DNA of 64,000 nt from Pseudomonas aeruginosa PAO1. GTDB taxonomy: Bacteria; Pseudomonadota; Gammaproteobacteria; Pseudomonadales; Pseudomonadaceae. The DNA lies in NCBI RefSeq assembly GCF_000006765.1, contig NC_002516.2; one strand, given 5' to 3'. How positions within the stretch are numbered: position 1 is the stretch's first letter; each line of letters opens with the position of its first letter. A program made the position numbers and the translations under genes. Below are positions 1-64,000 of this stretch, one piece after another. Below the pieces are notes generated by a model that was not told where the DNA came from, searched no databases, and saw only the letters and a program-made list of their open reading frames with translations.

Positions 1-288
1 CCAGGCGCCTATGGCGGCGCCGATCGCGGTGGCGAGCAGACCGTTGCGCCATTTCCCGGGATGGAACAGCTTGCGCCGGTAGAAGGTGTAGCTGGCGGTC
101 GCCGCACCGAAGGTCGAGCTCAGCTTGTTGGTACCCAGCGCCAGGTGCGGCGGGACCCCGGCGGTGAGCAGCGCAGGGATGGTCAACAGGCCGCCGCCGC
201 CGGCGATGGCGTCGATGAAGCCGGCGAGAAAGGCCACCACGGCCAGGATGATCAGGGTGCTGGGGTCTATCGCGAGTTCGAAGGGCAT
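1..288 (-). CDS. TSUP (TauE/SafE/YfcA-like) membrane protein, 5' part only (runs off window start)
   Basis: Manual translation from ATG at 288: MPFELAIDPSTLIILAVVAFLAGFIDAIAGGGGLLTIPALL...GTNKL; the 'GFIDAIAGGGGL' and 'GTNK' motifs are typical of YfcA/TSUP. Confidence 0.85.
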   Translation of the reverse strand, partial: MPFELAIDPSTLIILAVVAFLAGFIDAIAGGGGLLTIPALLTAGVPPHLALGTNKLSSTFGAATASYTFYRRKLFHPGKWRNGLLATAIGAAIGAW

Positions 289-388
289 GAAAAACCGGAC
301 CTGCTTCCAATCGGGAAACGGCCTCGCTGGCCGTCGGGAGGAGGGGTGCGCATAATGCCCGCAATTTCACGCAGAAGGAATCGCTTGC

Positions 389-1033
389 ATGCAGTACGAC
401 GGTCTGGCCTGGGCATTCGCGTTACTGGCCTTGCTGGCCGCCCTGGTCGCGGGGCGCATCCTCTTCGAACGCACCTGGTTCCTCGGCTGGCTGCGCGGCA
501 CCTGCGGCTTGGCCTTCGTCGCCGTGGCGGCGCTGCTGCTGGTGCTCGCCTGGGACCTGCGCAGCTATTCGCTGCTCAAGCCCGAGCAGCCGATGGCCAC
601 CCTGAGCTTCCAGGCCGAAGGGCCGCAGCGCTACCGGGTGCTGATCCAGGAGGGCGCCAACGAGCGCAGCGTGGTGCTGGACGGCGAACTCTGGCAACTG
701 GACGCGCGGATTTTCCGCTGGAAGGGGCTGGCCGCGTTGATCGGTCTGGCGCCGGGCTATCGCCTCGACGCGCTCAGCGGCCGCTTCCTGGCCCTCGAGC
801 AGCAGTCCCGGGGCCGCCGCCTGGGCTTGTCGCAGAGTCCGCTGGGGGTCGATCTCTGGCGCTGGCTGCGGGCCGGCGAGCACGACCTGTTCCTGTTCGA
901 GCCGCTGGCGGGGCGGGTGACTTTCCTGCCGATGGCGGACAAGGCGGTGTTCGCGGTGAACTACGGCGTCGCCGGGCTGCTTGCCGAGCCGATGAACCTG
1001 GCGGCCGAGGAGGCGCTCAGGGACTGGCGCTAG
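389..1033 (+). CDS. Hypothetical membrane-anchored protein
   Basis: 214-aa ORF, AAGGA RBS upstream, two N-terminal hydrophobic segments; stop overlaps the convergent LysR stop by 4 nt. Confidence 0.8.
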   Translation: MQYDGLAWAFALLALLAALVAGRILFERTWFLGWLRGTCGLAFVAVAALLLVLAWDLRSYSLLKPEQPMATLSFQAEGPQRYRVLIQEGANERSVVLDGELWQLDARIFRWKGLAALIGLAPGYRLDALSGRFLALEQQSRGRRLGLSQSPLGVDLWRWLRAGEHDLFLFEPLAGRVTFLPMADKAVFAVNYGVAGLLAEPMNLAAEEALRDWR

Positions 1034-1935
1034 GCCATGCGAAAAGCCGGGGCGGCGGCGAGCGCCTGGGCGGTTTCGCGAAAGCGTTCGATGAGTTCCG
1101 ACGGCGTGCGGTAGGCCAGCGCCAGCCGATAGGGAATTCGCGCCCGCCGCCCTTGCAGGGGACGAAAGGTGACCCCCGGCGGGCGCAACGGTTGTAGCAA
1201 CGAAGGCACTAGCGCGACGCCGATGCCGCCGGCCACCAGCCCGGCGATGGTCTGCATCTGCCGCGCCTCCTGCACCACCTCCGGGACGAAGCCGGCTGCC
1301 GCGCAGGCGGCGACGATCAGGTCGTGCATGCCCGGCCCATAGTGCCGTGGAAACAGCAGCCAGGGTTCTCCGGCCAGTTGTTCCAGGCGCAGGCGCGCAT
1401 GGCGTGCCAGCCGATGCCCTTCGGGCAATGCCACGCGCATGTCGCCGTCCACCAGTAGATGTGTGTACAGGCCGGGCTGGCGGTCGACCGGCAGGACGAT
1501 CAGGCCGGCATCGATGCGGTCTTCGCGCAACGCCTCCAGTTGCCCCGCGGTGGTGTCTTCCTGGAGCTGGAAGTCCAGCGCGCCATGCTGGTGGCGGAAC
1601 GCCTGGAGTATGCGCGGTAGCAGAATATTGATGGTGCTGTCGACGAACGCCAGGCGCAACGTTCTGCGTCCGCTGGCGGCGCTGCGCGCGGCCGCCAGGG
1701 TGCGTTCGGCCTGGGCCAGGGTGCGCCGGGCTTCGTCGAGGAACGCGCGGCCTGCCGGCGTCAGGCGGTGGATACGGTTGTCACGCTCCAGCAGGCTGGC
1801 GCCGACTTCTTCTTCCAGCCGCCGGATCGCAGTGGTCAGCGGTGGCTGGGCCATGTGCAGGCGCTCAGCGGCGCGGCGGAAGCTCAGCTCCTCGGCAACC
1901 GCGACGAACTGGCGGAACTGGCGTAAGTCGGCCAT
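1030..1935 (-). CDS. LysR-family transcriptional regulator
   Basis: MADLRQFRQFVAVAEELSFRRAAERLHMAQPPLTTAIRRLEEEVG HTH; start trimmed to the ATG at 1935; divergent from an SDR. Confidence 0.93.
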   Translation of the reverse strand: MADLRQFRQFVAVAEELSFRRAAERLHMAQPPLTTAIRRLEEEVGASLLERDNRIHRLTPAGRAFLDEARRTLAQAERTLAAARSAASGRRTLRLAFVDSTINILLPRILQAFRHQHGALDFQLQEDTTAGQLEALREDRIDAGLIVLPVDRQPGLYTHLLVDGDMRVALPEGHRLARHARLRLEQLAGEPWLLFPRHYGPGMHDLIVAACAAAGFVPEVVQEARQMQTIAGLVAGGIGVALVPSLLQPLRPPGVTFRPLQGRRARIPYRLALAYRTPSELIERFRETAQALAAAPAFRMA

Positions 1936-1939
1936 TGCG

Positions 1940-1954
1940 ATATCTCCCGGATAT
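1940..1954. promoter_or_regulatory. Candidate LysR recognition site (T-N11-A dyad)
   Basis: ATAT-ctcccgg-ATAT immediately upstream of the LysR start in the divergent intergenic region. Confidence 0.4.
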
Positions 1955-2066
1955 GGTGAGTTAAGAAAGACAGTATTGGATATATCGCGGCGGATCCGTC
2001 GAAAATCCATCCGTACGCTCGCTCTGGCCAGACGAGGCGTTCCATCCATTACAGAGGAAGCCCGTC

Positions 2067-2828
2067 ATGCACACTCATTCTCCAATCCCCCGTACCGCCC
2101 TGGTCACCGGCGGCTCGTCGGGCATCGGCCTGGCCATCGCCCGGCGCCTTCGGCAACAGGGTTATCGGATCGCCCTGGTGGCCCGTGATTCCCAGCGCCT
2201 GCAACGCGCTGCCGCCGAGTTGGGCGGTGTGCCCTGGATGGCCGCCGATCTTTCCCGCCGCGAAGCTGTCGAGGCGGTGGCCGCCTGGGTTGGCGACACC
2301 TTCCAGGGGCTCGACGTGCTGGTGAACAACGCCGGGTTCACCCGAAAGATCGCCGCCACCACTCCGCTGGCTGAGGCCGAGCGGGAATGGGATGCGCTGC
2401 TGGACGGCAACCTGAAAAGCGCGTTCCTCATGTCGCTGGCGGTGTTGCCGCATTTCGCGGAAGAGGGCGGGCGGATCATCCATATCGGATCGATCGCTGC
2501 GCAGACCGGTAGCGGCAGTCCTGGTGCGCTGGGCTATGCGGCAGCCAAGGCCGGCCTGCATGGCTTCGGCGTGGCCCTGGCGCGGGAACTCGGTTCGCGC
2601 GGGATCACGGTGAACAGCGTGGCGCCGGGTTACATCGCCGACACCCGGTTCTTTCCCGGCGGCCTCGATCCGCAACGGGTCGCCGCCATCGTCGGCGAGA
2701 CCCCGCTGGGCAGGACCGGCCGGGTCGAGGACATCGCCGCGGCGGTGGCCTGGCTGGCCTCGCCCGAGGCGGGGTTCGTCACCGGAACGGTGGTGTCGGT
2801 GAACGGTGGCTGGCGGGTCGGCAACTGA
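2067..2828 (+). CDS. Short-chain dehydrogenase/reductase (FabG-like)
   Basis: TGGSSGIG Rossmann motif, NNAG, catalytic YAAAK. Confidence 0.93.
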   Translation: MHTHSPIPRTALVTGGSSGIGLAIARRLRQQGYRIALVARDSQRLQRAAAELGGVPWMAADLSRREAVEAVAAWVGDTFQGLDVLVNNAGFTRKIAATTPLAEAEREWDALLDGNLKSAFLMSLAVLPHFAEEGGRIIHIGSIAAQTGSGSPGALGYAAAKAGLHGFGVALARELGSRGITVNSVAPGYIADTRFFPGGLDPQRVAAIVGETPLGRTGRVEDIAAAVAWLASPEAGFVTGTVVSVNGGWRVGN

Positions 2829-2944
2829 AGTGGAAGCGGCGGGTAACGCCTATGGGGGTACTCGTCCGGCTACCCGAGAACGCAGGTGAATAGCCGTGGG
2901 GCGCCTGTCCCGCGCTGGTGCGAGGCATTGGCAATCCTGAAATG

Positions 2945-2970
2945 AAAAGAGGGAGCCCTGGCTCCCTCTT
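2945..2970 (-). terminator. Intrinsic terminator between convergent SDR genes
   Basis: AAGAGGGAGC-cctg-GCTCCCTCTT 10-bp stem with short U-run on the minus strand. Confidence 0.65.
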
Positions 2971-2988
2971 CGCGCGTTCGCCGTTCCG

Positions 2989-3756
2989 TCAGGAAAGGAA
3001 GCCGCCGTCGACGTTCAGCGCCACGCCGGTGGTGTAGCTGGACGCTTCGCTAGCCAGGTAGAGCACGGCGCCTGCCATTTCGCTCGGCTCGGCCACGCGC
3101 TTGAGCGGGATGCGCTGCAGGGCGAGGTTGCGGATCGCGTCGTTCTTCACCAGCGCCGAAGCGAACTTGGTGTCGGTCAACCCTGGCAGGAGGGCGTTGC
3201 AGCGGATGCCGAACTGCGCGCATTCCTTGGCGAAGACCTTGGTCATGCTGATCACGGCGGCCTTGGTCACCGAGTAGATGCCCTGGAACTCGCCGGGCGA
3301 TACGCCGTTGATCGAGGCCACGTTGATGATGCTGCCGCCGCCGTGTTCCTTCATCAGCTTGCCGCCCTCGATGGACATGAAGTAGTAGCCGCGGATGTTG
3401 ACGTCGACGGTCTTCTGGAAGGCGCCGAGGTCGGTTTCCAGTACGTTGCAGAACTGCGGGTTGGTGGCGGCGTTGTTGACCAGGATGTCGAGGCGGCCGA
3501 ACTGCTCGCGGATCTGTGCGAAGACGTTCTGGATCTGCTCCATCTCGCCGATGTGGCAGGCGATCGCGGTGGCCTTGCCGCCCTCCGCGGTGATCGCGTC
3601 GGCGACCGCCTGGCAGCCATCGATCTTGCGGCTCGAGACGATCACGTGGGCGCCTTGCTGGGCCAGCAGCTTGGCTATCGCCTCGCCGATGCCGCGGCTG
3701 GCGCCGGAAACGAAGGCGATCTTGCCGTCGAGGTCGAACAGGTGGGTCTTGGACAT
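2989..3756 (-). CDS. Short-chain dehydrogenase/reductase, DHRS4/DHRS2-like
   Basis: SGASRGIG, VSSRK, CHIG, NNAATNP, YSVTK; the SSRK/CH.G/NAA.NP pattern is characteristic of DHRS4-type SDRs. Confidence 0.92.
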   Translation of the reverse strand: MSKTHLFDLDGKIAFVSGASRGIGEAIAKLLAQQGAHVIVSSRKIDGCQAVADAITAEGGKATAIACHIGEMEQIQNVFAQIREQFGRLDILVNNAATNPQFCNVLETDLGAFQKTVDVNIRGYYFMSIEGGKLMKEHGGGSIINVASINGVSPGEFQGIYSVTKAAVISMTKVFAKECAQFGIRCNALLPGLTDTKFASALVKNDAIRNLALQRIPLKRVAEPSEMAGAVLYLASEASSYTTGVALNVDGGFLS

Positions 3757-3780
3757 GGGCTATCCCCTTGTAGTGGTCGG

Positions 3781-4851
3781 TTACAGGCGGGAGCGCTCGA
3801 TGGCCTGCAGGCTCATCTGCTCCAGCAGCTTGTTCATCTGCACGAACTGGGCGAAACGCTTGTCCTGGGTCTGCCCGTGGTAGTAGCGGTAGTAGATCTG
3901 CTGGACGATGCCGGCAAGACGGAACAGGCCATAGGTGTAGTAGAAGTCCAGGTTGTCGATCGGTGGGATCCCGGCCCGCTCGGCGTAGTAGTCGGCGAAC
4001 TCCCGGCGGGTCAGCATGCCCGGCAGGTGGCTGGGCTGGCGGCGGGTCAGCTGCACCGGAGCCGGGTCGCCGGCTTCCACCCAGTAGGCGAGGGTATTGC
4101 CGAGGTCCATCAGCGGATCGCCGAGGGTGGCCAGTTCCCAGTCCAGCACGCCGATGATCTGCATCGGGTTTTCCGGGTCGAGGATCACGTTGTCGAAGCG
4201 GTAGTCGTTGTGCACGATGCCCGGCTTGTGGTGATCGGCCGGCTGCTTGTCCTTGAGCCAGGCCTTGACCGGTTCCCAGAGCGGCGCGTCGGGGGTCAGG
4301 GCCTTCTCGTAGCGGTCGGTCCAGCCGGCGATCTGGCGCTGCACGTAGCCGTCCGGGCGGCCCAGGTCGGCCAGTCCGCAGGCGGCGTAGTCGACGTTGT
4401 GCAGTTCGACGAACTTGTCGATGAAGCTCTTGCACAGGCTGCGGGTCTGTTGTTCGTCGAGATTCAGCTCAGGCGGCAGTTCGGCGCGCAGGATGATGCC
4501 CTTGACCCGTTCCATGACGTAGAACTCGGCGCCGATCACCGACTCGTCGGTGCAGTAGAGGTAGGCTTTCGGGCAGTAGGGGAAGCCTGCGTTCAACTGG
4601 TTCAGGATGCGGTATTCGCGGCCCATGTCGTGGGCCGACTTGGCCTTGTGGCCGAATGGCGGGCGACGCAGGACGAACTCCTGGCGCGGATACTCGATCA
4701 GGTAGGTCAGGTTGGACGCGCCACCGGGGAACTGGCTGATCTTCGGGGTGCCTTCGAGGCCGGGGATATGGGCTTTCAGGTACGGGTCGATGACGGCGGC
4801 GTCGAGTTCTTCGCCGGCGCGGATGCGAGTGGATTGGTCGGTCAGCGACAT
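3781..4851 (-). CDS. APH/choline-kinase-fold phosphotransferase, ACAD10/11-kinase/LvaA-like
   Basis: GGASNLTYL, VLRRPP, SAHDMGREYRIL, HNDYRFDNV, VLDWELATLGDPLMDLG; start trimmed to MSLTDQ with GAGAAGGG RBS. Confidence 0.9.
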   Translation of the reverse strand: MSLTDQSTRIRAGEELDAAVIDPYLKAHIPGLEGTPKISQFPGGASNLTYLIEYPRQEFVLRRPPFGHKAKSAHDMGREYRILNQLNAGFPYCPKAYLYCTDESVIGAEFYVMERVKGIILRAELPPELNLDEQQTRSLCKSFIDKFVELHNVDYAACGLADLGRPDGYVQRQIAGWTDRYEKALTPDAPLWEPVKAWLKDKQPADHHKPGIVHNDYRFDNVILDPENPMQIIGVLDWELATLGDPLMDLGNTLAYWVEAGDPAPVQLTRRQPSHLPGMLTRREFADYYAERAGIPPIDNLDFYYTYGLFRLAGIVQQIYYRYYHGQTQDKRFAQFVQMNKLLEQMSLQAIERSRL

Positions 4852-4941
4852 GGGGTTCCCTTCTCGTGGTGCCACGGCGGAGCCGCGGGAGCCGGTGCGC
4901 GCATCAGGCTGCGCAATGATGGTGATCGGCGATAATTGGCT

Positions 4942-4970
4942 AATCTAATGTCCTGTCCCGGCCCTCACAA
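4942..4970 (-). promoter_or_regulatory. Sigma70-type promoter for the kinase-SDR pair
   Basis: Minus strand TTGTGA-N17-TAGATT about 90 nt upstream of the kinase start. Confidence 0.5.
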
Positions 4971-5049
4971 GCCGCCGCCAGGCGTTATGGGCAAGCGTGT
5001 TGCCGCTCCATCACGGTCCCTGATCGTCGGCCTGGAGGAATGCCGGACG

Positions 5050-5083
5050 AAAAAAAACCGGAGCCGCGAGGGACTCCGGTTTT
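5050..5083 (-). terminator. Intrinsic terminator after the SCP2 gene
   Basis: AAAACCGGAG/CTCCGGTTTT stem followed by an 8-U run on the minus strand. Confidence 0.8.
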
Positions 5084-5108
5084 CCTTCTGGCATGGCGCC
5101 GGAAACGG

Positions 5109-5423
5109 TCAGACCGGGAACAGTTCGCCCAGCTTCATCGCCAGCATCATGTCGCCTTCGGCGCGCAGCTTGCCGGCCATGAAGGCCTGCATGCCGTCGG
5201 TCTCGCCGCTGGTGATGCCCTTCAGGGTTTCGCTGTCCATGATCAGGGTGACGTTGGGGTTCTCGGCGTCGCCCTGTACCACTTCGCAGGTACCGTCCTT
5301 GACGACCAGGTAGTGGTTGTCGCCGTCTTCGATGTTGAACTGGAACACCAGATCCAGGCCGGCGGCCGCGCTGGCGTTGAACTTGCTTTTCATGGTGGAG
5401 ACGATGTCAGCAACGGTGGTCAT
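5109..5423 (-). CDS. SCP2 sterol/lipid carrier domain protein
   Basis: 104 aa; FQFNIEDG, ENPNVTLIMD, DGMQAFMAGKLRAEGDMMLAMKL is the SCP2 C-terminal signature. Confidence 0.92.
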   Translation of the reverse strand: MTTVADIVSTMKSKFNASAAAGLDLVFQFNIEDGDNHYLVVKDGTCEVVQGDAENPNVTLIMDSETLKGITSGETDGMQAFMAGKLRAEGDMMLAMKLGELFPV

Positions 5424-5483
5424 GGGTTCTATTCCTTTCTTCTAGGGTTTTTTCGGCGACCGGAACGGTCGCGGTAGGCCGGC

Positions 5484-6194
5484 TCATCGATAGGTGATGA
5501 GTTCCGGCGCCTTCAACAGTTCCAGGTGCACGTGACTGTTGAAGGAAGCCAGGGACACTTCCTCGCCGCGGAATCTCAGGCGAGTCAGCGAGGTATTGAC
5601 GATCTGCCAGTTCAGCTCGAAGGCCTTGAGCGGCGGAACGCCGACGATCAGTTGGAGCAGGGCGGTAATGGTACCGCCGGAGGTGAACACGGCGACCCTG
5701 TCCTTGCCGCTGGCCTGCGCCAGCAGACGACGAAGACCGTCATGGACCTTATCGAGGAATTCCTGCCAGCTTTCCAGCCCATCTTTCTCATGGTTGCCGG
5801 AAACCCAGCGCGCGATGATGGTGGAGAACAGGCGCTGGAACTCGGCCCGATGCTCGGCCGCATGGCGAAGGATGTGCAAGGCTTCCGGCTGCTCATCGAG
5901 CAGGTCCGGCAGGTGCGCGCGGATCACCGCGTCGGCTTCGAATTCGTTGAACGCCGGATCGACTTCCAGCTCCGGCGTGGCCAGCCCGGAGGACTCCAGG
6001 CGTTCGAGGGCGGCGCGGGCGGTGTGCTGCTGGCGGCGCAAGCCGCCGCTGAGGACGCGGTCGAAACGGACGCCGAGGTTCAGCAGGTGGTCGCCGAGGA
6101 TTTCCGCCTGGCGGATGCCGGTCGGCGACAGCACGTCGTAGTCGTCGGCACCGAACGACGCCTGGCCATGTCGAATCAGGTAGATGCTGCCCAC
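5484..6194 (-). CDS. Histidine phosphatase superfamily protein
   Basis: N-terminal LIRHGQAS motif, LxRQQHTA, FNEF; GTG start with GAGG RBS; the second His position reads FTSGG. Confidence 0.88.
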   Translation of the reverse strand: MGSIYLIRHGQASFGADDYDVLSPTGIRQAEILGDHLLNLGVRFDRVLSGGLRRQQHTARAALERLESSGLATPELEVDPAFNEFEADAVIRAHLPDLLDEQPEALHILRHAAEHRAEFQRLFSTIIARWVSGNHEKDGLESWQEFLDKVHDGLRRLLAQASGKDRVAVFTSGGTITALLQLIVGVPPLKAFELNWQIVNTSLTRLRFRGEEVSLASFNSHVHLELLKAPELITYR

Positions 6195-6224
6195 GGGCGG
6201 ACCTCGGCGGGTGAAAGTTCCGCG

Positions 6225-6253
6225 AGGGTATGAGGATCACCCAGGGCTGTCAA
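6225..6253 (-). promoter_or_regulatory. Sigma70 promoter of the phosphatase-SCP2 unit
   Basis: Minus strand perfect TTGACA (6248-6253)-N17-TACCCT. Confidence 0.65.
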
Positions 6254-6261
6254 CGAAAAAA

Positions 6262-6277
6262 CATACGCTTGTTTGAA
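6262..6277. promoter_or_regulatory. PsrA-like operator
   Basis: CATAC-gctt-GTTTGAA (minus strand TTCAAACAAGCGTATG), one mismatch from the PsrA dyad CAAAC-N4-GTTTG; 8 bp upstream of the -35. Confidence 0.65.
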
Positions 6278-6427
6278 TGTCATTCGCTGCCTTTATCGGC
6301 TGCTCCGGGCGCGCCCTGCAAAGGCTCTCCAGGCAGTGGCATCGCTGGCCGCCCGTCGGTGGCCTGGGTATGCTTGCGCAATCGTGTCGCCCGTAGACGG
6401 GTGCGTCAACAGTAGAGAGGGGGTTGT

Positions 6428-7453
6428 GTGGAGTTCATTGCCGAATATGCGGGCTTTCTGGCCAGGACCGTGACCGTGCTGGCGGCGATCATCGTGGTGC
6501 TGGTGGTGATCGTCGCCCTGCGCGGCCGCGGCCGGCGCGGCGCAGGCGGGCACCTCGACGTGCAGAAGCTCAACGATTTCTACAAGGACCTGCGCGAGCG
6601 GGTCCGCCACAGCGTCCTCGACAAGGCCAGCCTCAAGGCCTTGCGCAAGGAGGAGAGCAAGGCGGCGAAGCAGGCGAAGAAACATCCTGAACAGAAGTCG
6701 CGGGTCTACGTGCTCGATTTCGACGGCGACATCAAGGCCTCGGCTACCGAGCAACTGCGTCACGAAGTGACTGCGGTGCTGAGCATGGCGGGCAAGGACG
6801 ACGAGGTGGTGCTGCGCCTGGAAAGCGGCGGTGGCATGGTCCATGGCTACGGCCTGGCGGCCTCGCAACTGGCGCGCATCCGCCAGGCCGGCGTGCCGCT
6901 GACCGTGTGCGTCGACAAGGTGGCGGCCAGCGGCGGCTACATGATGGCCTGCATCGGCGATCGGATCCTTTCCGCGCCCTTCGCCATCCTCGGCTCGATC
7001 GGCGTGGTGGCGCAGTTGCCCAACGTCCACCGGCTGTTGAAGAAGCACGATATTGACTTCGAGGTGCTTACCGCCGGCGAATACAAGCGTACGCTGACGG
7101 TATTCGGCGAGAACACCGAGAAGGGCCGGGAAAAGTTCCAGGAGGACCTGGAGGTGACCCACGAACTGTTCAAGAACTTCGTGGCCCACTACCGGCCGCA
7201 ACTGAACATGGACGAGATCGCCACCGGCGAGGTCTGGCTGGGCCAGGCCGCACTGGGCAAGCTGCTGGTGGACGAACTCAAGACCAGCGACGAGTACCTG
7301 GCCGAGCAGGCCAGGGAGCGCGATGTCTACCAGGTGCAATTCGTCGAGCGCAAGAGCCTGCAGGAACGCGTCGGCCTGGCCGCCAGCGTGGTTATCGACC
7401 GCGTGCTGGTGACCTGGTGGGGGCGGCTCAACCAGCAGAAGTTCTGGCAATAG
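6428..7453 (+). CDS. sohB: SohB S49-family inner-membrane peptidase
   Basis: N-terminal TM, LRLESGGG, KVAASGGYMMAC, GSIGVV, TAGEYKRTLT, EIATGEVW. Confidence 0.92.
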   Translation: MEFIAEYAGFLARTVTVLAAIIVVLVVIVALRGRGRRGAGGHLDVQKLNDFYKDLRERVRHSVLDKASLKALRKEESKAAKQAKKHPEQKSRVYVLDFDGDIKASATEQLRHEVTAVLSMAGKDDEVVLRLESGGGMVHGYGLAASQLARIRQAGVPLTVCVDKVAASGGYMMACIGDRILSAPFAILGSIGVVAQLPNVHRLLKKHDIDFEVLTAGEYKRTLTVFGENTEKGREKFQEDLEVTHELFKNFVAHYRPQLNMDEIATGEVWLGQAALGKLLVDELKTSDEYLAEQARERDVYQVQFVERKSLQERVGLAASVVIDRVLVTWWGRLNQQKFWQ

Positions 7454-7511
7454 GCCGGCGCCGACAGGGACGAACACGCTGTCTTCAGGGTTTTCACGAG
7501 AGGAGGTCGAA

Positions 7512-8504
7512 ATGGCTGTATTCAAGGCGTTGTGGGTGACGGAAGCGCCCCACGGCGTTTACGAAACGCAGGTGGTCGAGCGCGATACCGGCGACCTGCC
7601 GGCGGGCGACGTACTGATCCGCGTGCAGTATTCCTCGCTGAACTACAAGGATGCGCTGTCCGCCAGCGGCAACCGCGGGGTGACCCGCAAGTACCCGCAT
7701 ACCCCCGGCATCGATGCCGCCGGTGTGGTCGCCGAGTCCTCGGTGGCCGAGTTCGCGGCCGGTGACGAGGTGATCGTCACCGGCTACGACCTGGGCATGA
7801 ACACCGCCGGCGGTTTCGGCCAGTACATCCGCGTGCCCGCGGCCTGGGTGATCAAGCGCCCGCAAGGCCTGAGCCTGCGCGAGGCGATGATCCTCGGCAC
7901 CGCCGGCCTGACCGCGGCGCTCTGCGTCGAAAAGCTGGAGCGCAGCGGCCTGCGCCCCGACCATGGCTCGGTGCTGGTCACCGGCGCCAGCGGCGGGGTC
8001 GGCAGTATCGCCGTGGAACTGCTGGCCAAGCTCGGCTACACCGTGGCGGCCGCCACCGGCAAGCTGGAGCAGGCCGAGTTCCTCAACCGCCTGGGGGCCA
8101 AGCAGATCCTCGATCGCGCCACCGTGGCCGATGGCGTCGACAAGCCGTTGCTCAAGGAACAGTGGGCCGGCGCGGTGGACACCGTCGGCGGCGACATCCT
8201 CTTCAACGTGGTCAAGTCGTTGCAGTACGGCGGCAGCGTCGCCTGCTGCGGCCTGACCGCCGGAGCCGGCTTCAAGGCCTCGGTGCTGCCGTTCATCCTG
8301 CGCGGGGTCAACCTGCTCGGGGTGGACTCGGTGGAGCTGCCGCTGGTGGTCAAGGCATCCATGTGGGACAAGCTGTCGCTGCAATGGAAGCTCGACAACC
8401 TCGAAGAGGTGGCGCGCGAGATCGCCCTCGAAGAGCTGCCGGGGGCGATCAACCAGATCCTCGCCGGCAAGCTGGTCGGCCGGGTGCTGGTCAACCTCGG
8501 CTGA
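7512..8504 (+). CDS. MDR oxidoreductase, YhdH/AcuI (acryloyl-CoA reductase-like)
   Basis: SSLNYKDAL, PHTPGIDAAG, GTAGLTA, TGASGGVGS, LPFILRGVNLLGVDS; GGAGG RBS. Confidence 0.9.
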   Translation: MAVFKALWVTEAPHGVYETQVVERDTGDLPAGDVLIRVQYSSLNYKDALSASGNRGVTRKYPHTPGIDAAGVVAESSVAEFAAGDEVIVTGYDLGMNTAGGFGQYIRVPAAWVIKRPQGLSLREAMILGTAGLTAALCVEKLERSGLRPDHGSVLVTGASGGVGSIAVELLAKLGYTVAAATGKLEQAEFLNRLGAKQILDRATVADGVDKPLLKEQWAGAVDTVGGDILFNVVKSLQYGGSVACCGLTAGAGFKASVLPFILRGVNLLGVDSVELPLVVKASMWDKLSLQWKLDNLEEVAREIALEELPGAINQILAGKLVGRVLVNLG

Positions 8505-9366
8505 GGGCGTTGCCGGAGCCCAGCTCCGGCAACAGGTAGCCCGCCCATAGCGATTCGGCGAACTGCGGCCGGAAGAAGCCGAAATGGCCGATATGGCGGG
8601 CGCCGATTTCCTCGGGAGCGATGCGCCAGGCGGTTTTCGGCGCTTCGCGGTAGAAGCCCAGCAGCGACTCGATGCTGCGTCGGGACATCATTTCATCGTC
8701 GGTGAACGACAGCGACACGATGGGCGTGCGTACGGCGGAGAAGGCGCGGCGGATGGCCTCGCCATCCGCGAGGGCGTACTGCGGATGCAGGCACCAGCGT
8801 CGCCATTGTTCGATCACCCCGCGCGGCAGGTCGCCGACCATGCCCAGGCGGCGCCCGGGAAAATAGCCGAGCAGCGGCGTCAGCAGGGGCGCGACGAGGT
8901 ACCAGAACAACCAGACCTTGTTGCGCAACCGCGGGCTGTTTTCCTTCCAGTAGCCACTGCCGCTGGCGATGCTGAAGACCCTCTCGATACGCTCGCGCCC
9001 TTCGACGAAGGGCAGGATCTGGCCGCCCAGGCTATGGCCGATCCAGTACAGGGGCTTGCTCCCGCTCTCGGCGAGCGCGGCGGCGAGCATGGCGCTGCAG
9101 TCATGACGGGCCCAGCCCAGCACATCGACCTCGAGACCGCGCAGCGAGCCGTTGCGCGATTGCCCCATGCCCAGGTAGTCGAAGGTGATGGCCAGGTAGC
9201 CGCGCTCTGCCAGCCAGGCGGCGAAGGGCGCGTAGAACCGCTGTTCCACGCCCATCGCCGGGACGATCAGGAGATAGCCGCGCGGCTCCCCGGCAGGCCG
9301 GTACCAATGGCTGGCCAGCGGATGGCCGTTGCCGTTATCGATGAGGCGTGGTTGCGGAGGGTTCAT
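8491..9366 (-). CDS. Alpha/beta hydrolase (serine esterase/acyltransferase-like)
   Basis: GHSLGG nucleophile elbow, FTDDEM acid, IGHFGFF His; start trimmed to MNPPQP; 14-nt convergent overlap with the upstream gene. Confidence 0.85.
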   Translation of the reverse strand: MNPPQPRLIDNGNGHPLASHWYRPAGEPRGYLLIVPAMGVEQRFYAPFAAWLAERGYLAITFDYLGMGQSRNGSLRGLEVDVLGWARHDCSAMLAAALAESGSKPLYWIGHSLGGQILPFVEGRERIERVFSIASGSGYWKENSPRLRNKVWLFWYLVAPLLTPLLGYFPGRRLGMVGDLPRGVIEQWRRWCLHPQYALADGEAIRRAFSAVRTPIVSLSFTDDEMMSRRSIESLLGFYREAPKTAWRIAPEEIGARHIGHFGFFRPQFAESLWAGYLLPELGSGNALSRG

Positions 9367-9460
9367 GCCGGTCTCCGTGGTCTGTTCGCGGCTTCGAGAA
9401 TAGGGCTGGCCGCCAGGGCGCCTCCAGCCGGCCGAAAGCACGGCCGGGGCGCCCTGGCGG

Positions 9461-9898
9461 TCAGGCCTGGCTGACGTACATGGTGATCTCGGCGCGGAAT
9501 ACCGGCTTGTCGTCAACATAGGCGACCACCGGCACCACCAGGTTGCCGGTGGCTTGCCAGTCGATCTGGCTGCCGTCGGCCACTGCGCGCACGTCGCCAG
9601 TGGCCTTGGCCAGGTACTCGACGGTCATGCCGCGCGGAATCCAGCGATGGCCGGCGGGAATCGAGGCGTCGGTCATGGTCCCGGCGGCCAGTTCGGCGGC
9701 ATTGCACAGGGCGATGGCATGCACCGTGCCGATATGGTTCAGCACCTCGCGGCGCTTGGGGAAGGTGACTTCGGCATAGCCGGGACGCAGTTCGACGAAC
9801 TGCGGGGCGATGCTGGCGAAATAGGGTGCGAACTGGCCGATCATGGCGCTGAACTGGGCCGGGCCGACCTGCTGGTACATCTGCATCATCTGACTCAT
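9461..9898 (-). CDS. Hotdog-fold thioesterase-like protein (DUF4442/YiiD-like)
   Basis: APYFASIAP, NHIGTVHAIALCNAAELAAG, MTVEYLAKA. Confidence 0.87.
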   Translation of the reverse strand: MSQMMQMYQQVGPAQFSAMIGQFAPYFASIAPQFVELRPGYAEVTFPKRREVLNHIGTVHAIALCNAAELAAGTMTDASIPAGHRWIPRGMTVEYLAKATGDVRAVADGSQIDWQATGNLVVPVVAYVDDKPVFRAEITMYVSQA

Positions 9899-9958
9899 GG
9901 AAAACTCCGGGCGTTTCAGGATTGAAGATGTGTGCGCACCGGGGCAGTATACGAAGGT

Positions 9959-9986
9959 TAGAAATTTATTCTAGAAAAATATTCTA
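9959..9986. promoter_or_regulatory. Tandem overlapping dyads, probable TetR operator
   Basis: TAGAA-attta-TTCTA (9959-9973) and TAGAA-aaata-TTCTA (9972-9986) between the divergent thioesterase and TetR genes. Confidence 0.6.
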
Positions 9987-10020
9987 GTCAGCGTTTCGAC
10001 GATTATCGACAAGGACCGAC

Positions 10021-10602
10021 ATGGGCCGTTCTTCCCGCAAAGACGAGATTCTCCAGGCCGCCCTGGCCTGCTTCAGCGAGCATGGCGTAGACGCCACCAC
10101 CATCGAGATGATCCGCGACCGTTCCGGAGCGAGCATCGGTAGTCTCTACCACCATTTCGGCAACAAGGAACGCATCCATGGCGAACTCTACCTGGCCGGG
10201 ATCGGCCAGTACGCGGCGTTGCTCGAAGCCGGCTTCGCCAGGGCGCGCAGCGCCGAGGAAACGGTCAGGTTGCTGGTCACCAGCTACATAGACTGGGTCG
10301 TGGCGAATCCCGACTGGGCACGCTTCATCCTGCACAGCCGCGGGCGGGTAGAGGCGGGGGAGTTGGGCGAGCGCCTGCGGGCCGACAACCAGGCCCACTT
10401 CGCGCGGATCCATGCGGCGCTGGCGGGATATCGGGCCGAGGGCCTGTTCCGCGAGATGCCGGACGACTGCTTTGCTTCGGTGGTGATCGGCCCGGCCCAC
10501 GACCTTGCCCGCCAGTGGCTGGCCGGGCGAACCCGGGTGGCGCTGGCCGACTGTCGCGAACTGCTGGCGCAGGTGGCCTGGGACAGCGTGCGGGCGGCCT
10601 GA
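10021..10602 (+). CDS. TetR-family transcriptional regulator
   Basis: ILQAALACFSEHGVDATTIEMIRDRSGASIGSLYHHFGNKE HTH. Confidence 0.93.
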   Translation: MGRSSRKDEILQAALACFSEHGVDATTIEMIRDRSGASIGSLYHHFGNKERIHGELYLAGIGQYAALLEAGFARARSAEETVRLLVTSYIDWVVANPDWARFILHSRGRVEAGELGERLRADNQAHFARIHAALAGYRAEGLFREMPDDCFASVVIGPAHDLARQWLAGRTRVALADCRELLAQVAWDSVRAA

Positions 10603-10622
10603 GGCGTCCGTGGCCTCGGGAA

Positions 10623-10654
10623 CGAAAAAGCCCCGCGGCTGCGGGGCTTTTTCG
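10623..10654. terminator. Bidirectional intrinsic terminator
   Basis: CGAAAAAGCCCCGC-ggct-GCGGGGCTTTTTCG, with U-runs on both strands between convergent genes. Confidence 0.88.
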
Positions 10655-10666
10655 TCAGGGCCGGGT

Positions 10667-11164
10667 TCAGCCGCGGCGGCGGAACAGCGGCAGCGGCTGC
10701 TCCACCGAGGTCTGGTAGACCTCGCTGAAGTCGTCCAGGCTGGCCAGGGCGTCTTCCGGGCTGCGGTCGGCACGGATGGCATAGGCGTCGAAGCCGCAGC
10801 GGCGCATGAAGAACAACTGGTCGCGCAGCACGTCGCCGATCGCGCGGATCTCGCCCTTGTAGCCGTAGCGCTCGCGCAGCAGGCGCGCGCTGCTGAAGCC
10901 GCGGCCATCGGTAAAGGCGGGGAAGTTCACTGCGATCACCTGGAACCTGTCGAGGTCGCCGGCGATGCTTTCCGGCTCCTCGTCCGCGTCCAGCCAGACC
11001 CCCAGGCCGCCGTCGCGGCCGCGCAGGGCCGGGCCGTGCTCGAGCCACAGGGCCAGCGGGATGATCACGTCGTCGCTGTTGGGGACGCTTTCCAGGGTCG
11101 CGTCCTTGGGCAGCAAGTGCCAGCGGTCGTCGACCACCTGGCGGTCCTTAATGATTCGCTGCAT
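10667..11164 (-). CDS. DUF934 family protein, typical cysI partner
   Basis: FPAFTDGRGFSSARLLRERYGYKGEIRAIGDVLRDQLFFMRRCGFDAY; overlaps the cysI stop by 17 nt. Confidence 0.88.
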   Translation of the reverse strand: MQRIIKDRQVVDDRWHLLPKDATLESVPNSDDVIIPLALWLEHGPALRGRDGGLGVWLDADEEPESIAGDLDRFQVIAVNFPAFTDGRGFSSARLLRERYGYKGEIRAIGDVLRDQLFFMRRCGFDAYAIRADRSPEDALASLDDFSEVYQTSVEQPLPLFRRRG

Positions 11165-12806
11165 ATACGCGCTCCTTGAACGGGTCGATACCGATACGGC
11201 GGAAGGTGTCGATGAAGGGTTCTTCCTCGGTCCGGCGTTCCACGTAGACCTGGATGATCTTGTCGATCACGTCGGCCATCTGCTCCTGGGCGAAGGACGG
11301 GCCGAGGATCTGCCCGAGGCTGGCGTCGCGCGCCGAGCTGCCGCCGAGGGAGACCTGGTAGAACTCCGCGCCTTTCTTGTCGACCCCGAGGATGCCGATG
11401 TGGCCGACATGGTGATGGCCGCAGGCGTTCATGCAACCGGAGATGTTCAGGTCGATGTCGCCGATGTCGAATAGATAGTCGAGATTGTCGAAGCGGCGCT
11501 GGATGGCTTCGGCGATCGGGATCGACTTGGCGTTGGCCAGGGAGCAGAAGTCGCCGCCGGGGCAGCAGATGATGTCGGTCAGCAGGCCGACGTTGGGGGT
11601 GGCGAAGCCCAGTTCGCGCAGTTCGCCCCAGAGGGCGAAGAGTTCGCCCTGCTCGACGTCGGCGAGAATGATGTTCTGGTTATGGCTGTTGCGCACCTCG
11701 CCGAAGCTGTAGCGGTCGGCGAGATCGGCGATGGCCTCCAGCTGTTTGTCGGTGACGTCTCCCGGCGCGGTGCCGGTGGGCTTCAGCGAGAGCGTCACGG
11801 CGACGTAGCCGGGCTTCTTGTGGGCGAAGGTGTTGCGTGCGCGCCAGCGGGCGAAGCCGGGGTGCTCCGCGTCGAGCCGGGCGAGGGACTCGTCGAGGTC
11901 GTCGAGGGCCTTGTAGGCCGGATCGACGAAATGCGCGGCGACGCGCTGGACTTCCGCCTCGGTGAGGGTGCTCGGTCCGTCCTTGAGGTTGGCCCATTCG
12001 GCCTCGACGCGCTCGGCGAAGACTTCCGGGGTCAGCGCCTTGACCAGGATCTTGATCCGCGCCTTGTACTTGTTGTCGCGCCGGCCATAGCGGTTGTAGA
12101 CGCGCAGGATGGCATCCAGGTAGCCGAGCAGGTGCTGCCAGGGCAGGAATTCATTGATGAAGCTGCCGACGATGGGGGTTCGGCCCAGGCCGCCGCCGAC
12201 CGAGACGCGGAAGCCGAGCTCGCCGGCCTCGTTCTTCACCGCCTCCAGGCCGATGTCGTGCACTTCGATGGCGGCACGGTCGCTCACCGCGCCGTTCACC
12301 GCGATCTTGAACTTGCGCGGCAGGTGGGCGAACTCGGGGTGGAAGGTCGACCATTGGCGGATGATCTCGCACCAGGGGCGCGGGTCCACCAGCTCGTCGC
12401 GGGCGACGCCGGCGAACTGGTCGGTGGTGGTGTTGCGGATGCAGTTGCCGCTGGTCTGAATCGCGTGCATCTGCACGGTGGCCAGCTCGGCGAGGATTTC
12501 CGGCACGTCTTCCAGCTCCGGCCAGTTGAACTGCACGTTCTGCCGGGTGCTGATGTGGGCGTAGCCCTTGTCGTAGTCGCGGGCGATCTGCGCCAGCTTG
12601 CGCAGTTGGCGCGAGGAGAGCAGGCCATAGGGAACGGCGATGCGCAGCATCGGGGCATAGCGCTGGATATAGAGACCGTTCTGCAGGCGCAGCGGGCGGA
12701 ACTCCTCACCGGTCAATTCACCCGCCAGGTAACGGCGGGTCTGGTCGCGGAACTGCTTGACGCGGTCCTCGACGATCCGTTGGTCGTACTCGTCGTATAC
12801 GTACAT
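11148..12806 (-). CDS. cysI: Sulfite reductase hemoprotein (siroheme/4Fe-4S)
   Basis: LRLQNGLY, TRQNVQ, LPRKFKIA, CCPGGDFCSLA and ISGCMNACG cofactor-ligand motifs. Confidence 0.95.
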   Translation of the reverse strand: MYVYDEYDQRIVEDRVKQFRDQTRRYLAGELTGEEFRPLRLQNGLYIQRYAPMLRIAVPYGLLSSRQLRKLAQIARDYDKGYAHISTRQNVQFNWPELEDVPEILAELATVQMHAIQTSGNCIRNTTTDQFAGVARDELVDPRPWCEIIRQWSTFHPEFAHLPRKFKIAVNGAVSDRAAIEVHDIGLEAVKNEAGELGFRVSVGGGLGRTPIVGSFINEFLPWQHLLGYLDAILRVYNRYGRRDNKYKARIKILVKALTPEVFAERVEAEWANLKDGPSTLTEAEVQRVAAHFVDPAYKALDDLDESLARLDAEHPGFARWRARNTFAHKKPGYVAVTLSLKPTGTAPGDVTDKQLEAIADLADRYSFGEVRNSHNQNIILADVEQGELFALWGELRELGFATPNVGLLTDIICCPGGDFCSLANAKSIPIAEAIQRRFDNLDYLFDIGDIDLNISGCMNACGHHHVGHIGILGVDKKGAEFYQVSLGGSSARDASLGQILGPSFAQEQMADVIDKIIQVYVERRTEEEPFIDTFRRIGIDPFKERVYAANH

Positions 12807-13075
12807 GAATATTCCTGCTGTCAGGCTATGCGGCTTACTGCGTTAACCAGCGCGCACGGCTACGCGCTCCACGCGGAGTGGGCGCACGATACCAGTTCAT
12901 ATTTATGCGTAAAAGTGATGTTTGAGTATATGGTAAGAACCAAAAAGACTAAGTCGCCAGGCAAGCATAACCGCTTCGCAACGGCGCCTTTCTTGAGCGA
13001 TGGGCGGCGCTGGTCTTAACTGGAGAGTGCCTTTCGATGTCTTCGTCCCGATACCCACAAGAAACAGGGGGAGTC

Positions 13076-13192
13076 ATGAGCGAGCCGAGCAAAACCCAGG
13101 AAAACCGCGACAGCGTGGTCGACGCCTGCGCGGCCTTCGTCCTGATCCTGCTGGTGGTGGCTACCGCGGTGTTCTGGGTCAGCCACCAGTGA
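13076..13192 (+). CDS. 38-aa single-pass membrane small protein
   Basis: AGGGGGAG RBS then ATG; MSEPSKTQENRDSVVDACAAFVLILLVVATAVFWVSHQ*; below the 60-aa cutoff of the ORF track. Confidence 0.7.
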   Translation: MSEPSKTQENRDSVVDACAAFVLILLVVATAVFWVSHQ

Positions 13193-13216
13193 AAGCCCGC
13201 CTCGGCGGCGCAGAGG

Positions 13217-13444
13217 TCACAGGCCGCTGAGGCTCAGCACCAGTTTCACGATCCCGGCCAGCAACAGCACGAACACCAGGGTGAAGAGCAGGCCCAGCAT
13301 GATGAAGTGCACGGGCTTGCCGTGGGTAAAGTCGCGGGCGCGGTTTCGCCCGCTCTGTACGCCGAAGGCGGCAGCCATCACGCTATGCAGCATCTGCCAG
13401 AAGGTCGGCGGCTTCTGGTTCGGTTCTTCCGTCTCGATACCCAT
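13217..13444 (-). CDS. DUF2970-like small membrane protein
   Basis: TFWQMLHSVMAAAFGVQSGRNRARDFTHGKPVHFIMLG followed by a TM helix; start MGIETEE with GGAGG RBS. Confidence 0.8.
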   Translation of the reverse strand: MGIETEEPNQKPPTFWQMLHSVMAAAFGVQSGRNRARDFTHGKPVHFIMLGLLFTLVFVLLLAGIVKLVLSLSGL

Positions 13445-13508
13445 CGGTGGTCCTCCCTTTTCCATACCTGCCCTGAGAGTCTAGACCCTTGGCGGGAGGA
13501 GGGTGGCT

Positions 13509-14549
13509 TCAGGCCTGGCGGGCGGGGATGCGCCGTTCCGCCGTGCCCTGCGTGGCCCTGGCGCGCAGTTGCCCGCAGCCGCCGTCGATGTCCTGGCCGG
13601 CCGAGTTGCGCACCTTGGTCAGCACGCCGCGGCTGTGCAGGTAGCGCACCAGCTCGACGATCCGCTCCCCGCTCGGGCGCCGGTAGGCGTCGCCGTCCAT
13701 GCTGTTGTAGGGGATCAGGTTCATCACCGCGAAGCGGCCCTTGAGCAGGCGCAGGATGCCGTCCATTTCCTCCAGGCTGTCGTTGATCCCTTCGAGCAGG
13801 GTCCATTGGTACTGGATCGGATAGTCGACCCGGCGGGCGTAGGCCTCGCCGGCTTCCACCAGTTCTTCCGGGCTCAGCGGCGGCGCCTTGGGCAACAGTT
13901 GCCGGCGCAGTTCGGCGCGGGTGCTGTGCAGGGACAGGGCGAGGGCGGGCTTCACCCGTTGCCGGGGCAGGCGCTCGAACACGCGGGGATCGCCGACGGT
14001 GGAGAACACCAGGTTCTTGTGGCCGATGCCGCCATCGGTGCCGAGCAGGTCGATGGCTTCGAGGACGTTGTCGAGGTTGTGCGCCGGCTCGCCCATGCCC
14101 ATGAACACCACTTTCTTCACCGCTCGCCGACGGCGCGCCAGGACCACCTGGGCGACCATCTCCAGGCTGCCGACCTGGCGCAGCAGGCCGCTGCGGCCGG
14201 TCATGCAGAACACGCAGCCGACCGCGCAGCCGACCTGGGTCGAGACGCACAGCCCACCGCGCGGCAGCAGCACGCTTTCCACCATCTGCCGGTCGGCCAG
14301 TTCCACCAGCAGGCGCGACGAGCCGTCGCTCGCCGGATGCTCGCTGTGCAGGCGGGCGATGCCTTCCAGTTCCGCTGCTACCTGGGGCAGACCATGGCGT
14401 ACGCCCAGCGGCAGGAAGTCCTCGGCCCGCTGGCGGGCGGTGCAGGCATCGAGGGCGCGGCCCTGCAGCCAGGCGCGGACGATCCTCCCGCAATGCAGGG
14501 GCTTGGCGCCGAGATCGGCGAGGCGCTGGTGGAGGTCTTGGCTACGCAT
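13509..14549 (-). CDS. RlmN/Cfr-family radical SAM RNA methyltransferase paralog
   Basis: CVSTQVGCAVGCVFC (CxxxCxxC), FMGMGEP, SLH, IDGGCGQL. Confidence 0.92.
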   Translation of the reverse strand: MRSQDLHQRLADLGAKPLHCGRIVRAWLQGRALDACTARQRAEDFLPLGVRHGLPQVAAELEGIARLHSEHPASDGSSRLLVELADRQMVESVLLPRGGLCVSTQVGCAVGCVFCMTGRSGLLRQVGSLEMVAQVVLARRRRAVKKVVFMGMGEPAHNLDNVLEAIDLLGTDGGIGHKNLVFSTVGDPRVFERLPRQRVKPALALSLHSTRAELRRQLLPKAPPLSPEELVEAGEAYARRVDYPIQYQWTLLEGINDSLEEMDGILRLLKGRFAVMNLIPYNSMDGDAYRRPSGERIVELVRYLHSRGVLTKVRNSAGQDIDGGCGQLRARATQGTAERRIPARQA

Positions 14550-14646
14550 GGGGCGCGCATCCTACCATTGCCCGTCATGAGGCGGTATGGCCGGCGCCGA
14601 CGTGCTATCGTTGCGCTCCGCTCCACCGCAGCAACGGAACCGTTCC

Positions 14647-14949
14647 ATGAAATTCGTCCACCAGCGCGAACACCTCAACGAAGACGACATCGTGGTCATC
14701 GAGTGCTCGCAGCAATGCAATATCCGCCTGATGAACGACGCCAATTTCCGCAGTTTCAAGAATGGCGGGCGGCATAGCTACCATGGCGGCGCCTTCGACC
14801 GCTTCCCGGCGAAGATCAAGGTGCCCAGCACCGGGTTCTGGAACATCACCATCGATACCGTGACCCGGCGCCCGATCAGCGTGACGCGCAAGCCGAACTT
14901 CAAGTGGTCGATCAAGTTCGTGCGCCGTTCCGGTTCGCAGTTCACCTGA
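14647..14949 (+). CDS. DUF1883-like protein
   Basis: MKFVHQREHLNEDDIVVIECSQQCNIRLMNDANF...VPSTGFWNITID; start trimmed to the ATG at 14647. Confidence 0.75.
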   Translation: MKFVHQREHLNEDDIVVIECSQQCNIRLMNDANFRSFKNGGRHSYHGGAFDRFPAKIKVPSTGFWNITIDTVTRRPISVTRKPNFKWSIKFVRRSGSQFT

Positions 14950-14962
14950 GGGCGCGCGTCCC

Positions 14963-15460
14963 ATGAGTGCGAAAATGGACGAGCAGGCGCTTCTGGCGTT
15001 GCTCCGCGAGCTGGCCATCGACAGCCAGCGGGTCGAGCATCCCGCGATCGCCTCCATCGAGGAATATTACGCGCAGGGCATCGAATTGCCCGACCAGGGC
15101 ATCAAGAACCTGTTCCTGCGCAACCGCAAGGGTACTCGCCACTACCTGGTGCTGCTCGACGAGCGCAAGGAGGCCGACCTGCCGGGCATCGCTGAACAGA
15201 TCGGCGAAAGCCGCCTGTCGTTCGCCTCGGTCGAGCGCCTGCGCGAATACCTCGGCGTCGAACTGGGCTGCGTGACGCCTTTCGCGCTGGTCAACGATCC
15301 GCAGCACAGGGTCGAGGTGTTGCTCGACGATGCCATCCGCCAGGACCAGTTGCTCGGTTTCCACCCGTTGGTGAATACCGCCACCGAGTGCATCCGCTAC
15401 GCAGACCTGCTGGCTTTCCTCGCCCACACGGGGCATGAACCGCGCCTGATCCGGGCGTAG
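14963..15460 (+). CDS. YbaK/ProX (PrdX-like) aminoacyl-tRNA deacylase
   Basis: EHPAI, IKNLFLRNRK, RLSFAS, GVELGCVTPFALVND, FHPLVNTAT. Confidence 0.88.
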   Translation: MSAKMDEQALLALLRELAIDSQRVEHPAIASIEEYYAQGIELPDQGIKNLFLRNRKGTRHYLVLLDERKEADLPGIAEQIGESRLSFASVERLREYLGVELGCVTPFALVNDPQHRVEVLLDDAIRQDQLLGFHPLVNTATECIRYADLLAFLAHTGHEPRLIRA

Positions 15461-15511
15461 GTCGCAGCTTCGCGCCTGCCGGCGCCAGGCCAGGTCATGC
15501 CGGCGCCGGTT

Positions 15512-15874
15512 TCACTCGAAGAAGTTGTGCCAGCAGTCGCTCAACGGGCCGACCTCGAAGGTCTTGCACCAGGGTTGGGCTTCCAGCCACAGACGGGCGC
15601 TTTCCCGGTCCGCCTCGTCCAGGCTGCCGACCCGCGCCAGGCACAGGTAGCCGCTGATCTCCGCCTGTTCCGGCGAGCCGCCACCGCCGAACACCCAGCC
15701 CTGGGCCTCGACGAAGTCGATCAGATGGTCCAGCGCATCGTCGTGGGAGAGGGCGTTGCGGTCGTAGGTCAGTTCGAAGCTGAAGCCGAACTCCTGGAAC
15801 TCGCCCAGGCGCAGTTTCTTGCGCAGGCGGCGCTTGCGCGGCTTTTCCATCTGCTCGGGAGTGAGGAATTTCAT
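15512..15874 (-). CDS. yggL: YggL/DUF469 family protein (ribosome-associated)
   Basis: RKRRLRKKLRLGEFQEFGF signature; 14 nt downstream of metH with CAGGAAGG RBS. Confidence 0.85.
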   Translation of the reverse strand: MKFLTPEQMEKPRKRRLRKKLRLGEFQEFGFSFELTYDRNALSHDDALDHLIDFVEAQGWVFGGGGSPEQAEISGYLCLARVGSLDEADRESARLWLEAQPWCKTFEVGPLSDCWHNFFE

Positions 15875-15888
15875 CGTCGCCTTCCTGG

Positions 15889-19593
<3,705 letters not shown>

Positions 19594-19673
19594 GGATGGA
19601 CCTGGCGTCAGTGGGCGGAAAGGTGAAAAGCATAACAAAGGCAGGGGCTTTCCGGCCGGGGGTGGTCGGACCA

Positions 19674-19702
19674 TGAATTTCATTCAAGTTGAAGGATGTT
19701 CA
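19674..19702. promoter_or_regulatory. Tandem MetR boxes
   Basis: TGAAtttcaTTCA (19674-19686) and TGAAggatgTTCA (19690-19702) fit TGAA-N5-TTCA, 80-110 nt upstream of metH. Confidence 0.75.
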
Positions 19703-19825
19703 TTCGCGGGCCGGAAAAATCCCTGGCGCCGTTTTGTCGCAGTATACGGGCGGAATGCGGAGGTCGGAGTGCGCAGGCGGGCGGCGAAGGGACGGGCGAG
19801 TGGAGTCGGGATGCTCGTGGGGAAT

Positions 19826-19860
19826 CGTGCTGCGAATGAGTCTGGCTCATTCGCAGCACG
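19826..19860 (-). terminator. Long hairpin downstream of tse1 (terminator-like)
   Basis: Perfect 15-bp stem CGTGCTGCGAATGAG/CTCATTCGCAGCACG, 7 nt after the tse1 stop; weak U-tract. Confidence 0.6.
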
Positions 19861-19867
19861 GCCTGAA

Positions 19868-20332
19868 TCAACTGGCCCTGGGCAGGCTGCAACTGGCCAG
19901 GGAGTAGACGTAGTAGTTGAGGCGGTCGCGGTCGGTGCGATTCCACACCTGGCCGACCGACTTCAGGCCCTGGCTCTGGCCGACCGCGCCGGCGATGCTG
20001 CCGCACCAGCACATCGGGTACTTCTGCCGATACAGCGGACCGCTGATGACCACCGCGACGTGCCCGTAGGTGCGGCCCTTCAGGCCGGCGATCACCAGGA
20101 AGCCCTGGGCCGCCTTCTGCGCGGCCTCGGCGCCGGAGGCGAGCTTGGTCCAGCTCTGCTCCAGGCCGTCGACCATGGCGTTGGCGTTGCCGCGGGGCAT
20201 CGGTACGCCCAGCTCGGCGGCCACCGACTGGACGAAGCCGGAACAGTTGTCCTTGTTCGGGGTGCCGGCCAGGTAGCTCTTGTCCCAGCTGTTCTTGCAG
20301 GCGTTGACGATGCATTGATCGAGACTGTCCAT
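19868..20332 (-). CDS. tse1: H1-T6SS peptidoglycan amidase effector Tse1
   Basis: 154 aa, MDSLDQCIVNACKNSW...; NlpC/P60 dyad DNCSGFV (Cys30) and YGHVAVV (His91). Confidence 0.97.
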   Translation of the reverse strand: MDSLDQCIVNACKNSWDKSYLAGTPNKDNCSGFVQSVAAELGVPMPRGNANAMVDGLEQSWTKLASGAEAAQKAAQGFLVIAGLKGRTYGHVAVVISGPLYRQKYPMCWCGSIAGAVGQSQGLKSVGQVWNRTDRDRLNYYVYSLASCSLPRAS

Positions 20333-20373
20333 GTATCACCTATGCGTGTCGATAAGGGGCGCTCCGGCCCGGA

Positions 20374-20892
20374 TCATTTCTTTGCGGTCTGGCAGAACGG
20401 CGCGAGCGAACGCTTCACGATCTTCGCGCAGCTGTCGACGGATTCGCCCGAGCATTTCTGACCCAGGCGCAGCCCGTCCTTGTCCACCGCCCAGCGCTGG
20501 CCGGAGATGTCCTCGCGGTGCACCACCTTGCAGGTGGCGCTGTCGTAGGACACCAGCTCGGCGCTGGAGCCGCTGAATTCATGCATCAGCACGCGCCGGC
20601 CGTCCTGGCTCAGGAACACGCCGCCGCGCGACCAGATGCCGCCGTCCTCTATGCGGCAATCGTTGCCGCTGTCGCGGTCGGCCAGGTAGACCGGCGGTTC
20701 GGGAAAGGCATCGGGGTTGTCGTCGTTGGGATCCTCGTTGCTGAACATCACGCGGACGTGCTCGTCCTCGCCGCCGAACATGTTCGGCGAGCCGAACTGG
20801 GGCACGATTTCCAGCTGGGTGAAAGTACAGTCCGCCGCCTGGGCCGAAAGGCTCAGGAAGAGAGCGGCGAAGCTGCCGGCGAGCAGTTTCAT
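20374..20892 (-). CDS. tsi1: Periplasmic immunity protein Tsi1
   Basis: Signal peptide MKLLAGSFAALFLSLSAQA, 172 aa, Cys-rich, directly upstream of tse1. Confidence 0.95.
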   Translation of the reverse strand: MKLLAGSFAALFLSLSAQAADCTFTQLEIVPQFGSPNMFGGEDEHVRVMFSNEDPNDDNPDAFPEPPVYLADRDSGNDCRIEDGGIWSRGGVFLSQDGRRVLMHEFSGSSAELVSYDSATCKVVHREDISGQRWAVDKDGLRLGQKCSGESVDSCAKIVKRSLAPFCQTAKK

Positions 20893-21047
20893 GGGGCGGG
20901 TTCTCCGTTGGGCCGCCAGGGCGGCGAAAGGATGGACCAGGCCGCGCCGGGCGCGAACGGAAGCGCCGCCTGACGACAGCAGGCGGAAAGCGGCGAAGAG
21001 GGGACGTGGGGCGCACGCGAACCGGCGCGGATGGGGCGCGGCGAGTC

Positions 21048-21065
21048 GAAACATATCCCTGTTTC
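21048..21065 (-). promoter_or_regulatory. RsmA/RsmN-type GGA hairpin in the tsi1-tse1 leader
   Basis: Minus strand GAAACA-GGGATA-TGTTTC presents ANGGA in a hexaloop; a second ACGGAG overlaps the tsi1 RBS (about 20901-20908). Confidence 0.5.
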
Positions 21066-21253
21066 CTCGAAGTCATCGTCCTTGATCGCCAGGGCGGGCC
21101 TGGGAGCCCGGCTAGCATACGTGGCGGCCGAAGCCGGTGGAATGCTGGCGAAATGGCGGCTCATGCCCGGGGCGAGTTCGCCCGCCGTTGTGAAAGTGCG
21201 GCGCAGAGAGGCGGGTTTGCTAGAATCGCCCGTCGCCGAGTGAGGAGTGGTTC

Positions 21254-23542
21254 ATGTTGCCAAGACCGTTGGTTGGGTTGGCCTTCGTTTTGTCGTCTTT
21301 TATCCAGTCTGTTTCCGCTGCTGAAATTTCCTATAGCCGTGACGTCCAGCCGATCTTTACCGCCAAGTGCGTCGCCTGCCACGCCTGCTACGATTCGCCC
21401 TGCCAGCTCAACCTGAGCAGCGCCGAGGGCGCGCAGCGCGGCGCCAACCAACTGCCGGTCTACGACGGCACGCGGACCAAGGCGCAGGAAACCACCCGCC
21501 TGTACCTCGATGCGCACGGTGCCGACGCCTGGCGGCGCAAGGACTTCTGGTCGGTGCTCGAACCGCAGGACGGCCAGGCCGCACTGATGGCGCGGATGCT
21601 CGAGCTTGGCCACAGCCAGCCGTTGCAGCCGAATGCGAAGATCCCCGAAGGCCTGGACATTTCGATCAACCGCGCCAACCAGTGCCCGACGCCGGCCAGC
21701 ATCGATGCGTTCATCCGCAAGAACCCAGGTTCCGGCATGCCTTTCGCGGTGGCCGGGCTGAGCGACGACGAATACGCCACTTTGCAGAAGTGGCTGGCCG
21801 CGGGCGCCCCGGTCGACCAGCAGCCGTTGCGGCCGACCGCCGCCGAGGCGCGCCAGGTGGCCAGCTGGGAGCGTTTCCTCAACCAGCCTGGGGCCAAGCA
21901 GAGCCTGGTCTCGCGCTGGCTCTACGAGCACCTGTTCCTGGCGCACCTGTATTTCCCGGAACAGGGCGCGCCCGGCCACTTCTTCCAGCTGGTGCGTTCA
22001 CGCACGCCCAGCGGCCAGCCGATCGACCCGATCCCGACCCGGCGTCCCAACGACGATCCGGGCAACAGCTTCTATTACCGCCTCTGGCCGATCCAGGGCG
22101 TGATCGTACACAAGACGCACATCACCTATCCGCTGACGGCGAAGAAGCTGGAACGCGTCCAGGAGCTGTTCTTCGGCACCCAGTGGAACACCGACAAGGT
22201 TCCCGGCTACGGCGTGCAGAGCCGTGCCAACCCGTTCGCCACCTTCGCCGCGATCCCGCCACGGGCGCGCTACCAGTTCATGCTGGACAACGCCGAATAC
22301 TTCACCCGTACCTTCATCCGCGGGCCGGTGTGCCGTGGACAGATCGCCACCGACGTGATCCGCGACAACTTCTGGGTGGTATTCCAGGACCCCGAGCAGG
22401 ACCTGTTCGTCACCGACGCCAACTTCCGCGCGCAGAGCGAGCCGCTGCTGGCCTTGCCGGGGCAGATCGACGAGCTGAAGAACCTGCTCGGCCTGTGGAG
22501 CGCCTACCGGGACAAGCGCAACGAGTACGAAGACCTGCGCCAGGACGTCTACGCCGACGCGCCGCCGCCGACCTGGAACACGATCTGGCACGGCAACGAC
22601 AACGCCCTGCTGAGCATCTTCCGCCAGTTCGACAGCGCCTCGGTGCGCAAGGGACTGCTTGGCGAGGTACCGCAGACCCTGTGGCTGATGGACTACCCGC
22701 TGTTCGAGCGAACCTACTACGGGCTGGTGGTGAACTTCGATGTCTTCGGCAACGTCTCGCACCAGGCGCAGACGCGGCTGTACTTCGACCTGATCCGCAA
22801 CGGCGCCGAGCAGAACTTCCTCCGCCTGATGCCGGTCGACGCGCGCCAGCCGTTGCTCGACGACTGGTACCAGAACAGCGGCAAGCTGAAGATGTGGATG
22901 GACTACCAGGCCTTCGACGACGACACGCCGAGCGCGCTGGGATTGCCGGAGAAGCAGCCGAAGAAGGCCTTCGCCGAAGAACTGCTGCGTCGCTACGGCG
23001 ACCTCAATGCGCGTCCCGACCCGATCAACCGCTGCCTGGACGGCAACTGCTATCGACCGGGCATCGACCGCGAACTGCAGGACGCCGAGCAGGCCTTCAG
23101 TCGCCTGGTGAGCCGGCCGGCGGCCGGCCTCAAGGTCATCGAGCGCTTCCCCGAGGCGTCCATGCTGCGGATACGTACGTCCAGCGGCAAGCGCGAGGTC
23201 TATACCGTGCTGCGCAACCGCGCGCACAGCAATGTCGCCTTCATGCTCGGCGAGTCGCTGCGCTACCAGCCGGGCCTGGACACCCTGACGATCTACCCGG
23301 GCGTGCTGTCCAGCTACCCGAACTTCATGTTCGATCTGCCGGCGACGGATGCCGAGGCCTTCGTCGGCGCCCTGGAGGCGGCGAAGAGCGGCGAGGACTT
23401 CGACAAGGTGGTCGAACGCTGGGGCGTGCGCCGCAGCAATCCGCAGTTCTGGAGCTACTTCCACGATCTCGAGGCGTACATCCGCGAAACCGAGCCGGTC
23501 GAGGCGGGCGCACTGGACATGAACCGCTACGAGAACCTCTGA
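21254..23542 (+). CDS. cti: Fatty acid cis/trans isomerase (periplasmic, heme c)
   Basis: Signal peptide, CVACH heme-c motif, CYDSPCQLNL, FIRGPVCRGQIA, 762 aa. Confidence 0.95.
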   Translation: MLPRPLVGLAFVLSSFIQSVSAAEISYSRDVQPIFTAKCVACHACYDSPCQLNLSSAEGAQRGANQLPVYDGTRTKAQETTRLYLDAHGADAWRRKDFWSVLEPQDGQAALMARMLELGHSQPLQPNAKIPEGLDISINRANQCPTPASIDAFIRKNPGSGMPFAVAGLSDDEYATLQKWLAAGAPVDQQPLRPTAAEARQVASWERFLNQPGAKQSLVSRWLYEHLFLAHLYFPEQGAPGHFFQLVRSRTPSGQPIDPIPTRRPNDDPGNSFYYRLWPIQGVIVHKTHITYPLTAKKLERVQELFFGTQWNTDKVPGYGVQSRANPFATFAAIPPRARYQFMLDNAEYFTRTFIRGPVCRGQIATDVIRDNFWVVFQDPEQDLFVTDANFRAQSEPLLALPGQIDELKNLLGLWSAYRDKRNEYEDLRQDVYADAPPPTWNTIWHGNDNALLSIFRQFDSASVRKGLLGEVPQTLWLMDYPLFERTYYGLVVNFDVFGNVSHQAQTRLYFDLIRNGAEQNFLRLMPVDARQPLLDDWYQNSGKLKMWMDYQAFDDDTPSALGLPEKQPKKAFAEELLRRYGDLNARPDPINRCLDGNCYRPGIDRELQDAEQAFSRLVSRPAAGLKVIERFPEASMLRIRTSSGKREVYTVLRNRAHSNVAFMLGESLRYQPGLDTLTIYPGVLSSYPNFMFDLPATDAEAFVGALEAAKSGEDFDKVVERWGVRRSNPQFWSYFHDLEAYIRETEPVEAGALDMNRYENL

Positions 23543-23585
23543 GTCTCGCGACCCGCTCCACAAGGGGCGGGTCGGTTATCGCGAA

Positions 23586-23611
23586 TTATTCCTACTAATT
23601 TACTAGGGCTT
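23586..23611. promoter_or_regulatory. IscR type-1-like site upstream of nfuA
   Basis: TTATTCCTACTAATTTACTAGGGCTT: CCTA-N9-TAGG with an AATTTAC core like E. coli isc operators; nfuA is a known IscR target. Confidence 0.45.
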
Positions 23612-23664
23612 TATCCGCAAGTACCGATTGGCGTAAACTGTCGGCATATTTGCGAGGAGTTGCC

Positions 23665-24249
23665 ATGAGCGCCATCACCATTACCGAAGCTGCCCAAGCG
23701 TATCTGGCCGAGTTGCTGGAGAAGCAGAGCACCCCGGGTATCGGCATTCGTATCTTCATCACCCAGCCGGGTACCCAGTACGCGGAAACCTGCATCGCCT
23801 ACTGCAAGCCGGGCGAGGAAAAGGTCGAGGACACCGCCATCGCCCTGAAGGACTTCACTGCCTGGATCGATGCGGTCAGCGAGCCCTTCCTCGAAGATGC
23901 GGTGGTGGACTACGCCACCGACCGCATGGGCGGCCAGCTGACCATCAAGGCGCCGAACGCCAAGGTGCCGATGGTCAACGAGGACAGCCCGATCACCGAA
24001 CGCATCAACTACTACCTGCAGACCGAGATCAATCCCGGGCTGGCCAGCCACGGCGGACAGGTGAGCCTGGTCGACGTGGTCGAGGACAACATCGCCGTGT
24101 TGCGTTTCGGCGGCGGTTGTCAGGGCTGCGGGATGGTCGACATGACCCTCAAGGATGGCGTCGAGAAGACCCTGATCGAGCGTATTCCCGAACTGAAGGG
24201 CGTGCGCGACGTGACCGACCACAGCAACAAGGAGAACGCCTACTACTGA
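23665..24249 (+). CDS. nfuA: Fe-S cluster carrier NfuA
   Basis: ATC-like N-domain ([10 protein letters not shown]) plus NifU domain [10 protein letters not shown]...GGGCQGCG (CxxC); GAGGAG RBS, 194 aa. Confidence 0.96.
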
Positions 24250-24270
24250 GGCGTTTCCGTAAGGCAGAAG

Positions 24271-24295
24271 AGGCGACCGCAAGGTCGCCTTTTTC
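24271..24295 (+). terminator. Intrinsic terminator after nfuA
   Basis: AGGCGACC-gcaa-GGTCGCCT-TTTT. Confidence 0.85.
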
Positions 24296-24307
24296 GTTGC
24301 CGGCGTT

Positions 24308-25477
24308 TCAGCGCGACAGCGTCCGCGTTCGCCGTACCGGCCAGAGCAGTGCCAGCGCCACCAGCAGCGCCGGCCAGACCAGCAGGTTCACCGCGTTCCA
24401 GCCAAGGCTGGTGATCAGGGCGCCGGAGCCGAACGACATCAGCGCCGCCACCAGGCTGTTGCCTTGCTCCATCAATCCTTGCGCGGCGCCGCGCTCGCTT
24501 TCGGCGTGGCCCTCGCCGAGCAGGGTGGTGCCGGCGATGAGCATCAGGTTCCAGCCGCTGCCCAGGGCCAGCGAACTGAGCAGGAAATGCGTGACCGACT
24601 GCCCGTCCAGGGCGATGCCGGCACTTGCGGCGAGCAGGAACGCGCCGAGCAGGGCGACGCGACGGTTGCCGATGCGGTCGACCAGCGGTCCGGCGAAGAA
24701 CGCCGGAAGGAACATTCCCAGCACGTGCCACTGGATGACCCGACTCGACTGTTCCAGCGGCAGGCCGCAGAAGCTCATGGCCAGCGGCGTGGCGTTCATG
24801 ATCAGGATCATCAACCCGTGTCCGGTCGCGGTGCAGGCGATGGCCGCGCGGACCACCGGCCGCCGCAACAGGCCGCCTATGTCGCGCCAGGCGAGTCGTG
24901 CCGGGCGTGGCGCCTGGCCTTCGCGGAGCAGAGCCATCAGCAGCAGGCCGGCGAGGGCCAGCACGGCGATCAGCAGATAGGCGCCGACGAAGGGCTGGGC
25001 CAGCGCGTTGCGCGACCACAGCGCCAGGCTCGGCGCCAGCAGCGCGGCGAGTACTCCGCCGGCGAGCACGTAGGCGCTGGCGCGGCCTTTCCGCCCGGCA
25101 TCCACCGCCTCCAGCGCGGCGAACCGGTAGTACATGGCCGAGGCCTGGTAGACCCCGATGCCCAGCGCGCCGAGACAGAACCAGAGGAAATCGCCAGTCC
25201 AGACACCGGCGGCGCAGACCAGGCCGCCGAGCACGCCGCCGCCGGCGCCGAGCATCAGCCCGGGACGTCGGCCGTGGCGCTGCATGAAGTGCGACAACGG
25301 CTGCACCGCCAGCAGGTTGCCCAGCACCAGCAGGGCCAGGGGCAGGGTGGCCAGGCTGTTCAACGGCGCCAGCTGGACGCCGACCAGGGCGGTCAGGGTT
25401 ATGCCGATCAGCGAGCAGGACCAGTACAGGGCCTGGCCGCAGAACAGCAGGAGCAGGGTCGGGTTGCGTAGCAGCAT
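24308..25477 (-). CDS. MFS transporter
   Basis: About 12 hydrophobic segments, MQRHGRRPG and LVDRIGNRR loop motifs. Confidence 0.9.
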   Translation of the reverse strand: MLLRNPTLLLLFCGQALYWSCSLIGITLTALVGVQLAPLNSLATLPLALLVLGNLLAVQPLSHFMQRHGRRPGLMLGAGGGVLGGLVCAAGVWTGDFLWFCLGALGIGVYQASAMYYRFAALEAVDAGRKGRASAYVLAGGVLAALLAPSLALWSRNALAQPFVGAYLLIAVLALAGLLLMALLREGQAPRPARLAWRDIGGLLRRPVVRAAIACTATGHGLMILIMNATPLAMSFCGLPLEQSSRVIQWHVLGMFLPAFFAGPLVDRIGNRRVALLGAFLLAASAGIALDGQSVTHFLLSSLALGSGWNLMLIAGTTLLGEGHAESERGAAQGLMEQGNSLVAALMSFGSGALITSLGWNAVNLLVWPALLVALALLWPVRRTRTLSR

Positions 25478-25481
25478 GGCG

Positions 25482-25724
25482 TCACTCCGGACAACCGCCG
25501 GGCCTGACGACGCGTCGGCTGGAGGCGGGGTGACGGGCTAGCGCATCCCGCGGACGCCTTGGCCGGGCCAGCAGTTCGCCGCCGCAGTTCGGGCATTGGC
25601 CGCCTAGGCGGACCGTCGCGCAGTCGCGGCAGAAGGTGCACTCGAAGGTGCAGATCAGCGCGTCGCCGCTGTCGCCGGGCAGGTCGCGGTCGCAGCACTC
25701 GCAGTTGGGGCGCAGTTCCAGCAT
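25482..25724 (-). CDS. DUF1272 Cys-rich small protein
   Basis: MLELRPNCECCDRDLP...ICTFECTFCRDC...CPNCGGEL..RP; GAGGA RBS. Confidence 0.9.
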   Translation of the reverse strand: MLELRPNCECCDRDLPGDSGDALICTFECTFCRDCATVRLGGQCPNCGGELLARPRRPRDALARHPASSRRVVRPGGCPE

Positions 25725-25746
25725 GGGAAGGTCCTCGGTGGGAGCG

Positions 25747-26751
25747 TCAGGCCAGCATGCCGAAGCGTTCGGCGTATTCCTGGGGGCTGACCGAAAGATG
25801 CTTGTGGAACGTCCGCCGGAGGTTTTCCGGATGGCCGAAGCCGCACAGCCGGGACACCGTGGCGATCGACGCCTGGGCGTCCTGCAGCAGGGCGCGCGCG
25901 GCCTCCAGGCGAACCCGCTCGACGTAGCGACCGGGCGCCACGCCCAGTTCCTGGAGAAATACCCGGGACAGCGTACGCGGGCTCATGCAGGCCTGGTCGG
26001 CGAGGGCTTCCAGGGACAGGTCGCCGGCGAGGTTGGCGGGAATCCACTCCAGCAGCGCGGCCAGACGCGGGGTGCGGCTCGGTTCCGGGGTCAGCCAGGC
26101 GCTGAACTGGGCCTGGCCGCCAGGACGCTTGAGGAACATCACCAGGCGTCGCGCGACGCTGAGCGCCAGGCTGCGGCCGAGGTCGGCCTCGACCAGCGCC
26201 AGGGCCAGGTCGATTCCCGCCGTGACGCCGGCCGAGGTGAAGATGTGGGCGTCGCCGTCGCGGCACCGCGGGTCGTAGGTGTGCAGGCGGTCGCCTTGCA
26301 CATGGACGCCGGGAAACCCCTGGCGCAGCGTCGCCACGTCGGCCCAGTGGGTGGTCGCCGGGCGCCCGTCGAGAACCCCGGCGGCGGCCAGGATCAGCGC
26401 TCCCGAACACACCGAGCCGAGCCGCCGTATGCACGGTTCGGCGGCTTTCAGCCAGGCGAGCAGGTCGGCGTTGCGGGTCTGCGCCTCGACACCGAGGCCG
26501 CCGGGCACCAACAGGGTGTCCAGGCTTTCCGGCGGACAGTCGCGCCAGGCGAGGTCGGCGCAGATGCGGATGCCCGCGGAACTGGGCACCGCTTCGCTAC
26601 GCTCGCCGAGCACCTGTATCCGGTAGAAAGGCGGCAGGCCCTGGCGCTGGCGTTCGACGTTGGCCGAGGCGAATACCTGCAGCGGTCCGGTCACGTCCAG
26701 GCTCATCACGTCGGGATAGATCAGGCAGGCAATCAGGCGCGGTTCGGGCAT
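25747..26751 (-). CDS. GlxA-type AraC regulator with DJ-1/PfpI sensor domain
   Basis: LLVPGG, GSVCSGA, ATTHW, TSAGVTAGIDLAL, RPGGQAQFS, C-terminal double HTH. Confidence 0.92.
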   Translation of the reverse strand: MPEPRLIACLIYPDVMSLDVTGPLQVFASANVERQRQGLPPFYRIQVLGERSEAVPSSAGIRICADLAWRDCPPESLDTLLVPGGLGVEAQTRNADLLAWLKAAEPCIRRLGSVCSGALILAAAGVLDGRPATTHWADVATLRQGFPGVHVQGDRLHTYDPRCRDGDAHIFTSAGVTAGIDLALALVEADLGRSLALSVARRLVMFLKRPGGQAQFSAWLTPEPSRTPRLAALLEWIPANLAGDLSLEALADQACMSPRTLSRVFLQELGVAPGRYVERVRLEAARALLQDAQASIATVSRLCGFGHPENLRRTFHKHLSVSPQEYAERFGMLA

Positions 26752-26999
26752 GGCACAACCTCATGGCGATGGCGGCAGTCTGGCGTCCTTCGGGCCTGGC
26801 CGCAATGCCAGTCGGCCCACGGATCTTGCCATTCGCTCGCCGGGGCGTCCCGCTGCGCCGATGGTTGGTATCGCCTCGGCACGCCGCATGCCCTATTGTC
26901 TGGTAACGGGTGATGGCTTTTTGACTCATCGCTGCAGAGGCGCCAGGGTATTGTCGTCCAGGCCTGTTTCAGCGTTCGGTCCGAGGTAGGGGAGTCAGC

Positions 27000-28205
27000 A
27001 TGCTTGCACGCGACAGCCTGGTACAGGCTGGTCTGCCGGATAATCCGTATGCGCGCCAGTTGCGCAACGGCTTTCGTTGGTTGCGGTTCGAAAAGGAGCT
27101 GGAAAACGAGTTTCGCGAGTTTCTCAGCTGGAACTCGCTGATGCAGCGGCGCGCTGCCATCGGGGTGGCGTTCCTGATCTGGGCGCTGTTCATCGTGGCC
27201 GACTGGATGATGGTGGACATCCGCCTGCACCCCAGCCTGTTCGAGCAACTGCTGGGCGTGCGCCTGGGAATGATCGGCCTGCTGCTGGTGGTCTGGCCGG
27301 CGGCCTTCCTGCCCAGCCTGCGCAAGGTCGGCGATGCCATCGCCCCCTACTGCCTGCTGCTGATCAACCTGGCGGTGCTGGCCTGCGACGTGCTGTTCGA
27401 GTGGCATGGGGTGCCGCGCTTCACCCAACTGGGCGCGACCCTGGGCATCCTCGCGGTGTTCTTCCCGCTCGGCCTGGCGTTCTGGGCCTGCGTGCGCCTG
27501 GCGTTGCTGTGCCTGGCCCTGAACCTGGCGGTATTCCTGCTTTTCGGCGGCGAAGAGAACCTGCGTACCAACCTGCTGAATACGCTCTACAACGGCCTGG
27601 TGGTGCTGATCTGTTCGTTCGCCCTGTACCTGCAGGACTACGCCCAGCGCGAGCAGTTCCTCGGCCGGCGGCTGCTGGGCATGATGGCCGAACAGGACAG
27701 CCTCACCGGCCTGGTCAACCGACGCTACTACGAGCTGCTCGCCCAGCGGGCCCTGGAGCAGGGCGCCCGCGAAGAAAAGGGAGTGGCGCTGATCCTGGTG
27801 GATGTCGACGACTTCAAGGCCTACAACGACCACTACGGGCATCCGGCCGGCGATGCCGCCCTGCGCCAGCTTGGCGTCGTGCTCCGGCAGGGCGCGCGGC
27901 GGCCGCTGGATATCGCCGCGCGCCTGGGCGGGGAGGAGTTCGCCGTGTTGCTCTACGACAGCGAGGAGGGCAACACCCTGGCCATCGCCGAGCGCCTGCG
28001 GCAGGCGGTGGAGGCGCTGGGCATCGAGCACCTGGGCTCCAGCGCCGGCCCCTGCCTGACCATCAGCCTGGGGGTGGCCTATTCGACCTCCGGCATGGGC
28101 CTGGACGCGCTCTATCGCGAGGCCGACCGCGCGCTCTACGAGGCCAAGGATGCAGGGCGCAACGCGGTGCGCGTGGCGTTCCGGCAGCACGACCGCCTCG
28201 AATAG
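27000..28205 (+). CDS. Membrane-bound diguanylate cyclase
   Basis: About 5-6 TM segments, DSLTGLVNRR, DVDDFKAYNDHYGHPAGD, RPLD I-site five residues before GGEEF. Confidence 0.93.
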   Translation: MLARDSLVQAGLPDNPYARQLRNGFRWLRFEKELENEFREFLSWNSLMQRRAAIGVAFLIWALFIVADWMMVDIRLHPSLFEQLLGVRLGMIGLLLVVWPAAFLPSLRKVGDAIAPYCLLLINLAVLACDVLFEWHGVPRFTQLGATLGILAVFFPLGLAFWACVRLALLCLALNLAVFLLFGGEENLRTNLLNTLYNGLVVLICSFALYLQDYAQREQFLGRRLLGMMAEQDSLTGLVNRRYYELLAQRALEQGAREEKGVALILVDVDDFKAYNDHYGHPAGDAALRQLGVVLRQGARRPLDIAARLGGEEFAVLLYDSEEGNTLAIAERLRQAVEALGIEHLGSSAGPCLTISLGVAYSTSGMGLDALYREADRALYEAKDAGRNAVRVAFRQHDRLE

Positions 28206-28213
28206 AGGAAACG

Positions 28214-28238
28214 AAAAAAGGCGCCCGTGGGCGCCTTT
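28214..28238. terminator. Bidirectional terminator
   Basis: AAAAAAGGCGCC-cgtg-GGCGCCTTT between convergent genes. Confidence 0.8.
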
Positions 28239-28254
28239 CGTCGTATGGAACGGC

Positions 28255-28530
28255 TCAGCCTTGGCTGGGCATACTCCAGTCCTGCAGGTTGTAGCCGTTG
28301 TGGCTGAGTTCTTCGCGTGCCTGTTGCAGCAGGCCGGCAAGCTGCTCCGGATCGGAGTAGGCGGAGCTCGGAATGCGTGCACGGCCCAGCAGGCGGGTGC
28401 CAGTGCGATCGACTACGGACAGGCTCAGGCCGCCGTCACTGCCTAGCTCGGACCAGGCAACGCACTGGTATGGCTGGAAGGCGCGCCCGGTGATCAGCAA
28501 AGCCTCGTTGAAACGGAGCGTAGCGTTCAT
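28255..28530 (-). CDS. Hypothetical protein (91 aa)
   Basis: MNATLRFNEALLITGRAFQPYQCVAW...; plausible start with GAGAG upstream; ends at the terminator. Confidence 0.75.
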   Translation of the reverse strand: MNATLRFNEALLITGRAFQPYQCVAWSELGSDGGLSLSVVDRTGTRLLGRARIPSSAYSDPEQLAGLLQQAREELSHNGYNLQDWSMPSQG

Positions 28531-28814
28531 GGGAGTCGGTCTCTCTCGTTCATGTCTGTGTGGAACATGGGTGGCGCTTCCCGGCTCCACCGTGTTCGGT
28601 CACGCTAACTGATGCTTTCGAAAGCGAAAAAGTCACGGCGTGGCGCGTTTGTGCAACAGGTTGTCGCTTTTTCGAAGGGTTTAGGCGTGCCGAAGCGGTT
28701 AGGCGCGGTGTTTTGTCGCAGAACTCCAGGAGGGCGGCCAGGCCGCCTTGCGCTCGCCGCCCGCGCCTGCACAGCCTAGAATGGCGGCCCACCTGTGGCA
28801 GCGGACCGCTTCGC

Positions 28815-29678
28815 ATGGATATCGACCTCGCCCGTACCTTCCTGGAGATCGCCCGCAGCGGTAGCTTCGTCGCTGCCGCGGAACGCCTGCACCTGACCCA
28901 GACCGCCGTCACCGCGCGCATCCAGAACCTCGAAGGGCAACTCGGCTGCCGGCTGTTCGTGCGCAACCGCGCGGGCGCGCGCCTGACCGCCGACGGCGAG
29001 CACTTCCTCGGCTACGCCAGCCAACTGGTGCAGACCTGGGATGCGGCGCGACGCGACCTGCCGCTGCCGGACGGCTTCCGCAACCTGCTCAACCTCGGTG
29101 GCGAGGTCAGCCTGTGCAATCCGCTGCTGCTGAACTGGATGCGGCGCCTGCGCGAGGCGATTCCCGGCCACGCCGTGCGGGTCGAGATCGGCCAGGGTGC
29201 CGACCTGCTCAAGCAACTGGAGCAGGGCGCGCTGGACGCCGCGCTGGTCTACCAGCCGGAATACTGGCCGGGGCTGCAGGTCGAGCAGTTGCTGGAGGAA
29301 AAGCTGGTGATGGTGCGTTCCGTGCTATCCGCGGAGCCTTATCTGTATGTCGACTGGGGCCCGGATTTCCGCAGCCAGCACGATGCCGCGCTGCCGGACC
29401 GGGCCAAGGCCGCGCTAGCCTGCAACCTCGGTCCGCTGGCCCTGCAGTACATCATGCAGAACGGCGGCAGCGGTTATTTCCGTACCCGGGTGGTGAGCAG
29501 CTACCTGGATGGCGGCACCCTGCAACGGGTCGAGCAGGCGCCGGAGTTCGCCTACCCGACCTACCTGGTGTACTCCCGCGAGCGCCTGTCGCCGACCCTG
29601 CGCCATGCGTTCCAGTTGCTGCGCGAAGTGGTCCGCGAGGACAGCGACTGGTCGCAGCGCTGGGACTACGTGATCTGA
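28815..29678 (+). CDS. LysR-family transcriptional regulator
   Basis: MDIDLARTFLEIARSGSFVAAAERLHLTQTAVTARIQNLEGQLG; start trimmed to 28815. Confidence 0.93.
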   Translation: MDIDLARTFLEIARSGSFVAAAERLHLTQTAVTARIQNLEGQLGCRLFVRNRAGARLTADGEHFLGYASQLVQTWDAARRDLPLPDGFRNLLNLGGEVSLCNPLLLNWMRRLREAIPGHAVRVEIGQGADLLKQLEQGALDAALVYQPEYWPGLQVEQLLEEKLVMVRSVLSAEPYLYVDWGPDFRSQHDAALPDRAKAALACNLGPLALQYIMQNGGSGYFRTRVVSSYLDGGTLQRVEQAPEFAYPTYLVYSRERLSPTLRHAFQLLREVVREDSDWSQRWDYVI

Positions 29679-30823
29679 TCGGCCTGGCCCAGGTGCTGCA
29701 GCCAGTTGCGGTAGAGCGCGGCGATCAGGTCGGTCTGGCTGACGATGCCGACCAGGTAGCCGGCCTCGTTGAGCACCGGCAGGCAGTGCAGGCCTTCGTC
29801 GGATAGCAGCGAGACCAGTTCGACGGCGTGGGTGTCGGCCTGTACGCAGACCACCGGGGTGGTCATGATCGTCTTCAGCTTGGTCCCGCGCAGGAAGCGC
29901 AGGCGCTTGAACGGGCTGCCGTCGGGGCGGAAGTGCTTGAGCAGGTCGCTCTGGGTGACGATGCCGGCCAGCCGCCGATGCTCGTCGAGCACCGGCAGGG
30001 CCTTCAGACGGTGTTCCTGCAACTGCTTCCAGGCGTCGTCGATGAAGGTCTCGGTGCTGGCGGTCTGCACGTCGCGGGACATGATCCGTGCCGCGGTCAG
30101 CTCGCCCATGCGCCGGCGCAAGGCGTAGCGCTCGGTATGGTGGATCAGTCGCTCGAGATCGTCGCGGGTGATGTCGACGTATTCGCCGAAGTCCTGCAGC
30201 GCCTGGTCCAGGTCCCGGGCGGAGAAGTCCGTACGCGCGCTCGGCGCCAGGTCGCGGGTGCCATGGAGATTGGCCCGCGGCGACTGGTAGGGGCGCGGGT
30301 AGGGAGAGCGCATCAGGTTGTTGTAGAGCAGCGCGCAGCCGATCAGCACCAGGGTGGAGAGCAGGATCGGCCAGACCACGTCGATGCCGAGTTCGCTCAG
30401 GGACGGGTTGAGGGCCACGCTCAGGGCCAGCGCGCAGCTCGGCGGATGCAGGCAGCGCAGGGCGAACATCAGCAGCATGCCGAGGGCCATGCCGACCAGG
30501 GCCGGGGCCAGATCGTGTCCGAACCAGTAGGCGCTGAGGCCGCCGGCCAGGGCGGCGACCAGGTTGCCGCCGAGCATCGACCAGGGTTGCGCCAGGGGGC
30601 TGGAGGCGAGGGCGAACAGTAGTACGGCGGATGCGCCGAGCGGCGCTGCCAGGCGCAGCGCCAGTTCGCTGCCGAACAACGCCTGGCAGGCGAATACCGC
30701 GGCGAGCGCGCCGATGCAGGCGCCGAGTCCGGCGCGCAGGCAGTCGCGTGGTCGGGCGTTCAGGGTCAGGGGGCGGAAGCCTTTCAGCCAGGTGCGTACG
30801 GCGGTGCTGGGGGAGTCGTTCAT
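29666..30823 (-). CDS. HPP-family membrane protein with two CBS domains
   Basis: APLGASAVLLF, SPLAQPW, CLHPPS; C-terminal CBS pair (IMSRDV, LPVLDE, GIVTQSDL / GIVSQTDL). Confidence 0.92.
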   Translation of the reverse strand: MNDSPSTAVRTWLKGFRPLTLNARPRDCLRAGLGACIGALAAVFACQALFGSELALRLAAPLGASAVLLFALASSPLAQPWSMLGGNLVAALAGGLSAYWFGHDLAPALVGMALGMLLMFALRCLHPPSCALALSVALNPSLSELGIDVVWPILLSTLVLIGCALLYNNLMRSPYPRPYQSPRANLHGTRDLAPSARTDFSARDLDQALQDFGEYVDITRDDLERLIHHTERYALRRRMGELTAARIMSRDVQTASTETFIDDAWKQLQEHRLKALPVLDEHRRLAGIVTQSDLLKHFRPDGSPFKRLRFLRGTKLKTIMTTPVVCVQADTHAVELVSLLSDEGLHCLPVLNEAGYLVGIVSQTDLIAALYRNWLQHLGQADQIT

Positions 30824-30914
30824 GGAACTCTTCGAAGCGAAAGAAAGGGGCCGTTGCCGGCCCCGTAAGGCACTTTCGTGCTGGAGGCATCCATCCCTGG
30901 ATGATGGAGTCGGT

Positions 30915-31136
30915 TCAGGCGAGGAACGGCGGGCCGGCGGCCTCGCGGGATTCCTCGAGGGGGCGGACCACCTGCCGGCAGATCTTGCCGGTATCCCGGG
31001 CGACCCGGCGGGCGGCCTCGGGATCGTCGGCGAACGGCAGCAGGGCGGCCTGTTCGCGTTCCTCGCGGGTACTGCCGGCGAGGCTGAGGGCGAGGCCGAG
31101 CGCCAGGGTGGAGAGGCACAGCAGGGACAACAGCAT
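30915..31136 (-). CDS. ccoQ3: cbb3 oxidase small subunit CcoQ (orphan copy)
   Basis: N-terminal TM, EQAALLPFADD motif; starts 2 nt after the ccoN stop. Confidence 0.78.
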   Translation of the reverse strand: MLLSLLCLSTLALGLALSLAGSTREEREQAALLPFADDPEAARRVARDTGKICRQVVRPLEESREAAGPPFLA

Positions 31137-31138
31137 GT

Positions 31139-32581
<1,443 letters not shown>

Positions 32582-32755
32582 GGTCGCTGGCACGCCGGGC
32601 CCCGGGGTCCGGCCGGCTGGCGAGCAGGCGCGACCCTCGGGTCCTCGTTGGGTTATCGGTATTTTTCTGGGTATCCCGTTGCCGGGTCGATGGAGTGCGG
32701 AGGTCGGATCTTCGTCTGGAAGGCTCGGAACAGACGGCTCATGGCACTGGTGGCC

Positions 32756-32793
32756 ATTCTAGGAGGGGAGCTTTATTCGTCTCCAACGAATAA
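32756..32793 (-). promoter_or_regulatory. Putative ccoN3 promoter (-10 TAGAAT) with a perfect dyad over the -35 region
   Basis: Minus strand TAGAAT at 32756-32761; TTATTCGT-ctcca-ACGAATAA at 32773-32793, containing T-N11-A. Confidence 0.5.
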
Positions 32794-32850
32794 TGTTGCT
32801 ATTACAGTGCAAAATTATTGAATTGAAACGGAGGAGGACTTCCGGGGCAG

Positions 32851-32898
32851 GGCGCACAACCGCTTCGTGGGATGTGCGCCAGGGCGGCTATCCGCCCT
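32851..32898. repeat. Two adjacent GC-rich hairpins (REP/terminator-like)
   Basis: GGCGCACA...TGTGCGCC and AGGGCGG-ctat-CCGCCCT downstream of the DUF808 gene. Confidence 0.35.
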
Positions 32899-32927
32899 CC
32901 GCGATGGCGCTGTCGGCGATGGCAGGC

Positions 32928-33851
32928 TCAGCCAGTCTTTTTCTTCTTCGGCAGCAGGCGCTTGACCAGCAGCACCCCCGCCAGCACCACGGCGCCGGCG
33001 ACGATGCCGAACAGGAAGTTCAGCAAGGTCGGGGTGATCGCCGCCAGCAGCGGGCCCAGCGTGGCGATGCCGGCGACGCTCTGCGCGGCCTGTTCGATGG
33101 CGTGGTGGACCACCGGGATACCGTGGGTGAGGATGCCGCCGCCGACCATGAACATCGCCGCCATGCCGACCACCGACAGGCCTTTCATCAGGTATGGCGC
33201 GGTGCGCAGGATGGCGCCGCCGAGGCCTTGGGCAAAGCCGCTGTCGCGCCTGGACAGGTAGAGGCCGGCGTCGTCCAGCTTGACGATGCCGGCGACCAGG
33301 CCGTAGACGCCGATGGTCATCACCAGGGCGATGCCGACCAGCACCAGTACCTGGGTGGTGAAGCTGGACTCGGCGACGGTACCCAGGGTGATGGCGATGA
33401 TTTCCGCGGAGAGGATGAAGTCGGTACGGATCGCGCCGCCGATCTTCTGCTTTTCCAGGGCGGCCACGTCGACATTGGCCGCCAGCGCTGCCTCGTCGGC
33501 GTGCTCGTCGTCATGGGGCAGGTATTTGTGGGCGATCTTCTCGAAGCCTTCGAAGCACAGGTAGGCGCCACCGAGCATCAGCAGCGGGATCACCGCCCAG
33601 GGCGCGAAGGCGCTGATCAACAGCGCGGCGGGGACGAGGATCGCCTTGTTCCGCAGCGAGCCCTTGGCTACCGCCCAGACCACCGGCAGTTCGCGGTCGG
33701 CGTTGACCCCGGTGACCTGCTGGGCGTTGAGGGCCAGGTCGTCGCCGAGGACACCGGCGGTCTTCTTCGCGGCGACCTTGGTCATCAGCGAGACGTCGTC
33801 GAGCACCGCGGCAATATCGTCGAGGAGGGTGAGGAGGCTGGCTCCGGCCAT
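32928..33851 (-). CDS. DUF808 (YedI-like) inner-membrane protein
   Basis: [64 protein letters not shown]. Confidence 0.92.
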
Positions 33852-33966
33852 CTTGGGTTTCCTTACTGGGTGGTGGGCACCGCCATCTTGGCGGGGTGTG
33901 TATTTGACACCGGATCGCGGCGGCGGAACAGTGCCTCGCGTTGGAGCGCGGGAGCCGCCGCACAGT

Positions 33967-34794
33967 TCATTGCGCAGGCGTTCGAGCGAGGTTTGCCAGG
34001 GCCAGGCGGGCGATGGCCAGCTCGGCTTCGGTCTCCTCGCGGCTGCCGTCCTCGTCGAACCAGGCCGCCGAGAGTCCGGTCCAGGCCAGGATCCATTGCA
34101 GCAGGCGGCGGCGCTGCAGGCCGCTGGCGGCGATTACGATCTCCAGCTGGCGCTCGAAACGGCCGGGCGCCTGGGCGGTCTTCGCGTCGGGATTGGTGAA
34201 CAGGTTGGCGTAGTCGTAGCCGCGCTCGCCGTAGAGCCGCTTGGGGTCGATGACTTGCCAGCCGCGCTCGCCGAAGTCGAGCACATTGCCGTGGTGGATG
34301 TCGCCATGCAGCGGGCGCTGTTCGCGAGCGGTCTCCAGCAGGTAGCGGGCGGCATTCGCGCAGTCGACGTAGAGCCCGCCGTAGCGGCGCTCGGCGGCAT
34401 ACAGCGAGTCGAACCAGCGCTCCAGCGGGGTCAGCTCTGGCAACGGACCCGGGCGCGGGGCATGGATGCGTTCGATGGCCTGGCAGAGGATACGCGTAGC
34501 CTCGTCGTCGTCGCCGCGCCTGACCATCTCCAGCAGCGAGCGCCCGCCGGTGGCACGCTCCATCAGCAGCGCCTGGTGGTCGTAGGCCAGCACCCTGGCC
34601 GCGCCCTGGCCGTCCCACCAGTTGAGCAGTACGTGGCCGAAACGCTCTTCTTCGGCACTGGATATCTTCAGCATCGCCGCTGCGCCGCGATGGCGCACCG
34701 GCAGCAGGCGGCTGCTGTGGGTGGCGAAGGGCTCGCCGTCGGGTTGCAACGCCCAGCGCTCGAGGTAGGGCGAGAAATCGAGGGATTCGCTCAC
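33967..34794 (-). CDS. str: Streptomycin 6-kinase, APH(6)-Ic-like
   Basis: ERWAL..DGE...[55 protein letters not shown]; GTG start 8 nt after the LysR stop. Confidence 0.88.
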
Positions 34795-34802
34795 GGTCGG
34801 TC

Positions 34803-35690
34803 TCAGGCGCCCAGGCGCTGCTGGATGAAGTCGAGGAAGCACTGGATGCGCAGCGCCAGTTGCGAGTTGCGATAGTAGACGGCGTGGATCGGTTGCCGGT
34901 ATTCGCTCATCTGTTCGGCGAACAGCGGCACCAGGCGCCCATCCTGGATATCGCGGTCGGTCATGAAGCTGGCCAGGCAGGCGATGCCCTGGTGGCTCAG
35001 GGCCAGTTGGCGGAGCGTCTCGCCGCTGGAGGCAGAGATATCCGGCTGGATCTCCAGGCGATCGCCGTCGGCGTGCACCACCGGCCAGCGGTTGAGATGC
35101 TCGGGCTGGGTGAAGCCGAGCAGGGTGTGCCCTCGCAGCCCCTCGATGCTCGCCGGCGTGCCGTGGCGGGCCAGGTACTCCGGGCTGGCGAGGATGTGCA
35201 GGCGGCTGGCGCCCAGCGGCCGCGCGTGCAGGGTGGAGTCGCTGAGCGCACCGATGCGGATCGCCACGTCGGTGCGTTGCTCCAACAGGTCGATGATCAG
35301 GTCGTTGGTGTTGAGTTCGAGCTGGATGTCCGGGTACAGCCGGCGGAACTCGCCGATGTGCGGCACCACCGCGTGCAGCATGAAGGGCGAGGCGGCGTTG
35401 ATCCGCAGGCGCCCGGCGGGGCTCTGCCGGCGCAGGGCCAGGCGTTCCTCGAGCGCCTCCATCTGCTGCAGGATCTGCCGTGCCTGGTCGAGGAAGTAGC
35501 GGCCTTCCTCGGTCAGCTCCATGCGCCGGGTGGTGCGGTTGAGCAGGGTGGTGCCGAGCTTGTGCTCGAGGCGCGAGAGGGTCCGGCTGACGGCCGAGGC
35601 GGTCAGTCCCATCTGTTCCGCGGCGGCGCTGATGGAACCGCTGTCGACTACACTGACGAAGCTTTGCAGTTCATCGGAGTTGGCTTTCAT
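34803..35690 (-). CDS. LysR-family transcriptional regulator (DmlR-like)
   Basis: ELQSFVSVVDSGSISAAAEQMGLTASAVSRTLSRLEHKLGTTLLNRTTRR. Confidence 0.93.
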   Translation of the reverse strand: MKANSDELQSFVSVVDSGSISAAAEQMGLTASAVSRTLSRLEHKLGTTLLNRTTRRMELTEEGRYFLDQARQILQQMEALEERLALRRQSPAGRLRINAASPFMLHAVVPHIGEFRRLYPDIQLELNTNDLIIDLLEQRTDVAIRIGALSDSTLHARPLGASRLHILASPEYLARHGTPASIEGLRGHTLLGFTQPEHLNRWPVVHADGDRLEIQPDISASSGETLRQLALSHQGIACLASFMTDRDIQDGRLVPLFAEQMSEYRQPIHAVYYRNSQLALRIQCFLDFIQQRLGA

Positions 35691-35775
35691 TCGTGACTCC
35701 AGGGCAATCATTGCCGAAGCATAGCGATGTTTTCGGCAAGGACTGAAGAGGCACGCGTGCCCGCAGGAGGTTTTC

Positions 35776-36603
35776 ATGCCCGGCCACCGCATTACCCTCA
35801 CCGGAGAAAAGCAGACGCTCCTGATCACCCTCTACGCCAAGGCGCTGGATAGCCGCCTGGACGATTCCATCCTCCATGACCGTTTCGCCGAGGAGGCGGT
35901 GCGGCAGATCGACTTCGACTTCTCCAGGGTCGCCCTCGGCAAGGGCAACGAACGGGCCCTGGCCATGCGCTCGCATTACTTCGACCAGGCCTGCCGCGAG
36001 TTCCTCGGCCGCCATCCCGAGGGGCAGGTGCTCAACCTCGGTTGCGGCCTGGACAGCCGTATCTACCGGGTCGACCCGCCGGCCGAGCTGCCCTGGTTCG
36101 ACCTCGACTATCCGGAAGTCATGGACCTGCGCGAGCGACTCTACCCGCCGCGCGCCGGCGCCTATCGGGCGCTGCGCCACTCGGTGGACGACGACGGCTG
36201 GCTGCAAGGGGTGCCGCGCGAGCGGCCCGCCCTGGTCCTGGCCGAGGGGCTGATGCCCTATCTGCGGGAGTCCCAGGTGCGACGCCTGGTGGAACGCCTG
36301 GTCGACCACCTGGGTAGCGGCGAGCTGCTGTTCGACGGCTACGGCCGCCTCGGCATCATGCTGCTGCGCCTGTATCCGCCGCTGCGCGAGACCGGGGCGC
36401 AGGTGCATTGGAGCATCGACGACCCGCGCGAACTCGAGCGGTGGCATCCGGCCCTGCGTTTCATCGAGGAGGTCACCGACTATGACCCGCAGGACGTCGC
36501 CAAGCTGCCGCAGTCGTCGCGGCTGATGCTGCCGATCTACAACGGCTTCGCCTTCCTGCGGCGGATGGGCCGGCTGATCCGCTACCGTTGGCCCAGGGTC
36601 TAG
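35776..36603 (+). CDS. SAM-dependent methyltransferase (LCM/TcmP-like)
   Basis: TLLITLYAKALD, VLNLGCGLDSR, WFDLDYPEV, LAEGLMPYL; AGGAGG RBS; divergent from LysR. Confidence 0.88.
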   Translation: MPGHRITLTGEKQTLLITLYAKALDSRLDDSILHDRFAEEAVRQIDFDFSRVALGKGNERALAMRSHYFDQACREFLGRHPEGQVLNLGCGLDSRIYRVDPPAELPWFDLDYPEVMDLRERLYPPRAGAYRALRHSVDDDGWLQGVPRERPALVLAEGLMPYLRESQVRRLVERLVDHLGSGELLFDGYGRLGIMLLRLYPPLRETGAQVHWSIDDPRELERWHPALRFIEEVTDYDPQDVAKLPQSSRLMLPIYNGFAFLRRMGRLIRYRWPRV

Positions 36604-36624
36604 GCGCCGCAGGCGAGGCCGGGG

Positions 36625-37710
36625 TCAGGCGAGCACCGCCACCGACTTGATCTGCGCCCACAACAGCTGGCCGGGTCGTAGTTGCAACTGGTCCCGCGAG
36701 TAACGGGTGATCCGCGCCAGCAGCGGATTGCCGCCGGCATCCAGGCGCACCAGGACGTGGGCCGCGGTGTCGGTATCGACCAATTCCAGGACCCGTACCG
36801 GCAGGCGGTTGAGGATGCTGCTCTGGGCGTCGTCGCGCAGGTTCAGGCTGACGTCGCGCGCCTGTACCTTGAAGCGCAGGCGCTTGCCGGGGGCCAGCGG
36901 GGCGTGGGCGACGCGCATTTGCAGCGCACTGCCGGGCAGGACCAGGGTCAGCAGGCCGTAGGCCGGGTCGTGGTCGCTGACCGTGCCCTCGATCACCACC
37001 CCGGCGTCGTCGTCCAGCGCCAGCGGCAGGTCGACTCGCGCCAGGGTTTCGCCGATCGGCCCGCTGGCGCGGACCTTGCCGTTCTCCAGCAGCACCAGGT
37101 GATCGGCCAGGCGCGCCACTTCGTCTGGCGAGTGGCTGACATAGAGCACCGGGATGTCCAGTTCCTCGTGCAGGCGCTCGAGATAGGGCAGGATCTCGCC
37201 CTTGCGCTTCAGGTCGAGGGATGCCAGAGGCTCGTCCATCAGCAGCAGGCGCGGGCTGGTGAGGAGGGCCCGGGCGATGCCGACGCGTTGCTGCTCGCCG
37301 CCGGAGAGGCGTTCCGGCATGCGTTCCAGCAGATGCTCGATGCCCAGCAGGGCGCAGGCCTGTTCCAGCTCGACGCGGCGTTCGGCGGCGGCGATGCGCT
37401 TGAGACCGAAGGCCAGGTTGCGCCGCACCGTCAGGTGGCGGAACAGGTTGGCATCCTGGAACACGTAGCCGAGGGCACGCCGGTGGGGCGCGACGAAGAG
37501 GTTGCGGCGGCTGTCCTGCCAGGTCTCGCCGTTGATCGTCACCTCGCCCTCGGCGGCCTTTTCCAGGCCGGCGATACAGCGCAGGCAAGTGCTCTTGCCG
37601 GAGCCTGAATGGCCGAACAGAGCGGTCACGCCACGACCGGGAAGAGCCAGGTCGATGTCCAGTTCGAAGCCGGGGTAGGCGCGGCGGAAGCGCAGGCGCA
37701 GGCCGTCCAT
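36625..37710 (-). CDS. modC: Molybdate ABC transporter ATPase
   Basis: GHSGSGKST Walker [17 protein letters not shown]-terminal TOBE/Mop domain. Confidence 0.96.
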
Positions 37711-37711
37711 C

Positions 37712-38398
37712 TCAGGCCCAGCCCGGCCGGCGGCGCCGGCCCGAATAGAGGGCGAGGAGGACGACGAAGGAGAACGCCACCATGCCGCCGGCCAGCCAGT
37801 GGGCCTGGGCGTATTCCATGGCTTCGACGTGATCGAATATCTGCACCGAGACCACGCGGGTTTTCTCCGGGATGTTGCCGCCGATCATCAGCACCACGCC
37901 GAACTCGCCGACGGTATGGGCGAAGCCGAGGATCGCGGCGGTGACGAAACCCGGCCGGGCCAGCGGCAGGACCACGCTGAAGAAACGGTCGACGGGGCTC
38001 GCGCGCAGGGTCGCGGCAGCCTCCAGCGGTTTCTCGCCGATCGCCTCGAAGGCGTTCTGCAACGGTTGCACGACGAAGGGCAGCGAGTAGAACACCGAAC
38101 CGACCACCAGACCGGCGAAGGTGAAGGGCAGGGTGCCGAGACCGAGGCTCTGGGTGAGCTGGCCGATGAAACCGTTGGGACCCATGCTGACCAGCAGGTA
38201 GAAGCCGATCACCGTCGGCGGCAGCACCAGCGGCAGGGCCACCACCGCGCCGATCGGCCCCTTCAGCCAGGAGCGGGTGCGCGCCAGCCACCAGGCGATG
38301 GGCGTGCCGATCAGCAGCAGGAGGAGGGTGGTGAGCGAAGCCAGCTCGATGGTCAGCCAGATGGCCGCCAGGTCCGTACTGTCGAGTGGCAACGCCAT
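37712..38398 (-). CDS. modB: Molybdate ABC permease
   Basis: [43 protein letters not shown]. Confidence 0.96.
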
Positions 38399-38410
38399 GC
38401 AGGTCCCGCC

Positions 38411-39217
<807 letters not shown>

Positions 39218-39224
39218 TTAGGGG

Positions 39225-39252
39225 TTCGCTATGGCTTTTGGAATATAGCGCT
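39225..39252. promoter_or_regulatory. ModE box upstream of modA
   Basis: CGCTAT-N12-ATAGCG, same spacing as the ModE consensus CGCTATATA-N6-TATATAACG. Confidence 0.7.
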
Positions 39253-39280
39253 ACGCGGAAATTGATCCGGCGCAAGTCGC

Positions 39281-39931
39281 TCAGCCGGCCAGCGCGCGGA
39301 AACGCCGACGCGGCGCGGCCTCGCCGGGGAGTGCCAGGCAGCCGGCGCAGACCAGGCGGACGATGTTTTCCGCCGCCTGCCGGTAGTCGCTTGCGTCCAG
39401 CCCGGCCTGGCCGGTGAGGCGCGCCAGTTGCCAGCCGCCAAGGGCATAGGACTCGGTCATCGCCCACAGGTTGAGCAGCAGGTGGTACGGATCCAGCGGC
39501 GCCAGCAGGCCTTCGTCGATCCACTGGCGGATGCGCTCGGCGTTGCGTTCCGCCTGGGCGTCGAGGCGTTCCAGCAGCGGCGCCGGCATGCGCGGCGCGC
39601 CGCGCATGATCTCGCAGGAGAAGACCCTGGCCGCGTACGGCCGCTCGGCGCCGATGCGCATCTTGTTGTCGACGTAGGCGCGTAGCGCCTCGGCGGGCGG
39701 CTGGTCGCCGGCGAATGGCCGGGAGGCTTCCAGCAGGGGCTCGACGATGCTGTCCAGCACCGCCTCGTAGAGTTGCGCCTTGGAGCGGTAGTAATAGAGC
39801 ACGTTGGCCTTCGCCACGCCGGCGCGCTCGGCGACGTCGCTGAGCCGGGCGGCGCTGAAGCCGCAGTCGGCGAAGACTTCGCAGGCGGCGTCGAGGATCA
39901 GTTGCAGGTTGCGTTGGCGGATCTTCTTCAT
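39281..39931 (-). CDS. TetR-family regulator, RutR-like
   Basis: IRQRNLQLILDAACEVFA..GFSAARLSDVAERAGVAKANVLYYYRSK; SCEIMRGAP; DPYHLLLNLWAMT. Confidence 0.92.
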   Translation of the reverse strand: MKKIRQRNLQLILDAACEVFADCGFSAARLSDVAERAGVAKANVLYYYRSKAQLYEAVLDSIVEPLLEASRPFAGDQPPAEALRAYVDNKMRIGAERPYAARVFSCEIMRGAPRMPAPLLERLDAQAERNAERIRQWIDEGLLAPLDPYHLLLNLWAMTESYALGGWQLARLTGQAGLDASDYRQAAENIVRLVCAGCLALPGEAAPRRRFRALAG

Positions 39932-39952
39932 CGGGACCGATACGGGGCAGGT

Positions 39953-39980
39953 TTCGTTGTTAATATTTTTATATAACGAA
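39953..39980. promoter_or_regulatory. Second ModE-like box upstream of the RutR-like TetR gene
   Basis: TTCGTTGT-taatattttt-ATATAACGAA = CGTTGT-N12-ATAACG; right half TATATAACGA is near-consensus. Confidence 0.65.
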
Positions 39981-40060
39981 CGCCTTGTGCCTGGATAGTC
40001 GTCGTCAGGCCGGCGACGCTTGATCGGATGCGCATTGCCAAGCCGTGGGGGCGCTGGTAT

Positions 40061-40076
40061 CTGTATGCATGAACAG
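40061..40076. promoter_or_regulatory. LexA (SOS) box
   Basis: CTGT-atgcatga-ACAG, an exact fit to the gammaproteobacterial CTGT-N8-ACAG; overlaps the ATG at 40065. Confidence 0.8.
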
Positions 40077-41744
40077 TACCAGGCTCCGCTTCCCGTGAAT
40101 TCCCCAGCGCTTCCCGAACCCTTCTACTACCTGCACAACTTCCGCGCGGTGCTCGCCTGGATCGGCGAACGCTATGCCGATCTGCTCGACGATCAGGAAC
40201 GTGCCTTCATCGCCGCGTTCGCCGAGCTGCCCGAGGCCAGCCAGGCCCTGCTGGTGCGCATGGTGATGCGCAAGGGCACGCTGTTCCGCGAAGGCAAGCT
40301 GGCCTATGCCGAGATCGGCGACACGCGCGCCGCCGTGCAACCGCTGTTGGCATTGGGCTGGGTGGACGCGCAGCCGACCCTGGAACTGGCGCAACTGTTC
40401 GGCTTGCTGAAGAAGGACGAATTGTCGCAGCTGTTCAGGGACCATCTCGGGCGCGCGAACCTGCGCAAGGATGCGCTGCTGGAACGGCTCCAGCCGTTGT
40501 TCCCCGAGGCGCGGCGGCTCGCCGAGTGGCAGGCCGACTTCGCCGAACCGGTCTACGAGTTGCGCTGCATGGCGCTCTGCGACCGCTTGCGGTTGATGTA
40601 TTTCGGCAACCTGTGGCAGGACTGGTCGGAGTTCGTCCTTGCCGACCTGGGTATCTATCGTTACGAAAGCGTCGAGTTTTCCGCCGACTCTCGCGGCTTT
40701 CGCCTGCGCGCCGACGTCGACGCCTATCTCCACCTGTTCGACTGCCGCCAGCGCTTCGACCTCGGCGAGCCGCTGGAGGAACTGCTCGCCGGCCTGCCGG
40801 GCGAACCCTACGCCAATCCCTGGCTGGAAGGGCGGCGGGTCAAGCTGCTGTTCCAGTTCGCCCAGCACTGCGAAAAGCAGCGGGATTTCGACCTGGCCCA
40901 GCGGCTCTATCGCCAATCCAGCCACCCCGGCGCGCGCCTGCGGGCGATTCGCAGCCTGGAACGCGGCGAGCGCTTCGCCGAAGCCCATGCATTGGCGCGG
41001 GAGGCCAGCTGTGCGCCGGAAAGCGACGCCGAACGCCAGGGCCTGGCCCGATTGCTGCCGCGCCTGCAAGGCAAGCTCGGCCTGCCGCGACAGGCGCGGG
41101 CGGCGGCTCCGGAAATCGACCGCCTGGACCTGTGCCTGGCGTTCCCGAGCGAACCCTGTAGCGTCGAGTGGGCGGTCCGCGAGCACCTGGAAGAGCCCGG
41201 TTGCGCGGTGCACTACGTCGAGAACGGCCTGATCAATTCGCTGTTCGGGCTGCTCTGCTGGGAGGCGATCTTCGCCGCCATTCCCGGGGCGTTCTTCCAT
41301 CCCTTCCACAGCGCGCCGGCGGACCTGCACAGCGCCGACTTCCGCCAGCGCCGCGCCGCCCTGTTCGAGGCCTGCCTGGGACGGCTGGAGGACGGCAGCT
41401 ACCGCGACGCGATCCGCTGTCGCTACCGCGACAAGTTCGGCCTGCAGTCGCCCTTCGTCTACTGGGAACTGCTTGGCGAGGAACTGCTCGAACAGGCGCT
41501 CGATTGCCTGCCGGCGGCCCACCTGCGCGCCTGGTTCGAACGCCTGCTGGAGGATATCCCGGGCAACCGCGCCGGCCTGCCGGACCTGATCCAGTTCTGG
41601 CCGGCGCAGCGGCGCTACCGGATGGTCGAGGTCAAGGGACCGGGCGACCGCCTGCAGGACAACCAGTTGCGCTGGCTGCAATTCTGCCGCGAGCGGGAGA
41701 TGCCGGTGGCGGTCTGCTACGTGCGCTGGCATGTCGATGACTGA
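40065..41744 (+). CDS. fan1: FAN1-like VRR-NUC structure-specific nuclease
   Basis: PFYYLHNF start, TPR-like middle, C-terminal GLPDLIQF...VEVKGPGDRLQDNQLRW PD-(D/E)xK motif; 559 aa matches the structurally studied PaFAN1; true start may be the GTG at 40095. Confidence 0.92.
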   Translation: MHEQYQAPLPVNSPALPEPFYYLHNFRAVLAWIGERYADLLDDQERAFIAAFAELPEASQALLVRMVMRKGTLFREGKLAYAEIGDTRAAVQPLLALGWVDAQPTLELAQLFGLLKKDELSQLFRDHLGRANLRKDALLERLQPLFPEARRLAEWQADFAEPVYELRCMALCDRLRLMYFGNLWQDWSEFVLADLGIYRYESVEFSADSRGFRLRADVDAYLHLFDCRQRFDLGEPLEELLAGLPGEPYANPWLEGRRVKLLFQFAQHCEKQRDFDLAQRLYRQSSHPGARLRAIRSLERGERFAEAHALAREASCAPESDAERQGLARLLPRLQGKLGLPRQARAAAPEIDRLDLCLAFPSEPCSVEWAVREHLEEPGCAVHYVENGLINSLFGLLCWEAIFAAIPGAFFHPFHSAPADLHSADFRQRRAALFEACLGRLEDGSYRDAIRCRYRDKFGLQSPFVYWELLGEELLEQALDCLPAAHLRAWFERLLEDIPGNRAGLPDLIQFWPAQRRYRMVEVKGPGDRLQDNQLRWLQFCREREMPVAVCYVRWHVDD

Positions 41745-44013
41745 GCAGGGCGGCGAGGCGCTGTACCAGGTGGCGGTGCGCGCGCTTTGCGAGTTCAGCG
41801 CCAAGCGCGGCGACCTCGACCTGCGCTTCACCCCGTCGCCCAGCGCCCTGGAAGGCATCGCCGGACATACCCTGGTGACCTCCCGGCGCCCCGCTCACTA
41901 CCAGCGCGAAGTGGCGCTGGACGGACGCTATCGTCACTTGCAGGTGCGCGGCCGGGCGGATGGCTACGATCCGCAGGCGAACTGCCTGGAGGAAATCAAG
42001 ACCCACCGCGGCGACCTCGCCCTGCAACCGGCCAACCACCGGCACCTGCACTGGGCCCAGGCCAGGGTCTACGGCTGGCTGCTCTGCGCCGAACGGAAGC
42101 TGGAGGAAGTCGAACTGGCGCTGGTCTACCTGGAGGTCGGCAGCCAGAAGGAGACCCGCTTCGTCGAGCGGGTGCGGGCCGACGAGCTTCGGCTGTTCTT
42201 CGAGAGCCAGTGCCAGGCGTTTCTCGCCTGGGCCGAGCAGGAACTGGCGCACCGCCAGCGGCGCGACCGCGAACTGGCCGCGTTACGCTTTCCCCACGCC
42301 GAATTCCGCCACGGCCAGCGGCAACTGGCGGAGGCGGTGTACAAGGCCGCCTCCGCCGGTTGTTGCCTGATGGCCCAGGCGCCGACCGGGATCGGCAAGA
42401 CCATCGGCACGCTGTTCCCGCAACTCAAGGCGATGCCCGGGCAGCGCCTGGACCGGCTGTTCTTCCTGGCCGCCAAGACCCCGGGCCGGGCCCTCGCGCT
42501 GCATGCCCTGCGTAGCCTGGAAGGGGAGACCGGCGGACTGCCGGTGCGGGTGCTGGAACTGGTGGCGCGGGACAAGGCCTGCGAGCACCCGGACAAGGCC
42601 TGCCACGGCGAGTCCTGTCCCCTGGCCCAGGGCTTCTACGAACGCCTGCCGGCGGCCCGCGCCGCCGCCGTGGAGGCGCGCTGGCTGGACCAGGCGCGGT
42701 TGCGCGAGGTGGCGCTGGCGCACCGGGTCTGTCCCTACTACCTGGGCCAGGAACTGGCGCGCTGGTGCGACCTGGCGGTGGGCGACTACAACTACTACTT
42801 CGATCTCGGCGCCATGCTCCATGGCCTGGCCCAGGTCAACCAGTGGCGGGTGGCGGTACTGGTGGACGAGGCGCACAACCTGGTGGAGCGCGGCCGGCGG
42901 ATGTATTCCGCCGAACTCGACCAGGGCGATTTCCTCGGTGTGCGCAAAACCGCCCCGGAGGCCCTGAGGAAACCGCTGGAGCGCATCCAGCGTGCCTGGA
43001 ACGAACTGGGCAAGACCCAGGCGGACGACTACCAGGCCTACGACGAGCCTCCGCAGAAGCTGCTCCTGGCCTTGCAGAACGCGGTGGCGGCGATCAACGA
43101 CCTGCTCGCCGAGCAACCGCAGGCGCTGGAGCCGGCGTTGCAGGAGTTCTACTTCGCGATCCTGCAGTTCGGCCGTCTCGCCGAGCTGTTCGGCGAGCAT
43201 TCGCTGTTCGACATCGAGAAGCGCCCAGGCCGCAACGGCCGCAGCCTGGCCCGGCTGTGCCTGCGCAACGTGGTGCCGGCGGCGTTTCTCGCCGAGCGCT
43301 TCGCCGCCAGCCGCTCCACCGTGCTGTTCTCCGCTACCCTCGGGCCGCGCGACTATTACGCCGACCTGCTCGGCCTGCCGGCGGGCACGCCCTGGCTGGA
43401 AGTGGACTCGCCATTCAGCGCCGAGCAACTGGAGGTGCACATACAGCGTCGGGTTTCCACGCGCTATGCGCAGCGCCAGGCATCCCTGGCGCCCATCGCA
43501 GCGATTCTCGGCGAGCAGTTTCGCCAGCGGCCGGGCAACTACCTGGCCTTCTTCAGCAGCTTCGATTACTTGCAGCAGGCGCTGGACGTCTTCCGCCAAG
43601 CATACCCGTGGGTGCCGTGCTGGAGCCAGACGCCACGGATGGACGAGGCGGAGCGCCGGGTCTTCCTCGAGCGCTTCGTCGCGGGCGGCGAGGGCATCGG
43701 CTTCGCCGTGCTCGGCGGTGCCTTCGGCGAAGGCATCGACCTGCCTGGCGAGCGCCTGATCGGCGCCTTCATCGCCACCCTCGGGTTGCCCCAGGTGAAT
43801 CCGGTGAACGAGCAGATCCGCCTGCGCATGCAGCGCCTGTTCGGTGACGGCTACGACTACACCTACCTGTATCCGGGACTGCAGAAGGTGGTCCAGGCCG
43901 CCGGGAGGGTGATCCGCAGCCGCAGCGATCGCGGCGTGGTGCACCTGATCGACGACCGTTTCGCCCAGGCCAAGGTGCGCCGGTTGCTACCGGGCTGGTG
44001 GCAACTGCGTTGA
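41737..44013 (+). CDS. XPD/DinG-family Fe-S helicase with an N-terminal PD-(D/E)xK nuclease-like domain
   Basis: FRHGQ Q-motif, APTGIGKT, four Cys (DKACEHPDKACHGESC...VCPYY), VDEAHN, FSATL, GEGIDL, QAAGRVIR; N-terminal GRADG/EEIKT/AQARVY; overlaps the nuclease stop. Confidence 0.9.
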   Translation: MTEQGGEALYQVAVRALCEFSAKRGDLDLRFTPSPSALEGIAGHTLVTSRRPAHYQREVALDGRYRHLQVRGRADGYDPQANCLEEIKTHRGDLALQPANHRHLHWAQARVYGWLLCAERKLEEVELALVYLEVGSQKETRFVERVRADELRLFFESQCQAFLAWAEQELAHRQRRDRELAALRFPHAEFRHGQRQLAEAVYKAASAGCCLMAQAPTGIGKTIGTLFPQLKAMPGQRLDRLFFLAAKTPGRALALHALRSLEGETGGLPVRVLELVARDKACEHPDKACHGESCPLAQGFYERLPAARAAAVEARWLDQARLREVALAHRVCPYYLGQELARWCDLAVGDYNYYFDLGAMLHGLAQVNQWRVAVLVDEAHNLVERGRRMYSAELDQGDFLGVRKTAPEALRKPLERIQRAWNELGKTQADDYQAYDEPPQKLLLALQNAVAAINDLLAEQPQALEPALQEFYFAILQFGRLAELFGEHSLFDIEKRPGRNGRSLARLCLRNVVPAAFLAERFAASRSTVLFSATLGPRDYYADLLGLPAGTPWLEVDSPFSAEQLEVHIQRRVSTRYAQRQASLAPIAAILGEQFRQRPGNYLAFFSSFDYLQQALDVFRQAYPWVPCWSQTPRMDEAERRVFLERFVAGGEGIGFAVLGGAFGEGIDLPGERLIGAFIATLGLPQVNPVNEQIRLRMQRLFGDGYDYTYLYPGLQKVVQAAGRVIRSRSDRGVVHLIDDRFAQAKVRRLLPGWWQLR

Positions 44014-44102
44014 CCGGTGGCGATACGCCGGCAGGTGCTGCCGGACAGCCGGGCAGCCATGTATAATCGCGTCCCCACGATTTCCCCCGATCCGGATACG
44101 CC

Positions 44103-44312
44103 ATGGCTTCCGCTCCCGACGCTCTTCCCCAGGCCCTTTCCTCCGACGACGCTCCGGCCCAGGCCGCGCCGAGCGACGCCAGCGCGTTGCTGAAGGCCGC
44201 CCTGGCGAAGAAGAACCAGGCCCAGCTCTATCCGCAGCGGAAGATCCACGACAAGGGCCAGCGTCCCGGCATGGCGCCGCGCGGTACCCGTCGTTCGATG
44301 GGCAAGCGCTGA
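44103..44312 (+). CDS. 69-aa small protein with basic C-terminal half
   Basis: Perfect TATAAT at 44062-44067 upstream, GC3-rich codons, fills an otherwise empty gap. Confidence 0.6.
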   Translation: MASAPDALPQALSSDDAPAQAAPSDASALLKAALAKKNQAQLYPQRKIHDKGQRPGMAPRGTRRSMGKR

Positions 44313-44453
44313 GGCCTTTCCCGCGCCTGGCGTTTTGTGGGCCAGTTCCCGCCACGAAGGATCAAAGCGGGCAGCCTTAACAGTTTTGCCCTTTCGCGGC
44401 CGTAGGCCGCAGCCCCATCCCTTATGCTCGCCGCCCCTGGGCGAGCCGCGTCG

Positions 44454-44981
44454 ATGCAGCGCGCCCGTTTGCCGGAATCCGCCTGCTGCATGTCGCGTCA
44501 CCTTCCATCGTCTTTCGTTTCCCTGCGCAGCCTGGCCGGGCATGCGCCCGCTGTGCTTTGCGTGCTGCTGCTGGCGTTGCTCAGCGCCAGCCTGGCCAGC
44601 CAGACGCGCTCGCTGCGCCGCGAGCTGGCGGAATTGCCCGCCGCAGCGGCCCCGGCGCCGCCAGCCAACCCTTCAGCGGCCCCGCGCGCGGCGTTAGCCG
44701 GCTTGTTCGGTGGCGCTCCGTCGCCGCGCGGCGCGACGGCGGGCGAGCGTCTGCAATTGCGCCTGCTGGCCTGCTTCCTGGCGCGTCGCGAGGACCGCTC
44801 GGCGGCGCTGATCGCGGTGGCCGGGCGCTCGCAGCGCTTCCTGCCGGGCGCCGAAGTGCGCCCCGGCACCGTGCTGCTGGCGGTTCATCGCGACCATGTG
44901 GTGCTGCGCGACCAGGGTTATGAAGAACGTCTGTATTTCCCCAAAGCCGAAGGGGCAGAAACCACCCATGCCACGTTGTAG
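44454..44981 (+). CDS. xphA: Orphan GspC-like T2SS protein XphA
   Basis: TM anchor, then LxLLACF...SAALIAVAGRSQRFLPGAEVRPGTVLLAVHRDHVVLRDQGYEERLYFP HR domain; start uncertain (44424/44454/44490). Confidence 0.85.
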   Translation: MQRARLPESACCMSRHLPSSFVSLRSLAGHAPAVLCVLLLALLSASLASQTRSLRRELAELPAAAAPAPPANPSAAPRAALAGLFGGAPSPRGATAGERLQLRLLACFLARREDRSAALIAVAGRSQRFLPGAEVRPGTVLLAVHRDHVVLRDQGYEERLYFPKAEGAETTHATL

Positions 44982-47298
44982 TACCCGTTCCGCCCAGCGC
45001 CTGTCTCCGCTGTTCCTGGTCCTGTCGCTGGCCGTCCTCGGCCTGGCGCCGCCGGTCCATCCGGCACCTGCCGAGACTGCCGCCGCGCAAGAGGAAGAGC
45101 AGTGGACGATCAACATGAAGGATGCCGAGATCGGCGACTTCATCGAGCAGGTATCGAGCATCAGCGGCCAGACCTTCGTCGTCGATCCGCGGGTGAAGGG
45201 GCGGGTCACGGTGGTATCCCAGGCGCGGCTCAGCCTGGCGGAGGTCTACCAACTATTTCTTTCGGTGCTCGCCACCCACGGCTACGCGGTGCTGCCGCAG
45301 GGCGACCAGGCGCGTATCGTGCCGAACATGGAGGCACGCCAGGACGCCGCGCAGAAGACCGTCCGCGATGGGCCGGGCAGCCTGGAGACGCGGGTGGTCC
45401 AGGCGCAGCAGACCTCGGTGGCGGAACTGATCCCGATGATCCGGCCGCTGGTCCCGGCCCATGGCCATCTGGCCGCCGTACCGTCGGCCAACGCGCTGAT
45501 CGTCAGCGACCGCCGCTCCAACATCGAGCGCATCGAGGCGATCGTGCGCAGCCTCGACCGGGCCGGCGAACATGACTACAGCATCTACGACATGCGCCAT
45601 GCCTGGGTCGCGGAAATCGCCGAGGTGCTCGATCGCAGCGTCACCCCGGCCGCCGGGAAGAGCGCCGCCACCGTCCAGGTCCTTGCCGACAGCCGCAGCA
45701 ACCGCCTGGTCCTGCTCGGTCCGCCGCAGGCGCGAGCGCGCTTGCTGCGGCTGGCGCAGTCGCTCGACGTCCCCTCGTCGCGGTCGGCGAACAGCCGGGT
45801 GATCCGCCTGCGCCATGGCGACGCCAAGACCCTTGCCGCCACCCTCGGGGAGATCGGCGAATCGCTGCACGGCGAGCGGGGCCAGGATGGCCGGGGAAGC
45901 GGCAAGCGCGGCCTGCTGGTGCGCGCCGACGAATCGCTGAATGCCCTGGTGATCCTCGCCGACCCGGAGGATGTCGGCCTGCTCGAGGACATCGTCCGCC
46001 AGCTCGACGTGCCGCGCGCGCAACTGCTGGTGGAGGCGGCGATCGTCGAGCTGTCCGGCGAGATCGGCGACGCCCTCGGGGTGCAATGGGCGCTGCGTAG
46101 CGGGCATGTCGCCGGCGGCGCTGGCTTCGCCGACAGCGGGTTGTCCATCGGCACCCTGCTGGGCGCGCTGCAGGCCGGCAAGCCGCCGGCAGAGCTGCCC
46201 GACGGTGCGATAGTCGGCCTCGGCAGTCGCGATTTCGGCGCGCTGGTCACCGCGCTGAGCCGCAATAGCCGCAGCAACCTGCTGTCGACGCCGAGCCTGC
46301 TGACCCTGGACAACCAGAAGGCGGAAATCCTGGTCGGCCAGAACGTGCCGTTCCAGACCGGCAGCTACACCACCAGCGCCAGCGGTTCGAGCAATCCGTT
46401 CACCACTGTCGAGCGCAAGGATATCGGGGTGACCCTCAAGGTCACGCCGCACATCGGCGAGGACCGCATGCTGCGCCTGGAGATCGAGCAGGAAATATCC
46501 TCCATCGCGCCAACCGCCACCCTGGCGGCGAAGGCGGTGGACCTGGTGACCAACAAGCGCTCGATCAAGAGCACCGTACTGGCTGACGACGGCCAGGTCA
46601 TCGTCCTCGGTGGATTGATCCAGGACGACCTGCAGCGCAGCGATTCGCGGGTACCGCTGCTGGGCGACATCCCCGGCGTCGGCCGGCTGTTCCGCTCGTC
46701 CCGCGAGACCCGGGTGAAGCGCAACCTGATGGTCTTCCTGCGACCGAGCATCGTCCGCGATGCCGCCGGCCTGGAGCGCATCAGCCATGGCCGTTACCGT
46801 TCCATCCAGTTGCTGCGCGGTGCCGCCGGCGAACCGGCGCGCCCGCTGTTCGAGGATGCCGGCGCCATCGACCTGCGTCCCGCCGCCCAGGTCGCACCGG
46901 CACCTATTGGCTCGCCGCGCAGCTATCCGGCTCCAGCCCCGGTGCTGATGGAGAAGCCGCGCCTGGCGGACCCGGCGTCCCTGGGCGACGGTCGCGGCGG
47001 CGAGGTGCTGGAGGTTCGCCAGGGCACGCACGCGCCGCAGCCGCCGTCACCCCAGCGCTACGCCGTGCGATTGGTCGAGGGCAGCAGCGAAGCCTTCATG
47101 CGCGCGCTGATCGAGCGGCATCCGGGCCTGTCGTTGCGTTTGCGCCGCGAACTGCGCGATGGCCAGGAGCTGTTCGCGGTGGAGCGGGGCGACTACCTCG
47201 ACCCGGAGCAGGCACGCCGGGCCCTGGCGGAACTGCCCGAAAGCCTGCCGCGAGGGAAGGCGCGGGTGATTGCGCATACGCCGGGAAGCGCCCTGTGA
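44968..47298 (+). CDS. xqhA: Orphan T2SS secretin XqhA (GspD family) with C-terminal extension
   Basis: [11 protein letters not shown]0, [70 protein letters not shown]; 776 aa. Confidence 0.95.
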
Positions 47299-47376
47299 CG
47301 GACTTCGAATCCTCGCGTCGCGCTCCGTCCACCGGATTGTCCGGCGCGCTGCGGCGGCCGCGCTCCAGCGCAGCGC

Positions 47377-47396
47377 CACTGCCAGATCTGGCAGTT
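47377..47396. promoter_or_regulatory. las/rhl box of acp1
   Basis: CACTGCCAGATCTGGCAGTT (NNCT-N12-AGNN, 18-bp perfect palindrome); TTTAGT -10-like hexamer at 47418-47423. Confidence 0.88.
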
Positions 47397-47465
47397 GTCG
47401 CTGGCGGGGACGGAGGCTTTAGTAGCCGCACTTTTTTCCAGGGCCGGGCAGTGGGACCGCAATGC

Positions 47466-47705
47466 ATGGACGACATCGAGACCAGAGTGAGGAAACTGGT
47501 AGCCGCCCGGTTCGGCGTGGAGGAATGCGACATCCGGCTGGACAGCGACTTCCGTAACGACTTCGGTGCCGAGTCGCTCGAGGTAGTCGAACTGGTCATG
47601 GCCCTGGAAGCGGAGTTCGGCGTCGAGATCGCCGATGACGATGCGGAACGGATCGAGACCGTGCGCCAGGCCATCGACTATCTCGAGGAAGCCGTGCCGA
47701 CCTGA
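47466..47705 (+). CDS. acp1: Acyl carrier protein paralog
   Basis: 79 aa, acidic; [39 protein letters not shown]. Confidence 0.92.
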
Positions 47706-47813
47706 CTCCCCCTGGACCACCGGCCGATGCCGTGGTCATTCCCTGCGAAACGCTGTGCGCCACCTCCCGCCCGTGCCGGCGGCAAGGTGCGCGACGTCCC
47801 GCGCTTCGATTAC

Positions 47814-47856
47814 GCCGGATCGTCCAGCCCGCCCCGGGCCGATCCGGCTTTTTTTT
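47814..47856 (+). terminator. Intrinsic terminator about 110 nt downstream of acp1
   Basis: GCCGGATCG...CGATCCGGC stem followed by 8 T. Confidence 0.8.
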
Positions 47857-47987
47857 GCCCGCCGCCGCGATTGCGAGGCGGCCGCCGTCGGTTGGATTTC
47901 CTGAATCTTCCCGCGCCTCGCCGGTCGACCGAACAAGGGCAGCGTGCCATTCCCGGCGCGTGCCCGCCATTCGTAACGGAGGTCGTC

Positions 47988-48413
47988 ATGGCTACACGAC
48001 GGAAAACAACACCCCAGGAAATCGATGATATCCAGGACCGCATGGGTTCGATGCGCGAGCTCGATTTCGACGAGCGCCGCCAGGCGCGTAAGGCGCGGAT
48101 CGGCGACGAGCGGCCCGAGGCCGAGGTGGAGGCCGAATTTTCCTCGCGGCGGGTACGCGAGGCGGGCCACGCTGGCGGGCAGCCGGACGAGGACGATGGT
48201 TACCAGGATAACGTCGGCATGGACGATCTGGCGCCGGAAACCCTGATCGACGAAAGCGGCGCCCGCTCGCCGGCCGAGCGCGGCGGCGAATCGCCCGCGG
48301 ACAAGCGCCTGAGGGTCGTGCATGGCAACGAGATCGGAGCCGGCCACGGCCTCGACGAGGCCGAGCTGGCGCGTCGTGATCCGCTCGACGGTTCCTCCGA
48401 CGAGGAACGCTGA
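47988..48413 (+). CDS. Acidic, probably disordered hypothetical protein (141 aa)
   Basis: ACGGAGG RBS; D/E/R/G-rich MATRRKTTPQEIDD...GAGHGLDEAELARRDP. Confidence 0.75.
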   Translation: MATRRKTTPQEIDDIQDRMGSMRELDFDERRQARKARIGDERPEAEVEAEFSSRRVREAGHAGGQPDEDDGYQDNVGMDDLAPETLIDESGARSPAERGGESPADKRLRVVHGNEIGAGHGLDEAELARRDPLDGSSDEER

Positions 48414-48525
48414 GCGCGCAGACTGTATCGAAGTATTTCCGACGCCTGGCGTTCTGTGATCGATTCGGCTCGGTTGGAGTGCGCTGCCGCACGCTTTACA
48501 GCCGGACGGAGCGGGGCACCGGATC

Positions 48526-48545
48526 TACTGCAAAAGCTGATAGTT
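48526..48545. promoter_or_regulatory. las/rhl box of lasA
   Basis: TACTGCAAAAGCTGATAGTT fits NNCT-N12-AGNN, 150 nt upstream of lasA. Confidence 0.8.
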
Positions 48546-48694
48546 GTCTTCCCGGGTGACGGCGTTGCACGGTCCTGCGGCGTGCAACCCGGCCTGGGCG
48601 AAATACCGGCGGAGCGGACCAGGCTATCCCGTCGGAGGCGATGTCGCCGGGCTGCTGGCTTTCAAGGTTTCCCTTCGATGACCAGGAGCTACCC

Positions 48695-49951
48695 ATGCAG
48701 CACAAAAGATCCCGCGCGATGGCGAGTCCGCGCTCGCCGTTCCTCTTCGTCTTGCTGGCGCTCGCCGTGGGCGGTACGGCCAATGCCCATGACGATGGCC
48801 TGCCGGCCTTCCGCTATTCGGCGGAGTTACTCGGCCAGTTGCAACTGCCCAGCGTGGCCCTGCCGCTGAATGACGACCTGTTCCTCTACGGTCGCGACGC
48901 CGAGGCGTTCGACCTCGAGGCCTACCTGGCCTTGAACGCGCCGGCGCTGCGCGACAAGAGCGAATACCTGGAGCACTGGAGCGGCTACTACAGCATCAAC
49001 CCGAAAGTGTTGCTGACCCTGATGGTCATGCAATCCGGGCCGTTGGGGGCGCCGGACGAGCGCGCCTTGGCGGCGCCGCTGGGGCGGCTGTCGGCGAAAC
49101 GCGGCTTCGATGCCCAGGTACGCGACGTGTTGCAGCAGTTGTCGCGGCGCTACTACGGTTTCGAGGAATACCAGTTGCGCCAGGCGGCTGCGCGCAAGGC
49201 CGTCGGCGAGGACGGCCTGAACGCGGCATCGGCCGCGCTGCTCGGTCTGTTGCGAGAGGGGGCGAAGGTCTCCGCCGTGCAAGGCGGCAATCCGCTCGGC
49301 GCCTACGCGCAGACCTTCCAGCGCCTGTTCGGCACCCCGGCCGCCGAACTCCTGCAGCCGAGCAACCGCGTGGCCCGGCAACTCCAGGCGAAGGCCGCGC
49401 TGGCGCCGCCATCCAACCTGATGCAATTGCCCTGGCGCCAGGGCTATTCCTGGCAGCCCAACGGAGCGCATTCGAACACCGGCTCGGGCTATCCGTACTC
49501 GTCCTTCGATGCGTCCTACGACTGGCCGCGCTGGGGCAGTGCGACCTACAGCGTGGTCGCCGCCCACGCCGGTACGGTACGGGTGCTGTCGCGCTGCCAG
49601 GTACGGGTGACCCACCCCAGCGGCTGGGCGACCAACTACTACCATATGGACCAGATCCAGGTGAGCAACGGCCAGCAGGTCAGCGCCGACACCAAGCTCG
49701 GCGTCTATGCCGGCAACATCAACACCGCGCTCTGCGAGGGTGGCAGCTCCACCGGACCGCACCTGCATTTCTCGCTGCTCTACAACGGCGCCTTCGTTTC
49801 CCTGCAGGGCGCCAGCTTCGGTCCGTACCGGATCAACGTCGGCACCAGCAACTACGACAACGACTGTCGCCGCTACTATTTCTACAACCAGAGCGCCGGC
49901 ACCACCCATTGCGCTTTCCGTCCGTTGTACAACCCCGGCCTGGCGCTCTGA
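48695..49951 (+). CDS. lasA: Staphylolytic M23A metalloprotease LasA (prepro form)
   Basis: 418 aa; mature APPSNLMQLPWRQG, Zn ligands GAHSNTG, SSFDAS, HLHFSL; CAGGAG RBS. Confidence 0.97.
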   Translation: MQHKRSRAMASPRSPFLFVLLALAVGGTANAHDDGLPAFRYSAELLGQLQLPSVALPLNDDLFLYGRDAEAFDLEAYLALNAPALRDKSEYLEHWSGYYSINPKVLLTLMVMQSGPLGAPDERALAAPLGRLSAKRGFDAQVRDVLQQLSRRYYGFEEYQLRQAAARKAVGEDGLNAASAALLGLLREGAKVSAVQGGNPLGAYAQTFQRLFGTPAAELLQPSNRVARQLQAKAALAPPSNLMQLPWRQGYSWQPNGAHSNTGSGYPYSSFDASYDWPRWGSATYSVVAAHAGTVRVLSRCQVRVTHPSGWATNYYHMDQIQVSNGQQVSADTKLGVYAGNINTALCEGGSSTGPHLHFSLLYNGAFVSLQGASFGPYRINVGTSNYDNDCRRYYFYNQSAGTTHCAFRPLYNPGLAL

Positions 49952-50065
49952 GTCGGCGCGGGGCCCGGCTCCAGCCGGGCTCCGCCGCGAGCGAAACGGC
50001 GCTGAACAGCTGGCGCGTCGCTGCCGCCGCGCCCGGCGCCAGGCTGACCGCGTGGGCCGGCATGC

Positions 50066-50857
50066 TCAGCCGCGCCGGGGCAGCAGGGCGTAGGCGTCGC
50101 GAACCACATCCTTGCCGTAGTGGCGTTCCAGGCGGCGGACGACGAAGTGACCGCGCGCCATGGCCTGGAAATGGTTCATGAACACCGTGTTGATCGCCGC
50201 GCCGCCGAGGGCACCGACGATGGGCACGATCTGCGCCGCAAGCTTTTCCGAATACTGCACGCCCAGGCGCTCGGCGACCTTGCGCACCAGGGCCAGGAGC
50301 ATCGGCGCGGCCTTCTTGCTGCCGGCGTCCTTGCCGAGGAAGTCGGCGGCCGCCTTGACCTGCTGGGCCAGCGCCGTACGCACCGCGTAGTAGCCGGACT
50401 CCGACGCGTCGTCCGAGGCGGATTTGCCGCCGAGGGCGAAGACTTCGATACAGGCCATCAGGGTGTCCATGTCCCTGATCGACTCGCCCTCGCTGCGCGC
50501 GATGTCGGCGATGGAACGGAAGATGATGCCGGTGGTGACCGGCACCTCGACCAGCATCGCCAGCGGCCCGAAGAAGCCGCCGACGCCACCGGAAACGGCG
50601 GCGCCGAGGGTATGCAGGCGGTTCGCCGGCTGACCGCTGGCGTTTTCCTGGAGGGTGGCGGTGGCCGAGCGGGCGACTTTCAGCAGCGCTCCCTCGATCA
50701 CCGAACCGAGCTTCTCGTTGACCTTCCGTGGCAGCTTCTTCAGGCCGTATTCGATCGGCGTGCCCAGCAGGCTGGTGAGTTGCGCGGTGAGTCCAGGGTT
50801 CTCCAGCAGGTTCTTGGCGGCCTGGAGTTGCTTGAGATCGGCGGGGGAAAGGCTCAT
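50066..50857 (-). CDS. EcsC-family protein
   Basis: AVSGGVGGFFG...VEVPVTTGIIFRSIADIARSEG, CIEVFALGG, AQIVPIVGALGGAAINTVFMNHFQ. Confidence 0.82.
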   Translation of the reverse strand: MSLSPADLKQLQAAKNLLENPGLTAQLTSLLGTPIEYGLKKLPRKVNEKLGSVIEGALLKVARSATATLQENASGQPANRLHTLGAAVSGGVGGFFGPLAMLVEVPVTTGIIFRSIADIARSEGESIRDMDTLMACIEVFALGGKSASDDASESGYYAVRTALAQQVKAAADFLGKDAGSKKAAPMLLALVRKVAERLGVQYSEKLAAQIVPIVGALGGAAINTVFMNHFQAMARGHFVVRRLERHYGKDVVRDAYALLPRRG

Positions 50858-50917
50858 GGAAGGTCCGGCTGACGGTGGTCGGTCAACCTAACCACTGTCC
50901 GCCGGCGTTGTCCACGC

Positions 50918-51940
50918 TCAATAGTCGCCGCGCTTGCGGAAGGCCCAGCGGCCGGCGAGGAAGGTGAAGCTGGCGACCAGCACGAGCATGATCCAGAAGC
51001 CTTCAGGATCGTCGGCGAAGGGAATCCCGCCGACGTTCATGCCGAAGAAGCCGGCGACGATGTTGATCGGCAGGGCCAGCACCGTGACCATGGTCAGGGT
51101 GAAGAGGATGCGGTTGTTCTGTTCGTTGAGCTTGGCCGCGATCTCTTCCTGCAGCAGCTTGATCCGTTCGCCCAGGGCGGTCAGGTCGCTGATCACCAGG
51201 GAGAACTCCTCGGTGGCTTCGCGCAACTCACGCAGGTCGGCATCCTGTAGCCATTCCGGCGGTCGGTTGAGCAGGCGCAGCAGCGAACCGGGCTCCAGCG
51301 CCAGCAGGCGTTGCAGGCGTACCAGCACGCGCCGCATGGCGCCGAGGTCGGCGCGGTTGGCGGAGAGGCGCAGGGCCAGTAGCTGGTCCTCGATGCGGTC
51401 CACTGCGACGCTGGTTTCGCGGACGATCTGGGTCAGCACGTCGCCCTGGTCGCGCAACAGGTGGATCAGCAACTGCAGGGGCGAACGGAAAGGTTCGCCG
51501 TGCTTCACCGAAGAGCGCAGCTTGTCCACCGAGCGCAGCGGTTGCGCTCGTGCACTGACCAGCAGCCGGCCACGGGCGCAGACCCACAGGGTGGCGACGT
51601 CCGAAGAGACCAGGCCGAAGTTGAAGACCACGTCGTTGACCACTGCCAGCAGCGCCGAGTCGACGTGTTCGATGCGCGTCGAGCGCGACCCCTCGCGCAG
51701 GCTTTCGAAGAAATAATCCGGCAGTTCCAGATGCTTCTTCATCCAGCGCTCGCAGGCGGCATGGGCGAGGTTCAGGTGCAGCCAGAGGAACTCGTCCGGC
51801 GCCTCCTCGCGAGCCTGCCGCAGGCAGGCGAGGGCGGTAACCGAGTCGATTTCCCGCCCCGCTTCGCCGGGGCGGAAACGGAAACCGTAGATCAGGCCGA
51901 ACAGGTCGGCGTCCTGGGGCGGGGAGATACCGTGATGCAT
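50918..51940 (-). CDS. CorA/ZntB-family divalent cation transporter
   Basis: WLHLNL, DRIEDQLL, LPINIVAGFFGMNVGGIP (GMN motif between two TMs). Confidence 0.9.
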   Translation of the reverse strand: MHHGISPPQDADLFGLIYGFRFRPGEAGREIDSVTALACLRQAREEAPDEFLWLHLNLAHAACERWMKKHLELPDYFFESLREGSRSTRIEHVDSALLAVVNDVVFNFGLVSSDVATLWVCARGRLLVSARAQPLRSVDKLRSSVKHGEPFRSPLQLLIHLLRDQGDVLTQIVRETSVAVDRIEDQLLALRLSANRADLGAMRRVLVRLQRLLALEPGSLLRLLNRPPEWLQDADLRELREATEEFSLVISDLTALGERIKLLQEEIAAKLNEQNNRILFTLTMVTVLALPINIVAGFFGMNVGGIPFADDPEGFWIMLVLVASFTFLAGRWAFRKRGDY

Positions 51941-52440
51941 GGTCGCTCGCGGGAGAGGATCGGTTGGATAACTTGGCATCGTGACGATGACGCTTTGATT
52001 GCAGGACGATGAAGGCCGCTTCGCGGGATGCCCGGCGATGCTTTCCGTTGGAACTGTCGGGGTCGTCTTGCCGTCGCCTCGCGCCGACGAACTACGAGGT
52101 GCCGGGAAGTGCTATTTCATTTCTCCCGGTTTTTTATGAAATACGCATCGTAGAGTTCTGATATTTGCCCGCTGGGTTATTTAGTCGATTTGCCGTGCCA
52201 GGTGATGGGGGTTGTTTATAAAGTATTATAACTTTTTGATTATATATTGTTTATCAATTAGATAGGCGTGTGATGGCTAAATGGCTGCATGTTTTCCAGG
52301 GGTTATCTAAATTGAATTTTTCATGGGGGTTTTCTTAGTCGTTATATATAAAGTCAGACTCGCCTTTTATTTAAAAGCTGCTATTTCTGGATTACATGGT
52401 GCGGCCGTTCGGTCGCTGCTTGACAAGAGGAATGTCGGAA

Positions 52441-55400
52441 ATGTCGATCCAGGCGAAAGTTACCCCTATCGATCAGAGTATTTCTTCTGCGGCTGCCGTC
52501 GAGGTTCCGGAAAACGGGATACTCAAACTCTCCCAGAGCAGTAATGTCGCGCTCGATGTCGCACCGGAGTCGGTGGCGGGATACTCGAAGAGCGGTTCGG
52601 ACCTGATCGTCCAGCTGAAGACCGGGGAAAGCGTCCGGATCGCCAACTTCTATGCGGAAGGCCAGCCTTCCAGCCAACTGTTCCTGGCCGACAAGGACAA
52701 GCTGGTGGCGGTAGATCTGCCGCCGGTCGCTGCCGACGGGCCGCTGATGGCCGGCTACATCCCGCAGGAAAGCCTGGCCGGTTTCGAGTCGCTGACCGGC
52801 GCCGGTGTGCTCGGTGGCATGAGCGCAGGGACTGCGCTGCTGGTCGGTGCGGCGGCCATCGGCGCCGGGGTGGCGATTTCCAACAGCAGCGGCGGCGGTG
52901 GCGGCGGCGGTTCTTCGGTGCCCCCGGACACCACTCCGCCGAAGGCGGCCAGCGGCCTGAAGATAGCGCCTGACGGCAGCAGCATCAGCGGCCAGGCCGA
53001 GGCCGGCGCGAGCGTCGGCATCGATACCAATGGCGACGGCAAGCCGGACCTCACCGTGATCGCCGATGCCAACGGCAATTTCACCGCTCCGCTGAACCCG
53101 CCGCTGACCAATGGCCAGACGGTCACCGTGGTGGTCACCGACCCGGCTGGCAACGCCAGCCCGCCGGCCCAGGTCACCGCTCCGGACACTACCGCCCCGG
53201 CGCCGGCTACCGACGTGCAGGTGGCGCCGGACGGCAGCAGCGTCACCGGCAAGGCCGAACCCGGCTCGACGGTGGGCGTCGATACCGACGGCGACGGCCA
53301 GCCGGACACCACCGTGGTGGTCGGCCCCGGCGGCAGCTTCGAGGTTCCGCTGAACCCGCCGCTGACCAATGGCGAGACGGTGACGGTGATCGTTACCGAC
53401 CCGGCCGGCAACAACAGCACCCCGGTGACCGTCGAGGCGCCGGACACCACCGCCCCGGCGCCGGCCACCGACGTGCAGGTGGCGCCGGACGGCAGCAGCG
53501 TCACCGGCAACGCAGAGCCGGGCGCCACCGTCGGTGTCGACACCGATGGCGACGGCCAGCCGGACACCACCGTGGTGGTCGGTCCCGGCGGCAGCTTCGA
53601 GGTTCCGCTGAACCCGCCGCTGACCAATGGCGAGACGGTGACGGTGATCGTTACCGACCCGGCCGGCAACAGCAGCACCCCGGTCACCGCCGAAGCCCCC
53701 GACTTCCCCGACGCGCCCCAGGTCAATGCCAGCAACGGCAGCGTCCTCAGTGGTACGGCGGAAGCGGGCGTGACCATCGTGATCACCGACGGCAACGGCA
53801 ATCCGATCGGCCAGACCAGCGCCGATGCCAACGGCAACTGGAGCTTCACCCCCGGTAGCCAACTGCCGGATGGCACCGTGGTCAATGTGGTGGCCAGGGA
53901 CGCCGCCGGCAACAGCAGCCCGGCGACCTCCATCACCGTCGACGGCGTGGCGCCGAACGCGCCGGTGGTCGAGCCGAGCAACGGCAGCGAACTCAGCGGG
54001 ACTGCCGAACCGGGCAGCAGCGTGACCCTGACCGACGGCAATGGCAATCCGATCGGCCAGACCACCGCCGATGCCAACGGCAACTGGTCTTTCACGCCGT
54101 CCACCCCGTTGCCGGACGGTACCGTGGTCAACGTGGTGGCCAGGGATGCCGCCGGCAACAGCAGTCCGCCGGCCAGCGTTACCGTGGATGCCGTCGCGCC
54201 GGCCACGCCCACCGTCGATCCGAGCAACGGTACGACCCTCAGCGGCACCGCCGAGCCGGGCAGTAGCGTGACCCTGACCGACGGCAACGGTAACCCGATA
54301 GGGCAGGTCACCGCCGACGGCAGCGGCAACTGGACCTTCACCCCGAGCACGCCGTTGCCCAACGGCACGGTGGTCAACGCCACGGCTACCGACCCGTCCG
54401 GCAACGCCAGTTCGCCGGCCAGCGTCACCGTGGACGCCGTGGCACCGGCCACGCCAGTGGTCAACCCGAGCAACGGCACCACGCTCAGCGGCACCGCCGA
54501 GCCGGGCGCCACCGTGACCCTGACCGATGGCAACGGCAATCCCATCGGGCAGGTCACCGCCGATGGCAGCGGCAACTGGAGCTTCACTCCGACCACGCCG
54601 TTGCCCAACGGCACCGTGGTCAACGCCACGGCCACCGACGCCTCCGGCAACACCAGTGCGGGCAGCAGTGTCACCGTGGACTCGGTAGCCCCGGCCACGC
54701 CAGTGATCAACCCCAGCAACGGCACCACGCTCAGCGGCACCGCCGAGCCGGGCAGCAGCGTGACTCTGACCGATGGCAACGGCAACCCGATTGGCCAGGT
54801 CACCGCCGACGGCAGCGGCAACTGGAGCTTCACCCCGTCCACGCCGCTGGCGGATGGAACCGTGGTCAACGCCACGGCCACCGATCCGGCGGGCAACACC
54901 AGCGGCCAGGGCAGCACCACCGTCGATGGCGTGGCGCCGACCACGCCGACCGTCAACCTGAGCAACGGCAGCAGCCTCAGCGGCACTGCGGAACCGGGCA
55001 GCACGGTGATCCTCACCGACGGCAACGGCAATCCGATCGCCGAGGTCACCGCCGACGGCAGCGGCAACTGGACCTACACCCCGTCCACGCCGATCGCCAA
55101 CGGCACCGTGGTCAACGTGGTGGCCCAGGACGCCGCCGGCAATAGCAGCCCGGGCGCCAGCGTCACCGTGGACTCGCAGGCCCCGGCGGCTCCGGTGGTC
55201 AACCCGAGCAACGGCACTACGCTCAGCGGCACCGCCGAGCCGGGCGCTACCGTGACCCTGACCGACGGCAACGGCAACCCGATTGGCCAGGTCACCGCCG
55301 ACGGCAGCGGCAACTGGAGCTTCACACCGGGCACGCCGCTGGCCAACGGCACCGTGGTCAACGCCACGGCCAGCGACCCGACCGGCAATACCAGCGCTCC

Positions 55401-58400
55401 GGCCAGCACCACCGTGGACTCGGTGGCGCCGGCCGCGCCGGTGGTCAATCCGAGCAACGGCGCGGAGATCAGCGGCACCGCCGAACCGGGCGCCACCGTG
55501 ACCCTGACCGATGGCAGCGGCAATCCGATCGGGCAGGTCACCGCCGACGGCAGCGGCAACTGGAGCTTCACCCCGTCCACGCCGCTGGCGGATGGAACCG
55601 TGGTCAACGCCACCGCTACCGACCCGGCCGGCAATACCGGCGGCCAGGGCAGCACCACCGTGGACGCCATCGCGCCGGCCACGCCGACCGTCAACCTGAG
55701 CAATGGCAGCAGCCTCAGCGGCACCGCCGAGCCGGGCAGCACGGTGATTCTCACCGACGGCAACGGCAATCCGATCGCCGAGGTCACCGCCGACGGCAGC
55801 GGCAACTGGACCTACACCCCGTCCACGCCGATCGCCAACGGTACTGTGGTCAACGTGGTGGCCCAGGACGCCTCCGGTAACAGCAGCCCGCCGGCGACGG
55901 TGACCGTCGATTCCAGCGCGCCGCCGGCGCCGGTGATCAACCCGAGCAACGGCGTCGTCATCAGCGGCACCGCCGAGGCCGGTGCCACGGTGACCCTCAC
56001 CGATGCCGGCGGCAACCCGATAGGGCAGGTCACCGCCGACGGCAGCGGCAACTGGAGCTTCACGCCGGGCACCCCGCTGGCCAACGGCACGGTGATCGTC
56101 GCCACGGCCACCGACCCGACCGGCAATACCGGCCCGCAGGCCGCCACCACGGTGGACGCGGTGGCGCCGCCGGCGCCGGTGATCGATCCGAGCAACGGCA
56201 CGACCATCAGCGGCACCGCGGAGGCCGGGGCCAAGGTGATCCTCACCGACGGCAACGGCAACCCGATCGGCGAAACCACCGCCGACGGCAGCGGCAACTG
56301 GAGCTTCACGCCCGGCACGCCGCTGGCCAACGGCACGGTGGTCAACGCCGTGGCCCAGGACCCTGCGGGCAATACCGGCCCGCAGGGCAGCACTACCGTG
56401 GACGCGGTGGCGCCGAACACGCCTGTGGTCAATCCGAGCAACGGCAACCTGCTCAACGGTACCGCCGAGCCGGGCAGCACCGTGACCTTGACCGACGGCA
56501 ACGGCAACCCGATCGGCCAGACCACCGCCGATGGCAGCGGCAACTGGAGCTTCACGCCCGGCTCGCAACTGCCCAACGGCACCGTGGTCAACGTGACCGC
56601 GAGCGACGCCGCCGGCAATACCAGCCTTCCCGCTACCACGACGGTGGATTCCTCGCTGCCGTCGATCCCGCAGGTGGATCCGAGCAACGGTTCGGTGATC
56701 AGCGGCACCGCGGACGCCGGCAACACCATCATCATCACCGATGGCAACGGCAACCCGATTGGCCAGGTCACCGCCGACGGCAGCGGCAACTGGTCCTTCA
56801 CTCCAGGCATCCCGCTGCCGGATGGCACGGTGGTCAACGTGGTGGCGCGCAGCCCAAGCAATGTCGACAGTGCGCCGGCGGTGATCACTGTGGATGGCGT
56901 GGCCCCGGCGGCGCCGGTGATCGATCCGAGCAACGGCACCGAGATAAGCGGTACCGCGGAGGCCGGCGCGACGGTGATCCTCACCGATGGCGGCGGCAAC
57001 CCGATCGGCCAGGCCACCGCCGACGGCAGCGGCAACTGGACGTTCACCCCGAGCACCCCGCTGGCCAACGGCACCGTGATCAACGCCGTGGCCCAGGACC
57101 CGGCCGGCAATACCAGCGGTCCGGCCAGCGTCACCGTCGATGCCATCGCCCCGCCGGCGCCGGTGATCAATCCGAGCAATGGAGTCGTCATCAGCGGTAC
57201 GGCGGAAGCCGGGGCCACGGTGATCCTCACCGACGGCAACGGCAACCCGATCGGCCAGGTCACCGCCGACGGCAGCGGCAACTGGAGCTTCACGCCCGGC
57301 ACGCCGCTGGCCAACGGCTCGGTGATCAATGCGCTGGCCCAGGACGCCGCCGGCAACAACAGCAGTCCCACCAGCGCCACCGTCGACTCGCTGGCGCCAG
57401 CAGCCCCGGTGATCGATCCGAGCAACGGTAGCGTGATCGCCGGTACCGCCGAGGCTGGTGCCACGGTGATCCTCACCGACGGCAACGGCAACCCGATCGG
57501 CCAGGTCACCGCCGATGGCAGCGGCAACTGGAGCTTCACGCCCGGCACGCCGCTGTCCAATGGCACGGTGGTCAATGCGGTGGCCCAGGACGCTGCCGGC
57601 AACACCAGCGGCCCGGTCAGCACCACGGTGGACGCGGTGGCCCCGGCCACCCCGGTGATCGACCCGAGCAACGGTGTCGAACTCAGCGGCACCGCCGAAC
57701 CCGGCGTCCGGGTGATCCTCACCGATGGCAATGGCAATCCGATCGGCCAGACCCTTGCCGACGGCAGCGGCAACTGGAGCTTCACGCCGGGCACGCCGCT
57801 GGCCAACGGCACGGTGGTCAATGCCGTGGCCCAGGACCCGGCCGGCAATACCAGCGGCCCGGCCAGCACCACGGTGGACACGGTGGCTCCGGCCACGCCG
57901 GTGATCAATCCCAGCAACGGCAGCGTGATCACCGGCACCGCCGAGGTCGGCGCCAAGGTGATCCTCACCGATGGCAACGGCAACCCGATCGGCGAGACCA
58001 CCGCCGACGGCAGTGGTAACTGGACCTTCACCCCCGGCACGCCGCTGGCCAACGGTACGGTGATCAACGCCGTCGCCGAGGACGCCGCGGGCAACGCCAG
58101 CGGTCCGGCCAGCACCACGGTGGACTCGGTGGCGCCGTCCGCTCCGCTGCTGAGCATCAGCGCCGACGGCGCGCTGCTGACCGGCACCGCCGAGCCGAAC
58201 AGCCAGGTGCGCATCGTGGTCAACGGCGACACCGCCAACCCGATCACGGTCACCGTCGACGGCGCCGGCAACTTCAGCCTGCCGTTCGCGCCGCCGCTGA
58301 TCACCGGCGAGCTGATCGCCGGGGTCGCCGTCGACGCCGCCGGCAACGTCAGCGGGCCGGCCACCATCAACGCCCCGGACCTGGCGCCGCCGACCATCAG

Positions 58401-59847
58401 CGTGCCGGAAGCCGCCGATACCTGGATCAATGCCGCGGAGATCGGCGACGGTATCCAGGTCGATGTGACGGTCCGTCCGACCATGCAGGTCGGCCAGGTG
58501 GTCACGGTCAAGTTCGCCGGGCAGAACGGCTACGAGGCCGAGGTCAGCCATACCCTCACCGCCGGCGACATCGCCGCCGGCAACCTGACCCTGACCCTGA
58601 CGCCTCCCGGCGGCATGGGCCCGTTCCCGGAGGGTGCCTCGACCGTCACCGCCGACATCAACGGCGGCACCGCGTCGACCCCGGTGCCGTTCACCATCGA
58701 CACCATTCCGCCGGCGACCCCGGTGCTGTCCCTGGTCGGCAACATCCTGACCATCTCGGCGGAGCCAGGGACCGAGTTGACGGTGACCGTCGACGTCGGC
58801 GGGGTGACCGCCACCGCCACGGTGACCGCCGACAACAGCGGGCTGGCGTCGCTGAACCTGCTCACCGACCTGGACATCGACTTCAGTTGGGACCAGTTGC
58901 TCAATGCCCAGGTGTCGGTGGTCGGACGCGACCCGGCCGGCAACCCGAGCAACACGGCGAGCATCGGCGTCGGCACCAGCATCGAGCAACCGGTGACCAT
59001 CGGCAACTTCGGCCTCGACGTCAGCCTCAACCCGCTGAACCCGCGTTTCGGTTTCAGCGGAACCACCGAGCCTGACTCCAGCGTGGTGATCCGGGTCATC
59101 ACCCCGGCGTTGAACGTCGAATTGCTGCCGATCCAGGCGGATTCGTCCGGAAACTTCTCGCTGAACCTGCTGAGCCCGACCATCCTCACCCAGTTGGGGC
59201 TGAACATCACCGACATCCTCAACCTCGGCTCGCAGATCTCGTTCAACCTGGTGTCCACCGACTCCAATGGCAACGACAGCGCCGCCTACGGGATCACCCT
59301 GACCCCCAACGGACTGTCGCTCAATATCGGCCAGATCGATGTCAACGGTACTTCCGGCGACGACGTGCTGTCCGGCGCCAACGGCAGTTCGGAGCACATC
59401 AACGGCGGCGACGGCAGCGACCTGATCTTCAACGTGGGCACCGGCGATCACGTGGTGGCCGGCAACGGCAACGACACCATCCAGATCACCGCGACCGATT
59501 TCGTCAGCATCGATGGCGGCGCCGGGTTCGACACCCTGGTCCTGGCCAACGGCATCGACCTCGACTACAACGCCGTCGGCGTCGGCACGCTCAGCAACCT
59601 CGAGCGCATCGACCTCGGCAAGGGCGATTCGGGTAGCGTGCTGACCCTGACCGCGGCGGAGGTGGATGCCATCACCGATGCCAACAACACGTTGCAGATC
59701 ACCGGCGAGAACAACGACACCCTGAACGTGGTGGGCGCGGTGAATACCGGTACCACGCAACTGATCAACGGCATTACCTACGACGTCTACACCTTCGGCA
59801 GTACCACCCTGCTGATCGAGGACAACACGGTACAGGTCGTGGTCTGA
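52441..59847 (+). CDS. bapA: Large repetitive secreted adhesin BapA (2468 aa)
   Basis: BapA prefix domain, Gly-rich linker, about 22 Ig-like repeats, C-terminal GGxGxD-like Ca-binding turns; followed by a T1SS. Confidence 0.95.
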   Translation: MSIQAKVTPIDQSISSAAAVEVPENGILKLSQSSNVALDVAPESVAGYSKSGSDLIVQLKTGESVRIANFYAEGQPSSQLFLADKDKLVAVDLPPVAADGPLMAGYIPQESLAGFESLTGAGVLGGMSAGTALLVGAAAIGAGVAISNSSGGGGGGGSSVPPDTTPPKAASGLKIAPDGSSISGQAEAGASVGIDTNGDGKPDLTVIADANGNFTAPLNPPLTNGQTVTVVVTDPAGNASPPAQVTAPDTTAPAPATDVQVAPDGSSVTGKAEPGSTVGVDTDGDGQPDTTVVVGPGGSFEVPLNPPLTNGETVTVIVTDPAGNNSTPVTVEAPDTTAPAPATDVQVAPDGSSVTGNAEPGATVGVDTDGDGQPDTTVVVGPGGSFEVPLNPPLTNGETVTVIVTDPAGNSSTPVTAEAPDFPDAPQVNASNGSVLSGTAEAGVTIVITDGNGNPIGQTSADANGNWSFTPGSQLPDGTVVNVVARDAAGNSSPATSITVDGVAPNAPVVEPSNGSELSGTAEPGSSVTLTDGNGNPIGQTTADANGNWSFTPSTPLPDGTVVNVVARDAAGNSSPPASVTVDAVAPATPTVDPSNGTTLSGTAEPGSSVTLTDGNGNPIGQVTADGSGNWTFTPSTPLPNGTVVNATATDPSGNASSPASVTVDAVAPATPVVNPSNGTTLSGTAEPGATVTLTDGNGNPIGQVTADGSGNWSFTPTTPLPNGTVVNATATDASGNTSAGSSVTVDSVAPATPVINPSNGTTLSGTAEPGSSVTLTDGNGNPIGQVTADGSGNWSFTPSTPLADGTVVNATATDPAGNTSGQGSTTVDGVAPTTPTVNLSNGSSLSGTAEPGSTVILTDGNGNPIAEVTADGSGNWTYTPSTPIANGTVVNVVAQDAAGNSSPGASVTVDSQAPAAPVVNPSNGTTLSGTAEPGATVTLTDGNGNPIGQVTADGSGNWSFTPGTPLANGTVVNATASDPTGNTSAPASTTVDSVAPAAPVVNPSNGAEISGTAEPGATVTLTDGSGNPIGQVTADGSGNWSFTPSTPLADGTVVNATATDPAGNTGGQGSTTVDAIAPATPTVNLSNGSSLSGTAEPGSTVILTDGNGNPIAEVTADGSGNWTYTPSTPIANGTVVNVVAQDASGNSSPPATVTVDSSAPPAPVINPSNGVVISGTAEAGATVTLTDAGGNPIGQVTADGSGNWSFTPGTPLANGTVIVATATDPTGNTGPQAATTVDAVAPPAPVIDPSNGTTISGTAEAGAKVILTDGNGNPIGETTADGSGNWSFTPGTPLANGTVVNAVAQDPAGNTGPQGSTTVDAVAPNTPVVNPSNGNLLNGTAEPGSTVTLTDGNGNPIGQTTADGSGNWSFTPGSQLPNGTVVNVTASDAAGNTSLPATTTVDSSLPSIPQVDPSNGSVISGTADAGNTIIITDGNGNPIGQVTADGSGNWSFTPGIPLPDGTVVNVVARSPSNVDSAPAVITVDGVAPAAPVIDPSNGTEISGTAEAGATVILTDGGGNPIGQATADGSGNWTFTPSTPLANGTVINAVAQDPAGNTSGPASVTVDAIAPPAPVINPSNGVVISGTAEAGATVILTDGNGNPIGQVTADGSGNWSFTPGTPLANGSVINALAQDAAGNNSSPTSATVDSLAPAAPVIDPSNGSVIAGTAEAGATVILTDGNGNPIGQVTADGSGNWSFTPGTPLSNGTVVNAVAQDAAGNTSGPVSTTVDAVAPATPVIDPSNGVELSGTAEPGVRVILTDGNGNPIGQTLADGSGNWSFTPGTPLANGTVVNAVAQDPAGNTSGPASTTVDTVAPATPVINPSNGSVITGTAEVGAKVILTDGNGNPIGETTADGSGNWTFTPGTPLANGTVINAVAEDAAGNASGPASTTVDSVAPSAPLLSISADGALLTGTAEPNSQVRIVVNGDTANPITVTVDGAGNFSLPFAPPLITGELIAGVAVDAAGNVSGPATINAPDLAPPTISVPEAADTWINAAEIGDGIQVDVTVRPTMQVGQVVTVKFAGQNGYEAEVSHTLTAGDIAAGNLTLTLTPPGGMGPFPEGASTVTADINGGTASTPVPFTIDTIPPATPVLSLVGNILTISAEPGTELTVTVDVGGVTATATVTADNSGLASLNLLTDLDIDFSWDQLLNAQVSVVGRDPAGNPSNTASIGVGTSIEQPVTIGNFGLDVSLNPLNPRFGFSGTTEPDSSVVIRVITPALNVELLPIQADSSGNFSLNLLSPTILTQLGLNITDILNLGSQISFNLVSTDSNGNDSAAYGITLTPNGLSLNIGQIDVNGTSGDDVLSGANGSSEHINGGDGSDLIFNVGTGDHVVAGNGNDTIQITATDFVSIDGGAGFDTLVLANGIDLDYNAVGVGTLSNLERIDLGKGDSGSVLTLTAAEVDAITDANNTLQITGENNDTLNVVGAVNTGTTQLINGITYDVYTFGSTTLLIEDNTVQVVV
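52921..58380 (+). repeat. Intragenic tandem repeats of bapA
   Basis: Three about 87-aa units (two near-identical, 261-nt period), then 18 units of about 82 aa (246-nt period, SNG..SGTAE...GNW.FTP), then one divergent unit. Confidence 0.9.
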
Positions 59848-61124
59848 TGCGCGGGCGCAGGCAGTACGCGCGCAAGGGACGGCGGCATGGGAAGGGAGCC
59901 ATCTGGCTCCTTTCCCTGGGTCTGCCGATGTTCGCGTCGGCCATGCCCCTCGACCAGGCGGTCAGGGCAGGGCTGGCGATCCACCCGGAAGTACGATCCG
60001 CGATGGCCGAAGCGGACCGTGCAGGCACCGAGGTGGAGATGGCCAAAGGGGGGTACTACCCCTCCGTGACGATGTCCGGGGGGCCGCAGGAGTTCGACTT
60101 CGGCGAGATCGTCTACGATCTCACCGCGTCGCAGATGCTGTACGACTGGGGTCGGGTGACGAGCAAGGTCGACAGCGCCAGCGCGACCCAGCGCAAGCTG
60201 TCCGAGGCGGTGCTGGTGGCGCGCGACGATGCGGCGCTGGATATCGTCGAGACCTACCTCGATGTGCTTGCCTCGGAGCGCCGGGTGGAGGCGGTGCGCG
60301 AACACATCCAGCGCCTCGACGGCATCCGCGAGATGACCCAGGCGCGCGGCGGCGACGGCTACGCCGACCGCAGCGAGCTGGATCGCGCCAATCTGGAACT
60401 GTCGCGGGCCCAGGAGCAGTTGTCGCTGGAGAAGGGCAACCTGCAGGACGCGCGCAACCAGTACGCGATCCTGGTCGGCCAGGAGCCCGCCGACCTGGTG
60501 GAGCCCGAGCCGATGTCGCTGCAACGCTACCTGGCGGCCAGCGATATGGCGCGGGTGATCCGCGAATCGCCTTTGCAGCGCAAGGCCCTGGAGGACGCCA
60601 ATGTCGCCGAGGCCGAGGTCCGCGAGGCCAAGGCGTCGCTGCTGCCGCAACTGAACCTGGAGGCCAGCGCGCTGCGCCGGGAGATCGGCGGGCATCCGGA
60701 AAGCGACTCGGTGGTATCCCTGCGCTTCCGCATGGACACCTTCCAGGGGCTTTCCAACTTCCGCCGGCCGACCGCCGCGCAGCAGCGCCTGGAGTCGGCG
60801 AAATGGAGCGCCGACGCGATGCAGCGCGACATCCGCCGGCAACTGCAGAACCTCTTCGACAACGGCGACACGCTGCGCTGGCGGGAACAGTCGCTGACCC
60901 AGCAGGTGACCGAGTCGGAGCAGGTCGGCGAGTTGTATCGCGAACAGTTCGAGGTTGGCCGGCGCGACGTGATCGACCTGCTCAACGTGCAGCGCGAGCG
61001 GTTCGAGGCAGAGCGGCAACTGATCAACCTGCGGATCGAACGCAAGCGCATCGAGTATCGGGCGGCCGCGCAAGTCGGCCTGTTGGGTCCGCTATTGGAG
61101 AACCGGCTGAATCATGGAAGCTGA
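59847..61124 (+). CDS. bapB: TolC-family outer-membrane protein of the Bap T1SS
   Basis: TGATG overlap with bapA; HPEV..A, YYPSV, QMLYDWG, YREQFEVGRRDVIDLLN. Confidence 0.92.
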   Translation: MRGRRQYARKGRRHGKGAIWLLSLGLPMFASAMPLDQAVRAGLAIHPEVRSAMAEADRAGTEVEMAKGGYYPSVTMSGGPQEFDFGEIVYDLTASQMLYDWGRVTSKVDSASATQRKLSEAVLVARDDAALDIVETYLDVLASERRVEAVREHIQRLDGIREMTQARGGDGYADRSELDRANLELSRAQEQLSLEKGNLQDARNQYAILVGQEPADLVEPEPMSLQRYLAASDMARVIRESPLQRKALEDANVAEAEVREAKASLLPQLNLEASALRREIGGHPESDSVVSLRFRMDTFQGLSNFRRPTAAQQRLESAKWSADAMQRDIRRQLQNLFDNGDTLRWREQSLTQQVTESEQVGELYREQFEVGRRDVIDLLNVQRERFEAERQLINLRIERKRIEYRAAAQVGLLGPLLENRLNHGS

Positions 61125-63285
61125 GAAAACCCCGGATAACGTCGTGATCCTCAACCACGACCCCATCGTCGACCCGTTGCGCCAGGGCTTGTTGCTGCTC
61201 TGCCGGCAGCTTGGCCGACCGCTCGGCGACGCCGAACTGGTGGACGGCATGCCGCTGGAGCACGGTCGCCTGCCGTTGCACCTGGTGGCCCGCGCGTTGC
61301 GCCGCGCCGACATCACCGCCCAGGTCACCCGCCAGCCGTTGCGCCGGATCGATCGCTACCTGCTGCCGGCCCTGCTGCTGCTCGACGACGGCCGCGCCCT
61401 GGTGCTGGTGGGCAACGACGGCGAGCACGCCGAGGTGCTGGTACCGCAGAGCGACGGCGGAAGCCAGAGGATGCCGCTGGCCGAGCTGGAAGCGCTGTAC
61501 AGCGGCACGGCGGTCTTCGCCAAGTGCCGCTACCGCCCGGACGGGCGGGTCGGCGACTACGCCAGCGCCTTGCCCGAACACTGGTTCTTCGGCCCGCTCA
61601 AGCGGCTCTGGCGTTCCTACGCCGAGGTCACCGCCGCGGCGTTGGTGGCCAACGTCCTGGCGGTCGCCTCGGCACTGTTCGCCATGCAGGTCTACGACCG
61701 CGTGGTGCCCAACGCGGCGTTCGACACCCTGTGGATCCTCGCCAGCGGCGTGGCCCTGGCGATCGTCCTCGACGGTGTCCTGCGGATCATGCGCGGCCAC
61801 CTGCTCAACGTGCTCGGCAAGCGCCTCGACCTGCAACTCTCGACCCTGCTGTTCTCCCGCGTGCTGAGCACCCGGGTCGCCGCCAAGCCGGCGTCGATGG
61901 GCGCCTTCAGTACCCAGGTGCGGGAGTTCGAGTCGGTGCGCGAGTTCTTTACCTCGTCCAGCGCGGCGCTGATCAGCGACCTGCCGTTCGTGGCGATCTT
62001 CCTGCTGATCATCGCCGTGATCGGCGGCCATGTGGTCTGGGTGCCGCTGGTGGCCTGCGTGCTGATGATCCTGCCGGGGCTGCTGACCCAGCGCCTGCTC
62101 GGCCACCTGTCGCGGCAGAACCTGCGCGAAGGGGCGATGAAGAACGGCGTGCTGCTGGAAGCCTTCGAGCACCTGGAGACGGTCAAGGCGACCCGCGCCG
62201 AAGGCCGCTGCCTGCACCAGTGGGAAACCCTGACCGGCGAACTGGCCGGTACGGCGATGAAGACCCATACTCTGGCCTCGACCCTGAGCTACTCGGCGAG
62301 CATCGTCCAGCAGCTCTGCTACGTCGGCGTGGTGGTCTTCGGCGTCTATCGGATCAGCGAGGGCGCGATGACCGTCGGCGGCCTGGTGGCCTGCTCGATC
62401 CTCGCCTCGCGGGCCATCGCACCGCTGTCGCAGGCGGCCGGCATCCTCGGTCGCTGGCAGCACACCAAGGTGGCGATGGAAGGCCTCGACCAACTGATGA
62501 GCGCCGAGCAGGAGCGACCCCAGGGCAAGCGCTTCGTGCACAAGGAGCGCCTGCAGGGACATTACCGCCTGGAGGGCGTGCGCCTGGCCCACGGCGACAG
62601 CCCGCCGGTGGTCGACGTGCAGGCCCTGAACATCCGCGCCGGCGAGCGGGTGGCGCTGCTCGGCGGCAACGGCGCCGGCAAGTCGACCCTGCTGCGCCTG
62701 CTCAGCGGCCTGCTCGACGCGCAGGCGGGACGCCTGCTGCTGGACGACGTCAGCCTGACCCAGATCGACCCGGCCGACCGCCAGCGCGGTATCGGCTACC
62801 TGCCGCAGGACGTGGCGCTGTTCCATGGCAGCCTGCGCGACAACCTCAACCTGGAGAACGCCGCGCTGGGCGACGAGGAACTGCTGGAGACCCTCGACGG
62901 GGTCGGCCTGGGCGCCTTCGTCCGCGGCCACCCGCTGGGGCTGGACATGCCGATCCAGGGCAACGCCAGCCTGTCCGGCGGCCAACGCCAGGCCGTCGGG
63001 CTGGCCCGGGTGCTGCTACAGGACCCTCCGATCCTGCTGCTCGACGAGCCGACCGCGGCCTTCGACCAGGGCAGCGAGAAACAGGTCATCGACTACCTGC
63101 AGCAATGGTTGGGCAAGCGCACCCTGGTCATCACCACCCACAAGAAAAGCATGCTCGCCCTGGTCGAGCGTGCGGTGGTCCTGCGCCAGGGCAGGGTGAT
63201 CATGGACGGCCCGCTGGAGCAGGTGGTGCAGGGCAACCAGGTACAGGCACCGCAGGCCGCCGAAGGAGGCAACCATGGACTCTGA
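61114..63285 (+). CDS. bapC: T1SS ABC transporter (C39-like domain + TMD + ATPase)
   Basis: LPALL, MQVYDRVVPN, GGNGAGKST, LSGGQRQ, LLLDEPT. Confidence 0.94.
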   Translation: MEAEKTPDNVVILNHDPIVDPLRQGLLLLCRQLGRPLGDAELVDGMPLEHGRLPLHLVARALRRADITAQVTRQPLRRIDRYLLPALLLLDDGRALVLVGNDGEHAEVLVPQSDGGSQRMPLAELEALYSGTAVFAKCRYRPDGRVGDYASALPEHWFFGPLKRLWRSYAEVTAAALVANVLAVASALFAMQVYDRVVPNAAFDTLWILASGVALAIVLDGVLRIMRGHLLNVLGKRLDLQLSTLLFSRVLSTRVAAKPASMGAFSTQVREFESVREFFTSSSAALISDLPFVAIFLLIIAVIGGHVVWVPLVACVLMILPGLLTQRLLGHLSRQNLREGAMKNGVLLEAFEHLETVKATRAEGRCLHQWETLTGELAGTAMKTHTLASTLSYSASIVQQLCYVGVVVFGVYRISEGAMTVGGLVACSILASRAIAPLSQAAGILGRWQHTKVAMEGLDQLMSAEQERPQGKRFVHKERLQGHYRLEGVRLAHGDSPPVVDVQALNIRAGERVALLGGNGAGKSTLLRLLSGLLDAQAGRLLLDDVSLTQIDPADRQRGIGYLPQDVALFHGSLRDNLNLENAALGDEELLETLDGVGLGAFVRGHPLGLDMPIQGNASLSGGQRQAVGLARVLLQDPPILLLDEPTAAFDQGSEKQVIDYLQQWLGKRTLVITTHKKSMLALVERAVVLRQGRVIMDGPLEQVVQGNQVQAPQAAEGGNHGL

Positions 63286-64000
63286 CCGCGACGCCGCCGC
63301 CCTGCGCCGGCAACTGGCCGACCCGTTGCTGGCGGCTACCCACCCGGTCTACCGGCCGCTGCTCTGGACCCTGCTCGGTTGCGTGCTGCTGTTCATCGGC
63401 TGGGCGGCCTGGGCGCAACTGGACGAGGTGACCCGCGGCGACGGTCGGGTCGTGCCGTTCAGCCGCATCCAGAAGATCCAGAGCCTGGAGGGCGGCATCC
63501 TCGACCGCCTGCTGGTGAAGGAGGGCGACCTGGTGGAAGTCGGCCAGCCGCTGGTGCGCCTCGACGAGACGCGCTTCCTCACCAACTTCCAGGAGTCGGC
63601 GAACCAGGCCAGCGTGCTGCGCGCGGCCATTGCCCGGCTCGACGCCGAGGTGCTAGGCAAGAAGAGCATCGAGTTCCCGCCGGACGTCGATCCCGAGGGG
63701 CCGCTGGCGCGTTCCGAACGCGAGCTGTTCAAGTCGCGCCGCGACAAACTGGTGGAGGGCACCCAGGCGATCCAGCGGCAGATCCACCTGGCGCAGAGCC
63801 AGCTCGACCTGGTTCGCCCGCTGGTGGCCAAGCGTGCGGTGAGCCAGATGGAGGCGCTCAAGCTGAGCCAGGACATCGCCACCCTCAGCGGCAAGCTGAC
63901 CGAGCTGAAAAGCACCTATTTCCAGGATGCCTATACCGAGCGCGCCCAGCGCAAGGCCGATCTCAGCGCCCTGGAACCGATCGTCCAGCAGCGCCAGGAC
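63275..64000 (+). CDS. bapD: HlyD-family membrane fusion protein (truncated by window end)
   Basis: GAAGGAGG RBS; MDSDRDAA..., TM, LDEVTRGDGRVVP..RIQKIQSLEGGIL..LLVKEGD.V..GQPL. Confidence 0.92.
   Translation, partial: MDSDRDAAALRRQLADPLLAATHPVYRPLLWTLLGCVLLFIGWAAWAQLDEVTRGDGRVVPFSRIQKIQSLEGGILDRLLVKEGDLVEVGQPLVRLDETRFLTNFQESANQASVLRAAIARLDAEVLGKKSIEFPPDVDPEGPLARSERELFKSRRDKLVEGTQAIQRQIHLAQSQLDLVRPLVAKRAVSQMEALKLSQDIATLSGKLTELKSTYFQDAYTERAQRKADLSALEPIVQQRQD

Follow-up and report, generated by a model that had tools for sequence, protein, structure and literature searches.

The mammalian proteins ACAD11 and ACAD10 combine a kinase domain with an acyl-CoA dehydrogenase (ACAD) domain, and ACAD10 adds a HAD domain (PMC12440821, Rashan 2025; PMC11342911, Paquay 2024). 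Neither phosphorylates the free acid. A stand-alone kinase (Q63VL0) and an ACAD of Burkholderia pseudomallei can stand in for the corresponding domains of ACAD10 in vitro, with 4-hydroxyhexanoyl-CoA as substrate; they resemble the proteins considered here in being stand-alone bacterial enzymes. In R. toruloides, a knockout of the ACAD11 homologue abolishes growth on ricinoleate. [quoted passage not shown] According to the citing papers through which we know this system, the SDR makes 4-hydroxyacyl-CoA, which is phosphorylated by the kinase and then loses the phosphate by elimination through an ACAD10/11-type ACAD, the same logic as that proposed below; the identity of LvaA to the ACAD10/11 kinases is reported there as only 29%. 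In Arabidopsis, the ACAD10/11-like IBR3 and the DHRS4-like IBR1/SDRa are both required for indole-3-butyrate conversion, and SDRa groups with DHRS4 in a published tree. Lastly, a stand-alone 'ACAD10 kinase domain' homologue of Caldalkalibacillus thermarum phosphorylates 1-O-alkylglycerol in vitro, with CoA as an activator (Ye et al. 2026 preprint, bioRxiv 10.1101/2025.09.10.675409).

In the 64-kb window, the whole stretch of DNA that was analysed, the minus strand carries four ORFs, at the positions where the sequence-only reading had placed a module of four co-oriented genes. The kinase shares 99% identity with a P. aeruginosa protein, so the four genes are PA1831 to PA1828. They form not one but two transcription units, each followed by a strong terminator hairpin. 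The upstream unit starts with PA1831 (5484..6194), a branch 1 histidine phosphatase of 236 aa (Pfam His_Phos_1, 8.7e-25), followed by PA1830 (5109..5423), a stand-alone SCP2-fold protein of 104 aa (Pfam SCP2, 1.2e-21). It is closed by an intrinsic terminator made of a hairpin and T8 at about 5049-5088 on the minus strand (-31.2 kcal/mol, z = -3.48, 0/200 shuffles equally stable), the hairpin and T-run being kept at loci L002, L003, L010 and L011. As for the kinase gene PA1829 (ORF 3781-4875; Pfam APH, 5.8e-58), its true start is likely the ATG at 4851, which gives a gene at 3781..4851 and a protein of 356 aa, the length of the annotated orthologues. PA1828 (2989..3756), a classical NADP-type SDR of 255 aa (Pfam adh_short_C2, 3.9e-64), starts 24 bp downstream in the same operon, and a second minus-strand hairpin (2938..2971; -21.9 kcal/mol, z = -2.2) followed by a T-rich run closes this unit.

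Consensus and spacing point to a putative sigma-70 promoter for the kinase-SDR operon at 4942..4970 on the minus strand. Its -35 element TTGTGA (4965-4970) is separated by a 17-nt spacer from its -10 element TAGATT (4942-4947), which lies within ATTAGATTAG; in an alignment of 13 Pseudomonas regions upstream of the kinase, both ATTAGATTAG and CTTGT are invariant. A candidate operator, the palindrome ATCA-N7-TGAT (5010..5024), is found upstream of this promoter and occurs only once in the 64-kb window. It also reads as ATC-N9-GAT, the shape of a LysR-type box, and its half-sites are kept in most of the 13 upstream regions despite the differing upstream gene among species.

The kinase motifs on which the sequence-only reading had relied (GGASNLTY, AHDMGREY, HNDYRFDN and VLDWELATLGDP) are all present in the translation, and its choice of an ACAD10/11-type kinase over an antibiotic APH was borne out. 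The PDB matches of PA1829 are 9o56 (1e-90), 3dxp (7e-54) and mouse ACAD11 (1.6e-50, with 33% identity to the kinase domain), compared with 2e-4 for a macrolide kinase, and its NCBIfam scores fall far under the cut-offs for APH(3') (23.8 versus 205 bits) and Mph(A) (20.2 versus 550 bits). To judge by its sequence, PA1829 is thus an ACAD10/ACAD11-type small-molecule kinase mislabelled by its current annotation, 'aminoglycoside phosphotransferase'. It retains the catalytic Arg/Glu/HxD/N/DWE set described for such kinases, and the residues invariant in the family (R62, E79, H214, D216, N221, D237, W238 and R172) are all kept by the Pseudomonas kinases. Once the numbering is shifted by +1, as the catalytic Asp dictates, R172 aligns with the Arg corresponding to ACAD11 R176, modelled as a CoA contact in the ACAD11 paper. 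The best solved match, PDB 9o56 (44% identity over about 330 residues), is probably the C. thermarum homologue, which shares with PA1829 its stand-alone architecture, the Arg in beta-3 and the HxDxK/R and DWE motifs. However, PA1829 has HNDYR where the C. thermarum enzyme has HYDYK, and in our tree the latter branches with sequences of Acidobacteria and Verrucomicrobia, away from Pseudomonas, whose kinases form a sister branch to the clade that is operonic with ACADs. PA1829 would act as a 4-hydroxyacyl-CoA 4-kinase.

No ACAD is encoded in the 64-kb window (tblastn, best E = 0.09), as the sequence-only reading had noted in placing the partner elsewhere, and the partner does appear to lie at another locus. 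We compared 65 related kinase loci outside Pseudomonas, where linkage meant a gene on the kinase's own strand and no more than 3 kb away, and 13 Pseudomonas loci. An ACAD11-type ACAD (6e-133 against human ACAD11, 4e-41 against the next ACAD family) is the most frequent neighbour, operonic with the kinase in 49/65 non-Pseudomonas loci, and 62 of the 65 have either this ACAD or the histidine phosphatase. The usual gene order is LysR | ACAD-kinase-HisPhos-SDR, and the independent RefSeq annotation of Azospirillum and Pseudoalteromonas gives LysR | ACAD-(SDR)-kinase-HisPhos-SDR. Further recurring neighbours are beta-oxidation genes, namely those for 3-hydroxyacyl-CoA dehydrogenase (6 loci), enoyl-CoA hydratase (2 loci) and a thiolase. 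ACAD-kinase gene fusions were also found, and fusions link the parts physically. In Pseudomonas this ancestral operon is split. On sequence grounds, its missing ACAD11-type partner is PA2550 (7.6e-145 against ACAD11, 6e-43 against conventional ACADs), which shares 63-65% identity with the kinase-linked ACADs and retains an orthologous, divergent LysR gene, PA2551, whose product matches the kinase-operon LysRs at 42-47% identity. A cluster look-up indicated that the sampled Pseudomonas, among them P. aeruginosa, P. putida, P. syringae and fluorescens-group strains, keep an ACAD11-type ACAD.

PA1828 belongs to NCBIfam NF005446 (485 bits, cut-off 373). The DHRS4 hallmarks ascribed to it earlier are upheld insofar as its best PDB matches are human and pig DHRS4 (3o4r and 2zat), but its score margin over bacterial SDRs is narrow. 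It adjoins the kinase in 13/13 Pseudomonas loci. Outside Pseudomonas, SDRs of this type are found near the kinase in 8/65 loci, and other SDR families take that position elsewhere. Orthologues with 60-78% identity occur in an ACAD-kinase-HisPhos operon or at most 3.5 kb from the kinase in Mangrovitalea, Marinobacter, Dyella, Azospirillum, a SAR324 bacterium and a Pseudomonadota MAG (L071). We also found a natural fusion of the kinase with a PA1828-type SDR, with the ACAD next door. PA1828 may interconvert 4-oxoacyl-CoA and 4-hydroxyacyl-CoA.

The two genes of the upstream unit fared differently. Homologues of PA1831 with 30-41% identity are linked to the kinase, by the definition given above, in 40/65 non-Pseudomonas loci, and those at L081 and L082 carry a RefSeq histidine phosphatase annotation; PA1831 is the ancestral operon partner of the kinase. 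The family conserves the RHG nucleophile motif and a His near the C-terminus, while a conserved Ser (TSGG) replaces the canonical second His. Its place in the proposed module is supported by linkage; on the other hand, PA1831 is transcribed separately from the kinase and, like PA1830, is absent from the published list of genes shifted at least five-fold by oxylipins. Among solved structures, PA1830 comes closest to archaeal SCP2-like proteins, the SCP2 domain of MFE-2 and SCP2 itself. An SCP2 gene lies beside the kinase in 7/13 Pseudomonas loci and near it in 0/65 others, even at E <= 10. The idea that it serves the pathway as acyl carrier is therefore unsupported, and we regard it as a Pseudomonas-only neighbour.

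Published RNA-seq data, obtained in a delta-odsR strain, show that 10-HOME induces PA2550 42-fold, PA1829 21-fold and PA1828 18-fold, that 7,10-DiHOME induces each about 8-fold, and that oleate induces none of them (PMC6377657 Table S3); they show induction and do not prove catabolism. The proposal of a pathway for longer-chain oxo or hydroxy fatty acids is strengthened by this response to a hydroxy fatty acid but not to oleate; its substrate in P. aeruginosa is nonetheless one that we infer, and alkylglycerol kinase activity is reported in the clade, namely for the C. thermarum enzyme, the single close relative that has been characterised. On balance, we think that PA1829 and PA1828 probably supply the kinase and reductase steps of a bacterial pathway for the rescue of 4-hydroxyacyl-CoA. 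This pathway is best read as a three-locus version of the known kinase/ACAD route, a homologue of the mammalian ACAD10/ACAD11 system and an analogue of LvaA/LvaC/LvaD of P. putida, in which the chemistry of ACAD10/11 and LvaA/LvaC, like the co-induction by 10-HOME (PMC6377657), is taken from the literature. The beta-oxidation of mid-chain hydroxy fatty acids would stall at 4-hydroxy(enoyl)-acyl-CoA, and three rounds starting from 10-HOME or 7,10-DiHOME would be expected to yield 4-hydroxy-2E-dodecenoyl-CoA. PA1828 would interconvert the 4-oxo and 4-hydroxy forms with NADP(H), PA1829 would phosphorylate the 4-hydroxyl of the CoA ester, and the unlinked PA2550 would remove the phosphate by elimination to give a normal 2-enoyl-CoA. 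PA1831, in a role resembling that of the ACAD10 HAD domain, probably dephosphorylates 4-phospho intermediates that are off the pathway or in excess. Most likely, then, PA1829, the neighbouring reductase and PA2550 let the cell burn hydroxylated fatty acids, its own oxylipin signals included.

Compared with ACAD10/11, PA1829 corresponds to the kinase domain, with the same catalytic residues, and PA2550 to the ACAD domain. A phosphatase accompanies the kinase both here and in ACAD10, but it is a histidine phosphatase rather than a HAD domain; moreover, the Pseudomonas parts are separate proteins at three loci, and a DHRS4-like SDR shares the kinase operon. An ACAD10/11-type enzyme is likewise paired with a DHRS4-group SDR in the case of IBR3 and IBR1, whose link is genetic, not operonic, in a eukaryotic, peroxisomal setting, with an aromatic substrate bearing a C4 side chain. 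The PA1831-PA1828 locus was also considered as an lva operon, and this was rejected: it lacks LvaB, a CoA ligase and an ACAD in cis and has a histidine phosphatase instead, and the inducers of PA1829 and PA1828 are C18 oxylipins, not levulinate.

It is unlikely that PA1829 is instead a CoA-activated alkyl- or acylglycerol kinase, with the histidine phosphatase as its lipid-phosphate partner and the SDR and SCP2 serving glycerolipid metabolism, not beta-oxidation. An ether-lipid salvage role has been proposed for the ACAD10 kinase and HAD domains, the kinase-phosphatase pairing is widely kept in bacterial loci (40/65), and several prokaryotic homologues, the C. thermarum enzyme included, phosphorylate chimyl alcohol (Ye et al., bioRxiv 10.1101/2025.09.10.675409), although the same authors leave undecided how the two activities relate. 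Yet a CoA-thioester substrate is also compatible with the CoA dependence, the ACAD11-type ACAD is the commonest neighbour (49/65) with beta-oxidation genes recurring alongside, and hydroxy fatty acids jointly induce the kinase, the SDR and PA2550. Moreover, no ether lipids are known from Pseudomonas.

We find it similarly improbable that the kinase and SDR work on oxylipins or some other hydroxylated lipid and pass no product on to PA2550, for instance to inactivate the 10-HOME or 7,10-DiHOME signals or to detoxify lipid-peroxidation carbonyls, with a shared regulon explaining the co-induction. Many oxidoreductases are indeed co-induced, and the kinase-SDR pair of Pseudomonas is separate from the ACAD, with its own conserved promoter and candidate operator; no obvious operator common to the PA1829 and PA2550 promoters was seen, the PA2550 palindrome differing from ATCA-N7-TGAT. 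Such a role fits poorly with the retention of all family-invariant residues, the modelled CoA-contact Arg included, with the sister position of the Pseudomonas kinases to the ACAD-operonic clade, with the inactivity of ACAD10/11 on the free acid and with the ACAD11-type ACAD kept in the sampled species. As for an aminoglycoside or macrolide phosphotransferase conferring antibiotic resistance, as implied by the Pfam APH domain and the current annotation and discussed in two papers that name PA1829 as a possible resistance determinant (PMC6377657, bioRxiv 850446), it is very improbable in view of the PDB and NCBIfam scores and of a conserved genomic context of lipid catabolism.

Beyond the kinase-SDR operon, a second SDR gene, PA1827 (2067..2828, plus strand; Pfam SDR), is convergent with PA1828, and the LysR gene PA1826 (1030-2049, minus strand) is divergent from it. 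PA1827, with 31% identity to PA1828, is no orthologue of the other operon SDRs; its membership in the pathway is uncertain, but it is co-induced, its mRNA being raised 9.5-fold by 10-HOME (PMC6377657 Table S3).

On the minus strand, Pfam matches and ORF translations define a histidine phosphatase gene (PA1831, 5484-6194), a gene for an SCP2 protein of 104 aa (PA1830, 5109-5423), an APH-fold kinase gene (PA1829, 3781-4851) and a classical SDR gene (PA1828, 2989-3756). In the literature, PA1829 goes under the name of a putative aminoglycoside phosphotransferase, PA1828 under that of a short-chain dehydrogenase and PA1831 under that of a gpmA-like gene. The product of PA1829 matches a 'phosphotransferase family protein' of P. 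aeruginosa at 99% identity and has the APH/protein-kinase-like fold (PF01636, 5.8e-58, residues 46-287). Its best match in the PDB is 9o56 (1e-90, 44% identity), followed by 3dxp (7e-54, 35% identity) and the mouse ACAD11 kinase domain (1.6e-50, 33% identity). The entry 9o56 names no organism; its size and name make it probable that this is the 'ACAD10 kinase' homologue from Caldalkalibacillus thermarum described by Ye et al. (2026 preprint, bioRxiv 10.1101/2025.09.10.675409). After these ACAD10/11-type kinases the matches drop to 6e-10 and then to 2e-4 for a macrolide kinase, so that antibiotic, choline and thiamine kinases are all more distant. Scores against the NCBIfam models of antibiotic kinases are about one-tenth of the cut-offs or lower, namely 23.8 bits for APH(3') (cut-off 205), 20.2 for Mph(A) (550) and 23.9 for Cph (390), and we rejected an antibiotic phosphotransferase on these grounds. 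The sequence-only reading had assigned the protein to the ACAD10/11 type rather than to the antibiotic APHs on the strength of four kinase motifs; all four are present in the PA1829 translation, and the assignment is borne out by the ACAD11 match and by the failure to reach any of the resistance cut-offs. By its sequence, PA1829 thus belongs to the ACAD10/ACAD11-type small-molecule kinases, and the same comparisons make the label 'aminoglycoside phosphotransferase', repeated in PMC6377657 and in bioRxiv 850446, a misnomer.

The catalytic set of the family is present in PA1829, with a beta-3 Arg in place of Lys, the alpha-C Glu, the Asp of HxDxK/R, the metal-binding Asn and the DWE motif. In an alignment of 32 family sequences, R62, E79, H214, D216, N221, D237 and W238 are invariant, and E239 is found in at least 90% of them. 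Ye et al. name the residues matching these catalytic positions as essential, and the PA1829 catalytic residues align with D220 and N225 of ACAD11. The invariant R172 aligns with the Arg that matches ACAD11 R176 after a numbering offset of +1, fixed by the catalytic Asp D220. In the ACAD11 paper, R176 and R86 are modelled contacts to CoA; the Arg next to the alpha-C Glu in PA1829 is R78, with which the numbering of R86 does not reconcile. As for the phylogeny of the kinase, three references anchored the tree, namely mouse ACAD11, 3dxp and the C. thermarum enzyme, and no LvaA-like protein was present among the matches listed. The sister of the Pseudomonas clade is a large clade of proteobacterial and actinobacterial sequences with ACAD-kinase operons. 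ACAD11 and 3dxp lie on a long branch, and their placement is uncertain.

The four genes form two transcription units, one with the phosphatase and SCP2 genes and the other with the kinase and SDR genes, and not a single operon. This follows from a hairpin after the SCP2 gene and a conserved putative promoter before the kinase gene. The hairpin, directly 3' of PA1830 and followed by T8, is very stable (-31.2 kcal/mol, z = -3.5), and there is a second one 3' of PA1828; both were found by folding and passed over by the terminator scan because of its loop limit. The gap between PA1829 and PA1828 is 24 bp. Alignment showed that the region 5' of the kinase gene is kept in 13 Pseudomonas species, even where the upstream gene differs. 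The conserved promoter region (4935-5030, minus strand) includes an ATCA-N7-TGAT palindrome, which occurs once in the window, and a conserved GCAACACGC..CCTATAA block. A putative -35 element TTGTGA is followed after 17 nt by a -10 element TAGATT within the invariant ATTAGATTAG. In the same alignment, some 47 additional nt separate the -10 element from the ribosome-binding site in P. aeruginosa and in no other species.

The translation of PA1828 contains the classical SDR motifs GASRGIG, SSRK, NNAA and YSVTK (Pfam 3.9e-64), and the basic pair of SSRK after beta-2 points to NADP as the cofactor. Its top PDB matches are human and pig DHRS4 (160 and 159 bits), and none of the other matches listed, given without organisms, is named as another human SDR family. 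For the DHRS4 type proposed from the sequence the margin is narrow, with 157 bits for a gluconate 5-dehydrogenase from a bacterium, and PA1828 can be called DHRS4-like only in the sense of best-hit ranking. In PA1831, which belongs to branch 1 of the histidine phosphatase superfamily, the motif IRHGQ at residues 7-11 supplies the RHG nucleophile His, and RHgQASF is kept in 44 operon-linked homologues. Throughout this subfamily, the second catalytic His of the SHG-type motif is replaced by a conserved Ser within TSGG; in Sts-type phosphatases the SHG motif occupies the aligned position. The 44 homologues share a His near the C-terminus (FNxxxHL), which may substitute for the missing one.

To describe the genomic context of the kinase in other bacteria, we used a profile-based scan with one genome per species. 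It gave 80 kinase loci (44-99% identity) in Pseudomonadota, Actinomycetota, Myxococcota, Acidobacteriota, Planctomycetota, Verrucomicrobiota, Bacteroidota and Chloroflexota. Neighbours on the same strand as the kinase and within 3 kb were counted in the 65 loci from outside Pseudomonas. The search for a linked LvaC-like ACAD that had been proposed was successful, as an ACAD of the ACAD11 type lies beside the kinase in 49 of these 65 loci (human ACAD11 6e-133, next ACAD family 4e-41). A PA1831-type histidine phosphatase is found in 40, and one or the other in 62. An SDR of any kind is present in 43 loci and one of the PA1828 type (at least 45% identity) in eight, and the SDR slots of these operons are filled by at least three unrelated SDR families. 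SCP2 neighbours the kinase in none of the 65, and no SCP2 ORF was detected within 10 kb on either side, even at E <= 10. PA1830 does have the SCP2 fold according to Pfam; its proposed membership in the pathway finds no support, given the lack of a conserved association with the kinase, the ACAD or the phosphatase, and we leave SCP2 out of the module. Genes for 3-hydroxyacyl-CoA dehydrogenase (six loci), enoyl-CoA hydratase (two loci), a thiolase, TetR regulators and alpha/beta hydrolases also recur beside the kinase.

The recurrent gene order is ACAD-(SDR)-kinase-histidine phosphatase-SDR, with a divergent LysR gene in front. Clean examples of this order come from Mangrovitalea, Marinobacter, Dyella and one Pseudomonadota MAG, and RefSeq has annotated it independently in Azospirillum and Pseudoalteromonas. 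Two fusion proteins (P0162 and P0145) link the parts physically. One, of 608 aa, joins the kinase to a PA1828-type SDR with 58% identity to PA1828 over its full 255 aa, and an ACAD gene is immediately downstream (L084, 643-3720). The other, of 759 aa, has an N-terminal ACAD and a C-terminal kinase, the opposite of the domain order of ACAD11. We also noted a protein of 810 aa (P0151) in which an N-terminal kinase is followed by about 470 residues without a Pfam match. The 90%-identity cluster of P0341, with a Marinobacter ACAD as its representative, also contains histidine phosphatase, kinase and SDR sequences, presumably chained via read-through or fused gene calls in a tightly packed operon; such mixed clusters should not be taken for one protein family.

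In Pseudomonas, kinase and SDR genes are adjacent in all 13 loci, and none of the 13 has an ACAD gene near the kinase. The phosphatase gene is upstream of the kinase in six genomes of the aeruginosa or oleovorans type and SCP2 in seven; in fluorescens-type genomes the upstream genes vary (a D-2-hydroxyacid dehydrogenase in three loci, unrelated genes elsewhere) and are uninformative. A query with the Mangrovitalea ACAD was swamped by Marinobacter-like clusters, the large ones comprising Marinobacter and Bermanella only. PA2550 was traced with its published qPCR primers as DNA probes, followed by a protein search limited to one region of the query and by a look-up of sequence clusters. One of the probe hits was a fragment of an ACAD11-type gene with both primer sites, and the two later steps ended at a protein of 409 aa, 'acyl-CoA dehydrogenase [Pseudomonas aeruginosa]', present on 223 contigs. 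Its gene lies in the order AMP-binding enzyme, SDR, thiolase, ACAD, LysR (divergent), 409-aa ACAD and TerC. Of the four PA2550 primers in the literature, three have exact matches at this locus, and we therefore take the gene to be PA2550. Its product matches ACAD11 at 7.6e-145, against 6e-43 for any conventional ACAD, and shares 63-65% identity with the ACADs linked to the kinase. The divergent LysR, PA2551, has 42-47% identity to the LysRs that accompany ACAD-kinase operons in four other genera; PA1826, the LysR in the window, has 24% identity and was discarded as the orthologue. The partner ACAD that was expected elsewhere in the genome is thus most likely PA2550. An ACAD of the ACAD11 type next to an orthologous LysR argues that Pseudomonas has split an ancestral operon three ways, into LysR plus ACAD, kinase plus SDR, and histidine phosphatase (plus SCP2). 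The PA2550 promoter carries the palindrome CATGAATGTTCATG; a comparison of this promoter with that of PA1829, and with LysR-ACAD intergenic regions of other genera, revealed no common operator. Past PA2551 and divergent from PA2550 (L091, 1-5827), genes for a conventional ACAD, a thiolase, an SDR and an AMP-binding CoA ligase follow in the PA2552-PA2555 layout. The split pathway, which has no CoA ligase in cis, may draw on this set for that enzyme and for further missing steps.

Published expression data bear on the dispersed genes. In Supplementary Table 3 of Martinez et al. 2019 (PMC6377657), which reports on a delta-odsR strain, the oxylipin 10-HOME induced PA2550 42-fold, PA1829 21-fold, PA1828 17.7-fold and PA1827 9.5-fold. 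The corresponding values were 8.1-, 8.0-, 8.6- and 7.9-fold with 7,10-DiHOME and 1.1-, 1.6-, 1.1- and 1.8-fold with oleate. The proteomics table also lists PA1828, PA1829 and PA2550; PA1830 and PA1831 are missing from both the induced-gene and the proteomics lists. The authors described PA1827-PA1829 and PA2550 only as 'oxidoreductases' and 'aminoglycoside phosphotransferase'.

Three rounds of beta-oxidation on 10-HOME would bring its hydroxyl to C4 and its double bond to C2, and 7,10-DiHOME would yield the same 4-hydroxy-2E-dodecenoyl-CoA after its 3-hydroxy stage. 10-HOME is 10-hydroxy-8E-octadecenoate, and intermediates of the 4-hydroxy-2-enoyl-CoA type are poorly handled by ordinary beta-oxidation enzymes. 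In the established route, the LvaA or ACAD10/11 kinase phosphorylates the 4-hydroxyl and LvaC or the ACAD domain eliminates the phosphate to give the 2-enoyl-CoA. A Burkholderia pseudomallei kinase/ACAD pair carries out phosphorylation and phosphate elimination in vitro, and one yeast needs its ACAD11 homologue for growth on the 12-hydroxy acid ricinoleate. On the model of this route, PA1829 would be the 4-hydroxyacyl-CoA kinase and PA2550 the phospho-eliminating ACAD, and PA1828 would interconvert 4-oxo and 4-hydroxy CoA esters in an LvaD-like step. PA1831 would act as a phosphatase on the 4-phospho intermediates, by analogy with the HAD domain of ACAD10, which restrains the kinase of that protein. 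Since the ACAD10 kinase prefers the R form, one could speculate that PA1828 might also correct stereochemistry.

Ye et al. reported a CoA-activated phosphorylation of 1-O-alkyl- and acylglycerols by the ACAD10 kinase and by several of its prokaryotic homologues, and PA1829 might accordingly be a CoA-activated alkyl-/acylglycerol kinase with the histidine phosphatase as its lipid-phosphate partner. Its 44% identity to the alkylglycerol-phosphorylating C. thermarum enzyme speaks for such an activity, and the conserved bacterial kinase-phosphatase pairing fits it as well. We nevertheless regard it as improbable as the main role in P. aeruginosa, as ACAD11-type and beta-oxidation genes dominate the genomic context and hydroxy fatty acids induce the kinase together with PA2550. 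PA1829 may also have a dual function on 4-hydroxyacyl-CoA and alkylglycerol. As for an lva operon, which combines a kinase, LvaB, an ACAD, an SDR and a CoA ligase, only kinase and SDR are co-operonic here; no ACAD is encoded in the 64 kb, as had been stated from the sequence, and no CoA ligase among the scanned ORFs flanking the four genes. The PA1828-PA1831 locus probably works like ACAD10/11, whose kinase family includes PA1829, and like the Lva pathway, as a split member that is neither an lva operon nor the site of an antibiotic kinase. The kinase-phosphatase pairing is conserved, bacteria using a histidine phosphatase and ACAD10 a HAD domain. A published tree places Arabidopsis IBR1 with DHRS4, and a cross-kingdom IBR3/IBR1 parallel for PA1828 is therefore a reasonable analogy.

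We propose, tentatively and with more doubt than confidence, that the bacterial set of ACAD11-type ACAD, kinase, histidine phosphatase and DHRS4-like SDR represents an ancestral, complete 4-hydroxy/4-oxo-acyl-CoA pathway. If so, a phosphatase and a DHRS4/IBR1-type reductase would be integral to the pathway in eukaryotic peroxisomes, and DHRS4 and IBR1, for which the recurrence of a DHRS4-like SDR suggests candidate functions, would gain a physiological substrate. P. aeruginosa would degrade its own autoinducers 10-HOME and 7,10-DiHOME via the split PA2550, PA1829-PA1828 and PA1831, and the pathway would set the lifetime of the oxylipin quorum-sensing signal, whose turnover route thereby becomes testable. 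The reading as a 4-hydroxyacyl-CoA kinase pathway in itself gives a coherent role to PA2550, PA1829 and PA1828, which rank among the genes with the strongest response to oxylipins. It also turns a gene that has been mentioned as a potential determinant of aminoglycoside resistance into that of a lipid-catabolic kinase. The system also offers a tractable bacterial model for the dispute over the substrate of the ACAD10/11 kinases, 4-hydroxyacyl-CoA or alkylglycerol. In the accessible literature, we found no description of the conserved histidine phosphatase partner or of a connection between this pathway and the oxylipin regulon of P. aeruginosa.

Next to the kinase-SDR unit, the LysR gene PA1826 and the SDR gene PA1827 (SDR by Pfam) form a divergent pair (1030-2828), with an ATATC-N5-GATAT palindrome at about 1940-1954 in their intergenic region. 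Orthology of PA1827 with the second SDR of the operons was considered and set aside, its identity to the other operon SDRs being at most 31%. On the other side, the phosphatase gene is adjoined by sohB, which encodes an S49 protease, and by the gene of an acrylyl-CoA reductase-type MDR of the YhdH/AcuI family (6428-8504), a synteny that recurs in several Pseudomonas loci. In Psychrobacter, sohB is also 5' of the ACAD-kinase-histidine phosphatase operon (L024, L027), and a YhdH-like gene flanks this operon in two further loci (L056, L079). A YhdH-like enoyl reductase could be relevant to 4-hydroxy-2-enoyl-CoA; the gene is missing from the published oxylipin-induced list. Between it and the cysI region lie genes for an alpha/beta hydrolase, a DUF4442 protein, whose fold we take to be hotdog/thioesterase-like, and a TetR regulator (8491-10602); alpha/beta hydrolase and TetR genes are also found beside the kinase operon in other phyla. 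Farther along the window are metH (15889-19683), a fatty acid cis/trans isomerase gene (cti, 21254-23542) and the gene of a BapA-like adhesin of 2483 aa with more than 20 bacterial Ig repeats (52396-59847). The marked AT skew and the raised G+C content between 54 and 58 kb are due to the adhesin.
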